In this document: positions 1 through 32,000 of the stretch, in pieces
How positions within the stretch are numbered: position 1 is the first letter of the stretch
Layout of the letters: the number at the start of each line of letters is the position of its first letter
Assembly: GCA_020160975.1 (NCBI GenBank)
Contig: JAIUPJ010000001.1
Coordinates: 120,001 to 152,000, forward strand
Length of the DNA: 32,000 nt
Origin: Candidatus Saccharimonadota bacterium
GTDB taxonomy: Bacteria > Patescibacteriota > Saccharimonadia > Saccharimonadales > Saccharimonadaceae
Direction of reading: 5' to 3'
Notes under the pieces: model-generated
What the model was told of the DNA's origin: nothing
The model's database searches: none
Seen by the model: the letters and a program-made list of their open reading frames with translations, nothing else
Translations under genes and position numbers: made by a program

Positions 1-9
1 CGGTTGAGA

Positions 10-45
10 CCCCGTCTCCCGCTGCATGAGGCGGGGTTTCAATTT
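10..45 (+). terminator. GC-rich hairpin with U-rich tail at the window edge; possibly the end of an upstream gene or RNA
   Basis: CCCCGTC (10-16) pairs with GGCGGGG (30-36, one G.U) and is followed by GTTTCAATTT. SRP RNA often precedes dnaX in other bacteria, but 47 nt is too little to judge. Confidence 0.3.
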
Positions 46-110
46 GCGTGCGAACGTATCGACCAAATCTACAACAGACAGCCGTCACCAAAGCAGCTAT
101 AATGAGAGCA

Positions 111-1517
111 ATGGGGCAGGCGTTATATAGGAAATATCGGAGCAAATCGCTCGACGAGATCGTCGGGCAGTCGCATATTACCGATATGCTGCGTCGTGCG
201 ATCAAAGCCGACAAAATCGCCCACGCCTACCTACTAACCGGGCCGAGGGGAGTTGGCAAAACGTCAATCGCTCGAATATTGGCGCACGAAATCAATCAGT
301 TACCATACAGCGACGAATCAGTTCACCTTGATATTATCGAAATCGATGCCGCGAGCAACAACTCGGTGGAGGACATCCGTGACCTGAGAGAGCGCGTGCA
401 GATCGCCCCGACCAGTGCTCGCAAAAAAGTCTACATCATCGATGAAGTTCATATGCTGTCTAAGCCGGCGTTCAATGCGCTCCTCAAAACGCTCGAGGAG
501 CCGCCAGAGCATGTGGTATTTATCCTGGCAACAACTGATGTCGACAAACTCCCAGCCACAATCATCAGCCGTTTGCAGCGCTATAACTTTCGTACCATTC
601 ACCCCAATGATGCCACACGCCACTTGCGTACCATCGCTAATGCAGAGCGGATCGATATCGACGATGCAGCGCTGGCGCTAATCGCACGCCATGGCAACGG
701 CAGCTTCCGCGATAGCATCAGCTTGCTCGACCAATTGCAGCATCTTAGCGACGGTGCGATCGACCAAACGCTGGTCGAACAAGTACTTGGCCTAGCCGAT
801 CACGAGCGTCTTGCTGGGTTAATCGATGCCGCGATGGCCGGCGACCTGAAGACGCTGGTTCAGATCCTCGATGACAGCGAAAAGCGCGGCATGTCAGCGA
901 TCATCCTAACCGGGCAGCTCATCCACTATGTGAGCAGTCAGGTATTGCAGCGGCCTGCATTGCTGCCGCTGCTCGACCAGCTTCTGGAAGTCAGCAAAAG
1001 TGCCTGGCCGCAAGTAAAATTGCTAACCGCGCTCGGTTCTGTTGCACCAGCTAAGAAACCTGCACTCGACAAACCCGCTGAACCTATTCAATCGACAGCC
1101 CCAACACCGACTAACAAGGCAGCCGCTCCTACGGACAACACGGCAAAAGCTGCTGCAACTGTAGCCGCAGCAGACCCGCAGCCATCCGACACTCAGCCTC
1201 CAGCCACACCGCTCACGTCGTCAACGGTATTCGTGTGGGATGACTTTTTGTCTACCGTGCGTGCCTCTGCACCAGGCGCGGCGGCATTGCTCGCAAAGTG
1301 TGGCTATGACTGCCAAAACGATCAACTGACGATATATGCCGGCAAAAAGTTCGCCAAGACGCAGCTCGACAAAGCGGCACCCGCCCTCTACGCTGCGCTG
1401 CAATCGACAGGTTTTACGGGATCACTGGAAGTTGTGCCAGAGCCGGCGCCCCCATCTAATAGCCAAGCAGCAGCTGTTCTTGATATCATGGGCGGAGGAG
1501 AAGAGGTGAGTTTGTAA
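111..1517 (+). CDS. dnaX: DNA polymerase III subunit gamma/tau
   Basis: N-terminus MGQALYRKYRSKSLDEIVGQ, Walker A GPRGVGKT, Walker B IIDEVHML and sensor SRLQRY are clamp-loader AAA+ signatures. The C-terminal linker is Pro/Ala/Thr-rich. The track start at 48 is GTG; ATG 111 (or 102) fits the conserved N-terminus better. Confidence 0.9.
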   Translation: MGQALYRKYRSKSLDEIVGQSHITDMLRRAIKADKIAHAYLLTGPRGVGKTSIARILAHEINQLPYSDESVHLDIIEIDAASNNSVEDIRDLRERVQIAPTSARKKVYIIDEVHMLSKPAFNALLKTLEEPPEHVVFILATTDVDKLPATIISRLQRYNFRTIHPNDATRHLRTIANAERIDIDDAALALIARHGNGSFRDSISLLDQLQHLSDGAIDQTLVEQVLGLADHERLAGLIDAAMAGDLKTLVQILDDSEKRGMSAIILTGQLIHYVSSQVLQRPALLPLLDQLLEVSKSAWPQVKLLTALGSVAPAKKPALDKPAEPIQSTAPTPTNKAAAPTDNTAKAAATVAAADPQPSDTQPPATPLTSSTVFVWDDFLSTVRASAPGAAALLAKCGYDCQNDQLTIYAGKKFAKTQLDKAAPALYAALQSTGFTGSLEVVPEPAPPSNSQAAAVLDIMGGGEEVSL

Positions 1518-1518
1518 T

Positions 1519-2871
1519 ATGGCTGAGAAAAAAACCGTCACTGCTGGCAGAGTACCGCCGCAAAGTCTCGACGCCGAGATGTCTCTTCTTGGTGCGGTGT
1601 TGATCGATGAAGAGGTGCTGGCCGATGTCAGCGAGATCGTTCGCTCACATGACTTTTATGACAAACGCCACCAGATAATTTTTGCCGCCATGACGCGTCT
1701 ATACGAGCGACACAAGCCAGTTGATCTACTGACACTCACCGAAGAACTAAAGAAAAAGTCCGAACTAGAAGCCATCGGCGGATCGGCGTTTTTGACCGAG
1801 CTCACCAACTATGTCCCTACTGCCGCCCACGCCGACGCCTACGCGGAGCTGGTTGAACAAAAAGCGATTCGCCGTCGTCTCATCAAAGCTAGCGCTGACA
1901 TCTCCGAGCTTGGGTACGACGAAGAGACGACTGCCCAGGAGCTGCTCGAAAAAGCCGAAGCAGAATTGTTTAGTGTCTCTGACCAATCACTCAAACAAGA
2001 TCTCGTCAGTATCGAAAGTATTTTGACCGAGAGCTTTGACCGTATCGAAGAGCTGCACCGCAACAAAGGTCAATTACGCGGCATTCGTACCGGCTACCGA
2101 GATTTGGACAATATGACCGCCGGCTTGCAGCGCAGCGACCTTATCATTCTTGCTGCACGACCTGCAATGGGTAAGACCACTCTCGTGACGAACCTGGCTT
2201 ATAACGTAGCCACGATTGCCAAGCTACCGGTGCTGTTCTTTAGCCTCGAGATGAGCAAGGAGCAGCTGATCGATCGTATGCTCGCCGACGCCTCAGGGGT
2301 GGATAGCTGGAATATTCGTACTGGAAATTTGAGCGACGAAGACTTTAGCAAGATTAGTGAGGCGATGGGCGAAATGGCAGAAGCGCCAATCTTTATCGAC
2401 GACACCCCAGGGCTTAGCGTACTAGAAATGCGAACCAAAGCGCGCCGTGCCGCCCATGATCAGCCACTCGGGCTCATTATTGTCGACTACCTGCAGCTCA
2501 TGCAGTCGAACGGCAACCACAATGGCAACCGCGTCCAGGAGGTGAGCGAGATTAGCCGTGGCCTCAAACTGATCGCGCGTGAGCTAAATGTCCCACTCAT
2601 CGCGCTGTCGCAGCTTAGTCGTTCAGTCGAAAGCCGCACGCCACCCATCCCGCAGCTGTCCGATCTGCGTGAGTCGGGTTCGATTGAGCAGGATGCCGAC
2701 ATTGTGTCGTTTATTTATCGTCCCGGCTACTATGAACCGGATAATCCTGAGGTGCAGAACATCACGGACCTTATCATCGCCAAGCACCGAAACGGGCCGG
2801 TTGGCAAAGTTCAGCTCTACTTCCACCCTGAACGCCTGCGCTTTATGTCGCTCGACAAACGGCATGAGTAA
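1519..2871 (+). CDS. dnaB: Replicative DNA helicase DnaB
   Basis: N-terminal PPQSLDAEMSLLGAVLIDEE, Walker A ARPAMGKTT, IIVDYLQLM and LSQLSR / DLRESGSIEQDAD motifs. The ATG lies 1 nt after the dnaX stop (TAATATG). Confidence 0.95.
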   Translation: MAEKKTVTAGRVPPQSLDAEMSLLGAVLIDEEVLADVSEIVRSHDFYDKRHQIIFAAMTRLYERHKPVDLLTLTEELKKKSELEAIGGSAFLTELTNYVPTAAHADAYAELVEQKAIRRRLIKASADISELGYDEETTAQELLEKAEAELFSVSDQSLKQDLVSIESILTESFDRIEELHRNKGQLRGIRTGYRDLDNMTAGLQRSDLIILAARPAMGKTTLVTNLAYNVATIAKLPVLFFSLEMSKEQLIDRMLADASGVDSWNIRTGNLSDEDFSKISEAMGEMAEAPIFIDDTPGLSVLEMRTKARRAAHDQPLGLIIVDYLQLMQSNGNHNGNRVQEVSEISRGLKLIARELNVPLIALSQLSRSVESRTPPIPQLSDLRESGSIEQDADIVSFIYRPGYYEPDNPEVQNITDLIIAKHRNGPVGKVQLYFHPERLRFMSLDKRHE

Positions 2872-3001
2872 GTTCTAATGACAGTGTAATTTATTCTTAA
2901 ATCTAGAACCAAGTGTCTATTTTGCATTTGCGTATTTCTGCATTGGCCTCTCTCACAACCAATAGCGTCTTTCGCCCCCGCAATGGTATAATACAAAGCA
3001 A

Positions 3002-4459
3002 ATGAAAACGCGTGTTACAGACTTTTGGCTCTATCGTTGGCGTTATTTGATTGGGTATACCGCGATTATTGTCGCAATCGGTATCGTACTCGTCATCGCC
3101 AGCCTCTACGTCCCGGGCGCGCTGCGTCAGGGCGAAATTGATGCCGCACTCGCCAGCGGCCGTCTCTCGATGAAATCTATTGATCCTCACATGGTTATCG
3201 ACTTGCCGTATCACATCTTGCAGCGATTGTCGTTTCTTGCTTTTGGCGTAACAACGCTGAGCATCAAATTGCCGTCCATCGTGCTTGGTGTCCTGACATC
3301 GCTCGGGATCTTTCTGCTGATTCGTACGTGGTTCCGCCGCAATGTCGCCGTCCTCACCACTATTCTCGCCACGACCTGCACGCAGTTTCTTTTTCTCGTC
3401 CAAGACGGCACCCCGAACATTATGTTTAGCTTCCTAACCATCTGGACATTGTTTGCTGCTACGTACGTGACACGGAAAAAAACCTTTAGCACCCTCTGGA
3501 AAGTACTTACTGGCGTGTTGATGGCCGCCGCGCTATATACACCGCTCGGTATATACCTTGTTGTCGCCGTCCTCACCACGATGTTTTTCCACCCTCACAT
3601 CCGTCATATCGTTACGCACTTTGCGCGCCCACGGCTTGTCATTGCAATTGCTCTCGGTATCGTTTCGATCGTGCCGTTAGTGTATGCTTCTACGATCGAC
3701 CCTCGCGTTGCGCTCTCATTGCTCGGCTTTCCTGAGACTGCCATTTCTATGCAGCAAAATCTCAGAGAAGTCGCGTATAGCCTCTTCGGGTTCTTTGTCC
3801 CCGCAAATGGCTACTTGTTGCGTCCGGTATATTCGCTGGGACTAATGTTGCTGATGATGATTGGCGTGTACAAACTCATGACCTACAAGTATACTGCGCG
3901 CAGCTATATTACGCTTTCTCTTGGTTTGCTAATGGTCCCCCTTGTGCTTTTGAACCCGGTTCATGTTAGCGCACTGTATCCACTTGCCGTACTCATGATT
4001 GCACTTGGCATTGCTACGCTCATCACTGACTGGTACAAACTATTTCCACGCAACCCCTATGCGCGTGTCGCCGGACTGATCCCGCTGGCCATTCTCGTTG
4101 GCGGTATCGTTTTGTCAGGTGTGATGCGCTACATGAATAATTACGAGTACAATGCTAACGTGCTAAAGGATTACTCTTCGGATCTTGGGCTACTGGAAGA
4201 TCAGCTAAGGTACGAAAAAGCGACAAAATCTACCACGCGCCTTATTACCAGCCCTCAAGAGGAGGCGTTCTATAGTATGGTGGCACATTACGATGGCCGC
4301 TTTACGATTTCGACCAGCCAAGAAAATCCCGCTCCTGTTGCCATCGTGACACATCAGGCATACCGCATTCAAAAACCAAGCGGTGAGCCCACTATGATTA
4401 TTACCAATCGATTCAGCAAAAATGCCGATCGATTCTACATATATCGCTCTGTCAAATAG
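3002..4459 (+). CDS. Polytopic integral membrane protein, possibly a GT-C (ArnT/PMT-like) glycosyltransferase
   Basis: 485 aa with about 11 or more hydrophobic segments. The first loop and following helices (IDLPYHILQRLSFLAFGVTTLSIKLPSIVLG) resemble GT-C family N-termini, and there is a soluble C-terminal tail. The functional call is by resemblance only. Confidence 0.6.
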   Translation: MKTRVTDFWLYRWRYLIGYTAIIVAIGIVLVIASLYVPGALRQGEIDAALASGRLSMKSIDPHMVIDLPYHILQRLSFLAFGVTTLSIKLPSIVLGVLTSLGIFLLIRTWFRRNVAVLTTILATTCTQFLFLVQDGTPNIMFSFLTIWTLFAATYVTRKKTFSTLWKVLTGVLMAAALYTPLGIYLVVAVLTTMFFHPHIRHIVTHFARPRLVIAIALGIVSIVPLVYASTIDPRVALSLLGFPETAISMQQNLREVAYSLFGFFVPANGYLLRPVYSLGLMLLMMIGVYKLMTYKYTARSYITLSLGLLMVPLVLLNPVHVSALYPLAVLMIALGIATLITDWYKLFPRNPYARVAGLIPLAILVGGIVLSGVMRYMNNYEYNANVLKDYSSDLGLLEDQLRYEKATKSTTRLITSPQEEAFYSMVAHYDGRFTISTSQENPAPVAIVTHQAYRIQKPSGEPTMIITNRFSKNADRFYIYRSVK

Positions 4460-4530
4460 CGGCTCGTCGCCTCATTTTGCATCAAGATACGCTATACTGG
4501 AGAGAGTAGAACAACAAGGAGGAAATACCT

Positions 4531-4821
4531 ATGGCATTTGACCAAATGAAGATGCTAAACGACCTGCGCAAAGCGCAAAAAGCACTCGCAAATGAAATTG
4601 TTGAAGTAGAGGCTGGCGACGGTGCGGTTGTCGTGCAGATTACGGGAGAGTTAAAAGTAAAATCAGTGAAAATTGACCCAGAGTACGTCGACCTCGAAGA
4701 CATCCACGAACTTGAGCACTGGATTGAAATTGCCATCCGAGACGGCATGGCCAAGGCTCAAGAAATCGCCGCTGAAAAGATGAAACCATTGATGGGCGGC
4801 CTTGGCAACCTTGGACTTTAG
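4531..4821 (+). CDS. ybaB: YbaB/EbfC nucleoid-associated protein
   Basis: 96 aa with the typical family layout (MLNDLRKAQKAL..VEVEAGDGAVVVQITGELKVKSVKIDPE..). AAGGAGG Shine-Dalgarno 7 nt upstream. Positioned immediately before recR. Confidence 0.9.
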   Translation: MAFDQMKMLNDLRKAQKALANEIVEVEAGDGAVVVQITGELKVKSVKIDPEYVDLEDIHELEHWIEIAIRDGMAKAQEIAAEKMKPLMGGLGNLGL

Positions 4822-4826
4822 TATCC

Positions 4827-5441
4827 GTGTCTGAGCTATTACCAAAGGCGCTCACTGCAGTCATCGAGGAGCTTGGGCGCCTACCTGGTGTTGGTGCACG
4901 CACCGCTGAGCGCTACGCATACTATTTGCTCCGCGCCGACAAACGACAAAGTACTAGCCTTGCAAAACGGCTGGCTGAATTGCACGACGAGGTGAACACT
5001 TGCCCTGTAACGTACGCATTAATTAATGCAGACGAAAACATCTCTCCACTTTATAGCGACAGAAACCGCAATAAGCAGCTCGTCGCTGTCGTCGAGGAAC
5101 CACTCGATATTGTGGCACTTGAGCGCACCGGTCAGTTCAAGGGCACATACCACGTGCTTGGCGGGGCGATTAGTCCGCTTGATGGTATTGGGCCAGAACA
5201 ATTGCACATTCCTGAACTACTTAAACGCCTCAAAGCAGATGAGGTAGAAGAACTGATCATCGCCACCAATGCTTCAGTCGAGGGTGAGTCGACCGCGCTG
5301 TTTATCCAGCGACAAATCCAAGATGCTAAGATCGACGTCAAGCTTTCGCGCCTCGCGCGCGGGATTCCAGTGGGAGTTGATCTGGAGTATGCCGATCAAA
5401 TCACCCTCGGTCACGCGCTCGAAGGTAGACGGACGCTGTAG
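4827..5441 (+). CDS. recR: Recombination protein RecR (zinc-finger cysteines not conserved)
   Basis: HhH region LGRLPGVGARTAERYAYYLL, Toprim region YHVLGGAISPLDGIGPEQL and C-terminal GIPVGVDLEYADQITLGHALEGRR. GTG start. Confidence 0.9.
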   Translation: MSELLPKALTAVIEELGRLPGVGARTAERYAYYLLRADKRQSTSLAKRLAELHDEVNTCPVTYALINADENISPLYSDRNRNKQLVAVVEEPLDIVALERTGQFKGTYHVLGGAISPLDGIGPEQLHIPELLKRLKADEVEELIIATNASVEGESTALFIQRQIQDAKIDVKLSRLARGIPVGVDLEYADQITLGHALEGRRTL

Positions 5442-5457
5442 AGGAGTAACCAAAAGT

Positions 5458-5491
5458 AAGAGCCCCGATCCTGCACAGGAGCGGGGCTCTT
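5458..5491. terminator. Bidirectional intrinsic terminator between convergent genes
   Basis: Perfect 10-bp stem AAGAGCCCCG (5458-5467) / CGGGGCTCTT (5482-5491) with a 14-nt loop, lying between the recR stop and the stop of the minus-strand ORF. Confidence 0.7.
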
Positions 5492-5514
5492 ACTGTGCGG
5501 GTTCGGGGCTTTGA

Positions 5515-5832
5515 TCAGGCGGCGATGATTGCCGCGCCGACACCATGCGTGCGGCTGGGTCGAAGCTGCAGGTGAAGCTCCTCGTGGCCGCTGGCATGGG
5601 CCATGCCTTGGATGATGTGAAGTATCTCCTCATCACTCCGCTGGGGACAGTTGAGAGCCAACTTCAGCTGCTCAACAACCGCCGGCGAGAACACGACGAT
5701 ACCACTCTGCTCCGACAATGCAATCGCCAATCTCGCCTGAAGGCAATAGTGGTTGATCGTCGCCTCGATGTAGTACGACTGGGCATTGCGTGCCCGTACT
5801 TCGAGGGCCTCGACTTTTCGAGAATCTGACAT
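5515..5832 (-). CDS. Hypothetical protein (105 aa)
   Basis: Has its own extended -10 (TGCTATAAT, complement of 5867-5875) and a GGAAGG Shine-Dalgarno 6 nt before the ATG. No family recognised. Confidence 0.55.
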   Translation of the reverse strand: MSDSRKVEALEVRARNAQSYYIEATINHYCLQARLAIALSEQSGIVVFSPAVVEQLKLALNCPQRSDEEILHIIQGMAHASGHEELHLQLRPSRTHGVGAAIIAA

Positions 5833-5924
5833 GGATAGCCTTCCATCTGGAGTAGATTGGAATTATATTATAGCACAGTTTATGCGTTTGTGTCAATAGC
5901 CTTACGCAAGGTATACTGGTAGAT

Positions 5925-6941
5925 ATGTTTTCAAACGCGATCGACATGATTGATAACGCGATAACCGTTGTCGTAGTCCAAGGTGAAAACCCAGATGGCG
6001 ATTCTTTGGGCAGCTCACTGGCGCTCGAAGAGTTGCTGAGCGAGCAGGGCAAGACTGTCACCATGTACTGCGCGATTGACATGCCAAAGTACCTCCGGTA
6101 TGTCACCGGCTGGGATAGAGTGGTCAATGATTTTCCGTTGTCAGCCGACTTAGCTATTATCGTCGACACAGCAGCAGAAACACTACTTGAAAAAGCCCTC
6201 TCCAGTCCAGGCGTCCGGCAGTTTCTGGAGTCCCATCCCGTTATCGTGCTTGACCACCACGGAGAGAACGACGACGAAACATCGCAGAATGACCTGTCAT
6301 TCCGCCACGAGTTTGTCATGAGCAGCACAGCACCCGCAACGGGTGAGCTCATCTACGAGCTGGCAAAGGAAGCGAAGTGGCCTGTGACTGCAGAAGCCGC
6401 TCGTAGCCTGTATATCTCAATCGCCTCAGATACACTTGGCCTCTCTACCGAGGCGACGACACCGGAGACATTTCAAACGGTCGCTGACTTGGTGAAATAT
6501 GGCGCAAAACCCTACGAGATCGAGTCGCTTCGCCGTGAATATATGCGCAAACCCGCCGATATTTTGGCCTACAAGGGAGAACTGATCGGTAGGATTGAAT
6601 ACTTACTCGATGGCAAGCTCGCTGTCGTACATATTCCCTGGGAGGATATTCAGGCGTATTCCGACCGCTACAACCCGAGCGTTTTGGTCCTTGACGAAAT
6701 GCGCCTGGTAGACGGTGTTGAAGTCGCGTGCGCCATAAAAACCTATCCTGATGGCAAGCTGACAGGCAAATTGCGTTGCAACACGCCGGTTGGCGCAACT
6801 ATTGCCGGGTACTTCGGTGGTGGCGGGCACAGCTACGCTGCTGGATTCAAGATATTTGAAGGCTACGACGCGGCCATTGCAGAACTTATTACTGCAACCG
6901 ATAAAGCACTGAAGGAATTTCATGCCGCTCAAACTGTATAA
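5925..6941 (+). CDS. nrnA: DHH/DHHA1 phosphoesterase (NrnA-like oligoribonuclease / pAp phosphatase)
   Basis: Motifs DGDSLGSSLAL, VLDHHGEN (DHH) and GGGGHSYAAGF (the DHHA1 GGGH motif). Confidence 0.85.
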   Translation: MFSNAIDMIDNAITVVVVQGENPDGDSLGSSLALEELLSEQGKTVTMYCAIDMPKYLRYVTGWDRVVNDFPLSADLAIIVDTAAETLLEKALSSPGVRQFLESHPVIVLDHHGENDDETSQNDLSFRHEFVMSSTAPATGELIYELAKEAKWPVTAEAARSLYISIASDTLGLSTEATTPETFQTVADLVKYGAKPYEIESLRREYMRKPADILAYKGELIGRIEYLLDGKLAVVHIPWEDIQAYSDRYNPSVLVLDEMRLVDGVEVACAIKTYPDGKLTGKLRCNTPVGATIAGYFGGGGHSYAAGFKIFEGYDAAIAELITATDKALKEFHAAQTV

Positions 6942-8517
6942 CACTGCGACGAAATCCGTCGAGGAGCTCACGCCACTCAACGATAAGCGAGTCACGCTCT
7001 ACACGTGTGGCCCTACCGTGTATGATCATCTGACTGTGGGTAACTGGTCAGCGTATATCTACTGGGACAGCTTGGTTCGCGCACTATTGAGTGCTGGCTA
7101 TCATGTCGAGCGCGTCATGAACATTACTGATGTTGGGCACCTAGTGAGTGATGCCGATGAGGGCGAGGATAAACTCGAAAAAGGCGCCCGGCGCGAAGGC
7201 AAAACTGCATGGGAAATTGCCGAATTTTATGCTGAGGATTTTGTGGCCGGAATGGAGAAGCTTGGCCTCATACCGCCGGAACATCTTGTCAAAGCAACAG
7301 ATTTTATTGATCAACAACTTGACCTTGTGCGCATACTCAAAGAAAAAGGTTTCACCTACCAGACGCACGATGGCATTTATTTTGATACCAGCAAGTTCCC
7401 AAGCTATGCTGACTTCGCTCATCTTGACCTCGCCGCTCAAAAAGCAGGTGCGCGAGTAGAAGCCAACGACGAAAAGCGCCAACCATGGGATTTTGCACTA
7501 TGGAAGTTTACTCCTATCGGTGAAAAACGTGACATGGAATGGGCCACACCGGATGACCTGCTTGACCTTCCTCCAAATTCGCCGCTTGTGTCGTCACCAG
7601 TTGCAGGCGATTCGATTAAAGCAGCGTCAGGCCAGGCACCCCCTCAAACCACCCCTCTAGAAACGCATGGCTCGCAAAACTCAGAGCTCAGAACTCAGAA
7701 CTCTTCCAGAGTTATGGGCTTTCCTGGGTGGCATCTAGAATGCTCGGCTATGGCTATGAGCATTCTCGGCCCGACGATCGACATTCATACCGGAGGGATC
7801 GATCACATTCCGGTGCATCATACCAACGAGATTGCCCAAAGCGAAGCCGCTAGCGGCAAAAAATTTGCCAATTTATGGCTTCACAATAACCATCTCAAAA
7901 TCGATGGCGGCAAGATTAGCAAAAGTCTTGGCAATGGCCATACTCTCCAAGACCTAGCAGATGAAGGATTTTTGCCGATGGATCTGCGAATGTTTGTACT
8001 GCAAAGCCAATTCATGACAGAAGGTAACTTTACGTTTGACAATCTTCAGGCAGCAAAAAATCGGCGTGATAACTGGCGAAACTACGCTGTACTTCGCCAC
8101 CAAACACACGATTCGCTCAGTGATGACGACACCAAGAACGATGATGAGAAGTACCCGTCACTGCAAGCATCTGCTGGCGCACTCCGTGAAGCGCTCCTAA
8201 ACAATCTCAATACACCAGAGATGATGCGTATCGTTGATGCTTCGTTTAGCCAGCTCGACCGTCAGCCACTTGGCACTATTCATCGCCACGGTCTTATCGA
8301 ACTTCTCACTGCAATCGATGAACTACTTGGCCTTCAACTCATAGCTAGTACACCTGATGTCGATGATGACGCCAAGCGAATTATCCTCGAACGCCAACGC
8401 GCCCGTGAAGCAAAAGACTGGAACAAATCTGATGCACTACGCGATCAACTTCTTGAGAAAGGAATCGAGGTAAAAGATAGTCCCTCTGGTGTGATCTGGA
8501 CGTACGCGCCCAATTAA
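6922..8517 (+). CDS. cysS: Cysteine--tRNA ligase
   Basis: MPLKLYNTATKSVEEL.., TCGPTVYD, GFPGWHLECSAM, HTGGIDHIPVHHTNEIAQSEA, KISKSLGN (KMSKS) and a C-terminal ERQRAREAKDWNKSDALRDQL helix. Overlaps the nrnA-like 3' end by 20 nt. Confidence 0.9.
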   Translation: MPLKLYNTATKSVEELTPLNDKRVTLYTCGPTVYDHLTVGNWSAYIYWDSLVRALLSAGYHVERVMNITDVGHLVSDADEGEDKLEKGARREGKTAWEIAEFYAEDFVAGMEKLGLIPPEHLVKATDFIDQQLDLVRILKEKGFTYQTHDGIYFDTSKFPSYADFAHLDLAAQKAGARVEANDEKRQPWDFALWKFTPIGEKRDMEWATPDDLLDLPPNSPLVSSPVAGDSIKAASGQAPPQTTPLETHGSQNSELRTQNSSRVMGFPGWHLECSAMAMSILGPTIDIHTGGIDHIPVHHTNEIAQSEAASGKKFANLWLHNNHLKIDGGKISKSLGNGHTLQDLADEGFLPMDLRMFVLQSQFMTEGNFTFDNLQAAKNRRDNWRNYAVLRHQTHDSLSDDDTKNDDEKYPSLQASAGALREALLNNLNTPEMMRIVDASFSQLDRQPLGTIHRHGLIELLTAIDELLGLQLIASTPDVDDDAKRIILERQRAREAKDWNKSDALRDQLLEKGIEVKDSPSGVIWTYAPN

Positions 8518-8526
8518 ACAACTGGG

Positions 8527-9663
8527 CTACGCGTCTTCACCAGTCAATTTCTTGACCAATTTTGTCAGTGGCTTGGCGTTTTCCTCGCGCTCTTTGTGGG
8601 CATTTTTGAGATACTCCTCAATCAAGATTTTGATACAGCCTGCAATCGGAATGGAAATGATACCACCAGCAATACCAAAGACATATATACCAATAGTAAC
8701 CGCTACCAAGATTGCCAAAGGACTGAGTGATATGGTTCGTGACTGCACGGCAGGTGAAATCACGTTGTTTTCAACCTGCTGATAAATCATGAAATAGACT
8801 GCGAATATAAATGCAGCCGGCAGACTGTTGAATGCCAATAGTACCGTCACAATCACCCCGGCGATTGTGGCACCAAACATCGGGATCAGTGACAGCACAA
8901 AGCAAGTGGCGATTGCTACCATCGCGAGGCTTGAAGGCACCGCAGGGAAGAACAAAGTGATCAAAAATACCGCCAGGCCCGCCATCAGACCGTCGATGCC
9001 AGAAATGGTGATTTGCCCCGTCACATAGTTTGAGACGACAGCGTGCATTCGGCGAATCAAGCGCAGGTGGCTGTCACGACGATCAGTGTTGCGATACAGT
9101 GTGGCGATTCGCGCTACCCACGCTGGTCCCTCGACAAGCATAAGGAATGTCAGCACCAGCATGAGCATACCGGACAAAAAGGCTGAGAGTGCCGAGCCAA
9201 CACCATTCAAGAAGTTCTTGCCAAACCCGGTTGCCCAGCTTCCGGCATCGGTCTGCAAGGATTTGATTGCTTGATCAATTTGCGGCTGCAGATGGTACTT
9301 ATCGATGAGATTACCGACACCTTTCCACTGCTCAGAAACCGTTCGCACTGCCTCTGGTGCGCTATCGATAAACTTTATGGTTTGCTGCACAATAGGTGGC
9401 ACGACGAGAAAGGCAATTGCCGCCAGTACTGCCACTACCACAACAAACGCCAGTGCCGTACTAAGTACACGACTCCTACCGGGTAGGTAGTTTGCCAGAC
9501 GACTGACTGGCCCATTGAGAGCGAGCGCAAAAAACAGCGCTGCCGCAAGAATAATGAGAGCCGTGCGCGCACTATACAACGCAAGAATAACGAACCCGAA
9601 CCCAATCACTACTAGCCAGAACCGAACAAATGTCTTTGTGTCAATTTCAATACGTACTTTCAT
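8527..9663 (-). CDS. AI-2E family (PerM/UPF0118-like) membrane transporter
   Basis: About 8 TM segments with the size and topology typical of the family. The internal ATG at 9663 (MKVRIEID..) is preferred over the track GTG at 9678, because an extended -10 TGTATACT sits 6 nt upstream of it. Confidence 0.7.
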   Translation of the reverse strand: MKVRIEIDTKTFVRFWLVVIGFGFVILALYSARTALIILAAALFFALALNGPVSRLANYLPGRSRVLSTALAFVVVVAVLAAIAFLVVPPIVQQTIKFIDSAPEAVRTVSEQWKGVGNLIDKYHLQPQIDQAIKSLQTDAGSWATGFGKNFLNGVGSALSAFLSGMLMLVLTFLMLVEGPAWVARIATLYRNTDRRDSHLRLIRRMHAVVSNYVTGQITISGIDGLMAGLAVFLITLFFPAVPSSLAMVAIATCFVLSLIPMFGATIAGVIVTVLLAFNSLPAAFIFAVYFMIYQQVENNVISPAVQSRTISLSPLAILVAVTIGIYVFGIAGGIISIPIAGCIKILIEEYLKNAHKEREENAKPLTKLVKKLTGEDA

Positions 9664-9704
9664 GACACTAGTATACACTGCTCACGGCTGTTGAGCTACT
9701 TGAT

Positions 9705-9896
9705 TTAGCGTGAGCCGAGAACAGCAATCAGTGCCAGGAGCACCAATAGTGTTCCAGCAAGTGCAGAGATTGCTACCGTCATACGGTTGGGGTAATAATC
9801 TACCTTCGTCGACTGCTTTGAGGCACGTGCTCGTGATGCCGTGGATTTCTTAACAACTTTCTTTGTCTTAGCTGTCTTCGCTACAGTTTTTACCAT
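9705..9896 (-). CDS. Small Lys-rich, C-terminally anchored membrane protein (63 aa)
   Basis: Basic N-terminal half and a single C-terminal TM (VAISALAGTLLVLLALIAVLG). Upstream TTGCAA-17 nt-TAGACT promoter ends 6 nt before the ATG. Confidence 0.55.
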   Translation of the reverse strand: MVKTVAKTAKTKKVVKKSTASRARASKQSTKVDYYPNRMTVAISALAGTLLVLLALIAVLGSR

Positions 9897-9957
9897 ACCA
9901 CTAGTCTACATTTGATGCCTCAAGATTGCAACCCGCTTATGGTATACTAGAGGCCAT

Positions 9958-10380
9958 ATGAGTTATCTCGACAAAACACTTGTTAGTGTCCGTCTTGTTG
10001 ATGGAAACAGTTCCTCCTTGCTCGAAGCGGCAACACATATATTGGAGACTTGTGAACACAAAACTGTAGGAGAGGTGCTCTCGACACTTCACAACCTGCC
10101 TACTGTACGTTCACGACCGATCAACAGTGGTACGACCGCCTATTTCTCTTGGAATGAGTGGCATCACGGGCGGCACTTCAAGCTCTATGCAGCCGGCGAT
10201 GAAACCCTTCTGCAGCACTGTACCCTCACTGATACCGAGCGAGAGCAGCTTAGTCTCGCCATTCGTCGCGCCGGCACCTACGAACAGGAGATTTGCGTAG
10301 TAGCCTCTGCCATCACCGTTACATCAAGCGAAAAACTCGCGCACAACATGACCTGTATAGGTATCATCTTTTGCCACTAG
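9958..10380 (+). CDS. Hypothetical protein resembling an isolated P-type ATPase nucleotide-binding (N) domain segment
   Basis: HFKLYAAGDETLLQHCTLTDTEREQLSLAIRRAGTYEQEICVVA resembles the KGAPE..C....L....R..I......G.RVLA region of P-type ATPases. TGGTATACT extended -10 lies 9 nt before the ATG. Confidence 0.5.
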   Translation: MSYLDKTLVSVRLVDGNSSSLLEAATHILETCEHKTVGEVLSTLHNLPTVRSRPINSGTTAYFSWNEWHHGRHFKLYAAGDETLLQHCTLTDTEREQLSLAIRRAGTYEQEICVVASAITVTSSEKLAHNMTCIGIIFCH

Positions 10381-12430
10381 TCGACTGCGTGTGCCGATAG
10401 TCGGTCAAAAGTGCAATGTCTGAGATATCTTTTTTGCGTCCGAGACGCCGCTTGGCATCGATCAAATCATCTACGCTCATGAGTGAAATGCCGTCAACGA
10501 CAAATGCAGACTTTTTCAGGTATTTGAGATTCTTTCCCATCCAGGTGTGCATAAGATTATAGCCATTGTGCGATAAGATTTTTTTGCCGTTGTCTTGTAC
10601 ATACTCCTGCCAGTGGTGCTCGTCACGATATTCACGGTACACGTTGTCACTCACCACCACATCGACATCATGCGTTTGGCGTAGGTCAAGCGCCTCGAGT
10701 ACCGCACCTCCAATTACGACATAGCTTTCGGCTGGCAACTTGAGCCGCTGGATCATTTCAAGCGACGATCGCCGACTGTCAGGACGAGCCTTGATGGCGG
10801 CGTTGAGGGTCGGAAAAATATTATCTTTTCCGACCAACCCCACCACACCGTAATTGTCAAACTGCTGGCGTAAGGCAGGGGAGACGTGAGCGAAACCAAG
10901 CCGGATACCGTCCGAGCTAAGCTGGCGAACTAGCATCTTGAGATTCTCGACCGCAGTGTAGTCAATATTATCAATTGCTCCCGCATCAACCACAACATAA
11001 TGCACTGGTTCACTTGCCGCCTCAATCGCTCGTTTGAGGCGAGCGACGAAATAGTTGATATTCTCGAAAAACAATGACCCATCAAAGCTGTAAACGAGCA
11101 GTCCGTGCGGCCGCGAGGTGTGTCGGTGGTGCGGGTCGAGTCGCTCTGTAGCCCAGTCAGACAATGCCCCATCGCGCAACAAGACTGCATCTTTCGGGTG
11201 GTATTGGCGACTGAGACGCTCCATGAGCGACACGACGACCGCAATCAATACCCCTTGCCGCACGCCAAAAAGCGCCGTACCCACGAGTGCAACCATCGCC
11301 ACCAGAAACTCAGTTTTGTGAGTGCGCCAAAGATACCTGAGTTCGGAAAAGCGGATGAGGTGAAGTCCGATCATGAACACAATTGCGGCCAAGGCCGCCG
11401 AAGGCATAGAGCGAAATAGTTCGCCGCCAAACAGTAGAAGTATCCCAATGATCACTCCCATTATAATGTTGACGAGCTGAGAGCGGGCCCCCGCCATGTC
11501 GGCAGCAAGTGTGCGCGGCGGGCTACCGTTGACAGCGAATCCCCTCGTAAGTGCTGAGACGGCATTGGCAACGCCAAGCGCCATCAGATCTTGGTTGAGA
11601 CGAACTTTTTCATCATGCTCATTAGCCTGGCTTCTGATCACTGCGGAGCTTTGCGCCAAGATTACGATCGCGATAGAGAGCGCTGCCGGCAACAGTGTGA
11701 CCACGTCACCCGCTGACAAGCTGGGGTGGACGAACTGCGGCAAGCCTTGTGGCAGCGCACCGACAAACTGCACGCCATAGTCCCCAACATGAAACACCAG
11801 CGCAAACCCAACTGCCGCGAGCAAGCCGATGAGCTCCCCTGGGATACGTGTGCGTCGCGTGATCACTACAATACCCACTACAAGTACAGAGATTGTCACT
11901 GTCATGCCATTTACCGCTGTCAAGCCTTGTGCCACCGCCACCACGTGTTGCCACAAACTTCCGCTAGCAGATATCCCGAGCATTTCTGGAAGCTTATGAG
12001 TCATAAGTTGTACGCCAACGCCTGCCAAAAAGCCAACCAGCACCGGCCGCGATATCAGATCTGCTAAAAAGCCCAGTCCTGAAACGCCCATCAGCAACAG
12101 GACACCTGCGGTTAGCAGGCCGAGCAGTCCAATTGCATTGGCGTACTCCGGCGATCCAGCTTGTGCCACCAACAACGCCCCAGAAGCCACCAGCGCGGCT
12201 GTGGCCGAATCCGCACCAATCACTAGGCGCTTAGTGTGAGCAAGCACGCCAAATACCATCGGCGCAAACAGCGCACTATAGAGGCCAGTTACCGGCGGCA
12301 GGCCGACGATAACAGCAAATCCGAGAGACTCCGGGATGGCGATCGCCGTCACGACCAGTGCGGCCATCAGATCCGATTTGATATATTTTGTTTTATAGCC
12401 GGCAAATCCCCAGCGAAATAGCTTGTGCAT
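10364..12430 (-). CDS. SulP family anion transporter with STAS domain and an extra C-terminal nucleotidyltransferase-fold domain
   Basis: The N-terminal roughly 400 aa are polytopic and SulP-like (DLMAALVVTAIAIPESLGFAVIVGLPPVTGLYSA). The STAS-like region includes VVDAGAIDNIDYTAVENLKML. The terminal roughly 125 aa carry GGAVLEALDLRQTHDVDVVV (NTase G-G..D-x-D) and DDLIDAKRRLGRKKDISDI. Confidence 0.85.
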   Translation of the reverse strand: MHKLFRWGFAGYKTKYIKSDLMAALVVTAIAIPESLGFAVIVGLPPVTGLYSALFAPMVFGVLAHTKRLVIGADSATAALVASGALLVAQAGSPEYANAIGLLGLLTAGVLLLMGVSGLGFLADLISRPVLVGFLAGVGVQLMTHKLPEMLGISASGSLWQHVVAVAQGLTAVNGMTVTISVLVVGIVVITRRTRIPGELIGLLAAVGFALVFHVGDYGVQFVGALPQGLPQFVHPSLSAGDVVTLLPAALSIAIVILAQSSAVIRSQANEHDEKVRLNQDLMALGVANAVSALTRGFAVNGSPPRTLAADMAGARSQLVNIIMGVIIGILLLFGGELFRSMPSAALAAIVFMIGLHLIRFSELRYLWRTHKTEFLVAMVALVGTALFGVRQGVLIAVVVSLMERLSRQYHPKDAVLLRDGALSDWATERLDPHHRHTSRPHGLLVYSFDGSLFFENINYFVARLKRAIEAASEPVHYVVVDAGAIDNIDYTAVENLKMLVRQLSSDGIRLGFAHVSPALRQQFDNYGVVGLVGKDNIFPTLNAAIKARPDSRRSSLEMIQRLKLPAESYVVIGGAVLEALDLRQTHDVDVVVSDNVYREYRDEHHWQEYVQDNGKKILSHNGYNLMHTWMGKNLKYLKKSAFVVDGISLMSVDDLIDAKRRLGRKKDISDIALLTDYRHTQSTSGKR

Positions 12431-12442
12431 ACTGCACTCATA

Positions 12443-12676
12443 CTAGTCGCGACAAGAAGAGGCGTCAAGTGACTGCCGCTGGCGCCACCTATTCAGTAAC
12501 TCAATCATAATAAAGCTAATTATCATCAGGAGTAACCACGAACCAATCTTCTCGATTCCAACCATATGCCAGCTCGCCGACTGATTTGGGTAGAGCCATA
12601 CCTTGGTGTAGGTTGCGACATTCTCGGCTAACCAAATAACCAGCGTGATCGGTCCAAATGCGACCACAAGCGGCAT
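12443..12676 (-). CDS. Small 2-TM membrane protein (77 aa), possibly a gene remnant
   Basis: Two hydrophobic segments. No clear SD or promoter. Its 3' end overlaps the SulP promoter. Confidence 0.35.
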   Translation of the reverse strand: MPLVVAFGPITLVIWLAENVATYTKVWLYPNQSASWHMVGIEKIGSWLLLMIISFIMIELLNRWRQRQSLDASSCRD

Positions 12677-12693
12677 TCTACATCTACCCAGAT

Positions 12694-12909
12694 TCAGTCA
12701 TCATCATCGATATCAAAATCTCGAAGTGCAAAGCCATAGCAGAGCACGGCACCGATGACCAACGCAAGCTCGACTCGCTCATAGCCGCTCGTGAGAAGAA
12801 GAGTGAGTCCTGCCGCCGCAGCCAACAAAAATCCTGCCCAAATCAGCACTGATCGTAGTATGTTACCAGTTTTCTGTACGTGTTTTTCGTGCAATGCTTT
12901 GTGAGCCAT
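12694..12909 (-). CDS. Small 2-TM membrane protein (71 aa) with an acidic C-terminus
   Basis: A strong SD GAAGGAGG lies 5 nt before ATG 12909 (MAHKALHEK..). The longer track ORF (to 13044) would run through the tRNA-leader promoter and is not supported. Confidence 0.55.
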   Translation of the reverse strand: MAHKALHEKHVQKTGNILRSVLIWAGFLLAAAAGLTLLLTSGYERVELALVIGAVLCYGFALRDFDIDDDD

Positions 12910-12959
12910 GGTTCCTCCTTCGTGGTTTCTTGCACCTAGCATAGTCCAACTCACTCTCG

Positions 12960-12989
12960 ATGACAAGTTGCCCTGGTGTATGGTATACT
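12960..12989 (+). promoter_or_regulatory. Sigma70-type promoter for the tRNA-Gln precursor
   Basis: ATGACA (12960-12965), 18-nt spacer, extended -10 TGGTATACT (12981-12989). Predicted TSS near 12996. Confidence 0.6.
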
Positions 12990-13001
12990 TTTTAAGCACA
13001 T

Positions 13002-13136
13002 TGGGGTGTCGCCAAGTATGAGAACTGCCTGGGGCAGTTTGCAAGGCCGGAAACCGATTTGAAGCTCTGCTTCAAGTAGTTTGAGGCGAGGCTACGAGCG
13101 ATTGTCGGAGACAATCGACGAGTGGCAAGGCACATG
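13002..13136 (+). pseudogene. Split pseudo-copy of the tRNA-Gln 5' half, interrupted in the D-loop by a roughly 106-nt three-hairpin insert
   Basis: 13002-13017 is identical to tRNA positions 13191-13206 (TGGGGTGTCGCCAAGT). 13121-13136 (AGTGGCAAGGCACATG) matches 13205-13220 at 15 of 16 positions. No T-arm or 3' acceptor strand follows. Confidence 0.5.
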
Positions 13137-13190
13137 AAGTTTCACTTCCCGATTATAGCCGTACCTTTCGTAACCGTAATCACACACTAT

Positions 13191-13265
13191 TGGGGTGTCG
13201 CCAAGTGGTAAGGCACATGGTTTTGGTCCATGCATTCGGGAGTTCGATCCTCTCCACCCCAGCCA
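13191..13265 (+). tRNA. tRNA-Gln (anticodon UUG), CCA encoded
   Basis: Cloverleaf: acceptor TGGGGTG/CACCCCA, D-arm GCCAAGTGGTAAGGC, anticodon stem-loop CATGG-TTTTGGT-CCATG and T-arm GGGAGTTCGATCCTCTC. Closely parallels the E. coli tRNA-Gln sequence layout. Confidence 0.95.
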
Positions 13266-13271
13266 AGAAAG

Positions 13272-13305
13272 AATGTCGTAATCCTCGTGATTACGACATT
13301 TTTTC
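13272..13305. terminator. Intrinsic terminator after tRNA-Gln, usable in both directions
   Basis: 12-bp stem AATGTCGTAATC (13272-13283) / GATTACGACATT (13289-13300) followed by a T run. On the other strand a T-rich tract follows, facing the Erm-like gene end. Confidence 0.8.
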
Positions 13306-13339
13306 TCAGTTTAGTCGGAGGTTCAAACATGCGGATCAA

Positions 13340-14065
13340 TCATAAGAATGAGTGTGCCTGACGACTATACAGCACCACCCACTCCTCAATTGTCAACTGT
13401 GAAGGCTTGAACTCTTTGCTACCACCCACTCTGGTATAATATCGTGGCTCAGCGTAGCATTTCTCAACAAACTGCATATATGATGCCTGCTGTTCGGATG
13501 GCAGCAGTTCCTCGAGGCGCGGTGTGATCTCTAGCAGCACCGTATCGACCGCAGGCGGGGGAGTAAAGTCGGTCTTACGTAATGGCCGGCGGATCCGCGC
13601 CTGCCACCACGGCGCAATCATCATGCCAAGTGCGCCATGGAAATGATCGCCCGAAATGATGAGCTTTTGAGCAAATTGCCGCTGCACAATCAAATACACT
13701 GCCTTGGGCGGGTGACCATCCGTCGTCAAACGACGCACTATCTGCGAGCTGAGTCGAAAAGGGATATTTGCAAACACTTTATACGGTTCCCGCGGTAGCT
13801 CAACCTGCCGCATGTCACCGTGCACGATGGTCACTTTTGGATTGTGACCAAGATTTTGCTGGAGTTTGGCATAGGCAACAGGCTCGTTCTCGATGGCAAT
13901 TACCCGTGCAGCACGGCGGCCCAGCACCGCTGTAATCGCACCACTGCCCGCACCAAGATCGACTACCAAGTCGTTTTTGCGAATGTTGCTATGCCCGATA
14001 AGCTCGGCGATAAACGCAGAACTGCGCAAAAAATGTTGACCATGACTAGGAACGAGACGCTTCAT
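13340..14065 (-). CDS. rRNA adenine N6-(di)methyltransferase, Erm/KsgA family
   Basis: GQHFL, SAM-binding VVDLGAGSGAIT, the NIPF motif (FANIPFRLSS) and a short (241 aa) Erm-like length with a C-terminal ..LTIEEWVVLY. Confidence 0.8.
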   Translation of the reverse strand: MKRLVPSHGQHFLRSSAFIAELIGHSNIRKNDLVVDLGAGSGAITAVLGRRAARVIAIENEPVAYAKLQQNLGHNPKVTIVHGDMRQVELPREPYKVFANIPFRLSSQIVRRLTTDGHPPKAVYLIVQRQFAQKLIISGDHFHGALGMMIAPWWQARIRRPLRKTDFTPPPAVDTVLLEITPRLEELLPSEQQASYMQFVEKCYAEPRYYTRVGGSKEFKPSQLTIEEWVVLYSRQAHSFL

Positions 14066-14102
14066 ACTTTTAGTATAGCAACTGCTGGGCTATACTAGGT
14101 CT

Positions 14103-14684
14103 ATGAGAAAAAACACAAGCGGTTTCACAATCGTCGAGCTCTTGATTGCTGTCATTGTGATCGCCATCTTGGCTAGTATTACCCTTGTTGCCTATACCGG
14201 TATCCAGCAGCGCGCCCGAACTGCTCAGACAATCACCACCGCTGAACAATGGATCAAAGGTCTGATGATATACAAAGCGCGCAATGGCAGCCTCCCGTCA
14301 ATGAGTAGCTGCCTCGGCGCAGGGTACAAATATGATTACAACGAACAAGGAGCTTCGACCGTTGCGCAGTGCCAGCAGACATCGTCAAGCGTCGGTGTCG
14401 TCACAAACCCCGCCTTTACTGCTGCCATGCAGCCATATATGGCCGGCTCACCCGCACCTGCCATGGTGACCGCCGCAAATAGCACAACCTCATGGTATCG
14501 AGGCATCACCTACAATATTAATGGCACTACTGCACAAATTGTCCTCGCTCTGGATCGCGGGCAAACATGTCCAGCAAAAATCAGCGAATACAACCGGTCA
14601 TATGGCGCTCCTACTTCAGGACTCAACACTAACATGGTTTGCATTTACGAGATCGGTAGTATCGCCTCATACGATTTCAATTAG
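14103..14684 (+). CDS. Type IV pilin-like protein (prepilin N-terminal cleavage/methylation domain)
   Basis: MRKNTSG|FTIVELLIAVIVIAILASITLVAY is a classic class III signal peptide. Confidence 0.85.
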   Translation: MRKNTSGFTIVELLIAVIVIAILASITLVAYTGIQQRARTAQTITTAEQWIKGLMIYKARNGSLPSMSSCLGAGYKYDYNEQGASTVAQCQQTSSSVGVVTNPAFTAAMQPYMAGSPAPAMVTAANSTTSWYRGITYNINGTTAQIVLALDRGQTCPAKISEYNRSYGAPTSGLNTNMVCIYEIGSIASYDFN

Positions 14685-15259
14685 CTCGAACGGTTGCCAA
14701 ACAGCCCGCCGATAACGTCGTCCAACATGCTGCCGTCTTTGTTTTTATCGAGAACGGCCGTTGCGAGATCGCTAAGCAACCCGCCATTATCTGTTTTTTG
14801 TTGCTTCAGAAGGTCTGACAGGCCACCCGCATCGAGATTATCGCTCGACTTTTTCTTGCCGAGATATGCCATAACAAGCGGGGCAAGAAACGTCAATATT
14901 TTGGCAACCGTTGCCACGTCGATGCCCGTCTTATTTGCAATCGTTTCATTTGCAGAAGACTGTTTCTCTCCCAAGACATGCTCAATAATTTTGCCACCAT
15001 CGTTATTGCTGTCACCCCCCGCAAACAGCCCTCCCAAACTTTCAAGTAGGGACCCGCTTGTGTGATCTTTTTCAACGGCTGCGTCTAGCGCTTGTGCGCC
15101 TTTTTCATCACCGGTGTTATTTGCCATTTGCCCAAGAATGACAGGCAGTCCTGCAGCAATCACACTCTCTACCGTGCTTTTGTCGGTGCCGGTCGCTTGG
15201 CCAATCTTTTCCGAAACATCCCCCTTAATCACTTCGGTCAATACTGATGTGATGTCCAT
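14681..15259 (-). CDS. DUF937-like protein (Gly/Asp-rich repeats)
   Basis: Repeated GGL(F/L)..G / LLD..G modules and VATVAKILTFLAPLVMAYLGKK. GAGGAAGAGG SD upstream. Confidence 0.65.
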   Translation of the reverse strand: MDITSVLTEVIKGDVSEKIGQATGTDKSTVESVIAAGLPVILGQMANNTGDEKGAQALDAAVEKDHTSGSLLESLGGLFAGGDSNNDGGKIIEHVLGEKQSSANETIANKTGIDVATVAKILTFLAPLVMAYLGKKKSSDNLDAGGLSDLLKQQKTDNGGLLSDLATAVLDKNKDGSMLDDVIGGLFGNRSS

Positions 15260-15279
15260 TGCGCTACCTCTTCCTCTTA

Positions 15280-15684
15280 TTAGTGGCGAATTAGTTTTGG
15301 TAATTTCTTTGCCTGTGATATCATGCGCTCGAGCTCGACCACTGTGGGAAGACGACGCACTAACTTAAGCCGCTGGTTAAGTAATGTAAGGTCCATATAT
15401 AAATTCTGTGCGTTCCGATAGGCAAGTTTTGGTACGGTGGCGACTCCCGCCTTGACCAAAAGTTCGGCAAATTCTTCACCTATGCCTTTGATTCGAATCA
15501 GATCTGCTTGGTGGGTCCATTGCAAAATCTGTTCCTCCGCAAGTCTAGCTTCGTCCGCAAGACGCATGCGGCCTGTCGCAGTTGCGCCGACTTCACGCAG
15601 CTGCTCAATCGTTCGCACTCCCGCCTCAGCCAGTTGACTGGCGTATGTAGGGCCAATTCCTTCAATTTCTTTGATACTCGTCAT
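15280..15684 (-). CDS. DUF4332-like helix-hairpin-helix protein
   Basis: Two IEGIGPTYASQLAEAGV / IKGIGEEFAELLVKAGV HhH-type repeats. GGGAGG SD upstream. Confidence 0.65.
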   Translation of the reverse strand: MTSIKEIEGIGPTYASQLAEAGVRTIEQLREVGATATGRMRLADEARLAEEQILQWTHQADLIRIKGIGEEFAELLVKAGVATVPKLAYRNAQNLYMDLTLLNQRLKLVRRLPTVVELERMISQAKKLPKLIRH

Positions 15685-15797
15685 ACTCTTGTACCTCCCA
15701 TTGATGGTAGCTCTAGTATAGCACCCTTACTCTGCATTCTAATACTCTCGCGCGGCCCCTCACTGATACCTCGCGTCATAGTCCTGGACCGCACGTT

Positions 15798-15826
15798 TTG
15801 CATCTTGTATTTAACGGGTATATACT
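15798..15826 (+). promoter_or_regulatory. Sigma70-type promoter of the phosphoketolase-acetate kinase unit
   Basis: TTGCAT (15798-15803), 17-nt spacer, TATACT (15821-15826). The ATG lies 10 nt downstream. Confidence 0.65.
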
Positions 15827-15836
15827 AAGCATTAGC

Positions 15837-18236
15837 ATGAATAACCACGAAAAACACTCAATGGGCCAGTATTTGCGTGCGGTCAACTATCTTACCGCTG
15901 CACAAATCTTTTTAGCAGACAACTATCTCATGAAGCGTCCGGTGACATTCGATGATGTTAAAAGTCGCTTGCTGGGACACTGGGGTAGTGGGCCTGGTAT
16001 CAATTTTGCCTATGCCCATCTTTCTCGATTTGCCAAGAAATACGATCAAGACATGATGTTTGTGCTCGGTCCAGGACACGGCTTTCCGGCGCTCCAAGCC
16101 AACCTCTTTCTCGAGGGAACACTGAGCCATTTCGACGCTTCGCTCAAGATTGATATGTCGGGTATCCAACGGCTTTGCCGCGGATTTAGCTGGCCCTACG
16201 GCTACCCAAGCCACTCAAACCCCGAAACACCAGGAGTTATCCTCGAGGGAGGTGAGCTCGGCTACGCCCTCAGCACCAGTTTTGGAGCAGTCATGGACAA
16301 TCCCGACCTCATGGTAGCCTGTCTGGTCGGCGATGGAGAGGCCGAGACCGGCCCGACTGCCGGCGCATGGCACCTCAACAAACTCGTGAATCCAAGAAAA
16401 GACGGTATTGTCTTGCCGATTCTCCATCTTAATGGCTACAAAATAAGCCAGCCGACGATTTTTGGTCGCATGAGCAACTACGAACTGATGACGCTGTTTA
16501 GCGGCTACGGCTACGAGCCACGCATCGTAGACACCACCAAAGACGGTGTTAACCCCCACGATGCTATGGCAGAGGCACTAGACTGGGCTCACGCGACCAT
16601 CGCCGAACTCCGTGCCAGCAAAGACACGGTCGCGCCCCGCCTACCCATGATCATCATGCGTACACTCAAGGGCTGGACTGGCGTCAAAGAACTCGATGGC
16701 AACAAAATCGAGGGCAACTGTCTCAGCCATCAGGTGGTGCTCAATGAGGCCAAAACTGATGAACGTGAGCTACAGCTTCTCAACGAGTGGCTCGGCAGCT
16801 ACAAGTTTAGCGAGCTTTTTTCGGAGACAAACGGTTTTGGCTCGTACGTCGAAGATATCATCCCAGAAAAGCCCGAAAAACGCCTCGGCATGAGCAAGCA
16901 TGCACATGGCGGTCCAGCCGTGTATCAACCCCTAAAACTCCCTTCTGTTGAGCAGTTTGCTGAGGACGCGACAGCCCCTGGCACCATGGGAAGCAGCAGC
17001 ATGCGCCGCACCGGACTATATCTTGAAGAAGTGTTTCGTCTCAACGCTGAGACCAAAAACTTTCGTATGATGAGCCCAGACGAGACCTACAGCAACAAGC
17101 TTGACGACATTTTCAAAGCTACTTCTCGTAGCTGGCAATGGCCTCTCATGGAATGGGATAAAGACATGACACAAGATGGCCGTGTCATGGAAATGCTTTC
17201 CGAGCACAATATGCAAGGTCTCATGCAAGGCTACGTCTTAACTGGTCGGCATGCGATGTTTGCAAGCTACGAAGCATTTCTGCAAGTAGTAAGCAGCATG
17301 GTCGACCAATACGCAAAGTTTCTCACCCAAAGTCGAGGCGTCGAATGGCGAGGTACGATCCCCAGTATCAACTACATTCTGACAAGCAGCGGCTGGCGCC
17401 AAGACCACAATGGGTTCAGCCACCAAAATCCTGGCTTCATCGATGATCTATTGCGTCGTCAAAGTAACTTTAGCAACGTATTTTTTCCTGCTGATGGTAA
17501 CTGCACTCTTGTGGCTCTCGAAAAAATGCTCACCAGTGTGCGTCAAATCAACGCAATTGTTGCTGGCAAGACTGTAGAGCCTCGCTGGCTCACGCCTAAC
17601 ATGGCTCGCAAACAAATCGAAGCAGGACTGATGATCTGGGACTTTGCAACCGACGATAACCCTGATTTGGTAATGGCTGCGGCAGGGGATTACCCAACCA
17701 AAGAGACCATGGCAGCAATTGATATTATCAAAACCGAACGTCCTGAGGTAAAGATTCGCTGTGTAAATGTGTCGAGCCTAACTACGATGGGCTTTGGCAC
17801 ACTTAATAATACGGCTGATCAAAAATTCTTTGATCATATCTTTACCGAGGATAAGCCAGTGATATTTAATTTCCACGGCTATCCTCAGACGGTCAAAAGC
17901 GTGCTCTTTAATTATGCGGTCGACAGTACTCGATTTGACGTTCGCGGCTACAAAGAAATCGGCAGTACCACGACACCCTTTGATATGCATGTTCGCAATG
18001 AGACCAGCCGCTACGATTTAGCGATCGCTGCATTTAAGCAACTTGGCCACGACGAAATAATTCCTTTTGAAGAGGCAGAGCACTTAGCTGCAAAATATCG
18101 CCACAAGATTGACGAAAATACCGACTATATCAAAACCTATGGTATCGACCGCCCCGAGCTTGACGCATGGGTGTGGCCTGCGGCACGAGGTATGGAGCGC
18201 GTCAAAGAAGAAGAATGGCACGGACAGACAAACTAG
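15837..18236 (+). CDS. xfp: Xylulose-5-phosphate/fructose-6-phosphate phosphoketolase
   Basis: About 800 aa with LGHWGSGPGINFAYAHL, EGGELGYALS and GDGEAETGP (ThDP-binding), typical XFP length and layout. ATG 15837 is preferred over the track TTG at 15798, which is the -35 box. Confidence 0.95.
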   Translation: MNNHEKHSMGQYLRAVNYLTAAQIFLADNYLMKRPVTFDDVKSRLLGHWGSGPGINFAYAHLSRFAKKYDQDMMFVLGPGHGFPALQANLFLEGTLSHFDASLKIDMSGIQRLCRGFSWPYGYPSHSNPETPGVILEGGELGYALSTSFGAVMDNPDLMVACLVGDGEAETGPTAGAWHLNKLVNPRKDGIVLPILHLNGYKISQPTIFGRMSNYELMTLFSGYGYEPRIVDTTKDGVNPHDAMAEALDWAHATIAELRASKDTVAPRLPMIIMRTLKGWTGVKELDGNKIEGNCLSHQVVLNEAKTDERELQLLNEWLGSYKFSELFSETNGFGSYVEDIIPEKPEKRLGMSKHAHGGPAVYQPLKLPSVEQFAEDATAPGTMGSSSMRRTGLYLEEVFRLNAETKNFRMMSPDETYSNKLDDIFKATSRSWQWPLMEWDKDMTQDGRVMEMLSEHNMQGLMQGYVLTGRHAMFASYEAFLQVVSSMVDQYAKFLTQSRGVEWRGTIPSINYILTSSGWRQDHNGFSHQNPGFIDDLLRRQSNFSNVFFPADGNCTLVALEKMLTSVRQINAIVAGKTVEPRWLTPNMARKQIEAGLMIWDFATDDNPDLVMAAAGDYPTKETMAAIDIIKTERPEVKIRCVNVSSLTTMGFGTLNNTADQKFFDHIFTEDKPVIFNFHGYPQTVKSVLFNYAVDSTRFDVRGYKEIGSTTTPFDMHVRNETSRYDLAIAAFKQLGHDEIIPFEEAEHLAAKYRHKIDENTDYIKTYGIDRPELDAWVWPAARGMERVKEEEWHGQTN

Positions 18237-18281
18237 TATGTCAGGTAAGCGATGCCAACTAACAGAAGTGAGGGGATATCA

Positions 18282-19469
18282 ATGAATCTCATTTTGGTAG
18301 CAAACCCGGGTAGCAGCAGCCGCAAGTATGCACTCTACGAGGCTGATGGGCTAGCGCTCCATGCCGAGATTCACTACGAGCACGCTCACGATGGAATTGT
18401 CTACACTATCGAGTCGCCCGGGAAAACTGCGGTGACAGCACCCGCAGATTTTAGTGTACTGGACGAGTCGTGCTCTCATGTGATTTCAACCCTTGTCGCC
18501 GAACACCTCCTCACTGAGAATCAGCCGATCCTTGCTATCGGCCTGCGTGTCGTCGCGCCCAGCGCGTTTTTCATGCAGGATCACGTCATCACCGATGAGG
18601 TGGTCACCCGGCTGGAGTCAATCAAACACCTAGCACCGCTGCATATCGGGGCAACCTTAGGCGAGCTCCAGCTACTTCGGGCTCACTACCCAGATACGCC
18701 AATTGTCGGCGTCAGCGATAGCGCCTTTCATCGCACCAAACCAAATTATGCCTGGAACTACGGCATCAATATTCATGACGCCGATCGACTGGATATCAAA
18801 CGATTCGGGTATCACGGTATCTCCGTTAGCAGCGTCGTCGACGAGCTGTGGAATCGCGGCAAGCTGCCACCAAAAGTCATCGTCTGCCATCTTGGTAGCG
18901 GGTCATCAGTGACCGGTGTCTTCCATGGCCGAAGCATCGATACGACGATGGGGTTCACGCCAAACGAAGGGGTGATCATGGCGACCCGGAGCGGCTCCAT
19001 CAGCCCAGATGCTAGCCACGCTCTGCGCAGCCAGCTCCAGTTAGACGACGCCGGGTTGGTCGAGTATCTCAATACACACGCTGGCCTCGCGGGTATGGCG
19101 GAGAGCGACGACATTCGCGAGCTCCTGAAGCGAGAAGCCGACGGTGATCATGCCGCACACTTGGCGCTCACCACGCTTATTCACACCATCCACAAAGCCA
19201 TCGGCAGCATGCTAGTTGCCATGAATGGCTGCGATCTATTGGTCTTTACTGGCACTGTTGGCGAACGCTCAGCAGTGTTGCGAAAACGTATCGTGGCTCA
19301 TTTGGAGTTCTGCGACTTCGTCCTCGACGGCGTGCTCAATGACGAGTGCACCTCACCACAACAATTCACCAACATCTCTCAAATCGCTCGGTCAAAACCC
19401 ATCGTTGTCATTCCTGCCCATGAAGCACTCGAAATCGCTCGACGCACCAAGCAATCAGCTTCCGTATGA
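18282..19469 (+). CDS. ackA: Acetate kinase
   Basis: MNLILVANPGSSSRKYALY (the N-terminal ..NxGSSSxK motif), AFHRT, GYHGIS, CHLGSGSSV and FTGTVGE. GAGGGG SD before ATG 18282. Confidence 0.9.
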   Translation: MNLILVANPGSSSRKYALYEADGLALHAEIHYEHAHDGIVYTIESPGKTAVTAPADFSVLDESCSHVISTLVAEHLLTENQPILAIGLRVVAPSAFFMQDHVITDEVVTRLESIKHLAPLHIGATLGELQLLRAHYPDTPIVGVSDSAFHRTKPNYAWNYGINIHDADRLDIKRFGYHGISVSSVVDELWNRGKLPPKVIVCHLGSGSSVTGVFHGRSIDTTMGFTPNEGVIMATRSGSISPDASHALRSQLQLDDAGLVEYLNTHAGLAGMAESDDIRELLKREADGDHAAHLALTTLIHTIHKAIGSMLVAMNGCDLLVFTGTVGERSAVLRKRIVAHLEFCDFVLDGVLNDECTSPQQFTNISQIARSKPIVVIPAHEALEIARRTKQSASV

Positions 19470-19671
19470 ACGGAAGAACCGTATGCTTATTGCCGCGGCG
19501 TTCGACGCCACAATCGTAGCTCGCCGTAAATCGGGTCAACCGGACGCCGCGCTCGACACGTTCGTCAAGATGGGGGAGCGTGATACCGAGCCGCTCATAA
19601 TCACGAGTAAGAAGTGAGTGCATTGCCTCGGCATCTTCTGGAGTGGGGTAGCGATAGGTTATTTCTTTCAT
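19408..19671 (-). CDS. Short ORF (87 aa) with a GNAT-like N-terminus; possible remnant
   Basis: MKEITYRYPTPEDAEAMHSLL resembles the start of GNAT acetyltransferases, but the rest does not. TGGTATACT extended -10 lies 10 nt upstream. The 3' 62 nt overlap ackA antisense. Confidence 0.35.
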   Translation of the reverse strand: MKEITYRYPTPEDAEAMHSLLTRDYERLGITLPHLDERVERGVRLTRFTASYDCGVERRGNKHTVLPFIRKLIAWCVERFRVLHGQE

Positions 19672-19697
19672 ACTTGCTTCAAGTATACCACGAGGTA

Positions 19698-19726
19698 TTG
19701 CATATTCATGATGTTTGTGCTATAAT
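19698..19726 (+). promoter_or_regulatory. Near-consensus promoter driving the structured leader upstream of the NRAMP gene
   Basis: TTGCAT (19698-19703), 17-nt spacer, extended -10 TGCTATAAT (19718-19726). Confidence 0.7.
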
Positions 19727-19732
19727 AGAATT

Positions 19733-20046
19733 TAGGCTTGCTGACATCACTAGTCGCTACAATAACTTTGGAGAATTGTGACCGAGAAGCTTTCCTTTGT
19801 GAAATACCCCCCCGGAACCGATGCGGCAAAGTCTGTGTTGGCATTCATAGAGCTCTGGAAGGAGTATGTTGAAATAGCCCCGCACTGCAGCCCGCTCGAT
19901 GTGGCTGCGATGCGAAAGCGCCTCCGCGTCGCCTGGCGGCGCCACTGGAGGGACCACGGACGGCTGATTGTCCGGTCGTCCTGCCATCGCCCCGCGGGGC
20001 CGCACTGAGATTCGTCTCGGAGCGGCCCCGGCCAGGGGCGATTTTT
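19733..20046 (+). promoter_or_regulatory. Roughly 315-nt G+C-rich structured leader ending in a long intrinsic terminator; candidate riboswitch or attenuator, class unassigned
   Basis: Runs from the promoter-predicted TSS to a roughly 21-bp composite hairpin (19987-20041: TCGCCCC..GGGGCCGC..GAGA-TTCG-TCTC..GCGGCCCC..GGGGCGA) followed by TTTTT (20042-20046). The NRAMP ATG lies 55 nt further on. Confidence 0.5.
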
Positions 20047-20100
20047 CATATTCTGCACTGTGATACAATACGTCATAGATTAGCTTAAACGGAATAGTCC

Positions 20101-21492
20101 ATGCCAAATTTGTACAGCTGGCTCCACGATCTTATCGGCGGACACAAACAAAATTCCGCTGCCGAGCAGCGCGAACAAAATCTCAAACAAGCACACAAGC
20201 GCTATTCGCGTTTTGGCCGCTTTGTCCGCGTGCTTGGGCCAGGTGTCGTCACCGGTGCCGCCGATGACGACCCCAGCGGTATCGCTACCTATAGTCAAGC
20301 GGGCGCTATCTACGGTTACGGGCTGCTGTGGCTGTTTCCTATCATGTTTCCGCTACTACTAGCAGTTCAGGAGAGCTGTGCGCGTATCGGCGCAGTGACG
20401 GGGGATGGCCTGGCGGCAATTCTCAAAAAACATTACAGCCGCAAAGTACTCTATGCCGCCGTAACTCTTGTCGTAGTGGCAAATACCGTCAATATAGGCG
20501 CCGACCTAGCTGCGATGGCCGCTACCACCCAGCTTTTGCTGCCCGAATTGCCGTCTGTCGGCTTGGCAATCTTTTTTGCGGTTGTCTGTGTCGTCATGCA
20601 GGTGTTTGTGCCGTACAAGACCTATGCAAAAGTCCTCAAATGGCTGGCTATCGCGCTGTTTGCTTACCCGATCACGGCATTTCTGGTCGGTCAGCCTTGG
20701 GGTGAAGTGCTAGCACGTACCTTTGTCCCCAACATTACACTCAACAAAGAAATGGTATATATCATCGTTGGCATTCTGGGTACAACTATCAGCCCGTACC
20801 TCTTCTTCTGGAATACCAGCGAGGTCGTCGAGGACGAAGTCGAGGAACGGCGCATCAAAGCCTCTTCTGGAACTGGCGTGCCTCGCATCAGCAAAAGCTT
20901 CATCCGCAAAATCCGTCTCGACAACCTAGCGGGCATGACGTTGGCCAGCGTTTCGGCATGGTTTATCGTCATCGCCTGTGCCTCTACCCTCAACGCCCAC
21001 GGCATCACTCAGATCGAGAACGCCCAAGATGCCGCGGCCGCGCTCGAACCGCTCGTCCAAGGTTTTCCGCATGCCGGCCTGATTGCCAAACTACTCTTTA
21101 GCGTCGGTATCATCGGTATCGGACTACTGGCCGTACCCGTTCTGGCTGGCTCGTCGAGCTATGCCGTCAGCGAAGCGCTTGGCCTCAAAGAAGGCTTCTA
21201 TCGCACCTTCAACAAAGCACATGGGTTTTATGGCATCATCATCCTGGCAACGCTGGCAGGGTTGGGTATCAATTTTCTGCACATCGACCCGATCCAAGCC
21301 CTCATCTTTACCGCCGTTTTCAACGCCGTCGCCAGCGTACCACTACTATTCATGATCTACCGTGTCGGCAACAACCCCGACATCATGGGTATCTACAAGA
21401 ACTCCCGCTGGAGCAACGCTGGCGTACTTGCCGCTTTTGCATTGATGGGTATTGCGACCATCGTGCTAGGCTGGTCAGTATTCCAGCCCTAG
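20101..21492 (+). CDS. NRAMP (SLC11) family divalent cation transporter with non-canonical metal-site residues
   Basis: GPGVVTGAADDDPSGIATYSQAGA (TM1 motif region), GILGTTISPYLFFW (TM6 motif region), 11-12 TM segments and a typical length. Confidence 0.9.
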   Translation: MPNLYSWLHDLIGGHKQNSAAEQREQNLKQAHKRYSRFGRFVRVLGPGVVTGAADDDPSGIATYSQAGAIYGYGLLWLFPIMFPLLLAVQESCARIGAVTGDGLAAILKKHYSRKVLYAAVTLVVVANTVNIGADLAAMAATTQLLLPELPSVGLAIFFAVVCVVMQVFVPYKTYAKVLKWLAIALFAYPITAFLVGQPWGEVLARTFVPNITLNKEMVYIIVGILGTTISPYLFFWNTSEVVEDEVEERRIKASSGTGVPRISKSFIRKIRLDNLAGMTLASVSAWFIVIACASTLNAHGITQIENAQDAAAALEPLVQGFPHAGLIAKLLFSVGIIGIGLLAVPVLAGSSSYAVSEALGLKEGFYRTFNKAHGFYGIIILATLAGLGINFLHIDPIQALIFTAVFNAVASVPLLFMIYRVGNNPDIMGIYKNSRWSNAGVLAAFALMGIATIVLGWSVFQP

Positions 21493-21522
21493 CACTACTC
21501 CATCAGTGATAAAATAGGATAA

Positions 21523-22827
21523 ATGAAGAAAACACCACAATTTGAGACACTTGTTCTCGAAAAAATCGTCGGCGGCGGGCAAGCTCTCGGCACGCTAGAG
21601 AACGGCCGCAAGGCGTTTGTATGGGGTGGCTTGCCCGGCGAGGAGGTGACGATTCGTGTTACCAAGAAAAAATCTCATTTTGTCGAAGGTATCGTAACAG
21701 AAGTCTTGCAAGCGTCGCCGGAACGTACCGAACCGCTCGATCCTGAAAGCTATCTCAGCACCAGCCCGTGGCAGATCATGAGCTTTGAAGCCGAGCAACA
21801 CTACAAGGCCGCCCTGATCGAGGAAGCATTTGAACTTCATGATATTGTGCTGCCCGATCCAATCGAGGTATCTACTGATGGCCGAGTTAGCCATTATAGA
21901 AACAAAGTAGAATTTAGTTTTTTTGGATTTGAAGATACAGAAAGTAACTACGAATACCTCAAGCTAGCGTTTTTCCAGCGCGGTGGCAAAGGAAAGATTC
22001 CAGTAGCAAACTGCTCATTACTCCCAGCGCCAATGATGGATCTTGCTCTAGATATCTGCGCATACCTCGAAAGTGTCCAAGTCACTGCGCGACAGCTTAA
22101 AACTCTCTTAATTCGCTGCGACCAGCAAGGCAACTGCGTTTGGCAACTCTACATCAAAGAAGAGGTATGTGGCTTTATGAGTGAGCACGAGGCAGCAGGC
22201 TTCAAGGCGCAGGGAGGAGAAGTCATCTACAGCGATCCACGTAGCCCTGCCAGTCGCATCACCAAACGCTTGCTATCGGTCGGAAATGTCGTACTGACCG
22301 ACATTATCCTCGGCGTGCCGTTTCGCTACGCTACTGAGAGCTTTTTCCAAGTAAATATCCCCGTATATGAGCAAGCGCTCAGTGATATGAAACAGTGGAC
22401 CAAGTCAGAAGCGCCAATAGTAGATCTTTATTCGGGTGTGGGATCGATTGGACTGACCATTGGAGGCGATGCTTGCACCTTGATAGAGATCGATGATAAC
22501 GCTGTGCGCGAGATGAAGCGCAATATAAAGGAGCAGGCAAGTGGCGCCACCGCAGTGCATGCGGCTAGCGAAAAAGCCCTCGACTACATCACCAGCGAGC
22601 AGGTCGTTATCGTTGACCCGCCACGCGCTGGCATGCACCAGGCGGTAATCGACAAGCTTCTCGAGACAGCGCCGCCAAGTATTATCTACCTCAGCTGCAA
22701 TCCCGTCACCCAGGCCCGTGACGTCGCGCTTTTGTCTGAAAAATATGGCATCCGTGCACATAGAGGCTACAATTTTTTCCCACGCACACCCCATATTGAA
22801 CATCTTGTTATTCTCGATAAGAAATAA
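21523..22827 (+). CDS. RNA (uracil-C5)-methyltransferase, RumA/RlmD/TrmA family, with N-terminal TRAM domain
   Basis: TRAM-like GEEVTIRVTKKKSHFVEGIVTEV, FFQVN, DLYSGVGSIGL (SAM), VDPPRAGM and YLSCNP (catalytic Cys). No Fe-S cluster cysteines are seen in the linker. Confidence 0.85.
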   Translation: MKKTPQFETLVLEKIVGGGQALGTLENGRKAFVWGGLPGEEVTIRVTKKKSHFVEGIVTEVLQASPERTEPLDPESYLSTSPWQIMSFEAEQHYKAALIEEAFELHDIVLPDPIEVSTDGRVSHYRNKVEFSFFGFEDTESNYEYLKLAFFQRGGKGKIPVANCSLLPAPMMDLALDICAYLESVQVTARQLKTLLIRCDQQGNCVWQLYIKEEVCGFMSEHEAAGFKAQGGEVIYSDPRSPASRITKRLLSVGNVVLTDIILGVPFRYATESFFQVNIPVYEQALSDMKQWTKSEAPIVDLYSGVGSIGLTIGGDACTLIEIDDNAVREMKRNIKEQASGATAVHAASEKALDYITSEQVVIVDPPRAGMHQAVIDKLLETAPPSIIYLSCNPVTQARDVALLSEKYGIRAHRGYNFFPRTPHIEHLVILDKK

Positions 22828-22885
22828 CCTCGCCTAGCGACCTCGTGCATTCCATAGCATAAGCACCGTGTGCTACACTAAAAAC

Positions 22886-23320
22886 ATGCAAAGAAGCCGC
22901 GGCTTTACCCTCATCGAAATTGCTGTTGTCGTAACGGTTATTGCGCTATTGGCATCAATTGTCATCGTCAGTTTCAATCAAGTCCAAAAGCGTTCTCGCG
23001 ATGATATGCGCACGGTACAAGTCACCGCCCTCAAGACCGCGCTTGACCGATATTACAACGACAATGGTGAGTATCCTGTTTGTCCGGGCGGGCCCAACAG
23101 CGAATGCTCGGCGTCGCAGTATCTTACTCCCATTCTCGTGCCCACCTACACCTCATCTGTTCCTGACCAACCCAACAATCAGCCGTACACCTACGTCCGG
23201 GGCACTCCTAGCGACTCATACGGTATTTTCGTGAACTACGAGGTGCTTTTGGCATGTAAGACCGGCCGAAACATGTCTGCGACATGGTATGGCGGGTGGG
23301 GCAATGTCTGTAGTCTCTAG
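22886..23320 (+). CDS. Type IV pilin-like protein (prepilin N-terminal domain)
   Basis: MQRSRG|FTLIEIAVVVTVIALLASIVIVSF. ATG 22886 is preferred over the track GTG at 22868. TGCTACACT lies 6 nt upstream. Confidence 0.85.
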   Translation: MQRSRGFTLIEIAVVVTVIALLASIVIVSFNQVQKRSRDDMRTVQVTALKTALDRYYNDNGEYPVCPGGPNSECSASQYLTPILVPTYTSSVPDQPNNQPYTYVRGTPSDSYGIFVNYEVLLACKTGRNMSATWYGGWGNVCSL

Positions 23321-23808
23321 CTCGTCTTAATGCGTCGGTAAGTGAATTTCGCTGCAGGACGCCAGCCGCCGCGGGCATCGTGGTCGGCCTGGTAGAGCGT
23401 CCCGTCTCGCACTTCTTCGACCAGGATGAGCGCGGGTGTATACGGAGCAAGTGTGCGATAAAACACCAAGTCGCTGTCGTGGATGTCCTTGCGACCAGGA
23501 TAGACTTCTTTAAACTTTGCTTCGCCTACTTCGTCAAAATAACGCGGGCGGCCCTTTGGCGGTATATACATCTCGGCTTTTAACCCGATTCGTGCCACGA
23601 TTTTCTTGACATCACTCAGAAGCAGCTTGGCAGGCCCGTAGATGTAGCAGTAGAGCTGCTTCTTGCGGCTAAGGAAGACCGTGGCTTTGGCCGACTGACC
23701 CACAGCAATATCGCGCACGATTGCCTTGTCAACATCAATCGGCACGCCGAATTTTTCCTTTATCTCGCGCTCGATGGTGAAATCATCGAACATATCGCCA
23801 GTATTCAT
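23317..23808 (-). CDS. Hypothetical protein (163 aa)
   Basis: Clean ORF with TGCTATACT extended -10 6 nt upstream of the ATG. Its stop overlaps the pilin stop (CTAG). No family recognised. Confidence 0.6.
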   Translation of the reverse strand: MNTGDMFDDFTIEREIKEKFGVPIDVDKAIVRDIAVGQSAKATVFLSRKKQLYCYIYGPAKLLLSDVKKIVARIGLKAEMYIPPKGRPRYFDEVGEAKFKEVYPGRKDIHDSDLVFYRTLAPYTPALILVEEVRDGTLYQADHDARGGWRPAAKFTYRRIKTS

Positions 23809-23850
23809 AGGGGTAGTATAGCAGTTTTTTGAGATTATTGATAAAAATCA

Positions 23851-23879
23851 TTGACATTTTTGTAATAATGATATATAAT
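23851..23879 (+). promoter_or_regulatory. Consensus sigma70 promoter for candidate ncRNA B
   Basis: TTGACA (23851-23856), exactly 17-nt spacer, TATAAT (23874-23879), in an AT-rich divergent region. Confidence 0.8.
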
Positions 23880-23885
23880 GTTAAA

Positions 23886-24386
23886 TACCCTCGCAAGAGG
23901 GCGGTACACGCAGTTACATGCCGATTCCCCCACGACTCCACGGAGTTTGTGGGCACGGGGTACGACAGCTTACAGGCTGTTGTCGTACCTATTGGGCTTC
24001 GGCTCATAAACGTGGATAGCCTGCGGCTCCGCTCTAGCAAGCGAAAGAGACAAGAAGTGTGAGCGGCACTTGCAGTACTTGGCTCAAGTAGGCATGGAGT
24101 ACCCGCTCCATTGCGCGGCCCTTGGCCGTCACCCCTACGGGGGTTCAAGCAGGAATGGGCACCTGCGTTAGGGCGCGATACGGCTCACCGGGAACGTCTC
24201 GGTGCAACTATCGCCCCTCTAGGCCAGTGAGAAGGAGGGCACTACTTTTCACAAAGAAATGGCCAGTCGTGCGGTTCGATCCACATAGCAGTGCCCCCTG
24301 GGGGCCGGGAACAACACATCGCCGCAAGGCGACGTGCCCGGCCTCCAGGCCTTTTTCATTTCACACCCTTTCCAGGGTGTTTTTTG
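23886..24386 (+). ncRNA. Candidate large structured ncRNA B (about 500 nt), class unknown
   Basis: Starts at the promoter-predicted TSS and ends at tandem terminators (GGCC-TCCA-GGCC+TTTTT at 24340-24356; ACACCCT-TTCC-AGGGTGT+TTTTTT at 24363-24386). A sampled 60-nt line is 63% G+C. Contains GNRA and UUCG tetraloop hairpins. Only implausible ORFs are present. Confidence 0.6.
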
Positions 24387-24414
24387 TTGGCTAAAAAGTC
24401 GATCGGAGAATATT

Positions 24415-24521
24415 CACCCATAAGTTTCGTATGGTCGTGTGACATGAGAGAATCTAGGCTTGCGGCCTGGAATTTCTCATGCCACAGCGTCTATTGCCAA
24501 TAGATACCAAACTTATGGGTG
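24415..24521. repeat. 107-nt element bounded by a perfect 13-bp inverted repeat
   Basis: CACCCATAAGTTT (24415-24427) and AAACTTATGGGTG (24509-24521) are exact reverse complements. Nested imperfect hairpins lie inside (CATGAGAGAAT..AATTTCTCATG). The right arm abuts the helicase promoter. Confidence 0.5.
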
Positions 24522-24546
24522 AAGATTCGGGGTATAATAAACTGCA

Positions 24547-27500
24547 ATGACCAACTTTTCTTCACGCTACAAAAACCTGAATGCCGCTCAAAAACAAGCA
24601 GTCGACACTATTGATGGGCCGCTACTGGTGATTGCTGGGCCCGGGACAGGCAAGACAGAATTGCTTAGCATGCGTACGGCCAACATATTGCAAAAGACCG
24701 ACACACTACCGGAAAATATCTTGTGCTTGACCTTTACGGATAGCGGCGCGACCGCCATGCGAGAGCGTCTCAGTCAAATCATCGGCCCGGCTGCCTACAA
24801 AGTCGCCATCCACACCTTCCACAGCTTTGGCACAGAAGTCATCAACCAAAACAACCAGTACTTTTACCAAGGCGCCAACTTCAAGCCAGCCGACGAGTTG
24901 GCGCAGTACGAAATCTTGACTAGTATCTTCGACGAACTAGACTATACCAACCCATTGGCCAGCAAGCTGGGCGACGAATACACTCACCGACGTGATGCTG
25001 CACGGATTATCAGCGAGCTGAAGCAAGCTGGGCTGACGAGTGACGAGCTACTGGCGATTATTCAGGCCAACGAAACTGTGCTCGATGCCGTCGAGCCAGA
25101 CCTGATGCGTATTTTTGCTGAAAAAATCAGCACTACCATGCTGACACATCTGGTGCCGCTGGCCCAAAAAGTCGCCGCGCTGGTGCAACCAAATCTGCCG
25201 CCCGGCATCACGCCGCTGGCAAATGTCCTGGCACTCAGCATGGCGCACGCCTTTGACGCAGCGGTCGAAACCGGCAAGACCAACGCACTTACCGCTTGGC
25301 GCAACCAATGGATGGAAAAAAATGAATCAGGTGAATTTGTATTCAAGGATCGCAAGCGCTACATAAAGCTGCGTGCCATGAGCCACGTGTACTACTCGTA
25401 CCTCACTCGCATGGAGCAAGCCGGACTGTACGATTACGACGACATGATCTTGAACGTTATCCATGCCATGGAGCTACACAAAGACCTGTCCTATAACTTG
25501 CAGGAAAAGTATCACTATATTCTGGTGGATGAATTTCAAGACACCAACTTGGCACAGCTACGTATTCTATTTGACCTGACCAGCAGCGTGACGGGTGATG
25601 CGCCAAATATCATGGCTGTCGGCGATGACGACCAGGCGATTTACAGCTTTCAAGGGGCAGATGTCAATAATATTCATCGCTTCGCCGCACAATACCCAGG
25701 GTTTCATAGTATAGTGCTGACCGACAATTATCGTTCAGCGAGCACAATTCTTGAATCTGCACGTACTGTCATAACGCAGGGAGGTGACCGACTAGAGCAA
25801 ACAATGGGGCTTAACAAAAAGCTCACTGCTCATGCTAGTCCAGACAATCCTTTTGTCTGCTTGCACGAACTGAGCCATACCAGCAATGAAAGAAGCTGGA
25901 TTGCCAAAAAAATCAAAGAACGTATCGCTGCTGGCACCGCTCCAGACTCAATTGCGATACTGGCAAGACGCCACCAAGAACTTATTGCGCTCGCCCCTTA
26001 TCTTGTCGATGCGGGCATCCCGATCCGCTATGAGCGTCGTGAAAATATTCTTGATTCTCCAGTGGTTCAGACACTTGAACTTATTGCACGGGTAGTTGTC
26101 GCGATCGCCGAAAGTAACCATAGCGAGACTAACTCTCAATTACCCGAGCTCCTCGCTCACCCAATGTATGGGTTTACGCCCGAATCAATCTGGCGCCTTA
26201 GTATTACAAGTGCGCGCAATCACCTAAGTTGGCTTGAGACAATGATAGCAAGTACAGAATTTAAGCCATTTTCTGAATGGCTCATCACTCAGGCGGCGTC
26301 GATTGCTCGTGAACCGCTCGAACTAGTAATCGACCGATTGATTGGGCTTCCAAGCGATACCGTAGGTAATGAAGTTGTTGGCTTTCGTTCACCGTTTTAT
26401 CACTACTATTTTGGTGAAGAATCAAAGAACACTCATGCTCAGCACTACATTGAAGCGCTCGAATCTCTTCGTACAATGCGCGACCATTTACGTGAATACA
26501 AGCCAGATCAACTGCTTTTGTTGACAGATCTGCTTGATTTCATTGACGCACATCGACAGTTAGGCACGCGAATTACCAGTGTTCAGCGCATAAACACAGC
26601 CGATGCCGCGGTACAACTCATGACCGCTCACAAGTCAAAAGGACTTGAGTTTGACCATATCTACGTGATCGGTGCAATTGATAGCGCCTGGGGAGAACGA
26701 GTTCGAAGTCGTAGCCGCCTCATTGGCTATCCTGCGAACCTCCCACTTGCCCCAAGCGGAGGCAGCTACGATGAGCGCCTGCGATTGTTCTATGTTGCAA
26801 TGACTCGGGCAAAACAGAGTCTGACAGTGACCTACAGTGCAGCCGATGACCTGGAGAGGACGCAACTGCTTGCAAGCTTTTTGACCGATACCGGACTTCA
26901 CCCAATCAAGGAGGTGCACACAAAAACAACACGCGAGTTGGTTCGAGATCAAGAAATTGCATGGCATGACCGACTAACCGCACATCCGACTTCTTCTATG
27001 AACGATTTAGTACGGCCAATTCTCGATACTTACAAATTATCAATCACTCATCTAAATAACTTTATCGATATTTCGCGTGGTGGTCCAACTCACTTTCTTC
27101 TCAGTAATCTTTTGCGTTTTCCTCAGGCAAAAAGCGCCAATGCGGCCTATGGTACGGTAATTCATCGTACACTTCAAAAAGCCCACAATCATCTAAGCGC
27201 AACGGGTGAACGTCGCCCGGTTGAAGACGTGCTGGGAGATTTTGTCGCCGAACTCCACGACCAACACCTCTCTCGCGACGACGAGCTTCTCTATGCCAAG
27301 CGCGGCGCCGATAGTCTCAACGTATTTCTACGTAATTGCTACGACGGCTTTCTCCCTGGACAAAAAACAGAGCTGAATTTTGCAAATCAAGGTGTCGTGA
27401 TCAACGAGGCAAGACTGACTGGGGCACTTGACGTCGTGACGCTTGAGGGGCAAGAGATAGTGGTAACAGACTACAAAACAGGCAAACCGTCCCGCGACTG

Positions 27501-27831
27501 GCAGGGAAAGACCGACTGGGAGAAGATAAAGCTCCACAAATATCGTCAACAATTGATGTTTTACCAGCTTTTGACTGAGCATTCGAGAGATTATAGCAAA
27601 TACGATTTCCAGCGCGGAGTCTTGCAGTTTGTCGAACCCGATGCCGCAGGGCGCATCCACGCACTCGATGCCAGCTTCACCCGCGAAGAACTAGTTGATT
27701 TTGCAAAACTGCTTGGTGCCGTCTGGCAATCCATCATGAAACTTGATTTTCCCGATATCAGTGACTATGACCCAACCTTCAAGGGAATGTTGCAATTTGA
27801 AGCAGATCTTATTGACAAATACGGTTATTAA
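24547..27831 (+). CDS. UvrD/PcrA-type superfamily 1 helicase fused to a C-terminal PD-(D/E)xK (RecB/AddB/Cas4-like) nuclease domain
   Basis: Q-motif LNAAQKQAV, Walker A AGPGTGKT, motif II VDEFQDTN, TAHKSKGLEF and YVAMTRAK. C-terminal GALDVVTL..IVVTDYKTGK..YRQQLMFYQLL nuclease core. TATAAT lies 8 nt before the ATG. Confidence 0.9.
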   Translation: MTNFSSRYKNLNAAQKQAVDTIDGPLLVIAGPGTGKTELLSMRTANILQKTDTLPENILCLTFTDSGATAMRERLSQIIGPAAYKVAIHTFHSFGTEVINQNNQYFYQGANFKPADELAQYEILTSIFDELDYTNPLASKLGDEYTHRRDAARIISELKQAGLTSDELLAIIQANETVLDAVEPDLMRIFAEKISTTMLTHLVPLAQKVAALVQPNLPPGITPLANVLALSMAHAFDAAVETGKTNALTAWRNQWMEKNESGEFVFKDRKRYIKLRAMSHVYYSYLTRMEQAGLYDYDDMILNVIHAMELHKDLSYNLQEKYHYILVDEFQDTNLAQLRILFDLTSSVTGDAPNIMAVGDDDQAIYSFQGADVNNIHRFAAQYPGFHSIVLTDNYRSASTILESARTVITQGGDRLEQTMGLNKKLTAHASPDNPFVCLHELSHTSNERSWIAKKIKERIAAGTAPDSIAILARRHQELIALAPYLVDAGIPIRYERRENILDSPVVQTLELIARVVVAIAESNHSETNSQLPELLAHPMYGFTPESIWRLSITSARNHLSWLETMIASTEFKPFSEWLITQAASIAREPLELVIDRLIGLPSDTVGNEVVGFRSPFYHYYFGEESKNTHAQHYIEALESLRTMRDHLREYKPDQLLLLTDLLDFIDAHRQLGTRITSVQRINTADAAVQLMTAHKSKGLEFDHIYVIGAIDSAWGERVRSRSRLIGYPANLPLAPSGGSYDERLRLFYVAMTRAKQSLTVTYSAADDLERTQLLASFLTDTGLHPIKEVHTKTTRELVRDQEIAWHDRLTAHPTSSMNDLVRPILDTYKLSITHLNNFIDISRGGPTHFLLSNLLRFPQAKSANAAYGTVIHRTLQKAHNHLSATGERRPVEDVLGDFVAELHDQHLSRDDELLYAKRGADSLNVFLRNCYDGFLPGQKTELNFANQGVVINEARLTGALDVVTLEGQEIVVTDYKTGKPSRDWQGKTDWEKIKLHKYRQQLMFYQLLTEHSRDYSKYDFQRGVLQFVEPDAAGRIHALDASFTREELVDFAKLLGAVWQSIMKLDFPDISDYDPTFKGMLQFEADLIDKYGY

Positions 27832-27840
27832 GACTATGAT
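27812..27840 (+). promoter_or_regulatory. Near-consensus promoter for candidate ncRNA C, embedded in the helicase 3' end
   Basis: TTGACA (27812-27817), 17-nt spacer, TATGAT (27835-27840). Confidence 0.7.
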
Positions 27841-27847
27841 ATCATTT

Positions 27848-28432
27848 AGTCGCGAGGGAATTACCCTAGCAACGAACACCTCGAAAGGGTGAGCACATTG
27901 GCACATGGAGGTAACGAAGGCGAAGCCCGACAGAGGGCTCACGATGCCTACAAGGCCGCCTTGGAGAGCGACCCGAGAGGCGCGTCCGAGGACACGAAGC
28001 AGCTGAAGGCGGCCCTCGATGCAGCCGCCGCTCGCGAGAACGAAGCGAAGGGAACACCCGGCCAGCGGAGGTACTGAGGCGGCCACGATTGCCGTGAGGC
28101 AACCGTACGAAAGCTCGGGATGCGGCAGTAGCCGGCACGTGGACGCACGGAGGGTACAACCCCTACATCCCAACCAATCTTCTCCTGGGCCAACACACCC
28201 CCATGTGGTCCGGGAGAAGGGGGCAAGTGCATCGAGGGCAGGGCCCCTGCACTTCTGGAGAGCTGCCGTGTCCCCCATTGGCAGGCTCCCAGCACCCCGC
28301 TGCCAGCGCTCCAGTCGCTCGGCAGCGGGGTGGCCCAACAACACACCCTAGGCCAGTACTTGGCGCTCCCACCAGCGCTTCGAGGAACACCTCACCCTTA
28401 TAGCCGTCTCTTCATTGAGGCGGCTTATTCAA
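27848..28432 (+). ncRNA. Candidate large structured ncRNA C (about 585 nt), class unknown
   Basis: Sampled 60-nt lines are 67-72% G+C, against 32% in a sampled helicase line. Perfect long stems: GGCCGCCTT/AAGGCGGCC within 27952-28013, CCCCGCTGCC/GGCAGCGGGG at 28295-28330 and AAGTGCA/TGCACTT. GNRA loops TTGCC-GTGA-GGCAA and CACCTC-GAAA-GGGTG. Terminator-like AGCCGTCTC-TTCATT-GAGGCGGCT at 28402-28425. Confidence 0.55.
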
Positions 28433-28450
28433 TTGTCATTGTTCTCATGC

Positions 28451-28478
28451 TTGTGACTGCAGCAGAATCTGCTATGAT
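28451..28478 (+). promoter_or_regulatory. Promoter for candidate ncRNA D
   Basis: TTGTGA (28451-28456), 16-nt spacer, extended -10 TGCTATGAT (28470-28478). Confidence 0.6.
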
Positions 28479-28484
28479 ATAGCT

Positions 28485-28852
28485 AAGTTGGCAGAGCTGT
28501 AGGGCACCCTCTACGCCTAGACCCGCTGTATCGGTAGATACAAAAAAAGCCCCGTTCTCGAGTACCTTTCATGAGAGGTGAGCGGTGAAGGTAGAGGAGG
28601 TGTTGCCCGCGCGCCCAAGATCCTACCTGAAGAGAGCAGCACCTGGCAGACTCCCCAAAGAACTGCTGGTTGAAACAGGCGCGCTCGACGCCTCTGCACT
28701 CTCTTTTCTGGCCTGACGAGCCACGAAATCGTCAAAGGCTGTATGGCACAGTGGACAGCGTATCAGCGTGCCAAGCTGAAGGTGTGACTTTGATCATCGC
28801 CACAGCCACCCGCCCTCGTCTCGTGTGTACACATGCGTGACGAGGGCTTTTC
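28485..28852 (+). ncRNA. Candidate structured ncRNA D (about 370 nt), class unknown
   Basis: Lies between the promoter and a strong terminator: GCCCTCGTC (28812-28820) / GACGAGGGC (28839-28847) followed by TTTTCC. G+C-rich with internal hairpins such as GACGA-GCCACGAAA-TCGTC. No credible ORF. The dus-like gene has its own -10 further downstream. Confidence 0.5.
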
Positions 28853-28943
28853 CTATTCAGAACCCTGGCACTAAAGGCTAAAGCTATCGTACCATTAACA
28901 AAACTTAGAACTTAGAACCATTGTGCGATATAATAGGCAGGTT

Positions 28944-30134
28944 ATGTCAAACTTCTGGCTCGACCTCCCAAACCCTTTCTTCGTGCTCGCCCCTATGGAA
29001 GCCGTCACTGATGTTGTATTTCGCCATGTCGTCGCGCAGGCCGGGCGACCAGATGTCTATTTCACCGAATTTACCAATGCTACCGGGTGGTTCCGCGCCG
29101 GCAACAAAGCTATCGGGGGGAGACTCGTCAAGACTGATGACGAGAGCCTCATCGTTGCGCAACTGTGGGGCAGCGACCCCGAGGCGATGGCCGCGCTCAG
29201 CCAACACTGCGCCGAGCTTGGCTATGACGGTATCGACATCAACATGGGTTGCCCCGATCAATCCGCAATCAAGGGCGGTGGGGGAGCCGATATGATCCGC
29301 AATCCTGATCGCGCCGCTGCCATCATTGCGGCTGCCAAAACCAGCGGTCTACCCGTCAGTGTCAAAACTCGGCTTGGCTACACCTACGTTCACGAGTGGC
29401 GTGAGTGGCTGACATTTCTGCTCCGCCAAGACATCGCCGCACTGACTATCCACCTCCGTACCAAAAAAGAAATGAGCAAAGTACCTGCGCATTTTGAATT
29501 GATCGACGACATCAAAGCTCTTCGCGACGAAATCTCGCCGGGGACACCGCTTATCGTCAACGGCGATATTGTCGACCGCGCGCATGGCGAAGATTTAGCG
29601 GCACAGCACGGTATCGATGGCGTGATGATCGGCCGGGGCGTTTTTGCTAATCCATTTTGCTTTACGCAGAATGCAAAAAGAGAGATGCAGCATGCGACAA
29701 AGGAAAAAACTCAACGACATCCTTTTATACAGTCGAAACCTCGACCTGTCGCTCACTCTATTGAAGCATCTGCTCAAACCCGCGAGATGAGTGAGGCGTT
29801 TTCATTACGAAGCGAGTACCGCCTGAGCGGAGCAAGTCACGCAACGCCCAACGAAAGTGACAAACAAGACTCTCGGCATACAGAATCCACTGAAAAAGAT
29901 GTTAGTGACAGTGCTGAGTCAGTTAGCCATAAAAGGCAACTTATCGATCTGCTTCATTTCCACCTCGATCAATTTGATTATTATCAGCCGCAGATGGGTC
30001 GGCCATTTGAAACGCTCAAGCGCTTTTTCAAAATCTATATCAGAGACTTCGATGGCGCCAGCGACCTCCGCGACCAACTGATGCACTGCACAAGCACCAA
30101 CGAAGTTCGCCGCATCCTCAGTAACCATCGTTAG
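28944..30134 (+). CDS. tRNA-dihydrouridine synthase (Dus family) with a long polar insertion
   Basis: FFVLAPMEAVTDVVFRHV, AQLWGSDPE, GIDINMGCP (catalytic Cys), IHLRT and VNGDI..GVMIGRG. ATG 28944 is preferred over the track GTG at 28923. TATAAT lies 9 nt upstream. Confidence 0.85.
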   Translation: MSNFWLDLPNPFFVLAPMEAVTDVVFRHVVAQAGRPDVYFTEFTNATGWFRAGNKAIGGRLVKTDDESLIVAQLWGSDPEAMAALSQHCAELGYDGIDINMGCPDQSAIKGGGGADMIRNPDRAAAIIAAAKTSGLPVSVKTRLGYTYVHEWREWLTFLLRQDIAALTIHLRTKKEMSKVPAHFELIDDIKALRDEISPGTPLIVNGDIVDRAHGEDLAAQHGIDGVMIGRGVFANPFCFTQNAKREMQHATKEKTQRHPFIQSKPRPVAHSIEASAQTREMSEAFSLRSEYRLSGASHATPNESDKQDSRHTESTEKDVSDSAESVSHKRQLIDLLHFHLDQFDYYQPQMGRPFETLKRFFKIYIRDFDGASDLRDQLMHCTSTNEVRRILSNHR

Positions 30135-30354
30135 CTCTGACATACACCCTGCCATCCATCCACTACTCATCCATTTGTCCTACCCTCCGCCGATTGATCG
30201 ATCCAGATCAATGTTATGTACAATTTTCTATGACGGCCATCACAAAAAGTGATACAAATTGTGGCATGATGTAGTTCCTATAAGAGAGCAAAGATGGTCT
30301 TGATAATGTAAATAATTTCGACAGGCTCGATAGGTACGCTGTGAGGTACGCGCG

Positions 30355-30780
30355 TTAGCGACGGCGGTGTCGTCGTTGCAAATCAGCTACCTTGAGGCGG
30401 ACGGCGTGACGATCCACCAGTTGATGGGCCTTCTCGAGCTCTACTTGATCACTGGCGGCATCGCGCAGTTGTAGGGCACGGTCGAGTGCCGCCTGGGTCT
30501 CAGCCTCGACAATGTCTTCGCCGTGCTCCGCTTCATTGACTAGCACGCGCACGCGTGAGCTGTTGATCTCGACGATACCTCCACTAATTGCAAACAACTC
30601 TAGCTGGCTATCGCTATCTTGCTTGTTCCGCCGCACCATGACGACTCCCGGTTTCGCCACGGTTACGAGATCTTCGTGACCAGGAAATATCGAAATTTCA
30701 CCGTCTTTGGTTGGCAACATAACTTCGTAGACATTTTCATTGATTTTTGTCCCGGACAGGGTGATAAGCTCAAGATCCAT
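30355..30780 (-). CDS. atpC: F-type ATP synthase subunit epsilon
   Basis: MDLELITLSGTKINENVYEVMLPTKDGEISIFPGHEDLVTVAKPG.. is a typical epsilon beta-sandwich followed by a C-terminal helical hairpin. Confidence 0.9.
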   Translation of the reverse strand: MDLELITLSGTKINENVYEVMLPTKDGEISIFPGHEDLVTVAKPGVVMVRRNKQDSDSQLELFAISGGIVEINSSRVRVLVNEAEHGEDIVEAETQAALDRALQLRDAASDQVELEKAHQLVDRHAVRLKVADLQRRHRRR

Positions 30781-30796
30781 ATAGTTCTATGATAGC

Positions 30797-30821
30797 AGAA
30801 AACCCCTCGGCGAGCGAGGGG
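30797..30821 (-). terminator. Intrinsic terminator after the inserted membrane gene
   Basis: On the minus strand: CCCCTCG-CTCGC-CGAGGGG followed by TTTTC (plus-strand stems at 30803-30809 and 30815-30821). Confidence 0.65.
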
Positions 30822-30907
30822 TACGAAAAGGAGTGAGACAGGGGCGGCGGGGGGCTGTGCACAGATGACGGATGTCACCGCGCACAGCCCCCATGCATCT
30901 GCTGGTG

Positions 30908-31213
30908 CTAGAAGCCGTGGAAGCCATACACCAGCATGGCGGCGAAGATGCCCCACAGCAGCACACTGCCGATCAACCCGAGCCAGAAATAACGGCCCAA
31001 GTGAATGGCCCAGCTACCGCACTGGACAGCACCGAACAACAGATACGCCCCCAGCCCCCACCAGAAGCCACCGATGGCCGCCGCGAAGATGGTCATCAGG
31101 ATACCCACCAGGGTGGCGATGATCGGGATGACAAGGTCAATCTTCTCGTCCTCATCTTCCACGTACAGGTGCGTACGCTCGGTGACAGTGAACGGGTCGG
31201 GACGATGCTCCAT
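30908..31213 (-). CDS. G+C-rich small membrane protein (101 aa, about 3 TM) between atpD and atpC
   Basis: AAGGAG SD 6 nt before the ATG. Acidic N-terminus followed by three hydrophobic segments. Own TGGTATAAT promoter (complement of 31265-31273). Confidence 0.65.
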   Translation of the reverse strand: MEHRPDPFTVTERTHLYVEDEDEKIDLVIPIIATLVGILMTIFAAAIGGFWWGLGAYLLFGAVQCGSWAIHLGRYFWLGLIGSVLLWGIFAAMLVYGFHGF

Positions 31214-31281
31214 CTCAAACTCCTTACGATAGGTTCGACCTGAAGTAATCAGGTATCAATCATCATTATACCATACTTAAC

Positions 31282-31316
31282 AAAAAAATACAAGTGCGCC
31301 CTGATCGCACTTGTAT
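31282..31316 (-). terminator. Strong intrinsic terminator immediately after atpD
   Basis: On the minus strand: ATACAAGTGCG-ATCAGGG-CGCACTTGTAT followed by TTTTTTT (plus-strand A run at 31282-31288). Confidence 0.85.
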
Positions 31317-31338
31317 TTCGTCACCGCAAAGGGAGAGG

Positions 31339-32000
<662 letters not shown>

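Follow-up and report, generated by a model that had tools for sequence, protein, structure and literature searches.

We consider it rather probable that the RNA units around a helicase-nuclease gene in this DNA are strain-variable cassettes lodged in recombination-prone slots, whose tRNA and tRNA-like modules would be points of processing by RNase P/Z. None of the three units, B upstream of the gene and C and D downstream of it, is dependably linked to the helicase. The window (the whole stretch of 32,000 nucleotides analysed) is, by its sequence, part of a Saccharimonas-like Saccharibacteria (TM7) chromosome, with a mean G+C of ~0.51.

The first-pass annotation had described three G+C-rich, highly structured non-coding RNAs of one unknown class, and this description stood only in part. 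Promoters, terminators, G+C-rich islands and helicase gene were all recovered: B has a G+C of 0.56-0.61, C of 0.65-0.675 and D of 0.55-0.575, and each unit has its own sigma-70-like promoter, exactly where it had been placed, and its own terminator (two after B, a hairpin with U-tract after C and another after D). The single class had to be given up. B is a structured non-coding RNA, C appears to be for the most part the mRNA of a small protein, joined to a tRNA-like element, and D a tRNA-Gly precursor. "Non-coding" does not hold for the whole of C, which encodes a 59-aa protein, and D ends in a tRNA. Likewise, "highly structured" holds in full for B only, with a folding z of -7.7 and the lowest z among the 79 tiled 400-nt windows in the 32 kb that served as background (mean -0.9, sd 1.2); C has z -5.3, some coding stretches of the window go as low as -3.3 to -5.2, and D (z -2.2) is within background.

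RNA B, a strain-variable structured RNA

The features of this unit are the following.

23851-23879, plus strand: promoter of B, TTGACA-17-TATAAT, 12/12 consensus match
23868-24434, no strand: 567-bp segment (B minus its -35 box) missing in L024 (blastn)
23886-24385, plus strand: RNA B, ~470-500 nt, non-coding, strongly structured, accessory (folding, comparison)
24155-24362, plus strand: conserved core of the B family, model R1 (three-lineage alignment of window, L014 and L023)
24294-24356, plus strand: terminal module and terminator 1, a long G+C-rich hairpin with U-tract
24363-24385, plus strand: second intrinsic terminator, conserved in L014 and L023

B has stops in all six frames, and in the comparison with the related locus L014 its substitutions lack 3-periodicity and its indels break frame. 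Its helices have been kept by compensatory changes in homologues from two other lineages, with six such pairs in the 5' third against L014 and, in the R1 core, both sides changed in 13 of 65 pairs (94% of cells paired, versus 39-43% in slid controls). The terminal module, with an AACAACA internal loop and an inner hairpin capped by GCAA, is invariant in sequence among window, L014 and L023. R1 also matches L019 and L003 (E ~1e-8) through this module alone, where it has one covarying pair (G-C, C-G, U-A), and a pattern search built from it returned B-type loci only. L014 and L023 keep a TTGACA box, in the same context, ahead of their B copies, and L019 and L003 keep one ahead of the sister elements. 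The earlier view of B as a real promoter-to-terminator RNA was thus borne out, its relatives filling the same pre-helicase slot in other lineages. No Rfam family was found for it among the covariance models, including those of large ornate RNAs, at E<=10, and by these comparisons it looks like a previously undescribed RNA family. B resembles ROOL, GOLLD, OLE, raiA and HEARO in size (350-500 nt), G+C-rich multi-helix build and covariation support, as well as in its strong promoter, strain variability and proximity to tRNA genes. However, their covariance models do not find it at E<=10, and it lies outside a prophage context, so far in one intergenic slot of a few Saccharimonas-like lineages.

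The distribution of B is patchy. By blastn, positions 1-561 of L024 correspond to window 23307-23867 at 98.6% identity and 565-8139 to 24435-32000 at 97.8%, and the junctions show neither terminal repeats nor target duplication. The L024 helicase is 99% identical to that of the window, yet this strain is without B. No B-type element was found in 13 of the 18 lineages with an orthologous helicase. B is absent from L024, L010, L013, L016, L017, L001, L004, L022 and L025, and present in L014 and L023, with the sister type in L019 and L003. This clean absence from a 98%-identical strain and from most helicase-bearing lineages makes B accessory.

The helicase-nuclease gene and its neighbourhood

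24443-24481, plus strand: hairpin upstream of the helicase promoter, conserved, with stem bases changed, in L013, L016, L017, L014 and L019
24529-24538, plus strand: helicase -10 region GGGGTATAAT, kept in all close relatives
24547-27831, plus strand: helicase-nuclease ORF, 1094 aa, UvrD/PcrA-type fused to PD-(D/E)xK (Pfam)

The separate -10 box and the domain make-up first reported for this gene both held, Pfam finding UvrD N- and C-terminal domains plus PD-(D/E)xK. A UvrD-type SF1 core with a C-terminal PD-(D/E)xK nuclease is shared with AddA/RecB/PcrA and with Gabija GajB; however, the NCBIfam PcrA, UvrD and AddA models all match this protein below their equivalog cut-offs. The GajB HMMs that match its core do so generically for UvrD helicases. 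Unlike in Gabija and AddAB, neither GajA nor AddB adjoins the gene, which is core and has orthologues in fixed synteny throughout Saccharibacteria, and there are no repeat or guide/spacer arrays nearby. Judged on these comparisons, it is an ordinary core repair gene and not a member of a defence island.

The surroundings of the gene bear marks of exchange. Identity between the window and the same-species genome L010 is 94-96% on both sides, but 73-80% across 22818-28902. Against L014 the islands are 88-96% identical, the helicase ~72% and the spacers next to the islands ~86%; since the high identity to L014 partly reaches the spacers and the 5' end of dus, it may reflect a recent recombination tract and not constraint.

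Units C and D and their tRNA and tRNA-like modules

27812-27840, plus strand: promoter of C, TTGACA-17-TATGAT, 11/12 consensus match, overlapping the last helicase codons
27847-28434, plus strand: unit C, promoter to terminator
27847-27891, plus strand: 5' UTR of C, conserved; two hairpins, with Shine-Dalgarno-like GGGUG/GAGGA in the second
27898-28077, plus strand: small ORF, 59 aa, TTG start, MAHGGNEG...KGTPGQRRY*, codon-wise conservation in L004
28116-28176, plus strand: tRNA-Pro-like element TLE1, ending in ACCA, four-way cloverleaf
28177-28401, plus strand: G+C-rich hairpin array of C, 93% identical to L014
28402-28434, plus strand: terminator of C, AGCCGUCUC...GAGGCGGCU + UAUUCAAUU, conserved in 7 lineages
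28451-28478, plus strand: promoter of D, TTGTGA-16-TG-TATGAT, 9/12 consensus match, conserved in L014 in part only
28485-28853, plus strand: unit D, promoter to terminator
28485-28736, plus strand: D leader, ~250 nt, non-coding (comparison with L014)
28737-28808, plus strand: tRNA-Gly(GCC) gene, atypical T-arm, Rfam tRNA 41.2 bits (GA 29)
28812-28853, plus strand: terminator of D, conserved in L014

The C promoter lies in a conserved setting: 13 loci keep TTGACAAATA...TATAAT where the helicase gene ends. The stems of the 5' UTR vary in step across loci (CACCU/GGGUG, CACAC/GUGUG, CACUC/GAGUG), and this UTR is 96% identical to that of L014 although a different ORF follows there; other ORFs stand between the same UTRs in L014, L013, L022, L023 and L001. 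The 59-aa protein has five database homologues of 57-80 aa, one of them, in L025, likewise after the helicase. On this pattern, C is a predicted mRNA of one among several interchangeable small proteins.

Immediately 5' of TLE1 there is a hairpin (28088-28106 in the window; UAUGAGC...GCUCAUA in L001, L002, L010, L016 and L022). The TLE1 cloverleaf is the MFE structure, with 48% of the ensemble. Its "anticodon" arm has a 4-nt loop, and no usable anticodon loop; at the other extreme of the family, this arm has an extension of 43 nt that carries a conserved motif of its own. Among orthologues in 11 lineages, 8 of the 12 acceptor/T pairs have changed on both sides, which 0 of 500 shuffles reach, and 93% of the alignment cells are paired, versus 41-58% when slid. 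The orthologues in L001, L016, L017 and L019 exceed the Rfam tRNA threshold, and C1-G72 with A73 and the CUUCG/CGAAG anticodon stem (L019) agree with E. coli tRNA-Pro. TLE1 is, as we read this evidence, a tRNA-Pro-derived, non-decoding element, and it looks like a family not described so far. In the copy of the window the T-loop is degenerate and C1xA72 is a mismatch, so that this copy may be decaying. The hairpin array that follows shows 1- and 2-nt indels against L014, which marks it as non-coding; its long hairpin (28292-28333) is replaced in L001 by another perfect hairpin, and a 3' motif, AGUACUUGGC-hairpin-UUCGAGGAAC (28355-28388), is conserved in L001, L002/L022, L010, L013 and L016. 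The U-tract of the terminator is weak, so that read-through into D may occur.

In MALAT1-mascRNA and MEN-beta of vertebrates, and in mitochondrial tRNA punctuation, a tRNA-like processing module also lies within a longer transcript. TLE1 shares with the MALAT1-mascRNA type the conserved acceptor and T stems without a decoding anticodon loop, the position directly 3' of an mRNA-like segment and the hairpin before the cloverleaf, and an RNase P cut at TLE1 would similarly create the 3' end of the upstream RNA. It differs in being bacterial and derived from tRNA-Pro, and in having a further 250 nt of hairpins, and then an intrinsic terminator, behind it; its cleavage is putative. The tRNA-like domain of tmRNA and the Y-RNA-like YrlA RNAs also mimic the acceptor and T arms and replace the anticodon arm by another structure. 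However, TLE1 lacks a tag frame and is matched by neither Rfam nor ARAGORN, and, unlike in YrlA, its acceptor stem is formed, like that of an ordinary tRNA, from neighbouring 5' and 3' strands; no Ro/Rsr gene was found among the window ORFs scanned against Pfam.

In D, the Rfam scan revealed a tRNA that the first reading had missed. ARAGORN at default settings misses it as well, and calls its L014 orthologue tRNA-Gly(gcc) at relaxed threshold; the anticodon loop is GUGCCAA, the T-loop UUUGAUC, and 53:61 is a mismatch. The leader has stops in all frames and is 87-96% identical to its L014 counterpart, from which two 1-nt indels set it apart; ten changes fall on one side of a pair and leave it intact, and no pair is changed on both sides or broken. 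This leader is known from the window, L024 and L014/L015 only. D as a whole is missing in L010, L001, L013 and L016. Unit D is thus best taken as a putative tRNA-Gly(GCC) precursor with a long leader. Bacterial small RNAs can derive from tRNA operons, as does the E. coli 3'ETS-leuZ sponge, and in D too a conserved non-coding segment shares a transcript with a tRNA whose maturation would release it. The D segment differs in lying 5' of the tRNA, as a leader of 250 nt that has a promoter to itself and was found in just two lineages, and it has no target complementarity within the window.

Competing explanations and a possible role

An RNA partner or guide for the helicase-nuclease had been suggested for these islands; taken further, B, C and D would be guides, scaffolds or regulators of the adjoining enzyme, forming one functional module. 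The confinement of B-type elements to the slot directly upstream of the helicase in five lineages, a C promoter that in every relative lies inside the 3' end of the helicase gene, and the exchange, as one block, of everything from the pilin gene to D between same-species genomes speak for such a module. We nevertheless hold it to be very unlikely, given the near-identical helicase of L024 and the 13 lineages without a B-type RNA, the patchiness of D, a variable part of C that is a protein ORF, the lack of repeat/spacer arrays and of significant complementarity to the locus, and GajB-type matches that are generic and come without GajA. We give the same low probability to B, and perhaps D, being phage or plasmid cargo or a small mobile element of the non-autonomous kind, inserted beside the helicase. 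Presence or absence between near-identical strains with sharp boundaries, and G+C above the surroundings, would agree with this, but neither repeats, whether terminal inverted or direct, nor a target duplication occur at the junctions. L024 retains the -35 box of B, which fits a deletion and not an empty site. No second copy of B was seen outside the slot in the window or the fetched loci, and IMG/VR, INPHARED phages and JGI metagenomes gave no match.

The annotation had also proposed a cluster of novel housekeeping RNAs, which does not agree with the strain variability of B and D, by which both are dispensable. That the islands are highly divergent RNase P, tmRNA, SRP or 6S RNAs, unrecognised by Rfam models in this phylum, has next to no probability in our view, in spite of strong promoters, a conservation to L014 (88-96%) above that of the flanking genes and a T-loop-like GGUUCGAUC motif within an acceptor-like stem of B. 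The Rfam scan gave no match to RNase P, tmRNA, SRP RNA or introns, in agreement with the first reading, nor to 6S RNA, even at E<=10. ARAGORN by default finds none, B read through has neither 5'/3' acceptor pairing nor a tag frame, and essential single-copy RNAs could not be absent from same-species strains, as B and D are, unless there were other copies elsewhere. A permuted tmRNA proposed by ARAGORN in L021 at relaxed threshold was stitched together from two separate tRNA-like genes. Decaying remnants of tRNA arrays and recombination scars, functionless at present and conserved through recent lineage exchange, are unlikely, although in relatives the same site holds tRNA genes and odd tRNA-like genes in arrays, the T-loop consensus is lost in the TLE1 of the window, presence is patchy, the adjacent spacers are also ~86% identical to L014 and D folds no better than background. 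Against decay stand the compensatory changes in B helices and in the TLE1 acceptor/T stack of 11 lineages, the consensus promoters and terminators still present in diverged copies, and a B fold that is the most stable in 32 kb.

There are also points against the strain-variable cassettes that we prefer: B has just three close and two partial homologues, all in the same slot, it recurs beside the helicase and a 163-aa gene, and compensatory changes are absent from D. If the cassette explanation is right, both helicase flanks would be recombination-prone intergenic slots, in which independently transcribed RNA cassettes differ by strain, and the tRNA and tRNA-like modules would act as built-in sites for RNase P and 3' processing. 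A cut 5' of TLE1 would leave the small-protein mRNA with a 3' end protected by a hairpin and free the hairpin-rich RNA downstream, and one 5' of tRNA-Gly would set the D leader free as a separate RNA. B, with its consensus promoter, two terminators and sequence-invariant 3' module, may be an abundant, nuclease-resistant accessory RNA that acts in trans and not on the helicase, the invariant module probably serving in protein binding or 3'-end protection.

The helicase gene and its surroundings

Features of the window around the helicase:
23317-23808, minus strand: gene for a 163-aa protein
23886-24385: RNA B, a structured non-coding RNA upstream of the helicase
24443-24481: imperfect palindrome
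24547-27831: helicase-nuclease ORF
27847-28434: unit C (ORF 27898-28077, tRNA-like element 28116-28176, hairpins and terminator)
28485-28853: unit D (leader 28485-28736, tRNA-Gly(GCC) 28737-28808)
28902-28918: AACTTAG / AGAACTY short tandem repeat

The 1094-aa ORF combines UvrD N- and C-terminal helicase domains with a C-terminal PD-(D/E)xK nuclease (PF00580, PF13361, PF12705), and its homologues (60-99% identical) are labelled Candidatus Saccharimonas or Saccharibacteria; the window is a segment of a Saccharibacteria (TM7) chromosome. The gene order is the same in every close relative compared, i.e., phosphoketolase, acetate kinase, Nramp, RlmD/TrmA-like methyltransferase, pilin, the 163-aa gene (minus), helicase, Dus and atpC-atpD (minus), and since this neighbourhood is kept we consider the helicase a core gene. 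Its architecture (SF1 UvrD domains plus C-terminal PD-(D/E)xK) is that of the AddA/RecB-type helicase-nucleases. It reaches none of the NCBIfam equivalog cut-offs for PcrA, UvrD, AddA and RecB and is therefore a family-level relative only. The GajB HMMs of PADLOC match the helicase core, but a Gabija system (GajA + GajB) was rejected because these matches reflect generic UvrD similarity, GajA is missing and the synteny is that of a core gene; the helicase-side neighbours are pilin, the 163-aa protein and Dus, with no ATPase-TOPRIM GajA adjoining.

Divergent from B, the gene for the 163-aa protein is conserved beside the helicase in all close relatives; the protein had no Pfam, NCBIfam or PADLOC match. 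Some 50 nt upstream of the helicase -10 box, the imperfect palindrome (CATGAGAGAATCTAGGC...GCCTGGAATTTCTCATG) is kept with altered stem bases in the related loci L013, L014, L016, L017 and L019, and may be an operator or an upstream terminator. The short tandem repeat just upstream of the dus promoter differs in copy number between lineages (L014 about 10320-10355; L013 9283-9874, at the 3' end).

The first-pass annotation had described three G+C-rich, highly structured RNAs with promoters and terminators of their own. Islands B, C and D are indeed G+C-rich, the promoter-like sites are where it had placed them (matching at 12/12 positions for B, 11/12 for C and 9/12 plus TG for D) and each unit has its own termination signals (two terminators after B, a hairpin and U-tract after both C and D). 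The description as highly structured holds fully only for B, whose folding energy is exceptional against the window background. Folding z-scores were -7.7 (B), -5.3 (C) and -2.2 (D). With the whole window tiled in 400-nt pieces (background mean -0.9, sd 1.2), the B tile was the minimum (-4.5), the C tile reached -3.2 and several coding tiles -3.3 to -3.75, so that B alone stands out by folding energy. A z of -5.2 is also reached at 5445-5860 (minus), where the gene is probably one for a small protein, so a low folding z-score is not by itself the mark of an RNA gene in this genome.

The G+C-rich islands E (30781-31293) and 5445-5860 were rejected as RNA genes, since both contain small protein genes. 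In the latter, a G+C-rich ORF of ~105 aa (~5831-5514, minus; stretch 5445-5896) lies behind a perfect TTGACA-18-TG-TATAAT promoter (5896-5867, minus), with recR and a DHH gene as its neighbours. Island E, between atpD and atpC, holds an ORF (30908-31213, minus) for a 101-aa small membrane protein with an acidic N-terminus followed by hydrophobic helices, present and highly variable in L010, L013, L014 and L019; the terminator-like hairpins on both sides of it (31319-31285 and 30822-30802) are odd within an ATP synthase operon. The intergenic region from ackA to Nramp (19470-20100) has a G+C peak of 0.645 at 19801-20000, and in relatives small genes are called at this place (L010 1580-2104).

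RNA B and the search for known families

With cmscan and 4227 Rfam families (E<=10), the region 23600-29000 gave only tRNA and two chance-level matches, and tRNAs were all that Rfam recovered from the window, its sub-regions and 14 related loci, whether gathering thresholds or E<=10 applied. That no known housekeeping RNA, SRP RNA or intron could be recognized by eye is thus borne out, as only tRNA rises above chance level. Covariance models of RNase P RNA, SRP RNA and 6S RNA had no match at E<=10, nor had those of GOLLD, ROOL, OLE, HEARO, raiA and the group I and II introns (E<=10, 23600-29000). Presence in every strain, as for RNase P, SRP or 6S RNA, was not found either: L024, a close relative with 98% DNA identity, is without B, and L010, conspecific with the window to judge from its flanks, is without D. 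A tmRNA, standard or permuted, was rejected, being found in the window neither by the Rfam tmRNA models nor by ARAGORN at default settings, and in B neither 5'/3' acceptor pairing nor a tag frame could be read. With ARAGORN run at default and relaxed settings, two "permuted tmRNA" calls in relatives were artefacts joining separate tRNA-like genes, and the relaxed-threshold call in L021 consists of two such genes.

No tandem or dispersed repeats of CRISPR or TIGR-type guide arrays were detected in B, C or D (TRF and a direct-repeat search), and antisense targets within the window did not exceed chance. A common class for the three units was rejected, the shared words being only 9-11 nt long (chance level), and the covariance model of the B core (24155-24362) revealed no paralogue anywhere else in the window, C and D included. 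Exact-pattern scans gave no match, whether in IMG/VR, scanned with three B/C/D motifs plus a degenerate pattern of the B 3' module, or in JGI metagenomes, scanned with this degenerate pattern and one of the B motifs. Blastn against INPHARED phages gave none either; the degenerate pattern recovers all B-type loci of this comparison. In the literature searched we found no description of structured RNAs in the Saccharibacteria phylum, nor of B or the tRNA-like element. For TM7x, a 2022 transcriptome preprint reports no currently validated small RNAs (bioRxiv 10.1101/2022.03.25.485537).

B has its closest homologue in L014, a Logan assembly with 72% identity in the helicase. This comparison led us to reject coding potential (every frame has stops, the 78 substitutions show no codon periodicity and indels break the frame), and in the 5' third (64-69% identity) the helices are kept via six double changes, with none broken. 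A third, shorter homologue, in L023, has the 3' 200 nt in common. In the core of these three sequences both partners differ in 13 of the 65 pairs, and the share of cells that pair is 94%, vs. 39-43% with partners slid. The last 60 nt are invariant in all three and comprise a G+C stem of 13 bp with an AACAACA internal loop, a hairpin capped by GCAA and then a U-tract. The core model also matches elements of 440-580 nt in L003 and L019 (E about 1e-8), through the terminal module only, where one pair covaries (G-C, C-G, U-A); a full-length alignment with these two was rejected, as the terminal module alone aligns.

All five B-type elements occupy one slot, from the 163-aa gene to the helicase, each behind a TTGACA-type promoter. 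No B-type RNA is present in 13 of the 18 lineages. L024, with a helicase 99% identical, lacks exactly window 23868-24434, with the B -35 box retained and no repeats at the junction, and this looks like a simple deletion. On account of its homologues, its distribution and the motif scans, we conclude that B is a real, undescribed, accessory structured RNA.

Units C and D: a small ORF and tRNA-shaped elements

The C promoter, conserved in 13 loci, overlaps the last codons of the helicase. Conserved too are the 5' UTR, with two hairpins of which the second bears the ribosome-binding site, and the TTG-GCN start. The ORF behind this conserved 5' UTR is a swappable cassette. In the window it encodes 59 aa, with codon-wise conservation in L004 and five database homologues, one of them again directly after a helicase (L025); its place is taken in L014 by a Zn-ribbon-like ORF of ~50 aa and in L013, L022 and L023 by Cys-rich peptides. 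Several swapped versions are Cys-rich (CxCPGT...GGYG...CC..CxCTG) or Zn-ribbon-like. The 250 nt beyond the tRNA-like element form a 3' tail of G+C-rich hairpins, for which coding potential was rejected, with one long hairpin swapped for a different perfect hairpin in L001; it ends in a conserved AGUACUUGGC-hairpin-UUCGAGGAAC motif followed by a conserved terminator. A long-range pairing between the 5' UTR and the 3' end (GGGUGAG/CUCACCC in the window) was rejected, as it is not consistently kept in relatives.

After a hairpin downstream of the ORF comes a cloverleaf ending in ACCA. Across 11 lineages 8 of its 12 acceptor and T pairs changed on both sides, a value reached by 0 of 500 shuffles, and 93% of cells in these stems pair vs. 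41-58% when slid. Orthologues keep C1-G72 and A73, and L019 also keeps the D-arm and a CUUCG/CGAAG anticodon stem; these features match E. coli tRNA-Pro. The Rfam tRNA model does not match the window element at E<=10, and scores its orthologues in L001, L016, L017 and L019 at 46-52 bits, above threshold. The "anticodon" loop has 4 nt in the window and L014 and 6 nt in L001 and L016, and is replaced in L002, L010, L017, L019 and L021 by an extended arm of 23-43 nt, in which a motif (GGACGAUGGAUAYGAUCCUAAUCAUG) is conserved in four lineages. Because no orthologue has a 7-nt anticodon loop, the element is a conserved tRNA mimic and not a decoder. In anatomy (hairpin, then cloverleaf) it is like the mascRNA-type, RNase P-processed 3'-end module.

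Unit D had also been regarded as an RNA of unknown class, which is incorrect for its 3' part, a tRNA-Gly(GCC) gene (RF00005, 41.2 bits vs. GA 29). The anticodon loop GUGCCAA has 7 nt, U33 and anticodon GCC (Gly), and the L014 orthologue is called tRNA-Gly(gcc). Its T-arm is non-canonical, with UUUGAUC as the T-loop and C53xA61 where a pair is expected, a position mismatched in L014 too, and ARAGORN at default settings did not call the gene. The 250-nt leader is non-coding (coding potential was rejected) and 87-96% identical to L014, with ten one-sided pair-preserving changes and no double changes, and its folding is unremarkable (D z -2.2). It was found only in the window, L024 and L014/L015; L010 has no D at all, and in other lineages the position is taken by tRNA or tRNA-like genes of other kinds. 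Downstream of the helicase, relatives carry tRNA-Gly(GCC) genes whose variable arms measure 21-25 nt, and tRNA-like genes with loops of 6 or 8 nt. Atypical tRNA-like genes form arrays there, some with 23-43-nt insertions replacing the anticodon loop.

Swappable ORF versions and atypical tRNA-like genes in related loci
L013 9357-9536: ORF version
L022 about 4492-4680: ORF version
L023 3879-4022: ORF version
L014 about 9358-9510: ORF version
L019 9541-10471: atypical tRNA-like genes
L017 9559-9678: atypical tRNA-like genes
L003 9911-9988: atypical tRNA-like genes
L006 9579-9655: atypical tRNA-like genes
L005 9578-9673: atypical tRNA-like genes

Strain variation and possible roles

Between the window and L010 the two flanks are 96% and 94% identical, and identity is only 73-80% across 22818-28902 (L010 4914-9993), from the pilin gene through D and including the 163-aa gene, the helicase and C. 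These values indicate that the block was replaced by recombination. This hypervariable block includes a type IV pilin-like gene. Compared with L014, the islands are 88-96% identical and the helicase about 72%; identity is also raised in the adjacent spacers (about 86%) and the dus 5' end (about 84%), so recent exchange contributes to the conservation of the islands, beside any constraint.

Two explanations had been offered for RNAs lying so close to this gene. One, that they are a partner or guide of the helicase-nuclease, is not supported, given that L024 has a nearly identical helicase and lacks B, that 13 lineages have no B-type RNA and that repeats are lacking. The other, a cluster of novel housekeeping RNAs, is not supported either, B being absent from L024 and D from L010. 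The best-supported alternative is that these are strain-variable RNA cassettes in two recombination-prone slots flanking the helicase. The negative result matters, as structured RNAs beside a helicase-nuclease mark here a recombination hot spot and not an RNA-guided enzyme.

As to what the cassettes might do, we infer from their anatomy and from established tRNA maturation that the tRNA and tRNA-like modules would be sites for RNase P and 3' processing. Cleavage would free a small-protein mRNA with a hairpin 3' end, a hairpin-rich tail and the D leader. B could be an abundant trans-acting accessory RNA, with the invariant 3' module protecting it or binding a factor.

A wider reading, which we put forward tentatively and consider unlikely to hold, is that the locus carries two undescribed RNA families of Saccharimonas-like episymbionts, the accessory B RNAs and a non-decoding mimic derived from tRNA-Pro. 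The former would be RNAs of 350-600 nt that come and go between strains and share one invariant 3' module; they may compare with ROOL and GOLLD as abundant structured RNAs functioning outside translation. The mimic would belong to the 3' portion of a swappable mRNA for a small, often Cys-rich protein, as one member of a larger array of tRNA-like genes with "anticodon loops" of 4, 6, 8 or 23-43 nt, and might be either the bacterial equivalent of mRNA 3'-end formation by RNase P or a mimic put to some non-decoding use. Should the expression and processing of B and the tRNA-like element follow the scheme inferred above, these ultra-small episymbionts would have their first described structured accessory RNAs, and there would be a bacterial case of tRNA-shaped punctuation shaping the 3' end of an mRNA.

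Follow-up and report, generated by a model that had tools for sequence, protein, structure and literature searches.

What occupies the gap in front of the helicase gene in the window analyzed here, a 32,000-nt stretch of DNA that relatives of its helicase assign to a Saccharibacteria (TM7) chromosome? The intergenic stretch in question (23809–24546) lies between the helicase gene and an open reading frame, p163, and an earlier note, made from the letters of the DNA, had proposed that it contains a non-coding RNA gene with a consensus promoter, numerous hairpins and tandem terminators. We asked whether the stretch encodes an independent structured RNA, how that RNA is distributed and how it evolves, and which of several roles it might play.

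The RNA gene is found in a neighborhood consisting of a pilin-like gene, p163, the UvrD/PD-(D/E)XK helicase gene and Dus (Table 1). No Pfam or NCBIfam family matched p163, and its AlphaFold model, with a mean pLDDT of 58, was too poor for a fold search. To place the locus in context, we compared the slot between the two genes in 148 related loci, each containing both p163 and the helicase. The two genes are divergent neighbors in these loci; the spacer between them has a median length of 75 bp, and the gap is 140 bp or less, with no RNA unit, in about 97 of the 148. Compared with this median, the 738-bp gap of the window indicates that the RNA gene is an accessory insertion. Both p163 and the helicase are apparently leaderless, and the RNA gene amounts to extra DNA inserted between their −10 boxes. 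The site is empty in L001 and L173, whose helicases are closest to that of the window (about 80% identity), as it is in L179 and L180 (both short contigs). Because the closest relatives lack the gene, it is not essential.

Elsewhere the slot takes unrelated insertions: L013 and L015 have an ORF of ~450 aa there, L016 and L147 a 4-kb block, and an oral clade has small AT-rich ORFs. A separate palindromic element adjoins the RNA gene of the window, and a tRNA gene is located a few kb away. We found no reverse transcriptase, toxin or cas gene within 5 kb on either side, and the gene tables of the orthologous contigs list no linked toxin, reverse transcriptase or cas gene; a retron, a type III toxin–antitoxin system and a CRISPR-type RNA were rejected on these grounds. 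A leader or riboswitch of the helicase was likewise rejected, because the two terminators of the RNA and the helicase's own −10 element all precede the helicase ATG. Most relatives have the helicase without any leader.

Table 1. Positions of the RNA gene, its predicted elements and its neighbors in the window
Feature	Position	Strand	Description
p163	23317–23808	−	163-aa ORF
RNA promoter (sigma-70)	23851–23879	+	−35 TTGACA 23851–23856, 17-nt spacer, −10 TATAAT 23874–23879
Predicted transcript	23886–24386	+	~470 nt (to terminator 1) or 500 nt (to terminator 2)
5′-terminal hairpin	23888–23901	+	CCCUC-GCAA-GAGGG; GNRA loop; in MFE/consensus fold
Fast-evolving 5′ domain	23903–24036	+	~60% identical to L166
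Hairpin	23929–23953	+	compensatory changes
Hairpin	23958–23990	+	GGGUACGACAGC..GCUGUUGUCGUACC; sequence and predicted folds; compensatory changes
UUCG-type hairpin	~23994–24006	+	GGGCU-UCGG-CUC region; sequence and predicted folds
Hairpin		+	ACCCC-UACG-GGGGU; sequence and predicted folds
Nested helices		+	GCGAUA..UAUCGC enclosing CACCG..CGGUG; sequence and predicted folds
Conserved core	24037–24390 (approx.)	+	88–98% identical to L166
3′ three-way-junction domain	24226–24362	+	MFE of isolated domain
Purine strand/U-tract helix	24226–24235 with 24350–24359	+	AGUGAGAAGG with CCUUUUUCAU; just upstream of Pa
Helix Pa	24238–24243 with 24290–24295	+	GGCACU with AGUGCC; 6 bp
Hairpin Hx	24269–24286	+	GUGCGG-UUCGAU-CCACAU; enclosed by Pa
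Long GC stem	24297–24349	+	CCUGGGGGCCGGG..CCCGGCCUCCAGG; sequence and predicted folds
Hairpin	24319–24332	+	UCGCC-GCAA-GGCGA; sequence and predicted folds
Terminator 1	24297–24359	+	long GC hairpin, then UUUUUCAUUU
Terminator 2	24363–24386	+	ACACCCU-UUCC-AGGGUGU plus U6
Helicase −10	24533–24538	+	TATAAT; ends 8 nt before ATG at 24547
Helicase	24547–27831	+	1094 aa; UvrD-type, C-terminal PD-(D/E)XK nuclease domain
Second structured RNA	27847–28432		downstream of helicase; near-consensus promoter, GC-rich, fold z = −5.3

With a score of 12/12, the promoter of the RNA gene is the sole perfect match on the + strand of the window. The earlier note had called it the best in the window, which holds for that strand; the − strand contains a second perfect 12/12 match (5896–5867). 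The RNA promoter stands back to back with the opposite-strand promoter of p163 (−35 at 23844–23839), the two being 6 bp apart, and the start of the RNA was placed at ~23886 from the position of the −10 box. At the other end, the two consecutive rho-independent terminators that had been reported are both present just upstream of the helicase promoter. A matching two-step 3′ end, UUUUCAC(C)CC...hairpin...U7, is found in the RNAs that occupy the same slot in L010 and L002. The consensus promoter and the two intrinsic terminators delimit the predicted RNA gene.

The RNA is predicted to fold tightly. Its minimum free energy (MFE) is −235 kcal/mol, compared with −187 ± 7 kcal/mol for 100 dinucleotide shuffles (z = −6.7, beyond chance), and an independent shuffle control on the same RNA gave z = −6.3. 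Three coding segments used as controls gave z-scores of −0.1 to −2.8, and most other intergenic regions of the window scored close to 0. The interior of the RNA is a series of hairpins with GNRA, UNCG or similar loops at their tips, and the long GC hairpin near the 3′ end consists of 13 bp, an AACAA internal loop and a further 8 bp capped by GCAA, for a total of 21 bp. Nearly all of the hairpins listed from inspection of the sequence recur in the MFE or consensus fold, with the exception of GAGCGG..CCGCTC (24062/24103), whose bases pair locally instead. The consensus fold contains at least 12 conserved G–U pairs that are A–C mismatches on the other strand, which favors the + strand. Two loops are self-complementary, AGUACU at 24074–24079 and UCGA in the loop of Hx, and these constitute the sole hint of oligomerization.

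To ask whether the fold is maintained in evolution, we searched for orthologs, whose contigs were located through homologs of p163. An nhmmer search with the RNA against 80 genome loci gave no match; after further loci were added, it returned same-type orthologs only, and the 2 Mb of related loci searched contained no further copy of the RNA. The orthologs fall into three groups: L161–163, from the same species; L166/167, a second lineage whose proteins are about 72–81% identical to those of the window; and L178, a short contig with only the 5′ domain of the RNA. A locus identical to that of the window occurs in run SRR6747789. As a mosaic, L178 combines an L166-like leader with hairpins resembling those of the window, and both L166 and L178 have CCCUCG-AAU-CGAGGG in place of the 5′-terminal hairpin of the window. 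The two parts of the RNA evolve at different rates (Table 1). The conserved core exceeds in identity the flanking coding DNA, which is 55–86% identical between the window and L166, and within the fast-evolving 5′ domain a short patch (23903–23930) differs even in the same-species genome L161. Recent recombination, and not constraint, could explain why distant genomes have a nearly identical core; in the identity of the flanking genes we saw no recombination tract distinguishable from ordinary N-terminal conservation.

The consensus structure of these orthologs has 162 pairs, with 96.9% of cells paired. The diverged 5′ hairpins (23929–23953 and 23958–23990) contain five double compensatory pair changes, for example CCCAC/GUGGG to CUCAU/AUGAG, a number reached in none of 500 column shuffles and compared with 0–2 in slid-partner controls; this covariation comes from 3–4 distinct sequences. 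Most of the core is invariant and consequently neither supports nor contradicts the fold. The folding z-score, the homologs, the compensatory changes, the conservation of the core and the lack of a conserved reading frame (see below) all favor the independent structured RNA gene that the earlier note had put forward. We conclude that the locus very likely contains a real gene for a tightly folded non-coding RNA of ~480 nt.

The slot is filled by an RNA gene in about eight to ten more lineages (L165, L168–170, L083, L010, L002, L007, L091 and L061). These genes have a near-consensus promoter ~40 nt from the start of p163 and oriented towards the helicase, the distance being equal in L010, L083, L002, L007, L091, L061, L165 and L168. 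Their products are 280–600 nt long, GC-rich and ORF-free, and end in a long GC hairpin and a U-run, often followed by a second terminator. The four that we folded (L010, L007, L061 and L002) gave z-scores of −6 to −9.5. Their interiors are unalignable with the window RNA and mostly with each other, and when k-mers were screened for motifs common to the family, only the U-run exceeded the level expected from shuffling. The putative homology of the window type to the L002, L007, L091 and L061 RNAs is one of position and architecture only. When all 11 RNAs were aligned globally with MAFFT, the result could be trusted only at the 3′ end, and short helices were mis-registered between types; in pairwise blastn comparisons between types the only matches were the L165–L168 blocks and the terminator and promoter regions.

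L165 and L168 stand as far from the window as L166 does and have a different RNA interior. Their RNAs match each other in two blocks, 60 nt on the 5′ side and 130 nt on the 3′ side, separated by unrelated sequence, and match the window RNA only in the 3′ hairpin. The terminator-1 hairpin of the window is homologous in L165, L168 and L170, where it is the sole terminator, and it shows C–G to U–A covariation. The 3′ block of the L165/L168/L170 type has three compensatory pairs of its own, again from 3–4 distinct sequences, and L170 differs from L168 by the gain or loss of one whole hairpin.

The part of the RNA that links the types is a three-way junction predicted at the 3′ end. Helix Pa abuts the long hairpin in all five sequence types considered and covaries between them: GGCACU/AGUGCC in the window, GGUGUC/GGCACC in L165, GGUGUC/GACACC in L168 and L170, GGUAUC/GAUACC in L083, and GGUGGC/GCCACC in L010. 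The length enclosed by Pa ranges from 7 to 303 nt across types. The junction is the MFE structure of the isolated 3′ domain in the window RNA and in L170, and in L010 it is present in the full-length MFE structure; the full-length MFE of the window RNA picks a competing local hairpin (24228–24253), which is slightly preferred over the junction. On the basis of these folds and of the covariation in Pa, a 3′ three-way junction is predicted to be common to five otherwise unalignable types in one slot. Given the patchy spread and the discrete types, the RNA is more likely to have an accessory role that varies by strain than a housekeeping role; together with the mosaic L178, these features point to exchange between strains.

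We next compared the RNA with known families. The 4227 models of Rfam 15 include RNase P, tmRNA, 6S, SRP, OLE, ROOL, GOLLD and raiA as well as HEARO, group I/II introns and small ribozymes. No RNA model matched at the gathering threshold, which was reached in the window only by two tRNAs elsewhere, and a search at E ≤ 10 on 23700–24600 gave five chance-level hits, none of them to a large RNA family. This negative scan, which the earlier note had suggested, indicates that the RNA does not belong to a known family. The slot RNAs of L002, L007, L010 and L061 are also negative in Rfam. Phage, plasmid and viral-contig collections contained no similar DNA, and searches of the literature on structured non-coding RNAs of Saccharibacteria or the candidate phyla radiation turned up no such RNA. 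As judged by these searches, this appears to be the first description of a family that is limited, as far as sampled, to scattered Saccharibacteria lineages.

The closest parallels are with the large ornate bacterial non-coding RNAs ROOL and GOLLD (PMC5737381, PMC12286853). Like these, the window RNA is several hundred nt long, has tetraloop-capped hairpins around multi-way junctions, lacks a linked protein gene, shows a patchy accessory spread and has a function that is not readable from its sequence; the tRNA gene a few kb away and a tRNA-containing structured RNA beyond the helicase are further points of resemblance. It differs from them in the lack of a model match, of a prophage or plasmid context and of any family-wide conserved sequence, and it is smaller than GOLLD. 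The resemblance to OLE, by analogy, is that of a structured non-coding RNA of several hundred nt that is plausibly a scaffold. The counterpart of the very high expression of OLE is suggested only by the very strong promoter of the window RNA. OLE is well conserved in sequence, restricted to anaerobic extremophilic Firmicutes and linked to oapA (PMC3413148, PMC12286853), none of which applies to the window RNA. Membership in the ROOL, GOLLD or OLE families was rejected given the absence of a covariance-model match, of oapA linkage and of phage or plasmid copies.

With confidence a little better than even, we interpret the locus as encoding an independently transcribed structured non-coding RNA of a new family that most likely functions as a trans-acting scaffold. 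The strong promoter, protected ends and extreme stability suggest an abundant, long-lived RNA that acts in trans, with the 5′-terminal hairpin and the 3′ GC clamp probably protecting its ends. The 3′ junction would serve as a constant chassis and the upstream tetraloop-capped hairpins as exchangeable modules. OLE, ROOL and GOLLD function as scaffolds or as assemblies made of RNA alone (PMC12286853, PMC5737381, PMC3413148), and the window RNA may likewise act as a scaffold, either in an RNA–protein particle or in an RNA-only assembly.

A related proposal, which is unlikely although it is compatible with a scaffold mechanism, is that the RNA takes part in conflict (phage defense, anti-defense, strain competition or host interaction) and is exchanged between strains. 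This would account for mutually unalignable types in a single slot, for the absence of the gene in close relatives (L001, L173, L179 and L180, all with an empty site) and for the use of the slot as an insertion hot spot. It also fits three further findings: L166 has a core 88–98% identical to that of the window but L165 and L168, at an equal distance, have a different interior; L178 is a mosaic; and whole hairpins are gained or lost between L168 and L170. However, no toxin, nuclease, reverse transcriptase or other defense gene is linked to the RNA, the phage, viral and plasmid collections contain no copy, we saw no target complementarity, and the identity of the flanking genes shows no clear recombination tract.

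The structured RNA beyond the helicase raises the further question of whether the two RNAs that flank this gene belong together. In common with the RNA described above, the second RNA has a near-consensus promoter, a high GC content, a long-range closing helix and a variable segment beside a conserved part; in its case the segment is hypervariable at the strain level and the adjoining part is strongly conserved. Three 9–11-mers (CAGTACTTGGC, CTAGGCCAGT and AACAACACA) are common to both, and there is no overall sequence similarity between them. The second RNA differs in that it starts with a small ORF preceded by a Shine–Dalgarno sequence, contains a tRNA or tRNA-like element, and is present in many more relatives, judging by a consensus promoter and a GC-rich ORF-free stretch at the 3′ end of the helicase gene. 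The RNA of the slot, perhaps joined by the second one, might stand for a novel kind of large RNA found in ultra-small symbiotic bacteria, with interchangeable hairpin cassettes that strains swap on a constant 3′ junction chassis, working as an RNA-only machine (a multimer or ribozyme) in interactions with phage or host, a possibility that we regard as slightly more doubtful than that of a conflict RNA.

Returning to the trans-acting scaffold, two alternatives deny the RNA itself any function. In the first, which we consider improbable, the transcription unit, strongly expressed and efficiently terminated, would act in cis: promoter competition or local supercoiling would insulate the leaderless promoters on either side or adjust their activity, and the RNA would be an inert by-product, under selection only for folding and termination. 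The close spacing of the RNA promoter and the −35 element of p163, the position of the tandem terminators just upstream of the helicase promoter and the retention of structure, but not sequence, between types are consistent with this model. The same two flanking promoters, however, do without any such unit in about 97 of the 148 relatives, where the gap is ≤140 bp; the core sequence is far more conserved than an inert by-product should be; and covariation in the junction helix favors a specific shape.

The second of these alternatives, somewhat less probable again, is that the RNA gene is a decaying or selfish insertion that does nothing for the cell: what is left of a mobile element, for example, or a pseudogene in which promoter-like and terminator-like sequences occur by chance. 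The unrelated insertions that the slot holds elsewhere (the ~450-aa ORF, the 4-kb block and the AT-rich ORFs) and the palindromic element beside the RNA gene would fit such an origin. Against it, a comparison of filled and empty slots revealed no terminal repeats or target-site duplications at the borders of the RNA gene, the 2 Mb of related loci hold no other copy, the core is more conserved than its coding neighbors, compensatory changes are present, and a consensus or near-consensus promoter is kept in at least ten lineages. As judged from the sequences compared, a purely cis role and a non-functional remnant would both be hard to square with the conservation of the core.

It is very improbable that the RNA is a highly divergent RNase P RNA, tmRNA, 6S RNA, SRP RNA or group I/II intron missed by the covariance models. 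The RNAs of the candidate phyla radiation are often atypical, and the window RNA resembles RNase P RNA and tmRNA in its size (the ~300–600-nt range), its multi-helix architecture with long-range closing helices, its own promoter and, by inference, its stability and abundance. It lacks, however, the defining motifs of these RNAs as well as a match to their models at E = 10, no sequence is conserved across types, and the closest relatives do without the gene. RNase P RNA was rejected because there is no model match, no GGAAAGUCC-type P4 sequence is readable and the gene is missing in L001 and L173. tmRNA was rejected because ARAGORN finds none and no CCA follows helix Pa; nor is a CCA-ended tRNA-like domain readable anywhere in the RNA. 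The loop of Hx has 6 nt in the window, and L166 has a 5-nt insertion at that point. 6S RNA is a ~180-nt rod with a central bubble that mimics an open promoter; the window RNA is 470–500 nt long, multi-branched and without a match to the 6S model.

Least probable of all is that the transcript is translated into one or several small proteins: the Shine–Dalgarno-preceded ORF at the start of the second RNA shows that small genes occur at this locus, but the ORFs in the RNA region are R/P/G-rich (the earlier note had called them R/P/G/C-rich nonsense), every ORF of at least 25 aa, in this RNA as in related ones, is R/P/G/S-rich without a Shine–Dalgarno sequence, and indels relative to the window (+2, +5, +3 and −1 nt in L161; +5 and +3 nt in L166) break every frame, so that no reading frame is conserved.

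The promoter assigned to this RNA, most likely a trans-acting scaffold, is the strongest on the + strand of the window. Saccharibacteria have genomes of ~1 Mb. In a genome of this size, and at a locus where spacers as a rule measure tens of bases, a 0.5-kb non-coding RNA gene that is retained likely matters to the cell. Its evolution is unusual in that the types are nearly invariant internally and unalignable between one another while they occupy one slot and share a predicted 3′ junction. Large structured RNAs without an assigned function are rare, and OLE, ROOL and GOLLD have proved to be RNA-only homo-oligomeric assemblies; in the literature searched, we found no description of a large non-coding RNA from the candidate phyla radiation. 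If confirmed, this RNA would provide an entry into the RNA biology of the candidate phyla radiation, with a defined gene, strains that have or lack it, and a set of natural variants.

Downstream of the UvrD-type helicase gene lies a second large structured RNA, whose promoter (TTGACA-17-TATGAT) is embedded in the final codons of the helicase reading frame. The ∼590 nt that follow the promoter are 63% GC and have a fold z (fold energy against shuffled sequence) of −5.3; in the predicted fold, the 5' end of this stretch pairs with its own 3' end. The second RNA has no match in Rfam. Homologues are detected by nhmmer in the related Saccharibacteria loci L001, L010, L166, L171 and L173, and many related loci have a near-consensus promoter and a GC-rich, ORF-free stretch at the 3' end of the helicase gene. 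The 217-aa minus-strand ORF that overlaps the second RNA (27691-28344) has no match in Pfam and is probably spurious.

The second RNA contains a small ORF that starts with GTG and has the N-terminus VSTL. Relatives share its leader and initial four codons; the remainder is hypervariable (38-62 aa), with paired CxxC motifs in several versions. This remainder is wholly different even in L161, a locus from the same species whose other proteins are 94-100% identical to those of the window. The ∼640 nt located 3' of this ORF are at least 90% conserved. A tRNA-like remnant is also found within the second RNA, and its position corresponds to that of a true tRNA within the homologous transcript in L001 and L010. 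The Rfam tRNA match covers 104 nt in L010 and L007, which suggests that the tRNA at these loci carries an insertion. A further tRNA, beyond the end of the second RNA, is not called by ARAGORN, and a different tRNA sequence occupies its place in L161.

Candidate elements and hot-spot insertions (window coordinates unless a locus is named)
Feature	Position	Strand	Remarks
Second large structured RNA, including promoter	27812-28432	+	63% GC; fold z −5.3
Small ORF, 62 aa in the window	27889-28077	+	Shine-Dalgarno-like sequence upstream
tRNA-like remnant inside second RNA	28117-28176	+	Ends ...CAUCCCAACCA; acceptor-like GGGAUG/CAUCCC pairing
tRNA	28737-28808	+	Rfam, 41 bits; several non-canonical pairs
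Imperfect palindrome, ∼120 bp	24407-24527		Outer arms CACCCATAAGTTT/AAACTTATGGGTG
Second perfect promoter and GC-rich stretch	5442-5924	-	12/12 promoter match at 5896-5867
Acetate kinase/Nramp spacer, 631 bp	19470-20100	both folded	Fold z −3.9 (+), −3.1 (-)
Hot-spot insertion, L013	4543-5994		
Hot-spot insertion, L015	921-2373		
Hot-spot insertion, L016	1904-5994		
Hot-spot insertion, L035	5080-5994		
Hot-spot insertion, L099	4737-5000		

The imperfect palindrome is placed between the terminators of the main RNA, the predicted structured ncRNA upstream of the helicase gene, and the helicase promoter; the segment that encloses it (24387-24546) has a fold z of about −9. It is also present in L166, which has a main RNA of the same type, and in L168-170, and it occurs without a main-RNA-type gene in L171, L172 and L176. 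The palindrome is a unit independent of the RNA gene. Its core, CATGAGAnTCYAGGC...GCCTrGAnTTCTCATG, is conserved. Possible identities for the element are an operator, a small mobile element, or something attC-like or REP-like.

In other Saccharibacteria, the spacer between the helicase gene and p163, a divergent 163-aa ORF, is an insertion hot spot. The inserted material includes an ORF filling most of a 1.45-kb spacer, a 4-kb block, small AT-rich minus-strand ORFs in an oral clade, and a near-perfect palindrome of 260 bp. Entire divergent spacers of just 35-60 bp are found in L001, L003, L019 and others. The helicase gene and p163 both appear leaderless, and their −10 boxes end 6-8 nt 5' of the start codons (23806-23820 and 24533-24549 in the window).

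Two other regions of the window have features of structured elements. The GC-rich stretch behind the second perfect promoter has a fold z of −4.8, is closed by a hairpin and U-run near 5490-5455, and overlaps a 105-aa ORF (5832-5515); a small gene and an additional structured RNA are both possible readings of this stretch. The acetate kinase/Nramp spacer, which is overlapped only by weak ORFs, may be a further structured element.

Within the main RNA, the GGCACU strand of its 3' junction helix Pa is repeated. The window copy contains this hexamer twice (24065-24070 and 24238-24243) with only one AGUGCC partner (24290-24295), and the L161 RNA contains it three times (RNA positions 24, 187 and 360), one copy falling in the hypervariable 5' patch. 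These copies are alternative pairing partners of AGUGCC and might point to a folding pathway or a switch. Three exact 9-11-mers of the main RNA (CAGTACTTGGC, CTAGGCCAGT and AACAACACA) also recur in the second RNA. They are scattered in the former (24073-24083, 24219-24228 and 24310-24318) and contiguous in the latter, within 28 nt of its conserved 3' part (28337-28364), and AGUACUUGG of the second RNA is kept across L001, L010, L166 and L171. Because AGUACU is self-complementary, it is conceivable that the two RNAs make a loop-loop contact or share a common partner.

Follow-up and report, generated by a model that had tools for sequence, protein, structure and literature searches.

A predicted transcription unit combining a small-protein gene with a structured RNA tail between the helicase and dus genes of a Saccharibacteria genome

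Between the gene of a UvrD-type helicase and dus, a Candidatus Saccharibacteria genome (Saccharimonas-like, TM7) carries a G+C-rich stretch that we predict to be one transcription unit. The first-pass annotation of this DNA had described positions 27848-28432 as a non-coding RNA of 585 nt with high G+C and many perfect stems, expressed from a promoter in the last codons of the helicase gene. The composition is as described (G+C of 0.65-0.69 in 100-nt windows, versus about 0.51 for the window, by which we mean the whole stretch of 32,000 nucleotides that was analyzed). The promoter is also where it had been placed: its -35 box lies inside the final codons of the helicase, before the stop codon at 27829-27831, and the predicted transcription start is at about 27847. 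The features of the unit are as follows.

27812-27840, + strand: sigma-70-type promoter, TTGACA-17-TATGAT (11 of 12 consensus positions)
27847-27872, + strand: conserved start of the 5' leader, UAGUCGCGAGGGAAUUACCCUAGCAAC, with a small hairpin GGG-AAUUA-CCC
27873-27897, + strand: cassette-specific leader with the SD site AAGGGUGAG at 27885-27893
27898-28077, + strand: protein-coding gene with a TTG start, encoding a 59-aa two-helix protein, MAHGGNEGEARQRAHDAYKAALESDPRGASEDTKQLKAALDAAAARENEAKGTPGQRRY (from homologues and dN/dS)
28085-28106, + strand: predicted hairpin H1 with a GNRA tetraloop, GUGA, ACGAUUGCC-GUGA-GGCAACCGU
28116-28176, + strand: reduced tRNA-like cloverleaf with the 3' tail ACCA (a four-way junction in the MFE and centroid folds)
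28178-28221, + strand: long hairpin Ha, UCUUCUCCUGGGCC...GGUCCGGGAGAAGG (MFE and centroid folds)
28225-28254, + strand: predicted hairpin Hb, AAGUGCA...UGCACUU around GGGC-AGG-GCCC
28257-28290, + strand: predicted hairpin Hc, GGAGAGCUGCC...GGCAGGCUCCC
28293-28332, + strand: predicted long, near-perfect hairpin Hd, CACCCCGCUGCC...GGCAGCGGGGUG
28333-28358, + strand: C/A-rich linker GCCCAACAACACACCCUAGGCCAGUA, probably single-stranded (unpaired or weakly paired in the folds)
28359-28384, + strand: conserved 3' hairpin within the motif AGUACUUGGC...UCGAGGAA (common to the window, L014, L001 and L002)
28391-28399, + strand: anti-SD element of 9 nt, CUCACCCUU, a perfect complement of AAGGGUGAG at 27885-27893
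28402-28434, + strand: probable weak intrinsic terminator, AGCCGUCUC-UUCAUU-GAGGCGGCU followed by UAUUCAAUU, with a 9-bp stem at 28402-28425

An arrangement equivalent to the promoter, TTGACAAATA...TATAAT, is found 3' of the helicase in several related loci (L001-L006, L010, L012 and L013). The leader start (27847-27872) is 80-100% identical in L001, L002, L011, L014, L105, L106 and L107, and it stays put when the ORF cassette is exchanged. The following segment, 27873-27897, is absent from L106 and L107, where it was replaced along with the ORF. As read from the sequence, a local hairpin CACCU/GGGUG (27877-27891) covers the SD core, and leader hairpins that sequester the SD in a comparable way are also present in L001, L006 and the oral-type group. 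The leader motif UCGCGAG of the window recalls the 3' domain of the oral type; the homology is suggestive only and was not counted as evidence. Long-range pairs between leader and 3' end (CCUCGAA/UUCGAGG and CCUAG/CUAGG) were rejected because their order is mutually incompatible and their position is not conserved. We also discarded TAGTCGC as a common start-site motif, given that the window holds 3 copies versus 3.7 expected (no enrichment).

The first-pass annotation had judged all overlapping ORFs implausible. This is wrong for the + strand ORF at 27889/27898-28077, which is a conserved gene. Comparison with homologous sequences indicates that 27898-28077 is a real protein gene under purifying selection: the frame is conserved, as are its SD site and start codon in relatives, dN/dS is well below 1 (0.07-0.32, obtained among genomes saturated at synonymous sites at the nucleotide level) and changes at third positions are about twice as frequent as at other positions. 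The homologues (P0001-P0005 and L004, 64-100% identity) each lie directly 3' of the same helicase in other Saccharibacteria. Within the gene, G+C by codon position is 0.70/0.55/0.72. The protein has the C-terminus QRRY, and its AlphaFold2 model is a helical hairpin (pLDDT 76). No Pfam-A family matched the product at E values up to 1, and a profile search of 1.84 billion proteins returned 11 cluster representatives; their lengths span 52-86 aa, and 10 lie within 52-60 aa. In L013, the same ORF has just a terminator after it, so the gene is self-standing. The protein gene also occurs in L004, and in neither of these two loci was a tRNA-like element detectable, so the protein gene and the tRNA-like part are separable.

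All the stems quoted in the first-pass annotation are present, with positions off by 1-2 nt.

27889-94 and 27937-42: GTGAGC with GCTCAC
27954-62 and 28006-14: GGCCGCCTT with AAGGCGGCC
28089-28102: TTGCC-GTGA-GGCAA
28117-22 and 28166-71: GGGATG with CATCCC
28225-31 and 28248-54: AAGTGCA with TGCACTT
28295-304 and 28321-30: CCCCGCTGCC with GGCAGCGGGG

The two stems inside the CDS (27889-27942 and 27954-28014) are not kept in orthologues. The CDS itself (27898-28077) folds like shuffled sequence (z -0.38, with 68 of 200 shuffles as good), so that these two stems are at chance level. Folded as a whole, the interval scores better than all the shuffles that were run (+ strand, z -5.3; - strand, z -4.2); the excess structure is restricted to 28078-28436 (z -6.33, with none of 100 shuffles as good), for which the centroid is nearly identical to the MFE fold. 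In the tail (28078-28432), G+C is flat across codon phases. Only these 3' 355 nt behave as structured RNA, and they are non-coding. The proposal of a 585-nt non-coding RNA therefore survives for 28078-28432 (z -6.33) and fails for 27898-28077, which is coding.

The tail is a string of independent hairpins. Among strain variants, six substituted stem positions remain paired via wobble and three break pairs at stem ends, while indels fall in hairpin loops, one of them a 4-nt indel that shifts the reading frames. In L106, H1 still pairs although A-U has become G.U and C-G has become U.G; in L105 its 5' arm is missing through a deletion between TGAGGC repeats, and H1 may thus be dispensable. Position 28186 of Ha, a U.G pair in the window, is C-G in four relatives, and a 1-nt insertion lies in the loop. 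In Hb, C-G becomes U.G at position 28246 in three relatives, and a change at 28241 falls in the loop. The Hc substitutions at 28263 and 28279 preserve wobble pairing, and insertions of 4 nt and 1 nt lie in its loop. At the site of Hd, L001 and L002 have a hairpin of different sequence, and their linker is C/A-rich too. The inner stem of the 3' hairpin changes in sequence yet pairs (GGCGCU/AGCGCU, GGCC/GGCC, GGCGU/ACGCC). Within the window-type 3' domain we found no double compensatory change, only wobble-preserving single changes, the strain relatives being too close. Double changes do occur in the terminal hairpin and the Hd-equivalent stems among the window, L001 and L002, in a comparison of only four sequences.

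In both the MFE and centroid folds of the full transcript, the SD region (27885-93) pairs with 28391-99. The analogue of this anti-SD element in L001 has only 5-6 bp, and the 9-nt anti-SD is strong only in the lineage of the window. The terminator stem is common to the window, L014, L001 and L002 and is conserved among them apart from a single change, from G.U to A-U. It was found by eye; the terminator scanner called no intrinsic terminator, as the tail UAUUCAAUU fails its U-tract rule. Because the terminator is weak, read-through into the next module is possible; a second promoter begins at 28451.

The cloverleaf at 28116-28176 has the acceptor (C)GGGAUG/CAUCCC(A), with a G3-C70 pair, and three 4-bp arms with loops of 4-6 nt. 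In its 'anticodon' arm, four base pairs close a loop of 4 nt. For a tRNA, we would expect at least 29 bits with RF00005 or ARAGORN, a 7-nt anticodon loop and a canonical T loop. The cloverleaf has neither an anticodon loop nor a canonical T loop; it matched no Rfam tRNA model (at the gathering score or at E up to 10), and ARAGORN did not call it. Our own model of tRNA-like elements (R1, a 7-bp acceptor plus a 5-bp T stem with a UUCRANY loop) does not match it either, while it matches a neighbouring element at 28737-28811 (21.7 bits, E about 0.009). The cloverleaf is invariant across five strain relatives. At the equivalent place, models do detect a tRNA-like element in L001 and L002 (47 and 33 bits). 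These two loci and L003, L086 and L091 agree with the window cloverleaf in position, in the acceptor sequence CGGGAUG/CAUCCC and in an AC(C/U) tail. Because the cloverleaf is invariant and escapes the models, its probable tRNA-like nature is deduced from position, acceptor sequence and predicted fold.

The order helicase-spacer-dus is kept in 72 related Saccharibacteria loci. The spacers usually hold one small ORF with an SD site, drawn from several unrelated families. In most of them a tRNA-like element is present as well; its acceptor and T arm are canonical, and its 'anticodon' arm is variable and non-decoding. R1 gave 67 matches in 85 related loci, all on the + strand and upstream of dus. 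No rule is apparent in the called 'anticodons', which range over Val, Ala, Phe, Glu, Asn, Lys, Ser, Leu, Gly, stop and tetraloops. Tail sequence, for its part, turns over fast between genera. When the window tail was compared with 71 spacers by nhmmer, only L014 matched, and L001 weakly, so that sequence homology fades beyond the genus. Among strain relatives, conservation of the tail (96.5-99.4% identity) does not exceed that of the flanking genes (97-99.7%). An exact-pattern scan for the 3' motif AGTACTTGGC...TCGAGGAA...AGCCGTCTC gave 0 matches in JGI metagenomes and 0 in IMG/VR. Viral contigs with CAGAACCGCTTGAGCCC were set aside: the 10 matches compare with about 7 expected by chance (a rough estimate), consist of unrelated-looking sequence of three repeated types, and none has the flanking motifs of the RNA.

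The SD site and ORF together behave as an exchangeable cassette. L106 and L107 have an unrelated ORF, yet their 3' domain is 98-99% identical and their flanks 97-98%; in strains whose flanks are 97-99% identical, the exchange covers the SD and ORF segment, and the leader start and 3' domain are retained at 98-99% identity. In L011, the cassette is 92.6% identical versus 99.4% for the tail. In the oral-type group, near-identical scaffolds carry ORFs from different families. We thus describe the locus as a composite unit, in which the mRNA of a small protein is embedded in a conserved, structured RNA scaffold. As far as comparative sequence analysis can tell, we are highly confident of this anatomy taken alone (promoter, leader, ORF, structured tail, exchangeable cassette and locus-wide pattern).

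Several known systems share parts of this anatomy. Dual-function RNAs and small-protein mRNAs with structured UTRs include RNAIII/hld, SgrS/SgrT and SR1/SR1P. As in these, a translated ORF of fewer than 60 aa and extensive conserved structure share one predicted transcript, and translation is probably gated by SD occlusion; unlike in these, the ORF position is filled by exchangeable cassettes from unrelated families and the scaffold includes a tRNA-like element. tRNA-like processing elements are known from mitochondrial tRNA punctuation, MALAT1-mascRNA, E. coli tyrT-tpr/rtT and RNase P-cut tRNA-mRNA co-transcripts. Here too a non-decoding cloverleaf with a tRNA-type acceptor and T arm stands beside an mRNA on the same strand; the elements of the window and L001 end in ACCA, and by analogy such a cloverleaf would be a natural site for RNase P or 3'-end processing. 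The differences are that the window element is strongly reduced and missed by tRNA models, and that the arrangement is fixed at a single syntenic locus across a bacterial class. Hypervariable cassettes between conserved flanks are familiar from integrons and from polymorphic immunity and antigenic loci. The likeness lies in near-identical flanks with unrelated small ORFs at exactly the same position in close strains. In contrast to integrons, we saw no integrase, attC-type site or repeat at the cassette boundaries, and unlike integron or polymorphic loci, the cassettes are single, have their own SD site and are flanked by RNA-structure sequences.

These comparisons suggest a mechanism, which we put forward tentatively. 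The scaffold, rather than the ORF, would be the constant functional part. It may set the translation of the cassette through local and 3' anti-SD pairing, and it may also set transcript ends and stability. The tRNA-like element would be a site for RNase P or 3' processing, as in tRNA-punctuated transcripts, and processing might release a stable structured RNA. Taking anatomy and mechanism as one statement, we lean modestly towards this explanation. A bolder version seems doubtful, although worth stating: the locus would be a dedicated RNA scaffold, located between dus and the gene of the UvrD-type helicase, in which one small-protein cassette is replaced by another, unrelated one, even among near-identical strains, and which includes a non-decoding mimic of the tRNA/tmRNA acceptor, a kind of system that has not been described before. 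A literature search on tRNA-like RNAs, tmRNA and non-coding RNAs in Saccharibacteria, Patescibacteria, CPR and TM7 found nothing relevant.

It is also conceivable, if rather unlikely, that the 3' domain (28078-28432) is the actual product: a stable trans-acting RNA, mimicking a tRNA/tmRNA acceptor and cut from the transcript, with the ORF an interchangeable passenger on a shared promoter. The constancy of the scaffold during ORF swaps, the very strong structure signal (z -6.33) and the ACCA tail after the window cloverleaf would fit such an RNA. So would the related elements, some of which have G3.U70 and A73 and which resemble the acceptor and T arm of tmRNA, with scores of 30 and 23 bits for RF00023, at the model ends (acceptor/T-arm) only and below the gathering score. 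tmRNA builds its tRNA-like domain from both RNA ends and has a G3.U70 pair, a tag frame without SD or start codon, and pseudoknots; domain-only forms occur in mitochondria. Like tmRNA, the unit joins tRNA-like and mRNA-like parts in one RNA. Unlike in tmRNA, the ORFs have their own SD and start codon, encode proteins of 35-70 aa and show no degradation-tag ending, and the tRNA-like part is compact and contiguous, with no pseudoknots. A search for tmRNA with RF00023, permuted forms and ARAGORN gave no match in the window, where the ORF has its own SD and TTG; ARAGORN called no tmRNA in the 71 spacers either. Against a trans-acting product, the window cloverleaf has G3-C70, lacks a canonical T loop and is matched by no model, the ORFs are under purifying selection and always have an SD site, and some loci have the ORF without a tRNA-like element.

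The tail might instead be the decaying remnant of a former tRNA gene cluster 3' of the helicase, its hairpins and terminator region having no function of their own. This origin is suggested by L007, a distant locus (helicase 38% identical) with three normal tRNA genes (Met, Met and Asp) at this place, and by the gradation of the elements from canonical-looking (L091, 65 bits) to strongly reduced. However, perfect 7-bp acceptor stems and canonical T arms are intact in dozens of lineages and only the anticodon arm varies, a pattern that is not that of neutral decay. The adjoining motifs, AAAAGAAUCA upstream and a GGGYUCGCGAG...CAGAACCGCUUGAGCCC domain downstream, are conserved as well, and strain-level substitutions in the tail favour pairing. 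We consider decay improbable.

One non-coding RNA spanning all 585 nt, with an accidental ORF, is very improbable: the high G+C, the many stems, the overall z of -5.3 and the lack of a Pfam family for the ORF product would agree with it, but it is contradicted by the protein conservation of the ORF (dN/dS 0.07-0.32 despite synonymous saturation), by its conserved SD site and start codon, and by a CDS that folds like shuffles and whose stems are not conserved.

Two other readings have next to no probability. One is a decayed high-G+C protein gene, which the first-pass annotation had proposed to exclude by protein similarity, or a recent foreign fragment. The local G+C (65-69% versus 51%), the long ORFs on both strands and the antisense ORFs that gene callers put at this place in related contigs speak for it. 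Yet none of six overlapping ORFs matched Pfam, the tail's only protein matches are the same locus in strain relatives (the sole database 'homologues' of a 132-aa antisense ORF), codon-phase G+C is flat and close relatives carry 4-nt (frame-shifting) and 1-nt indels. The locus is syntenic across the class and is thus no recent import.

The other takes the tail for a housekeeping RNA (RNase P RNA, tmRNA, 6S or SRP RNA) so diverged that Rfam models miss it. The tail's size of about 355 nt and its G+C richness would fit, relatives give the tmRNA-like acceptor/T-arm matches, and CPR RNase P RNAs can score below Rfam thresholds (PMC8172020). We ran Rfam 15 at gathering and E-value thresholds on the window and on 27 + 7 loci. 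None of its 4227 models (including GOLLD, ROOL, OLE, HEARO, raiA, RNase P, 6S and SRP) identified a family at 27848-28432, where the sub-threshold matches are at chance level (E 1-8), and tRNA was the sole family to reach the gathering score in the window and the 27 related loci. The housekeeping families were missing at E up to 10 in a search of 1.25 kb, and in relatives, at E up to 1-5, only acceptor/T-arm ends appeared. RNase P RNA, considered because of PMC8172020 and of motifs like CAGAACCGCUUGAG in relatives, gave no match at permissive thresholds and has the wrong architecture, as the independent hairpins contain no P4-type long-range core. ARAGORN reported no tmRNA, and the fast sequence turnover between genera is unlike that of housekeeping RNAs.

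The preferred reading, a small-protein mRNA within a conserved RNA scaffold, bears on annotation as well as on biology. G+C-rich 'non-coding' islands in these genomes can conceal real genes of 50-60 codons, and the antisense ORFs that gene callers report on the RNA part are spurious. The genomes of Saccharibacteria measure about 1 Mb, and to our knowledge almost no regulatory RNAs have been described for them, so a unit that persists at a single syntenic position throughout the class is unlikely to be incidental. If the scaffold controls or processes the mRNA of an exchangeable micro-protein, it would represent a new RNA family, accompanied by several new small-protein families for a poorly known phylum, and these epibionts would gain a concrete marker for variation at the strain level. 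In the bolder, doubtful version, the tRNA-like RNA would act together with a hypervariable micro-protein, possibly in a strain-specific effector or immunity function, or in translation-linked control in epibiotic, genome-reduced bacteria.

The G+C-rich interval (27848-28432) lies within a 1.1-kb spacer between a helicase gene and dus. In a helicase scan, relatives of the helicase were found only in Candidatus Saccharibacteria / Saccharimonas genomes (38-78% identity). The interval has a local G+C of 0.65-0.69 versus about 51% for the whole window, and a promoter has its -35 box in the final codons of the helicase; the first-pass annotation had noted both the high G+C and the promoter. The same annotation read the interval as a single candidate noncoding RNA of about 585 nt.

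Features of the helicase-dus spacer and its flanks
24547-27831: UvrD-type helicase gene (1094 aa) with C-terminal PD-(D/E)XK domain
27812-27840: promoter TTGACA-17-TATGAT, -35 box within the helicase's last codons
28085-28106: GNRA hairpin, predicted fold
28116-28176: four-way junction, predicted fold; cloverleaf with acceptor (C)GGGAUG/CAUCCC(A), three short arms, then ACCA
28178-28332: four long hairpins, predicted fold
Between these and the next hairpin: C/A-rich linker, predicted fold
28359-28384: conserved hairpin within AGUACUUGGC...UCGAGGAA, predicted fold
28391-28399: 9-nt element CUCACCCUU
3' end of the tail: 9-bp stem, then UAUUCAAUU
28451-28478: second-module promoter TTGTGA-16-TATGAT with extended -10, then a Shine-Dalgarno (SD) site
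28585-28716: second-module ORF, 43 aa, MKVEEVLPARPRSYLKRAAPGRLPKELLVETGALDASALSFLA
28737-28808: aberrant tRNA-Gly(GCC)-like element, then a terminator
28944 (start): dihydrouridine synthase gene (dus)

The earlier finding is real but mis-described. All the stems on which it drew are present, shifted by 1-2 nt, and the interval beats all shuffles in folding (z -5.3 on the + strand, -4.2 on the - strand). Once the interval is split, the entire fold signal is carried by 28078-28436 (z -6.33, with the centroid close to the MFE structure). The segment 27898-28077, which contains the GTGAGC/GCTCAC and GGCCGCCTT/AAGGCGGCC stems, folds as shuffled sequence does (z -0.38). What remains of the single RNA is a structured non-coding tail; the segment before it is a gene.

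The first third of the interval is a real small-protein gene. In the related loci L001-L006 the promoter recurs after the helicase, followed by a short leader and a small ORF that is preceded by a strong SD site; by comparison with these relatives the window ORF most plausibly starts at TTG 27898 (product MAHGGNEGEARQRAHDAYKAALESDPRGASEDTKQLKAALDAAAARENEAKGTPGQRRY). Its homologues are 57-59 aa long with 64-100% identity, with one more in L004, and all those with a readable contig lie directly 3' of the helicase. Pairwise dN/dS within the family is 0.07-0.32, and differences at third positions are about twice those at first or second positions. G+C by codon position is 0.70/0.55/0.72, likewise in the orthologues, and flat in the tail (0.69/0.63/0.64). 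A profile search of 1.84 billion representatives found 11 small proteins sharing the pattern (52-86 aa, ten of them 52-60 aa). The product matches no Pfam family, and AlphaFold2 predicts a two-helix hairpin (pLDDT 76). In L013 nothing but a terminator lies between the ORF and dus, so the ORF is a self-standing gene.

The other 355 nt are a structured, non-coding RNA. Pfam gave no match for any of the six further ORFs of the interval. Used as a database query, the 132-aa antisense ORF retrieved only spurious ORF calls at the same locus in strain relatives, among them L105-L107. Public gene calls of 171-177 aa (P0017-P0019) run antisense to both the structured RNA and the gene for the small protein in L105, L106, L107 and the window (27691-28346, - strand); such calls are an annotation artefact of G+C-rich, stop-poor sequence. 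Among five strain relatives, stem substitutions leave six positions still paired through G.U/G-C/A-U exchanges and three break pairs, at stem ends, while the loops take about ten changes and all three indels, one of 4 nt. The pattern excludes coding and fits RNA-structure constraint; it is not decisive because no double compensatory change occurs at such divergence. In L105 the first hairpin is missing its 5' arm. L001 and L002, whose helicases are 77-78% identical, align to the window only at the two transcript ends; they retain the terminal hairpin and the probable terminator, and their inner stems are altered yet pairing.

At the place of the window cloverleaf, L001 and L002 carry an element detected by the Rfam tRNA model or by R1, our acceptor and T-arm model (46-47 and 33 bits), and the window's acceptor sequence recurs, with an AC tail, in L003, L086 and L091. 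As neither RF00005 nor R1 detects the window element, we consider it a probable, not a demonstrated, derivative, reduced from the tRNA-like element of the locus. The L091 element (1839-1915, locus coordinates) is a canonical-looking cloverleaf (65 bits) whose anticodon, UUA, would read the UAA stop codon; its counterparts in L086, L003 and the window have different anticodon loops or none.

The small-protein gene behaves as an exchangeable cassette. L106 and L107 match the window at 97-98% identity over the end of the helicase and at 98-99% over the 3' domain; in both, an unrelated 53-aa ORF replaces 27873-28077 (SD plus ORF), the exchange running from the shared leader start to the stop-codon boundary. 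L011 retains the window ORF, at 92.6% identity versus 99.4% for the adjoining tail. L001 shares its transcript ends with the window and has a different ORF, and genomes with relatives of the window ORF have helicases just 56-64% identical. The oral-type group repeats the pattern, with near-identical scaffolds and differing ORF families.

We pooled 80 metagenomic loci, from a scan with the dus N-terminus, with the earlier loci. The helicase-spacer-dus order is kept in 72 loci, with spacers of 320-2200 nt that usually hold a small ORF with an SD site, from unrelated families (MAHGGNEG type, CxxCxGxG zinc ribbons, '...AAKQAGSxG...' helical proteins and others). Most also contain a tRNA-like element (67 R1 hits in 85 loci, all on the + strand and upstream of dus), with perfect 7-bp acceptors, canonical T arms and arbitrary 'anticodon' arms, which ARAGORN calls Val, Ala, Phe, Glu, Asn, Lys, Ser, Leu, Gly or stop and which include 4-nt GNRA loops. 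Some match both ends of the tmRNA model, below threshold. The ORF precedes the element in the window lineage and follows it in others. No Rfam family other than tRNA was found in the window-related loci searched, and we found no literature on this spacer locus or its tRNA-like element; the locus type is apparently undescribed and class-wide. In oral-type loci (L035, L041, L051, L069 and relatives), the 3' part of the spacer has a conserved domain roughly 90 nt long, GGGYUCGCGAGAUUCA...CCGAGCAGAACCGCUUGAGCCC, located 3' of the tRNA-like element, and a conserved AAAAGAAUCA lies immediately 5' of that element; about 35 loci contain these motifs, for which Rfam has no matching family.

A second module of the same plan lies directly 3' of the first (28451-28860). 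The Rfam tRNA model picks up its tRNA-like element at 41 bits and R1 does so at 21.7 bits; ARAGORN misses it. The T arm of this element is non-canonical and A7.C66 is a mismatch; changes in L014 improve D- and T-stem pairing. In the SD region of the second module (28566-28584), GAGAGGT(G) is tandemly expanded in L014 (about 915-945) and L105 compared with the window. Just 5' of the dus -10 box, the heptamer ACTTAGA stands in tandem (28903-28916), twice in the window, in L014 and in L105, and about nine times in L001 (about 6355-6417); the repeats may be a promoter spacer of variable length. Elsewhere in the window, a duplicate of the 5' part of tRNA-Gln(UUG), ATTGGGGTGTCGCCAAGT, stands exactly 189 nt 5' of the genuine tRNA and follows a promoter-like site. 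A further fragment, GGCAAGGCACATG, is similar to the D/anticodon region of that tRNA (sites 13000-13017, 13125-13137 and 13189-13265). The arrangement could represent a tRNA that is split or partly duplicated, or else one more tRNA-like leader. A second G+C-rich island (19700-20050) reaches 74% G+C. It combines a promoter-like site and an SD site with a possible ORF that begins at GTG 19779 and spans about 76 aa, and at about 20012-20050 it has a strong hairpin of terminator type. This island, too, is probably a small-protein gene, and one that might be taken for a noncoding RNA.

From promoter to probable terminator, the unit comprises an SD-occluded leader, an exchangeable small-protein gene and a conserved, strongly folded non-coding tail that includes a probable tRNA-like remnant. 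In the main rival reading, the tail would act in trans as an autonomous RNA and the ORF would be a passenger. Specific tests on each disfavour a neutral relic or a diverged housekeeping RNA as the tail, a pure noncoding RNA as the interval, and a pseudogene as the region. The SD region AAGGGUGAG (27885-27893) is perfectly complementary to the 9-nt element near the 3' end. In our preferred reading, the structured RNA scaffold would be the constant functional part, gating translation through local and 3' anti-SD pairing; the tRNA-like element would define transcript ends and stability, and the scaffold may additionally give a stable RNA.
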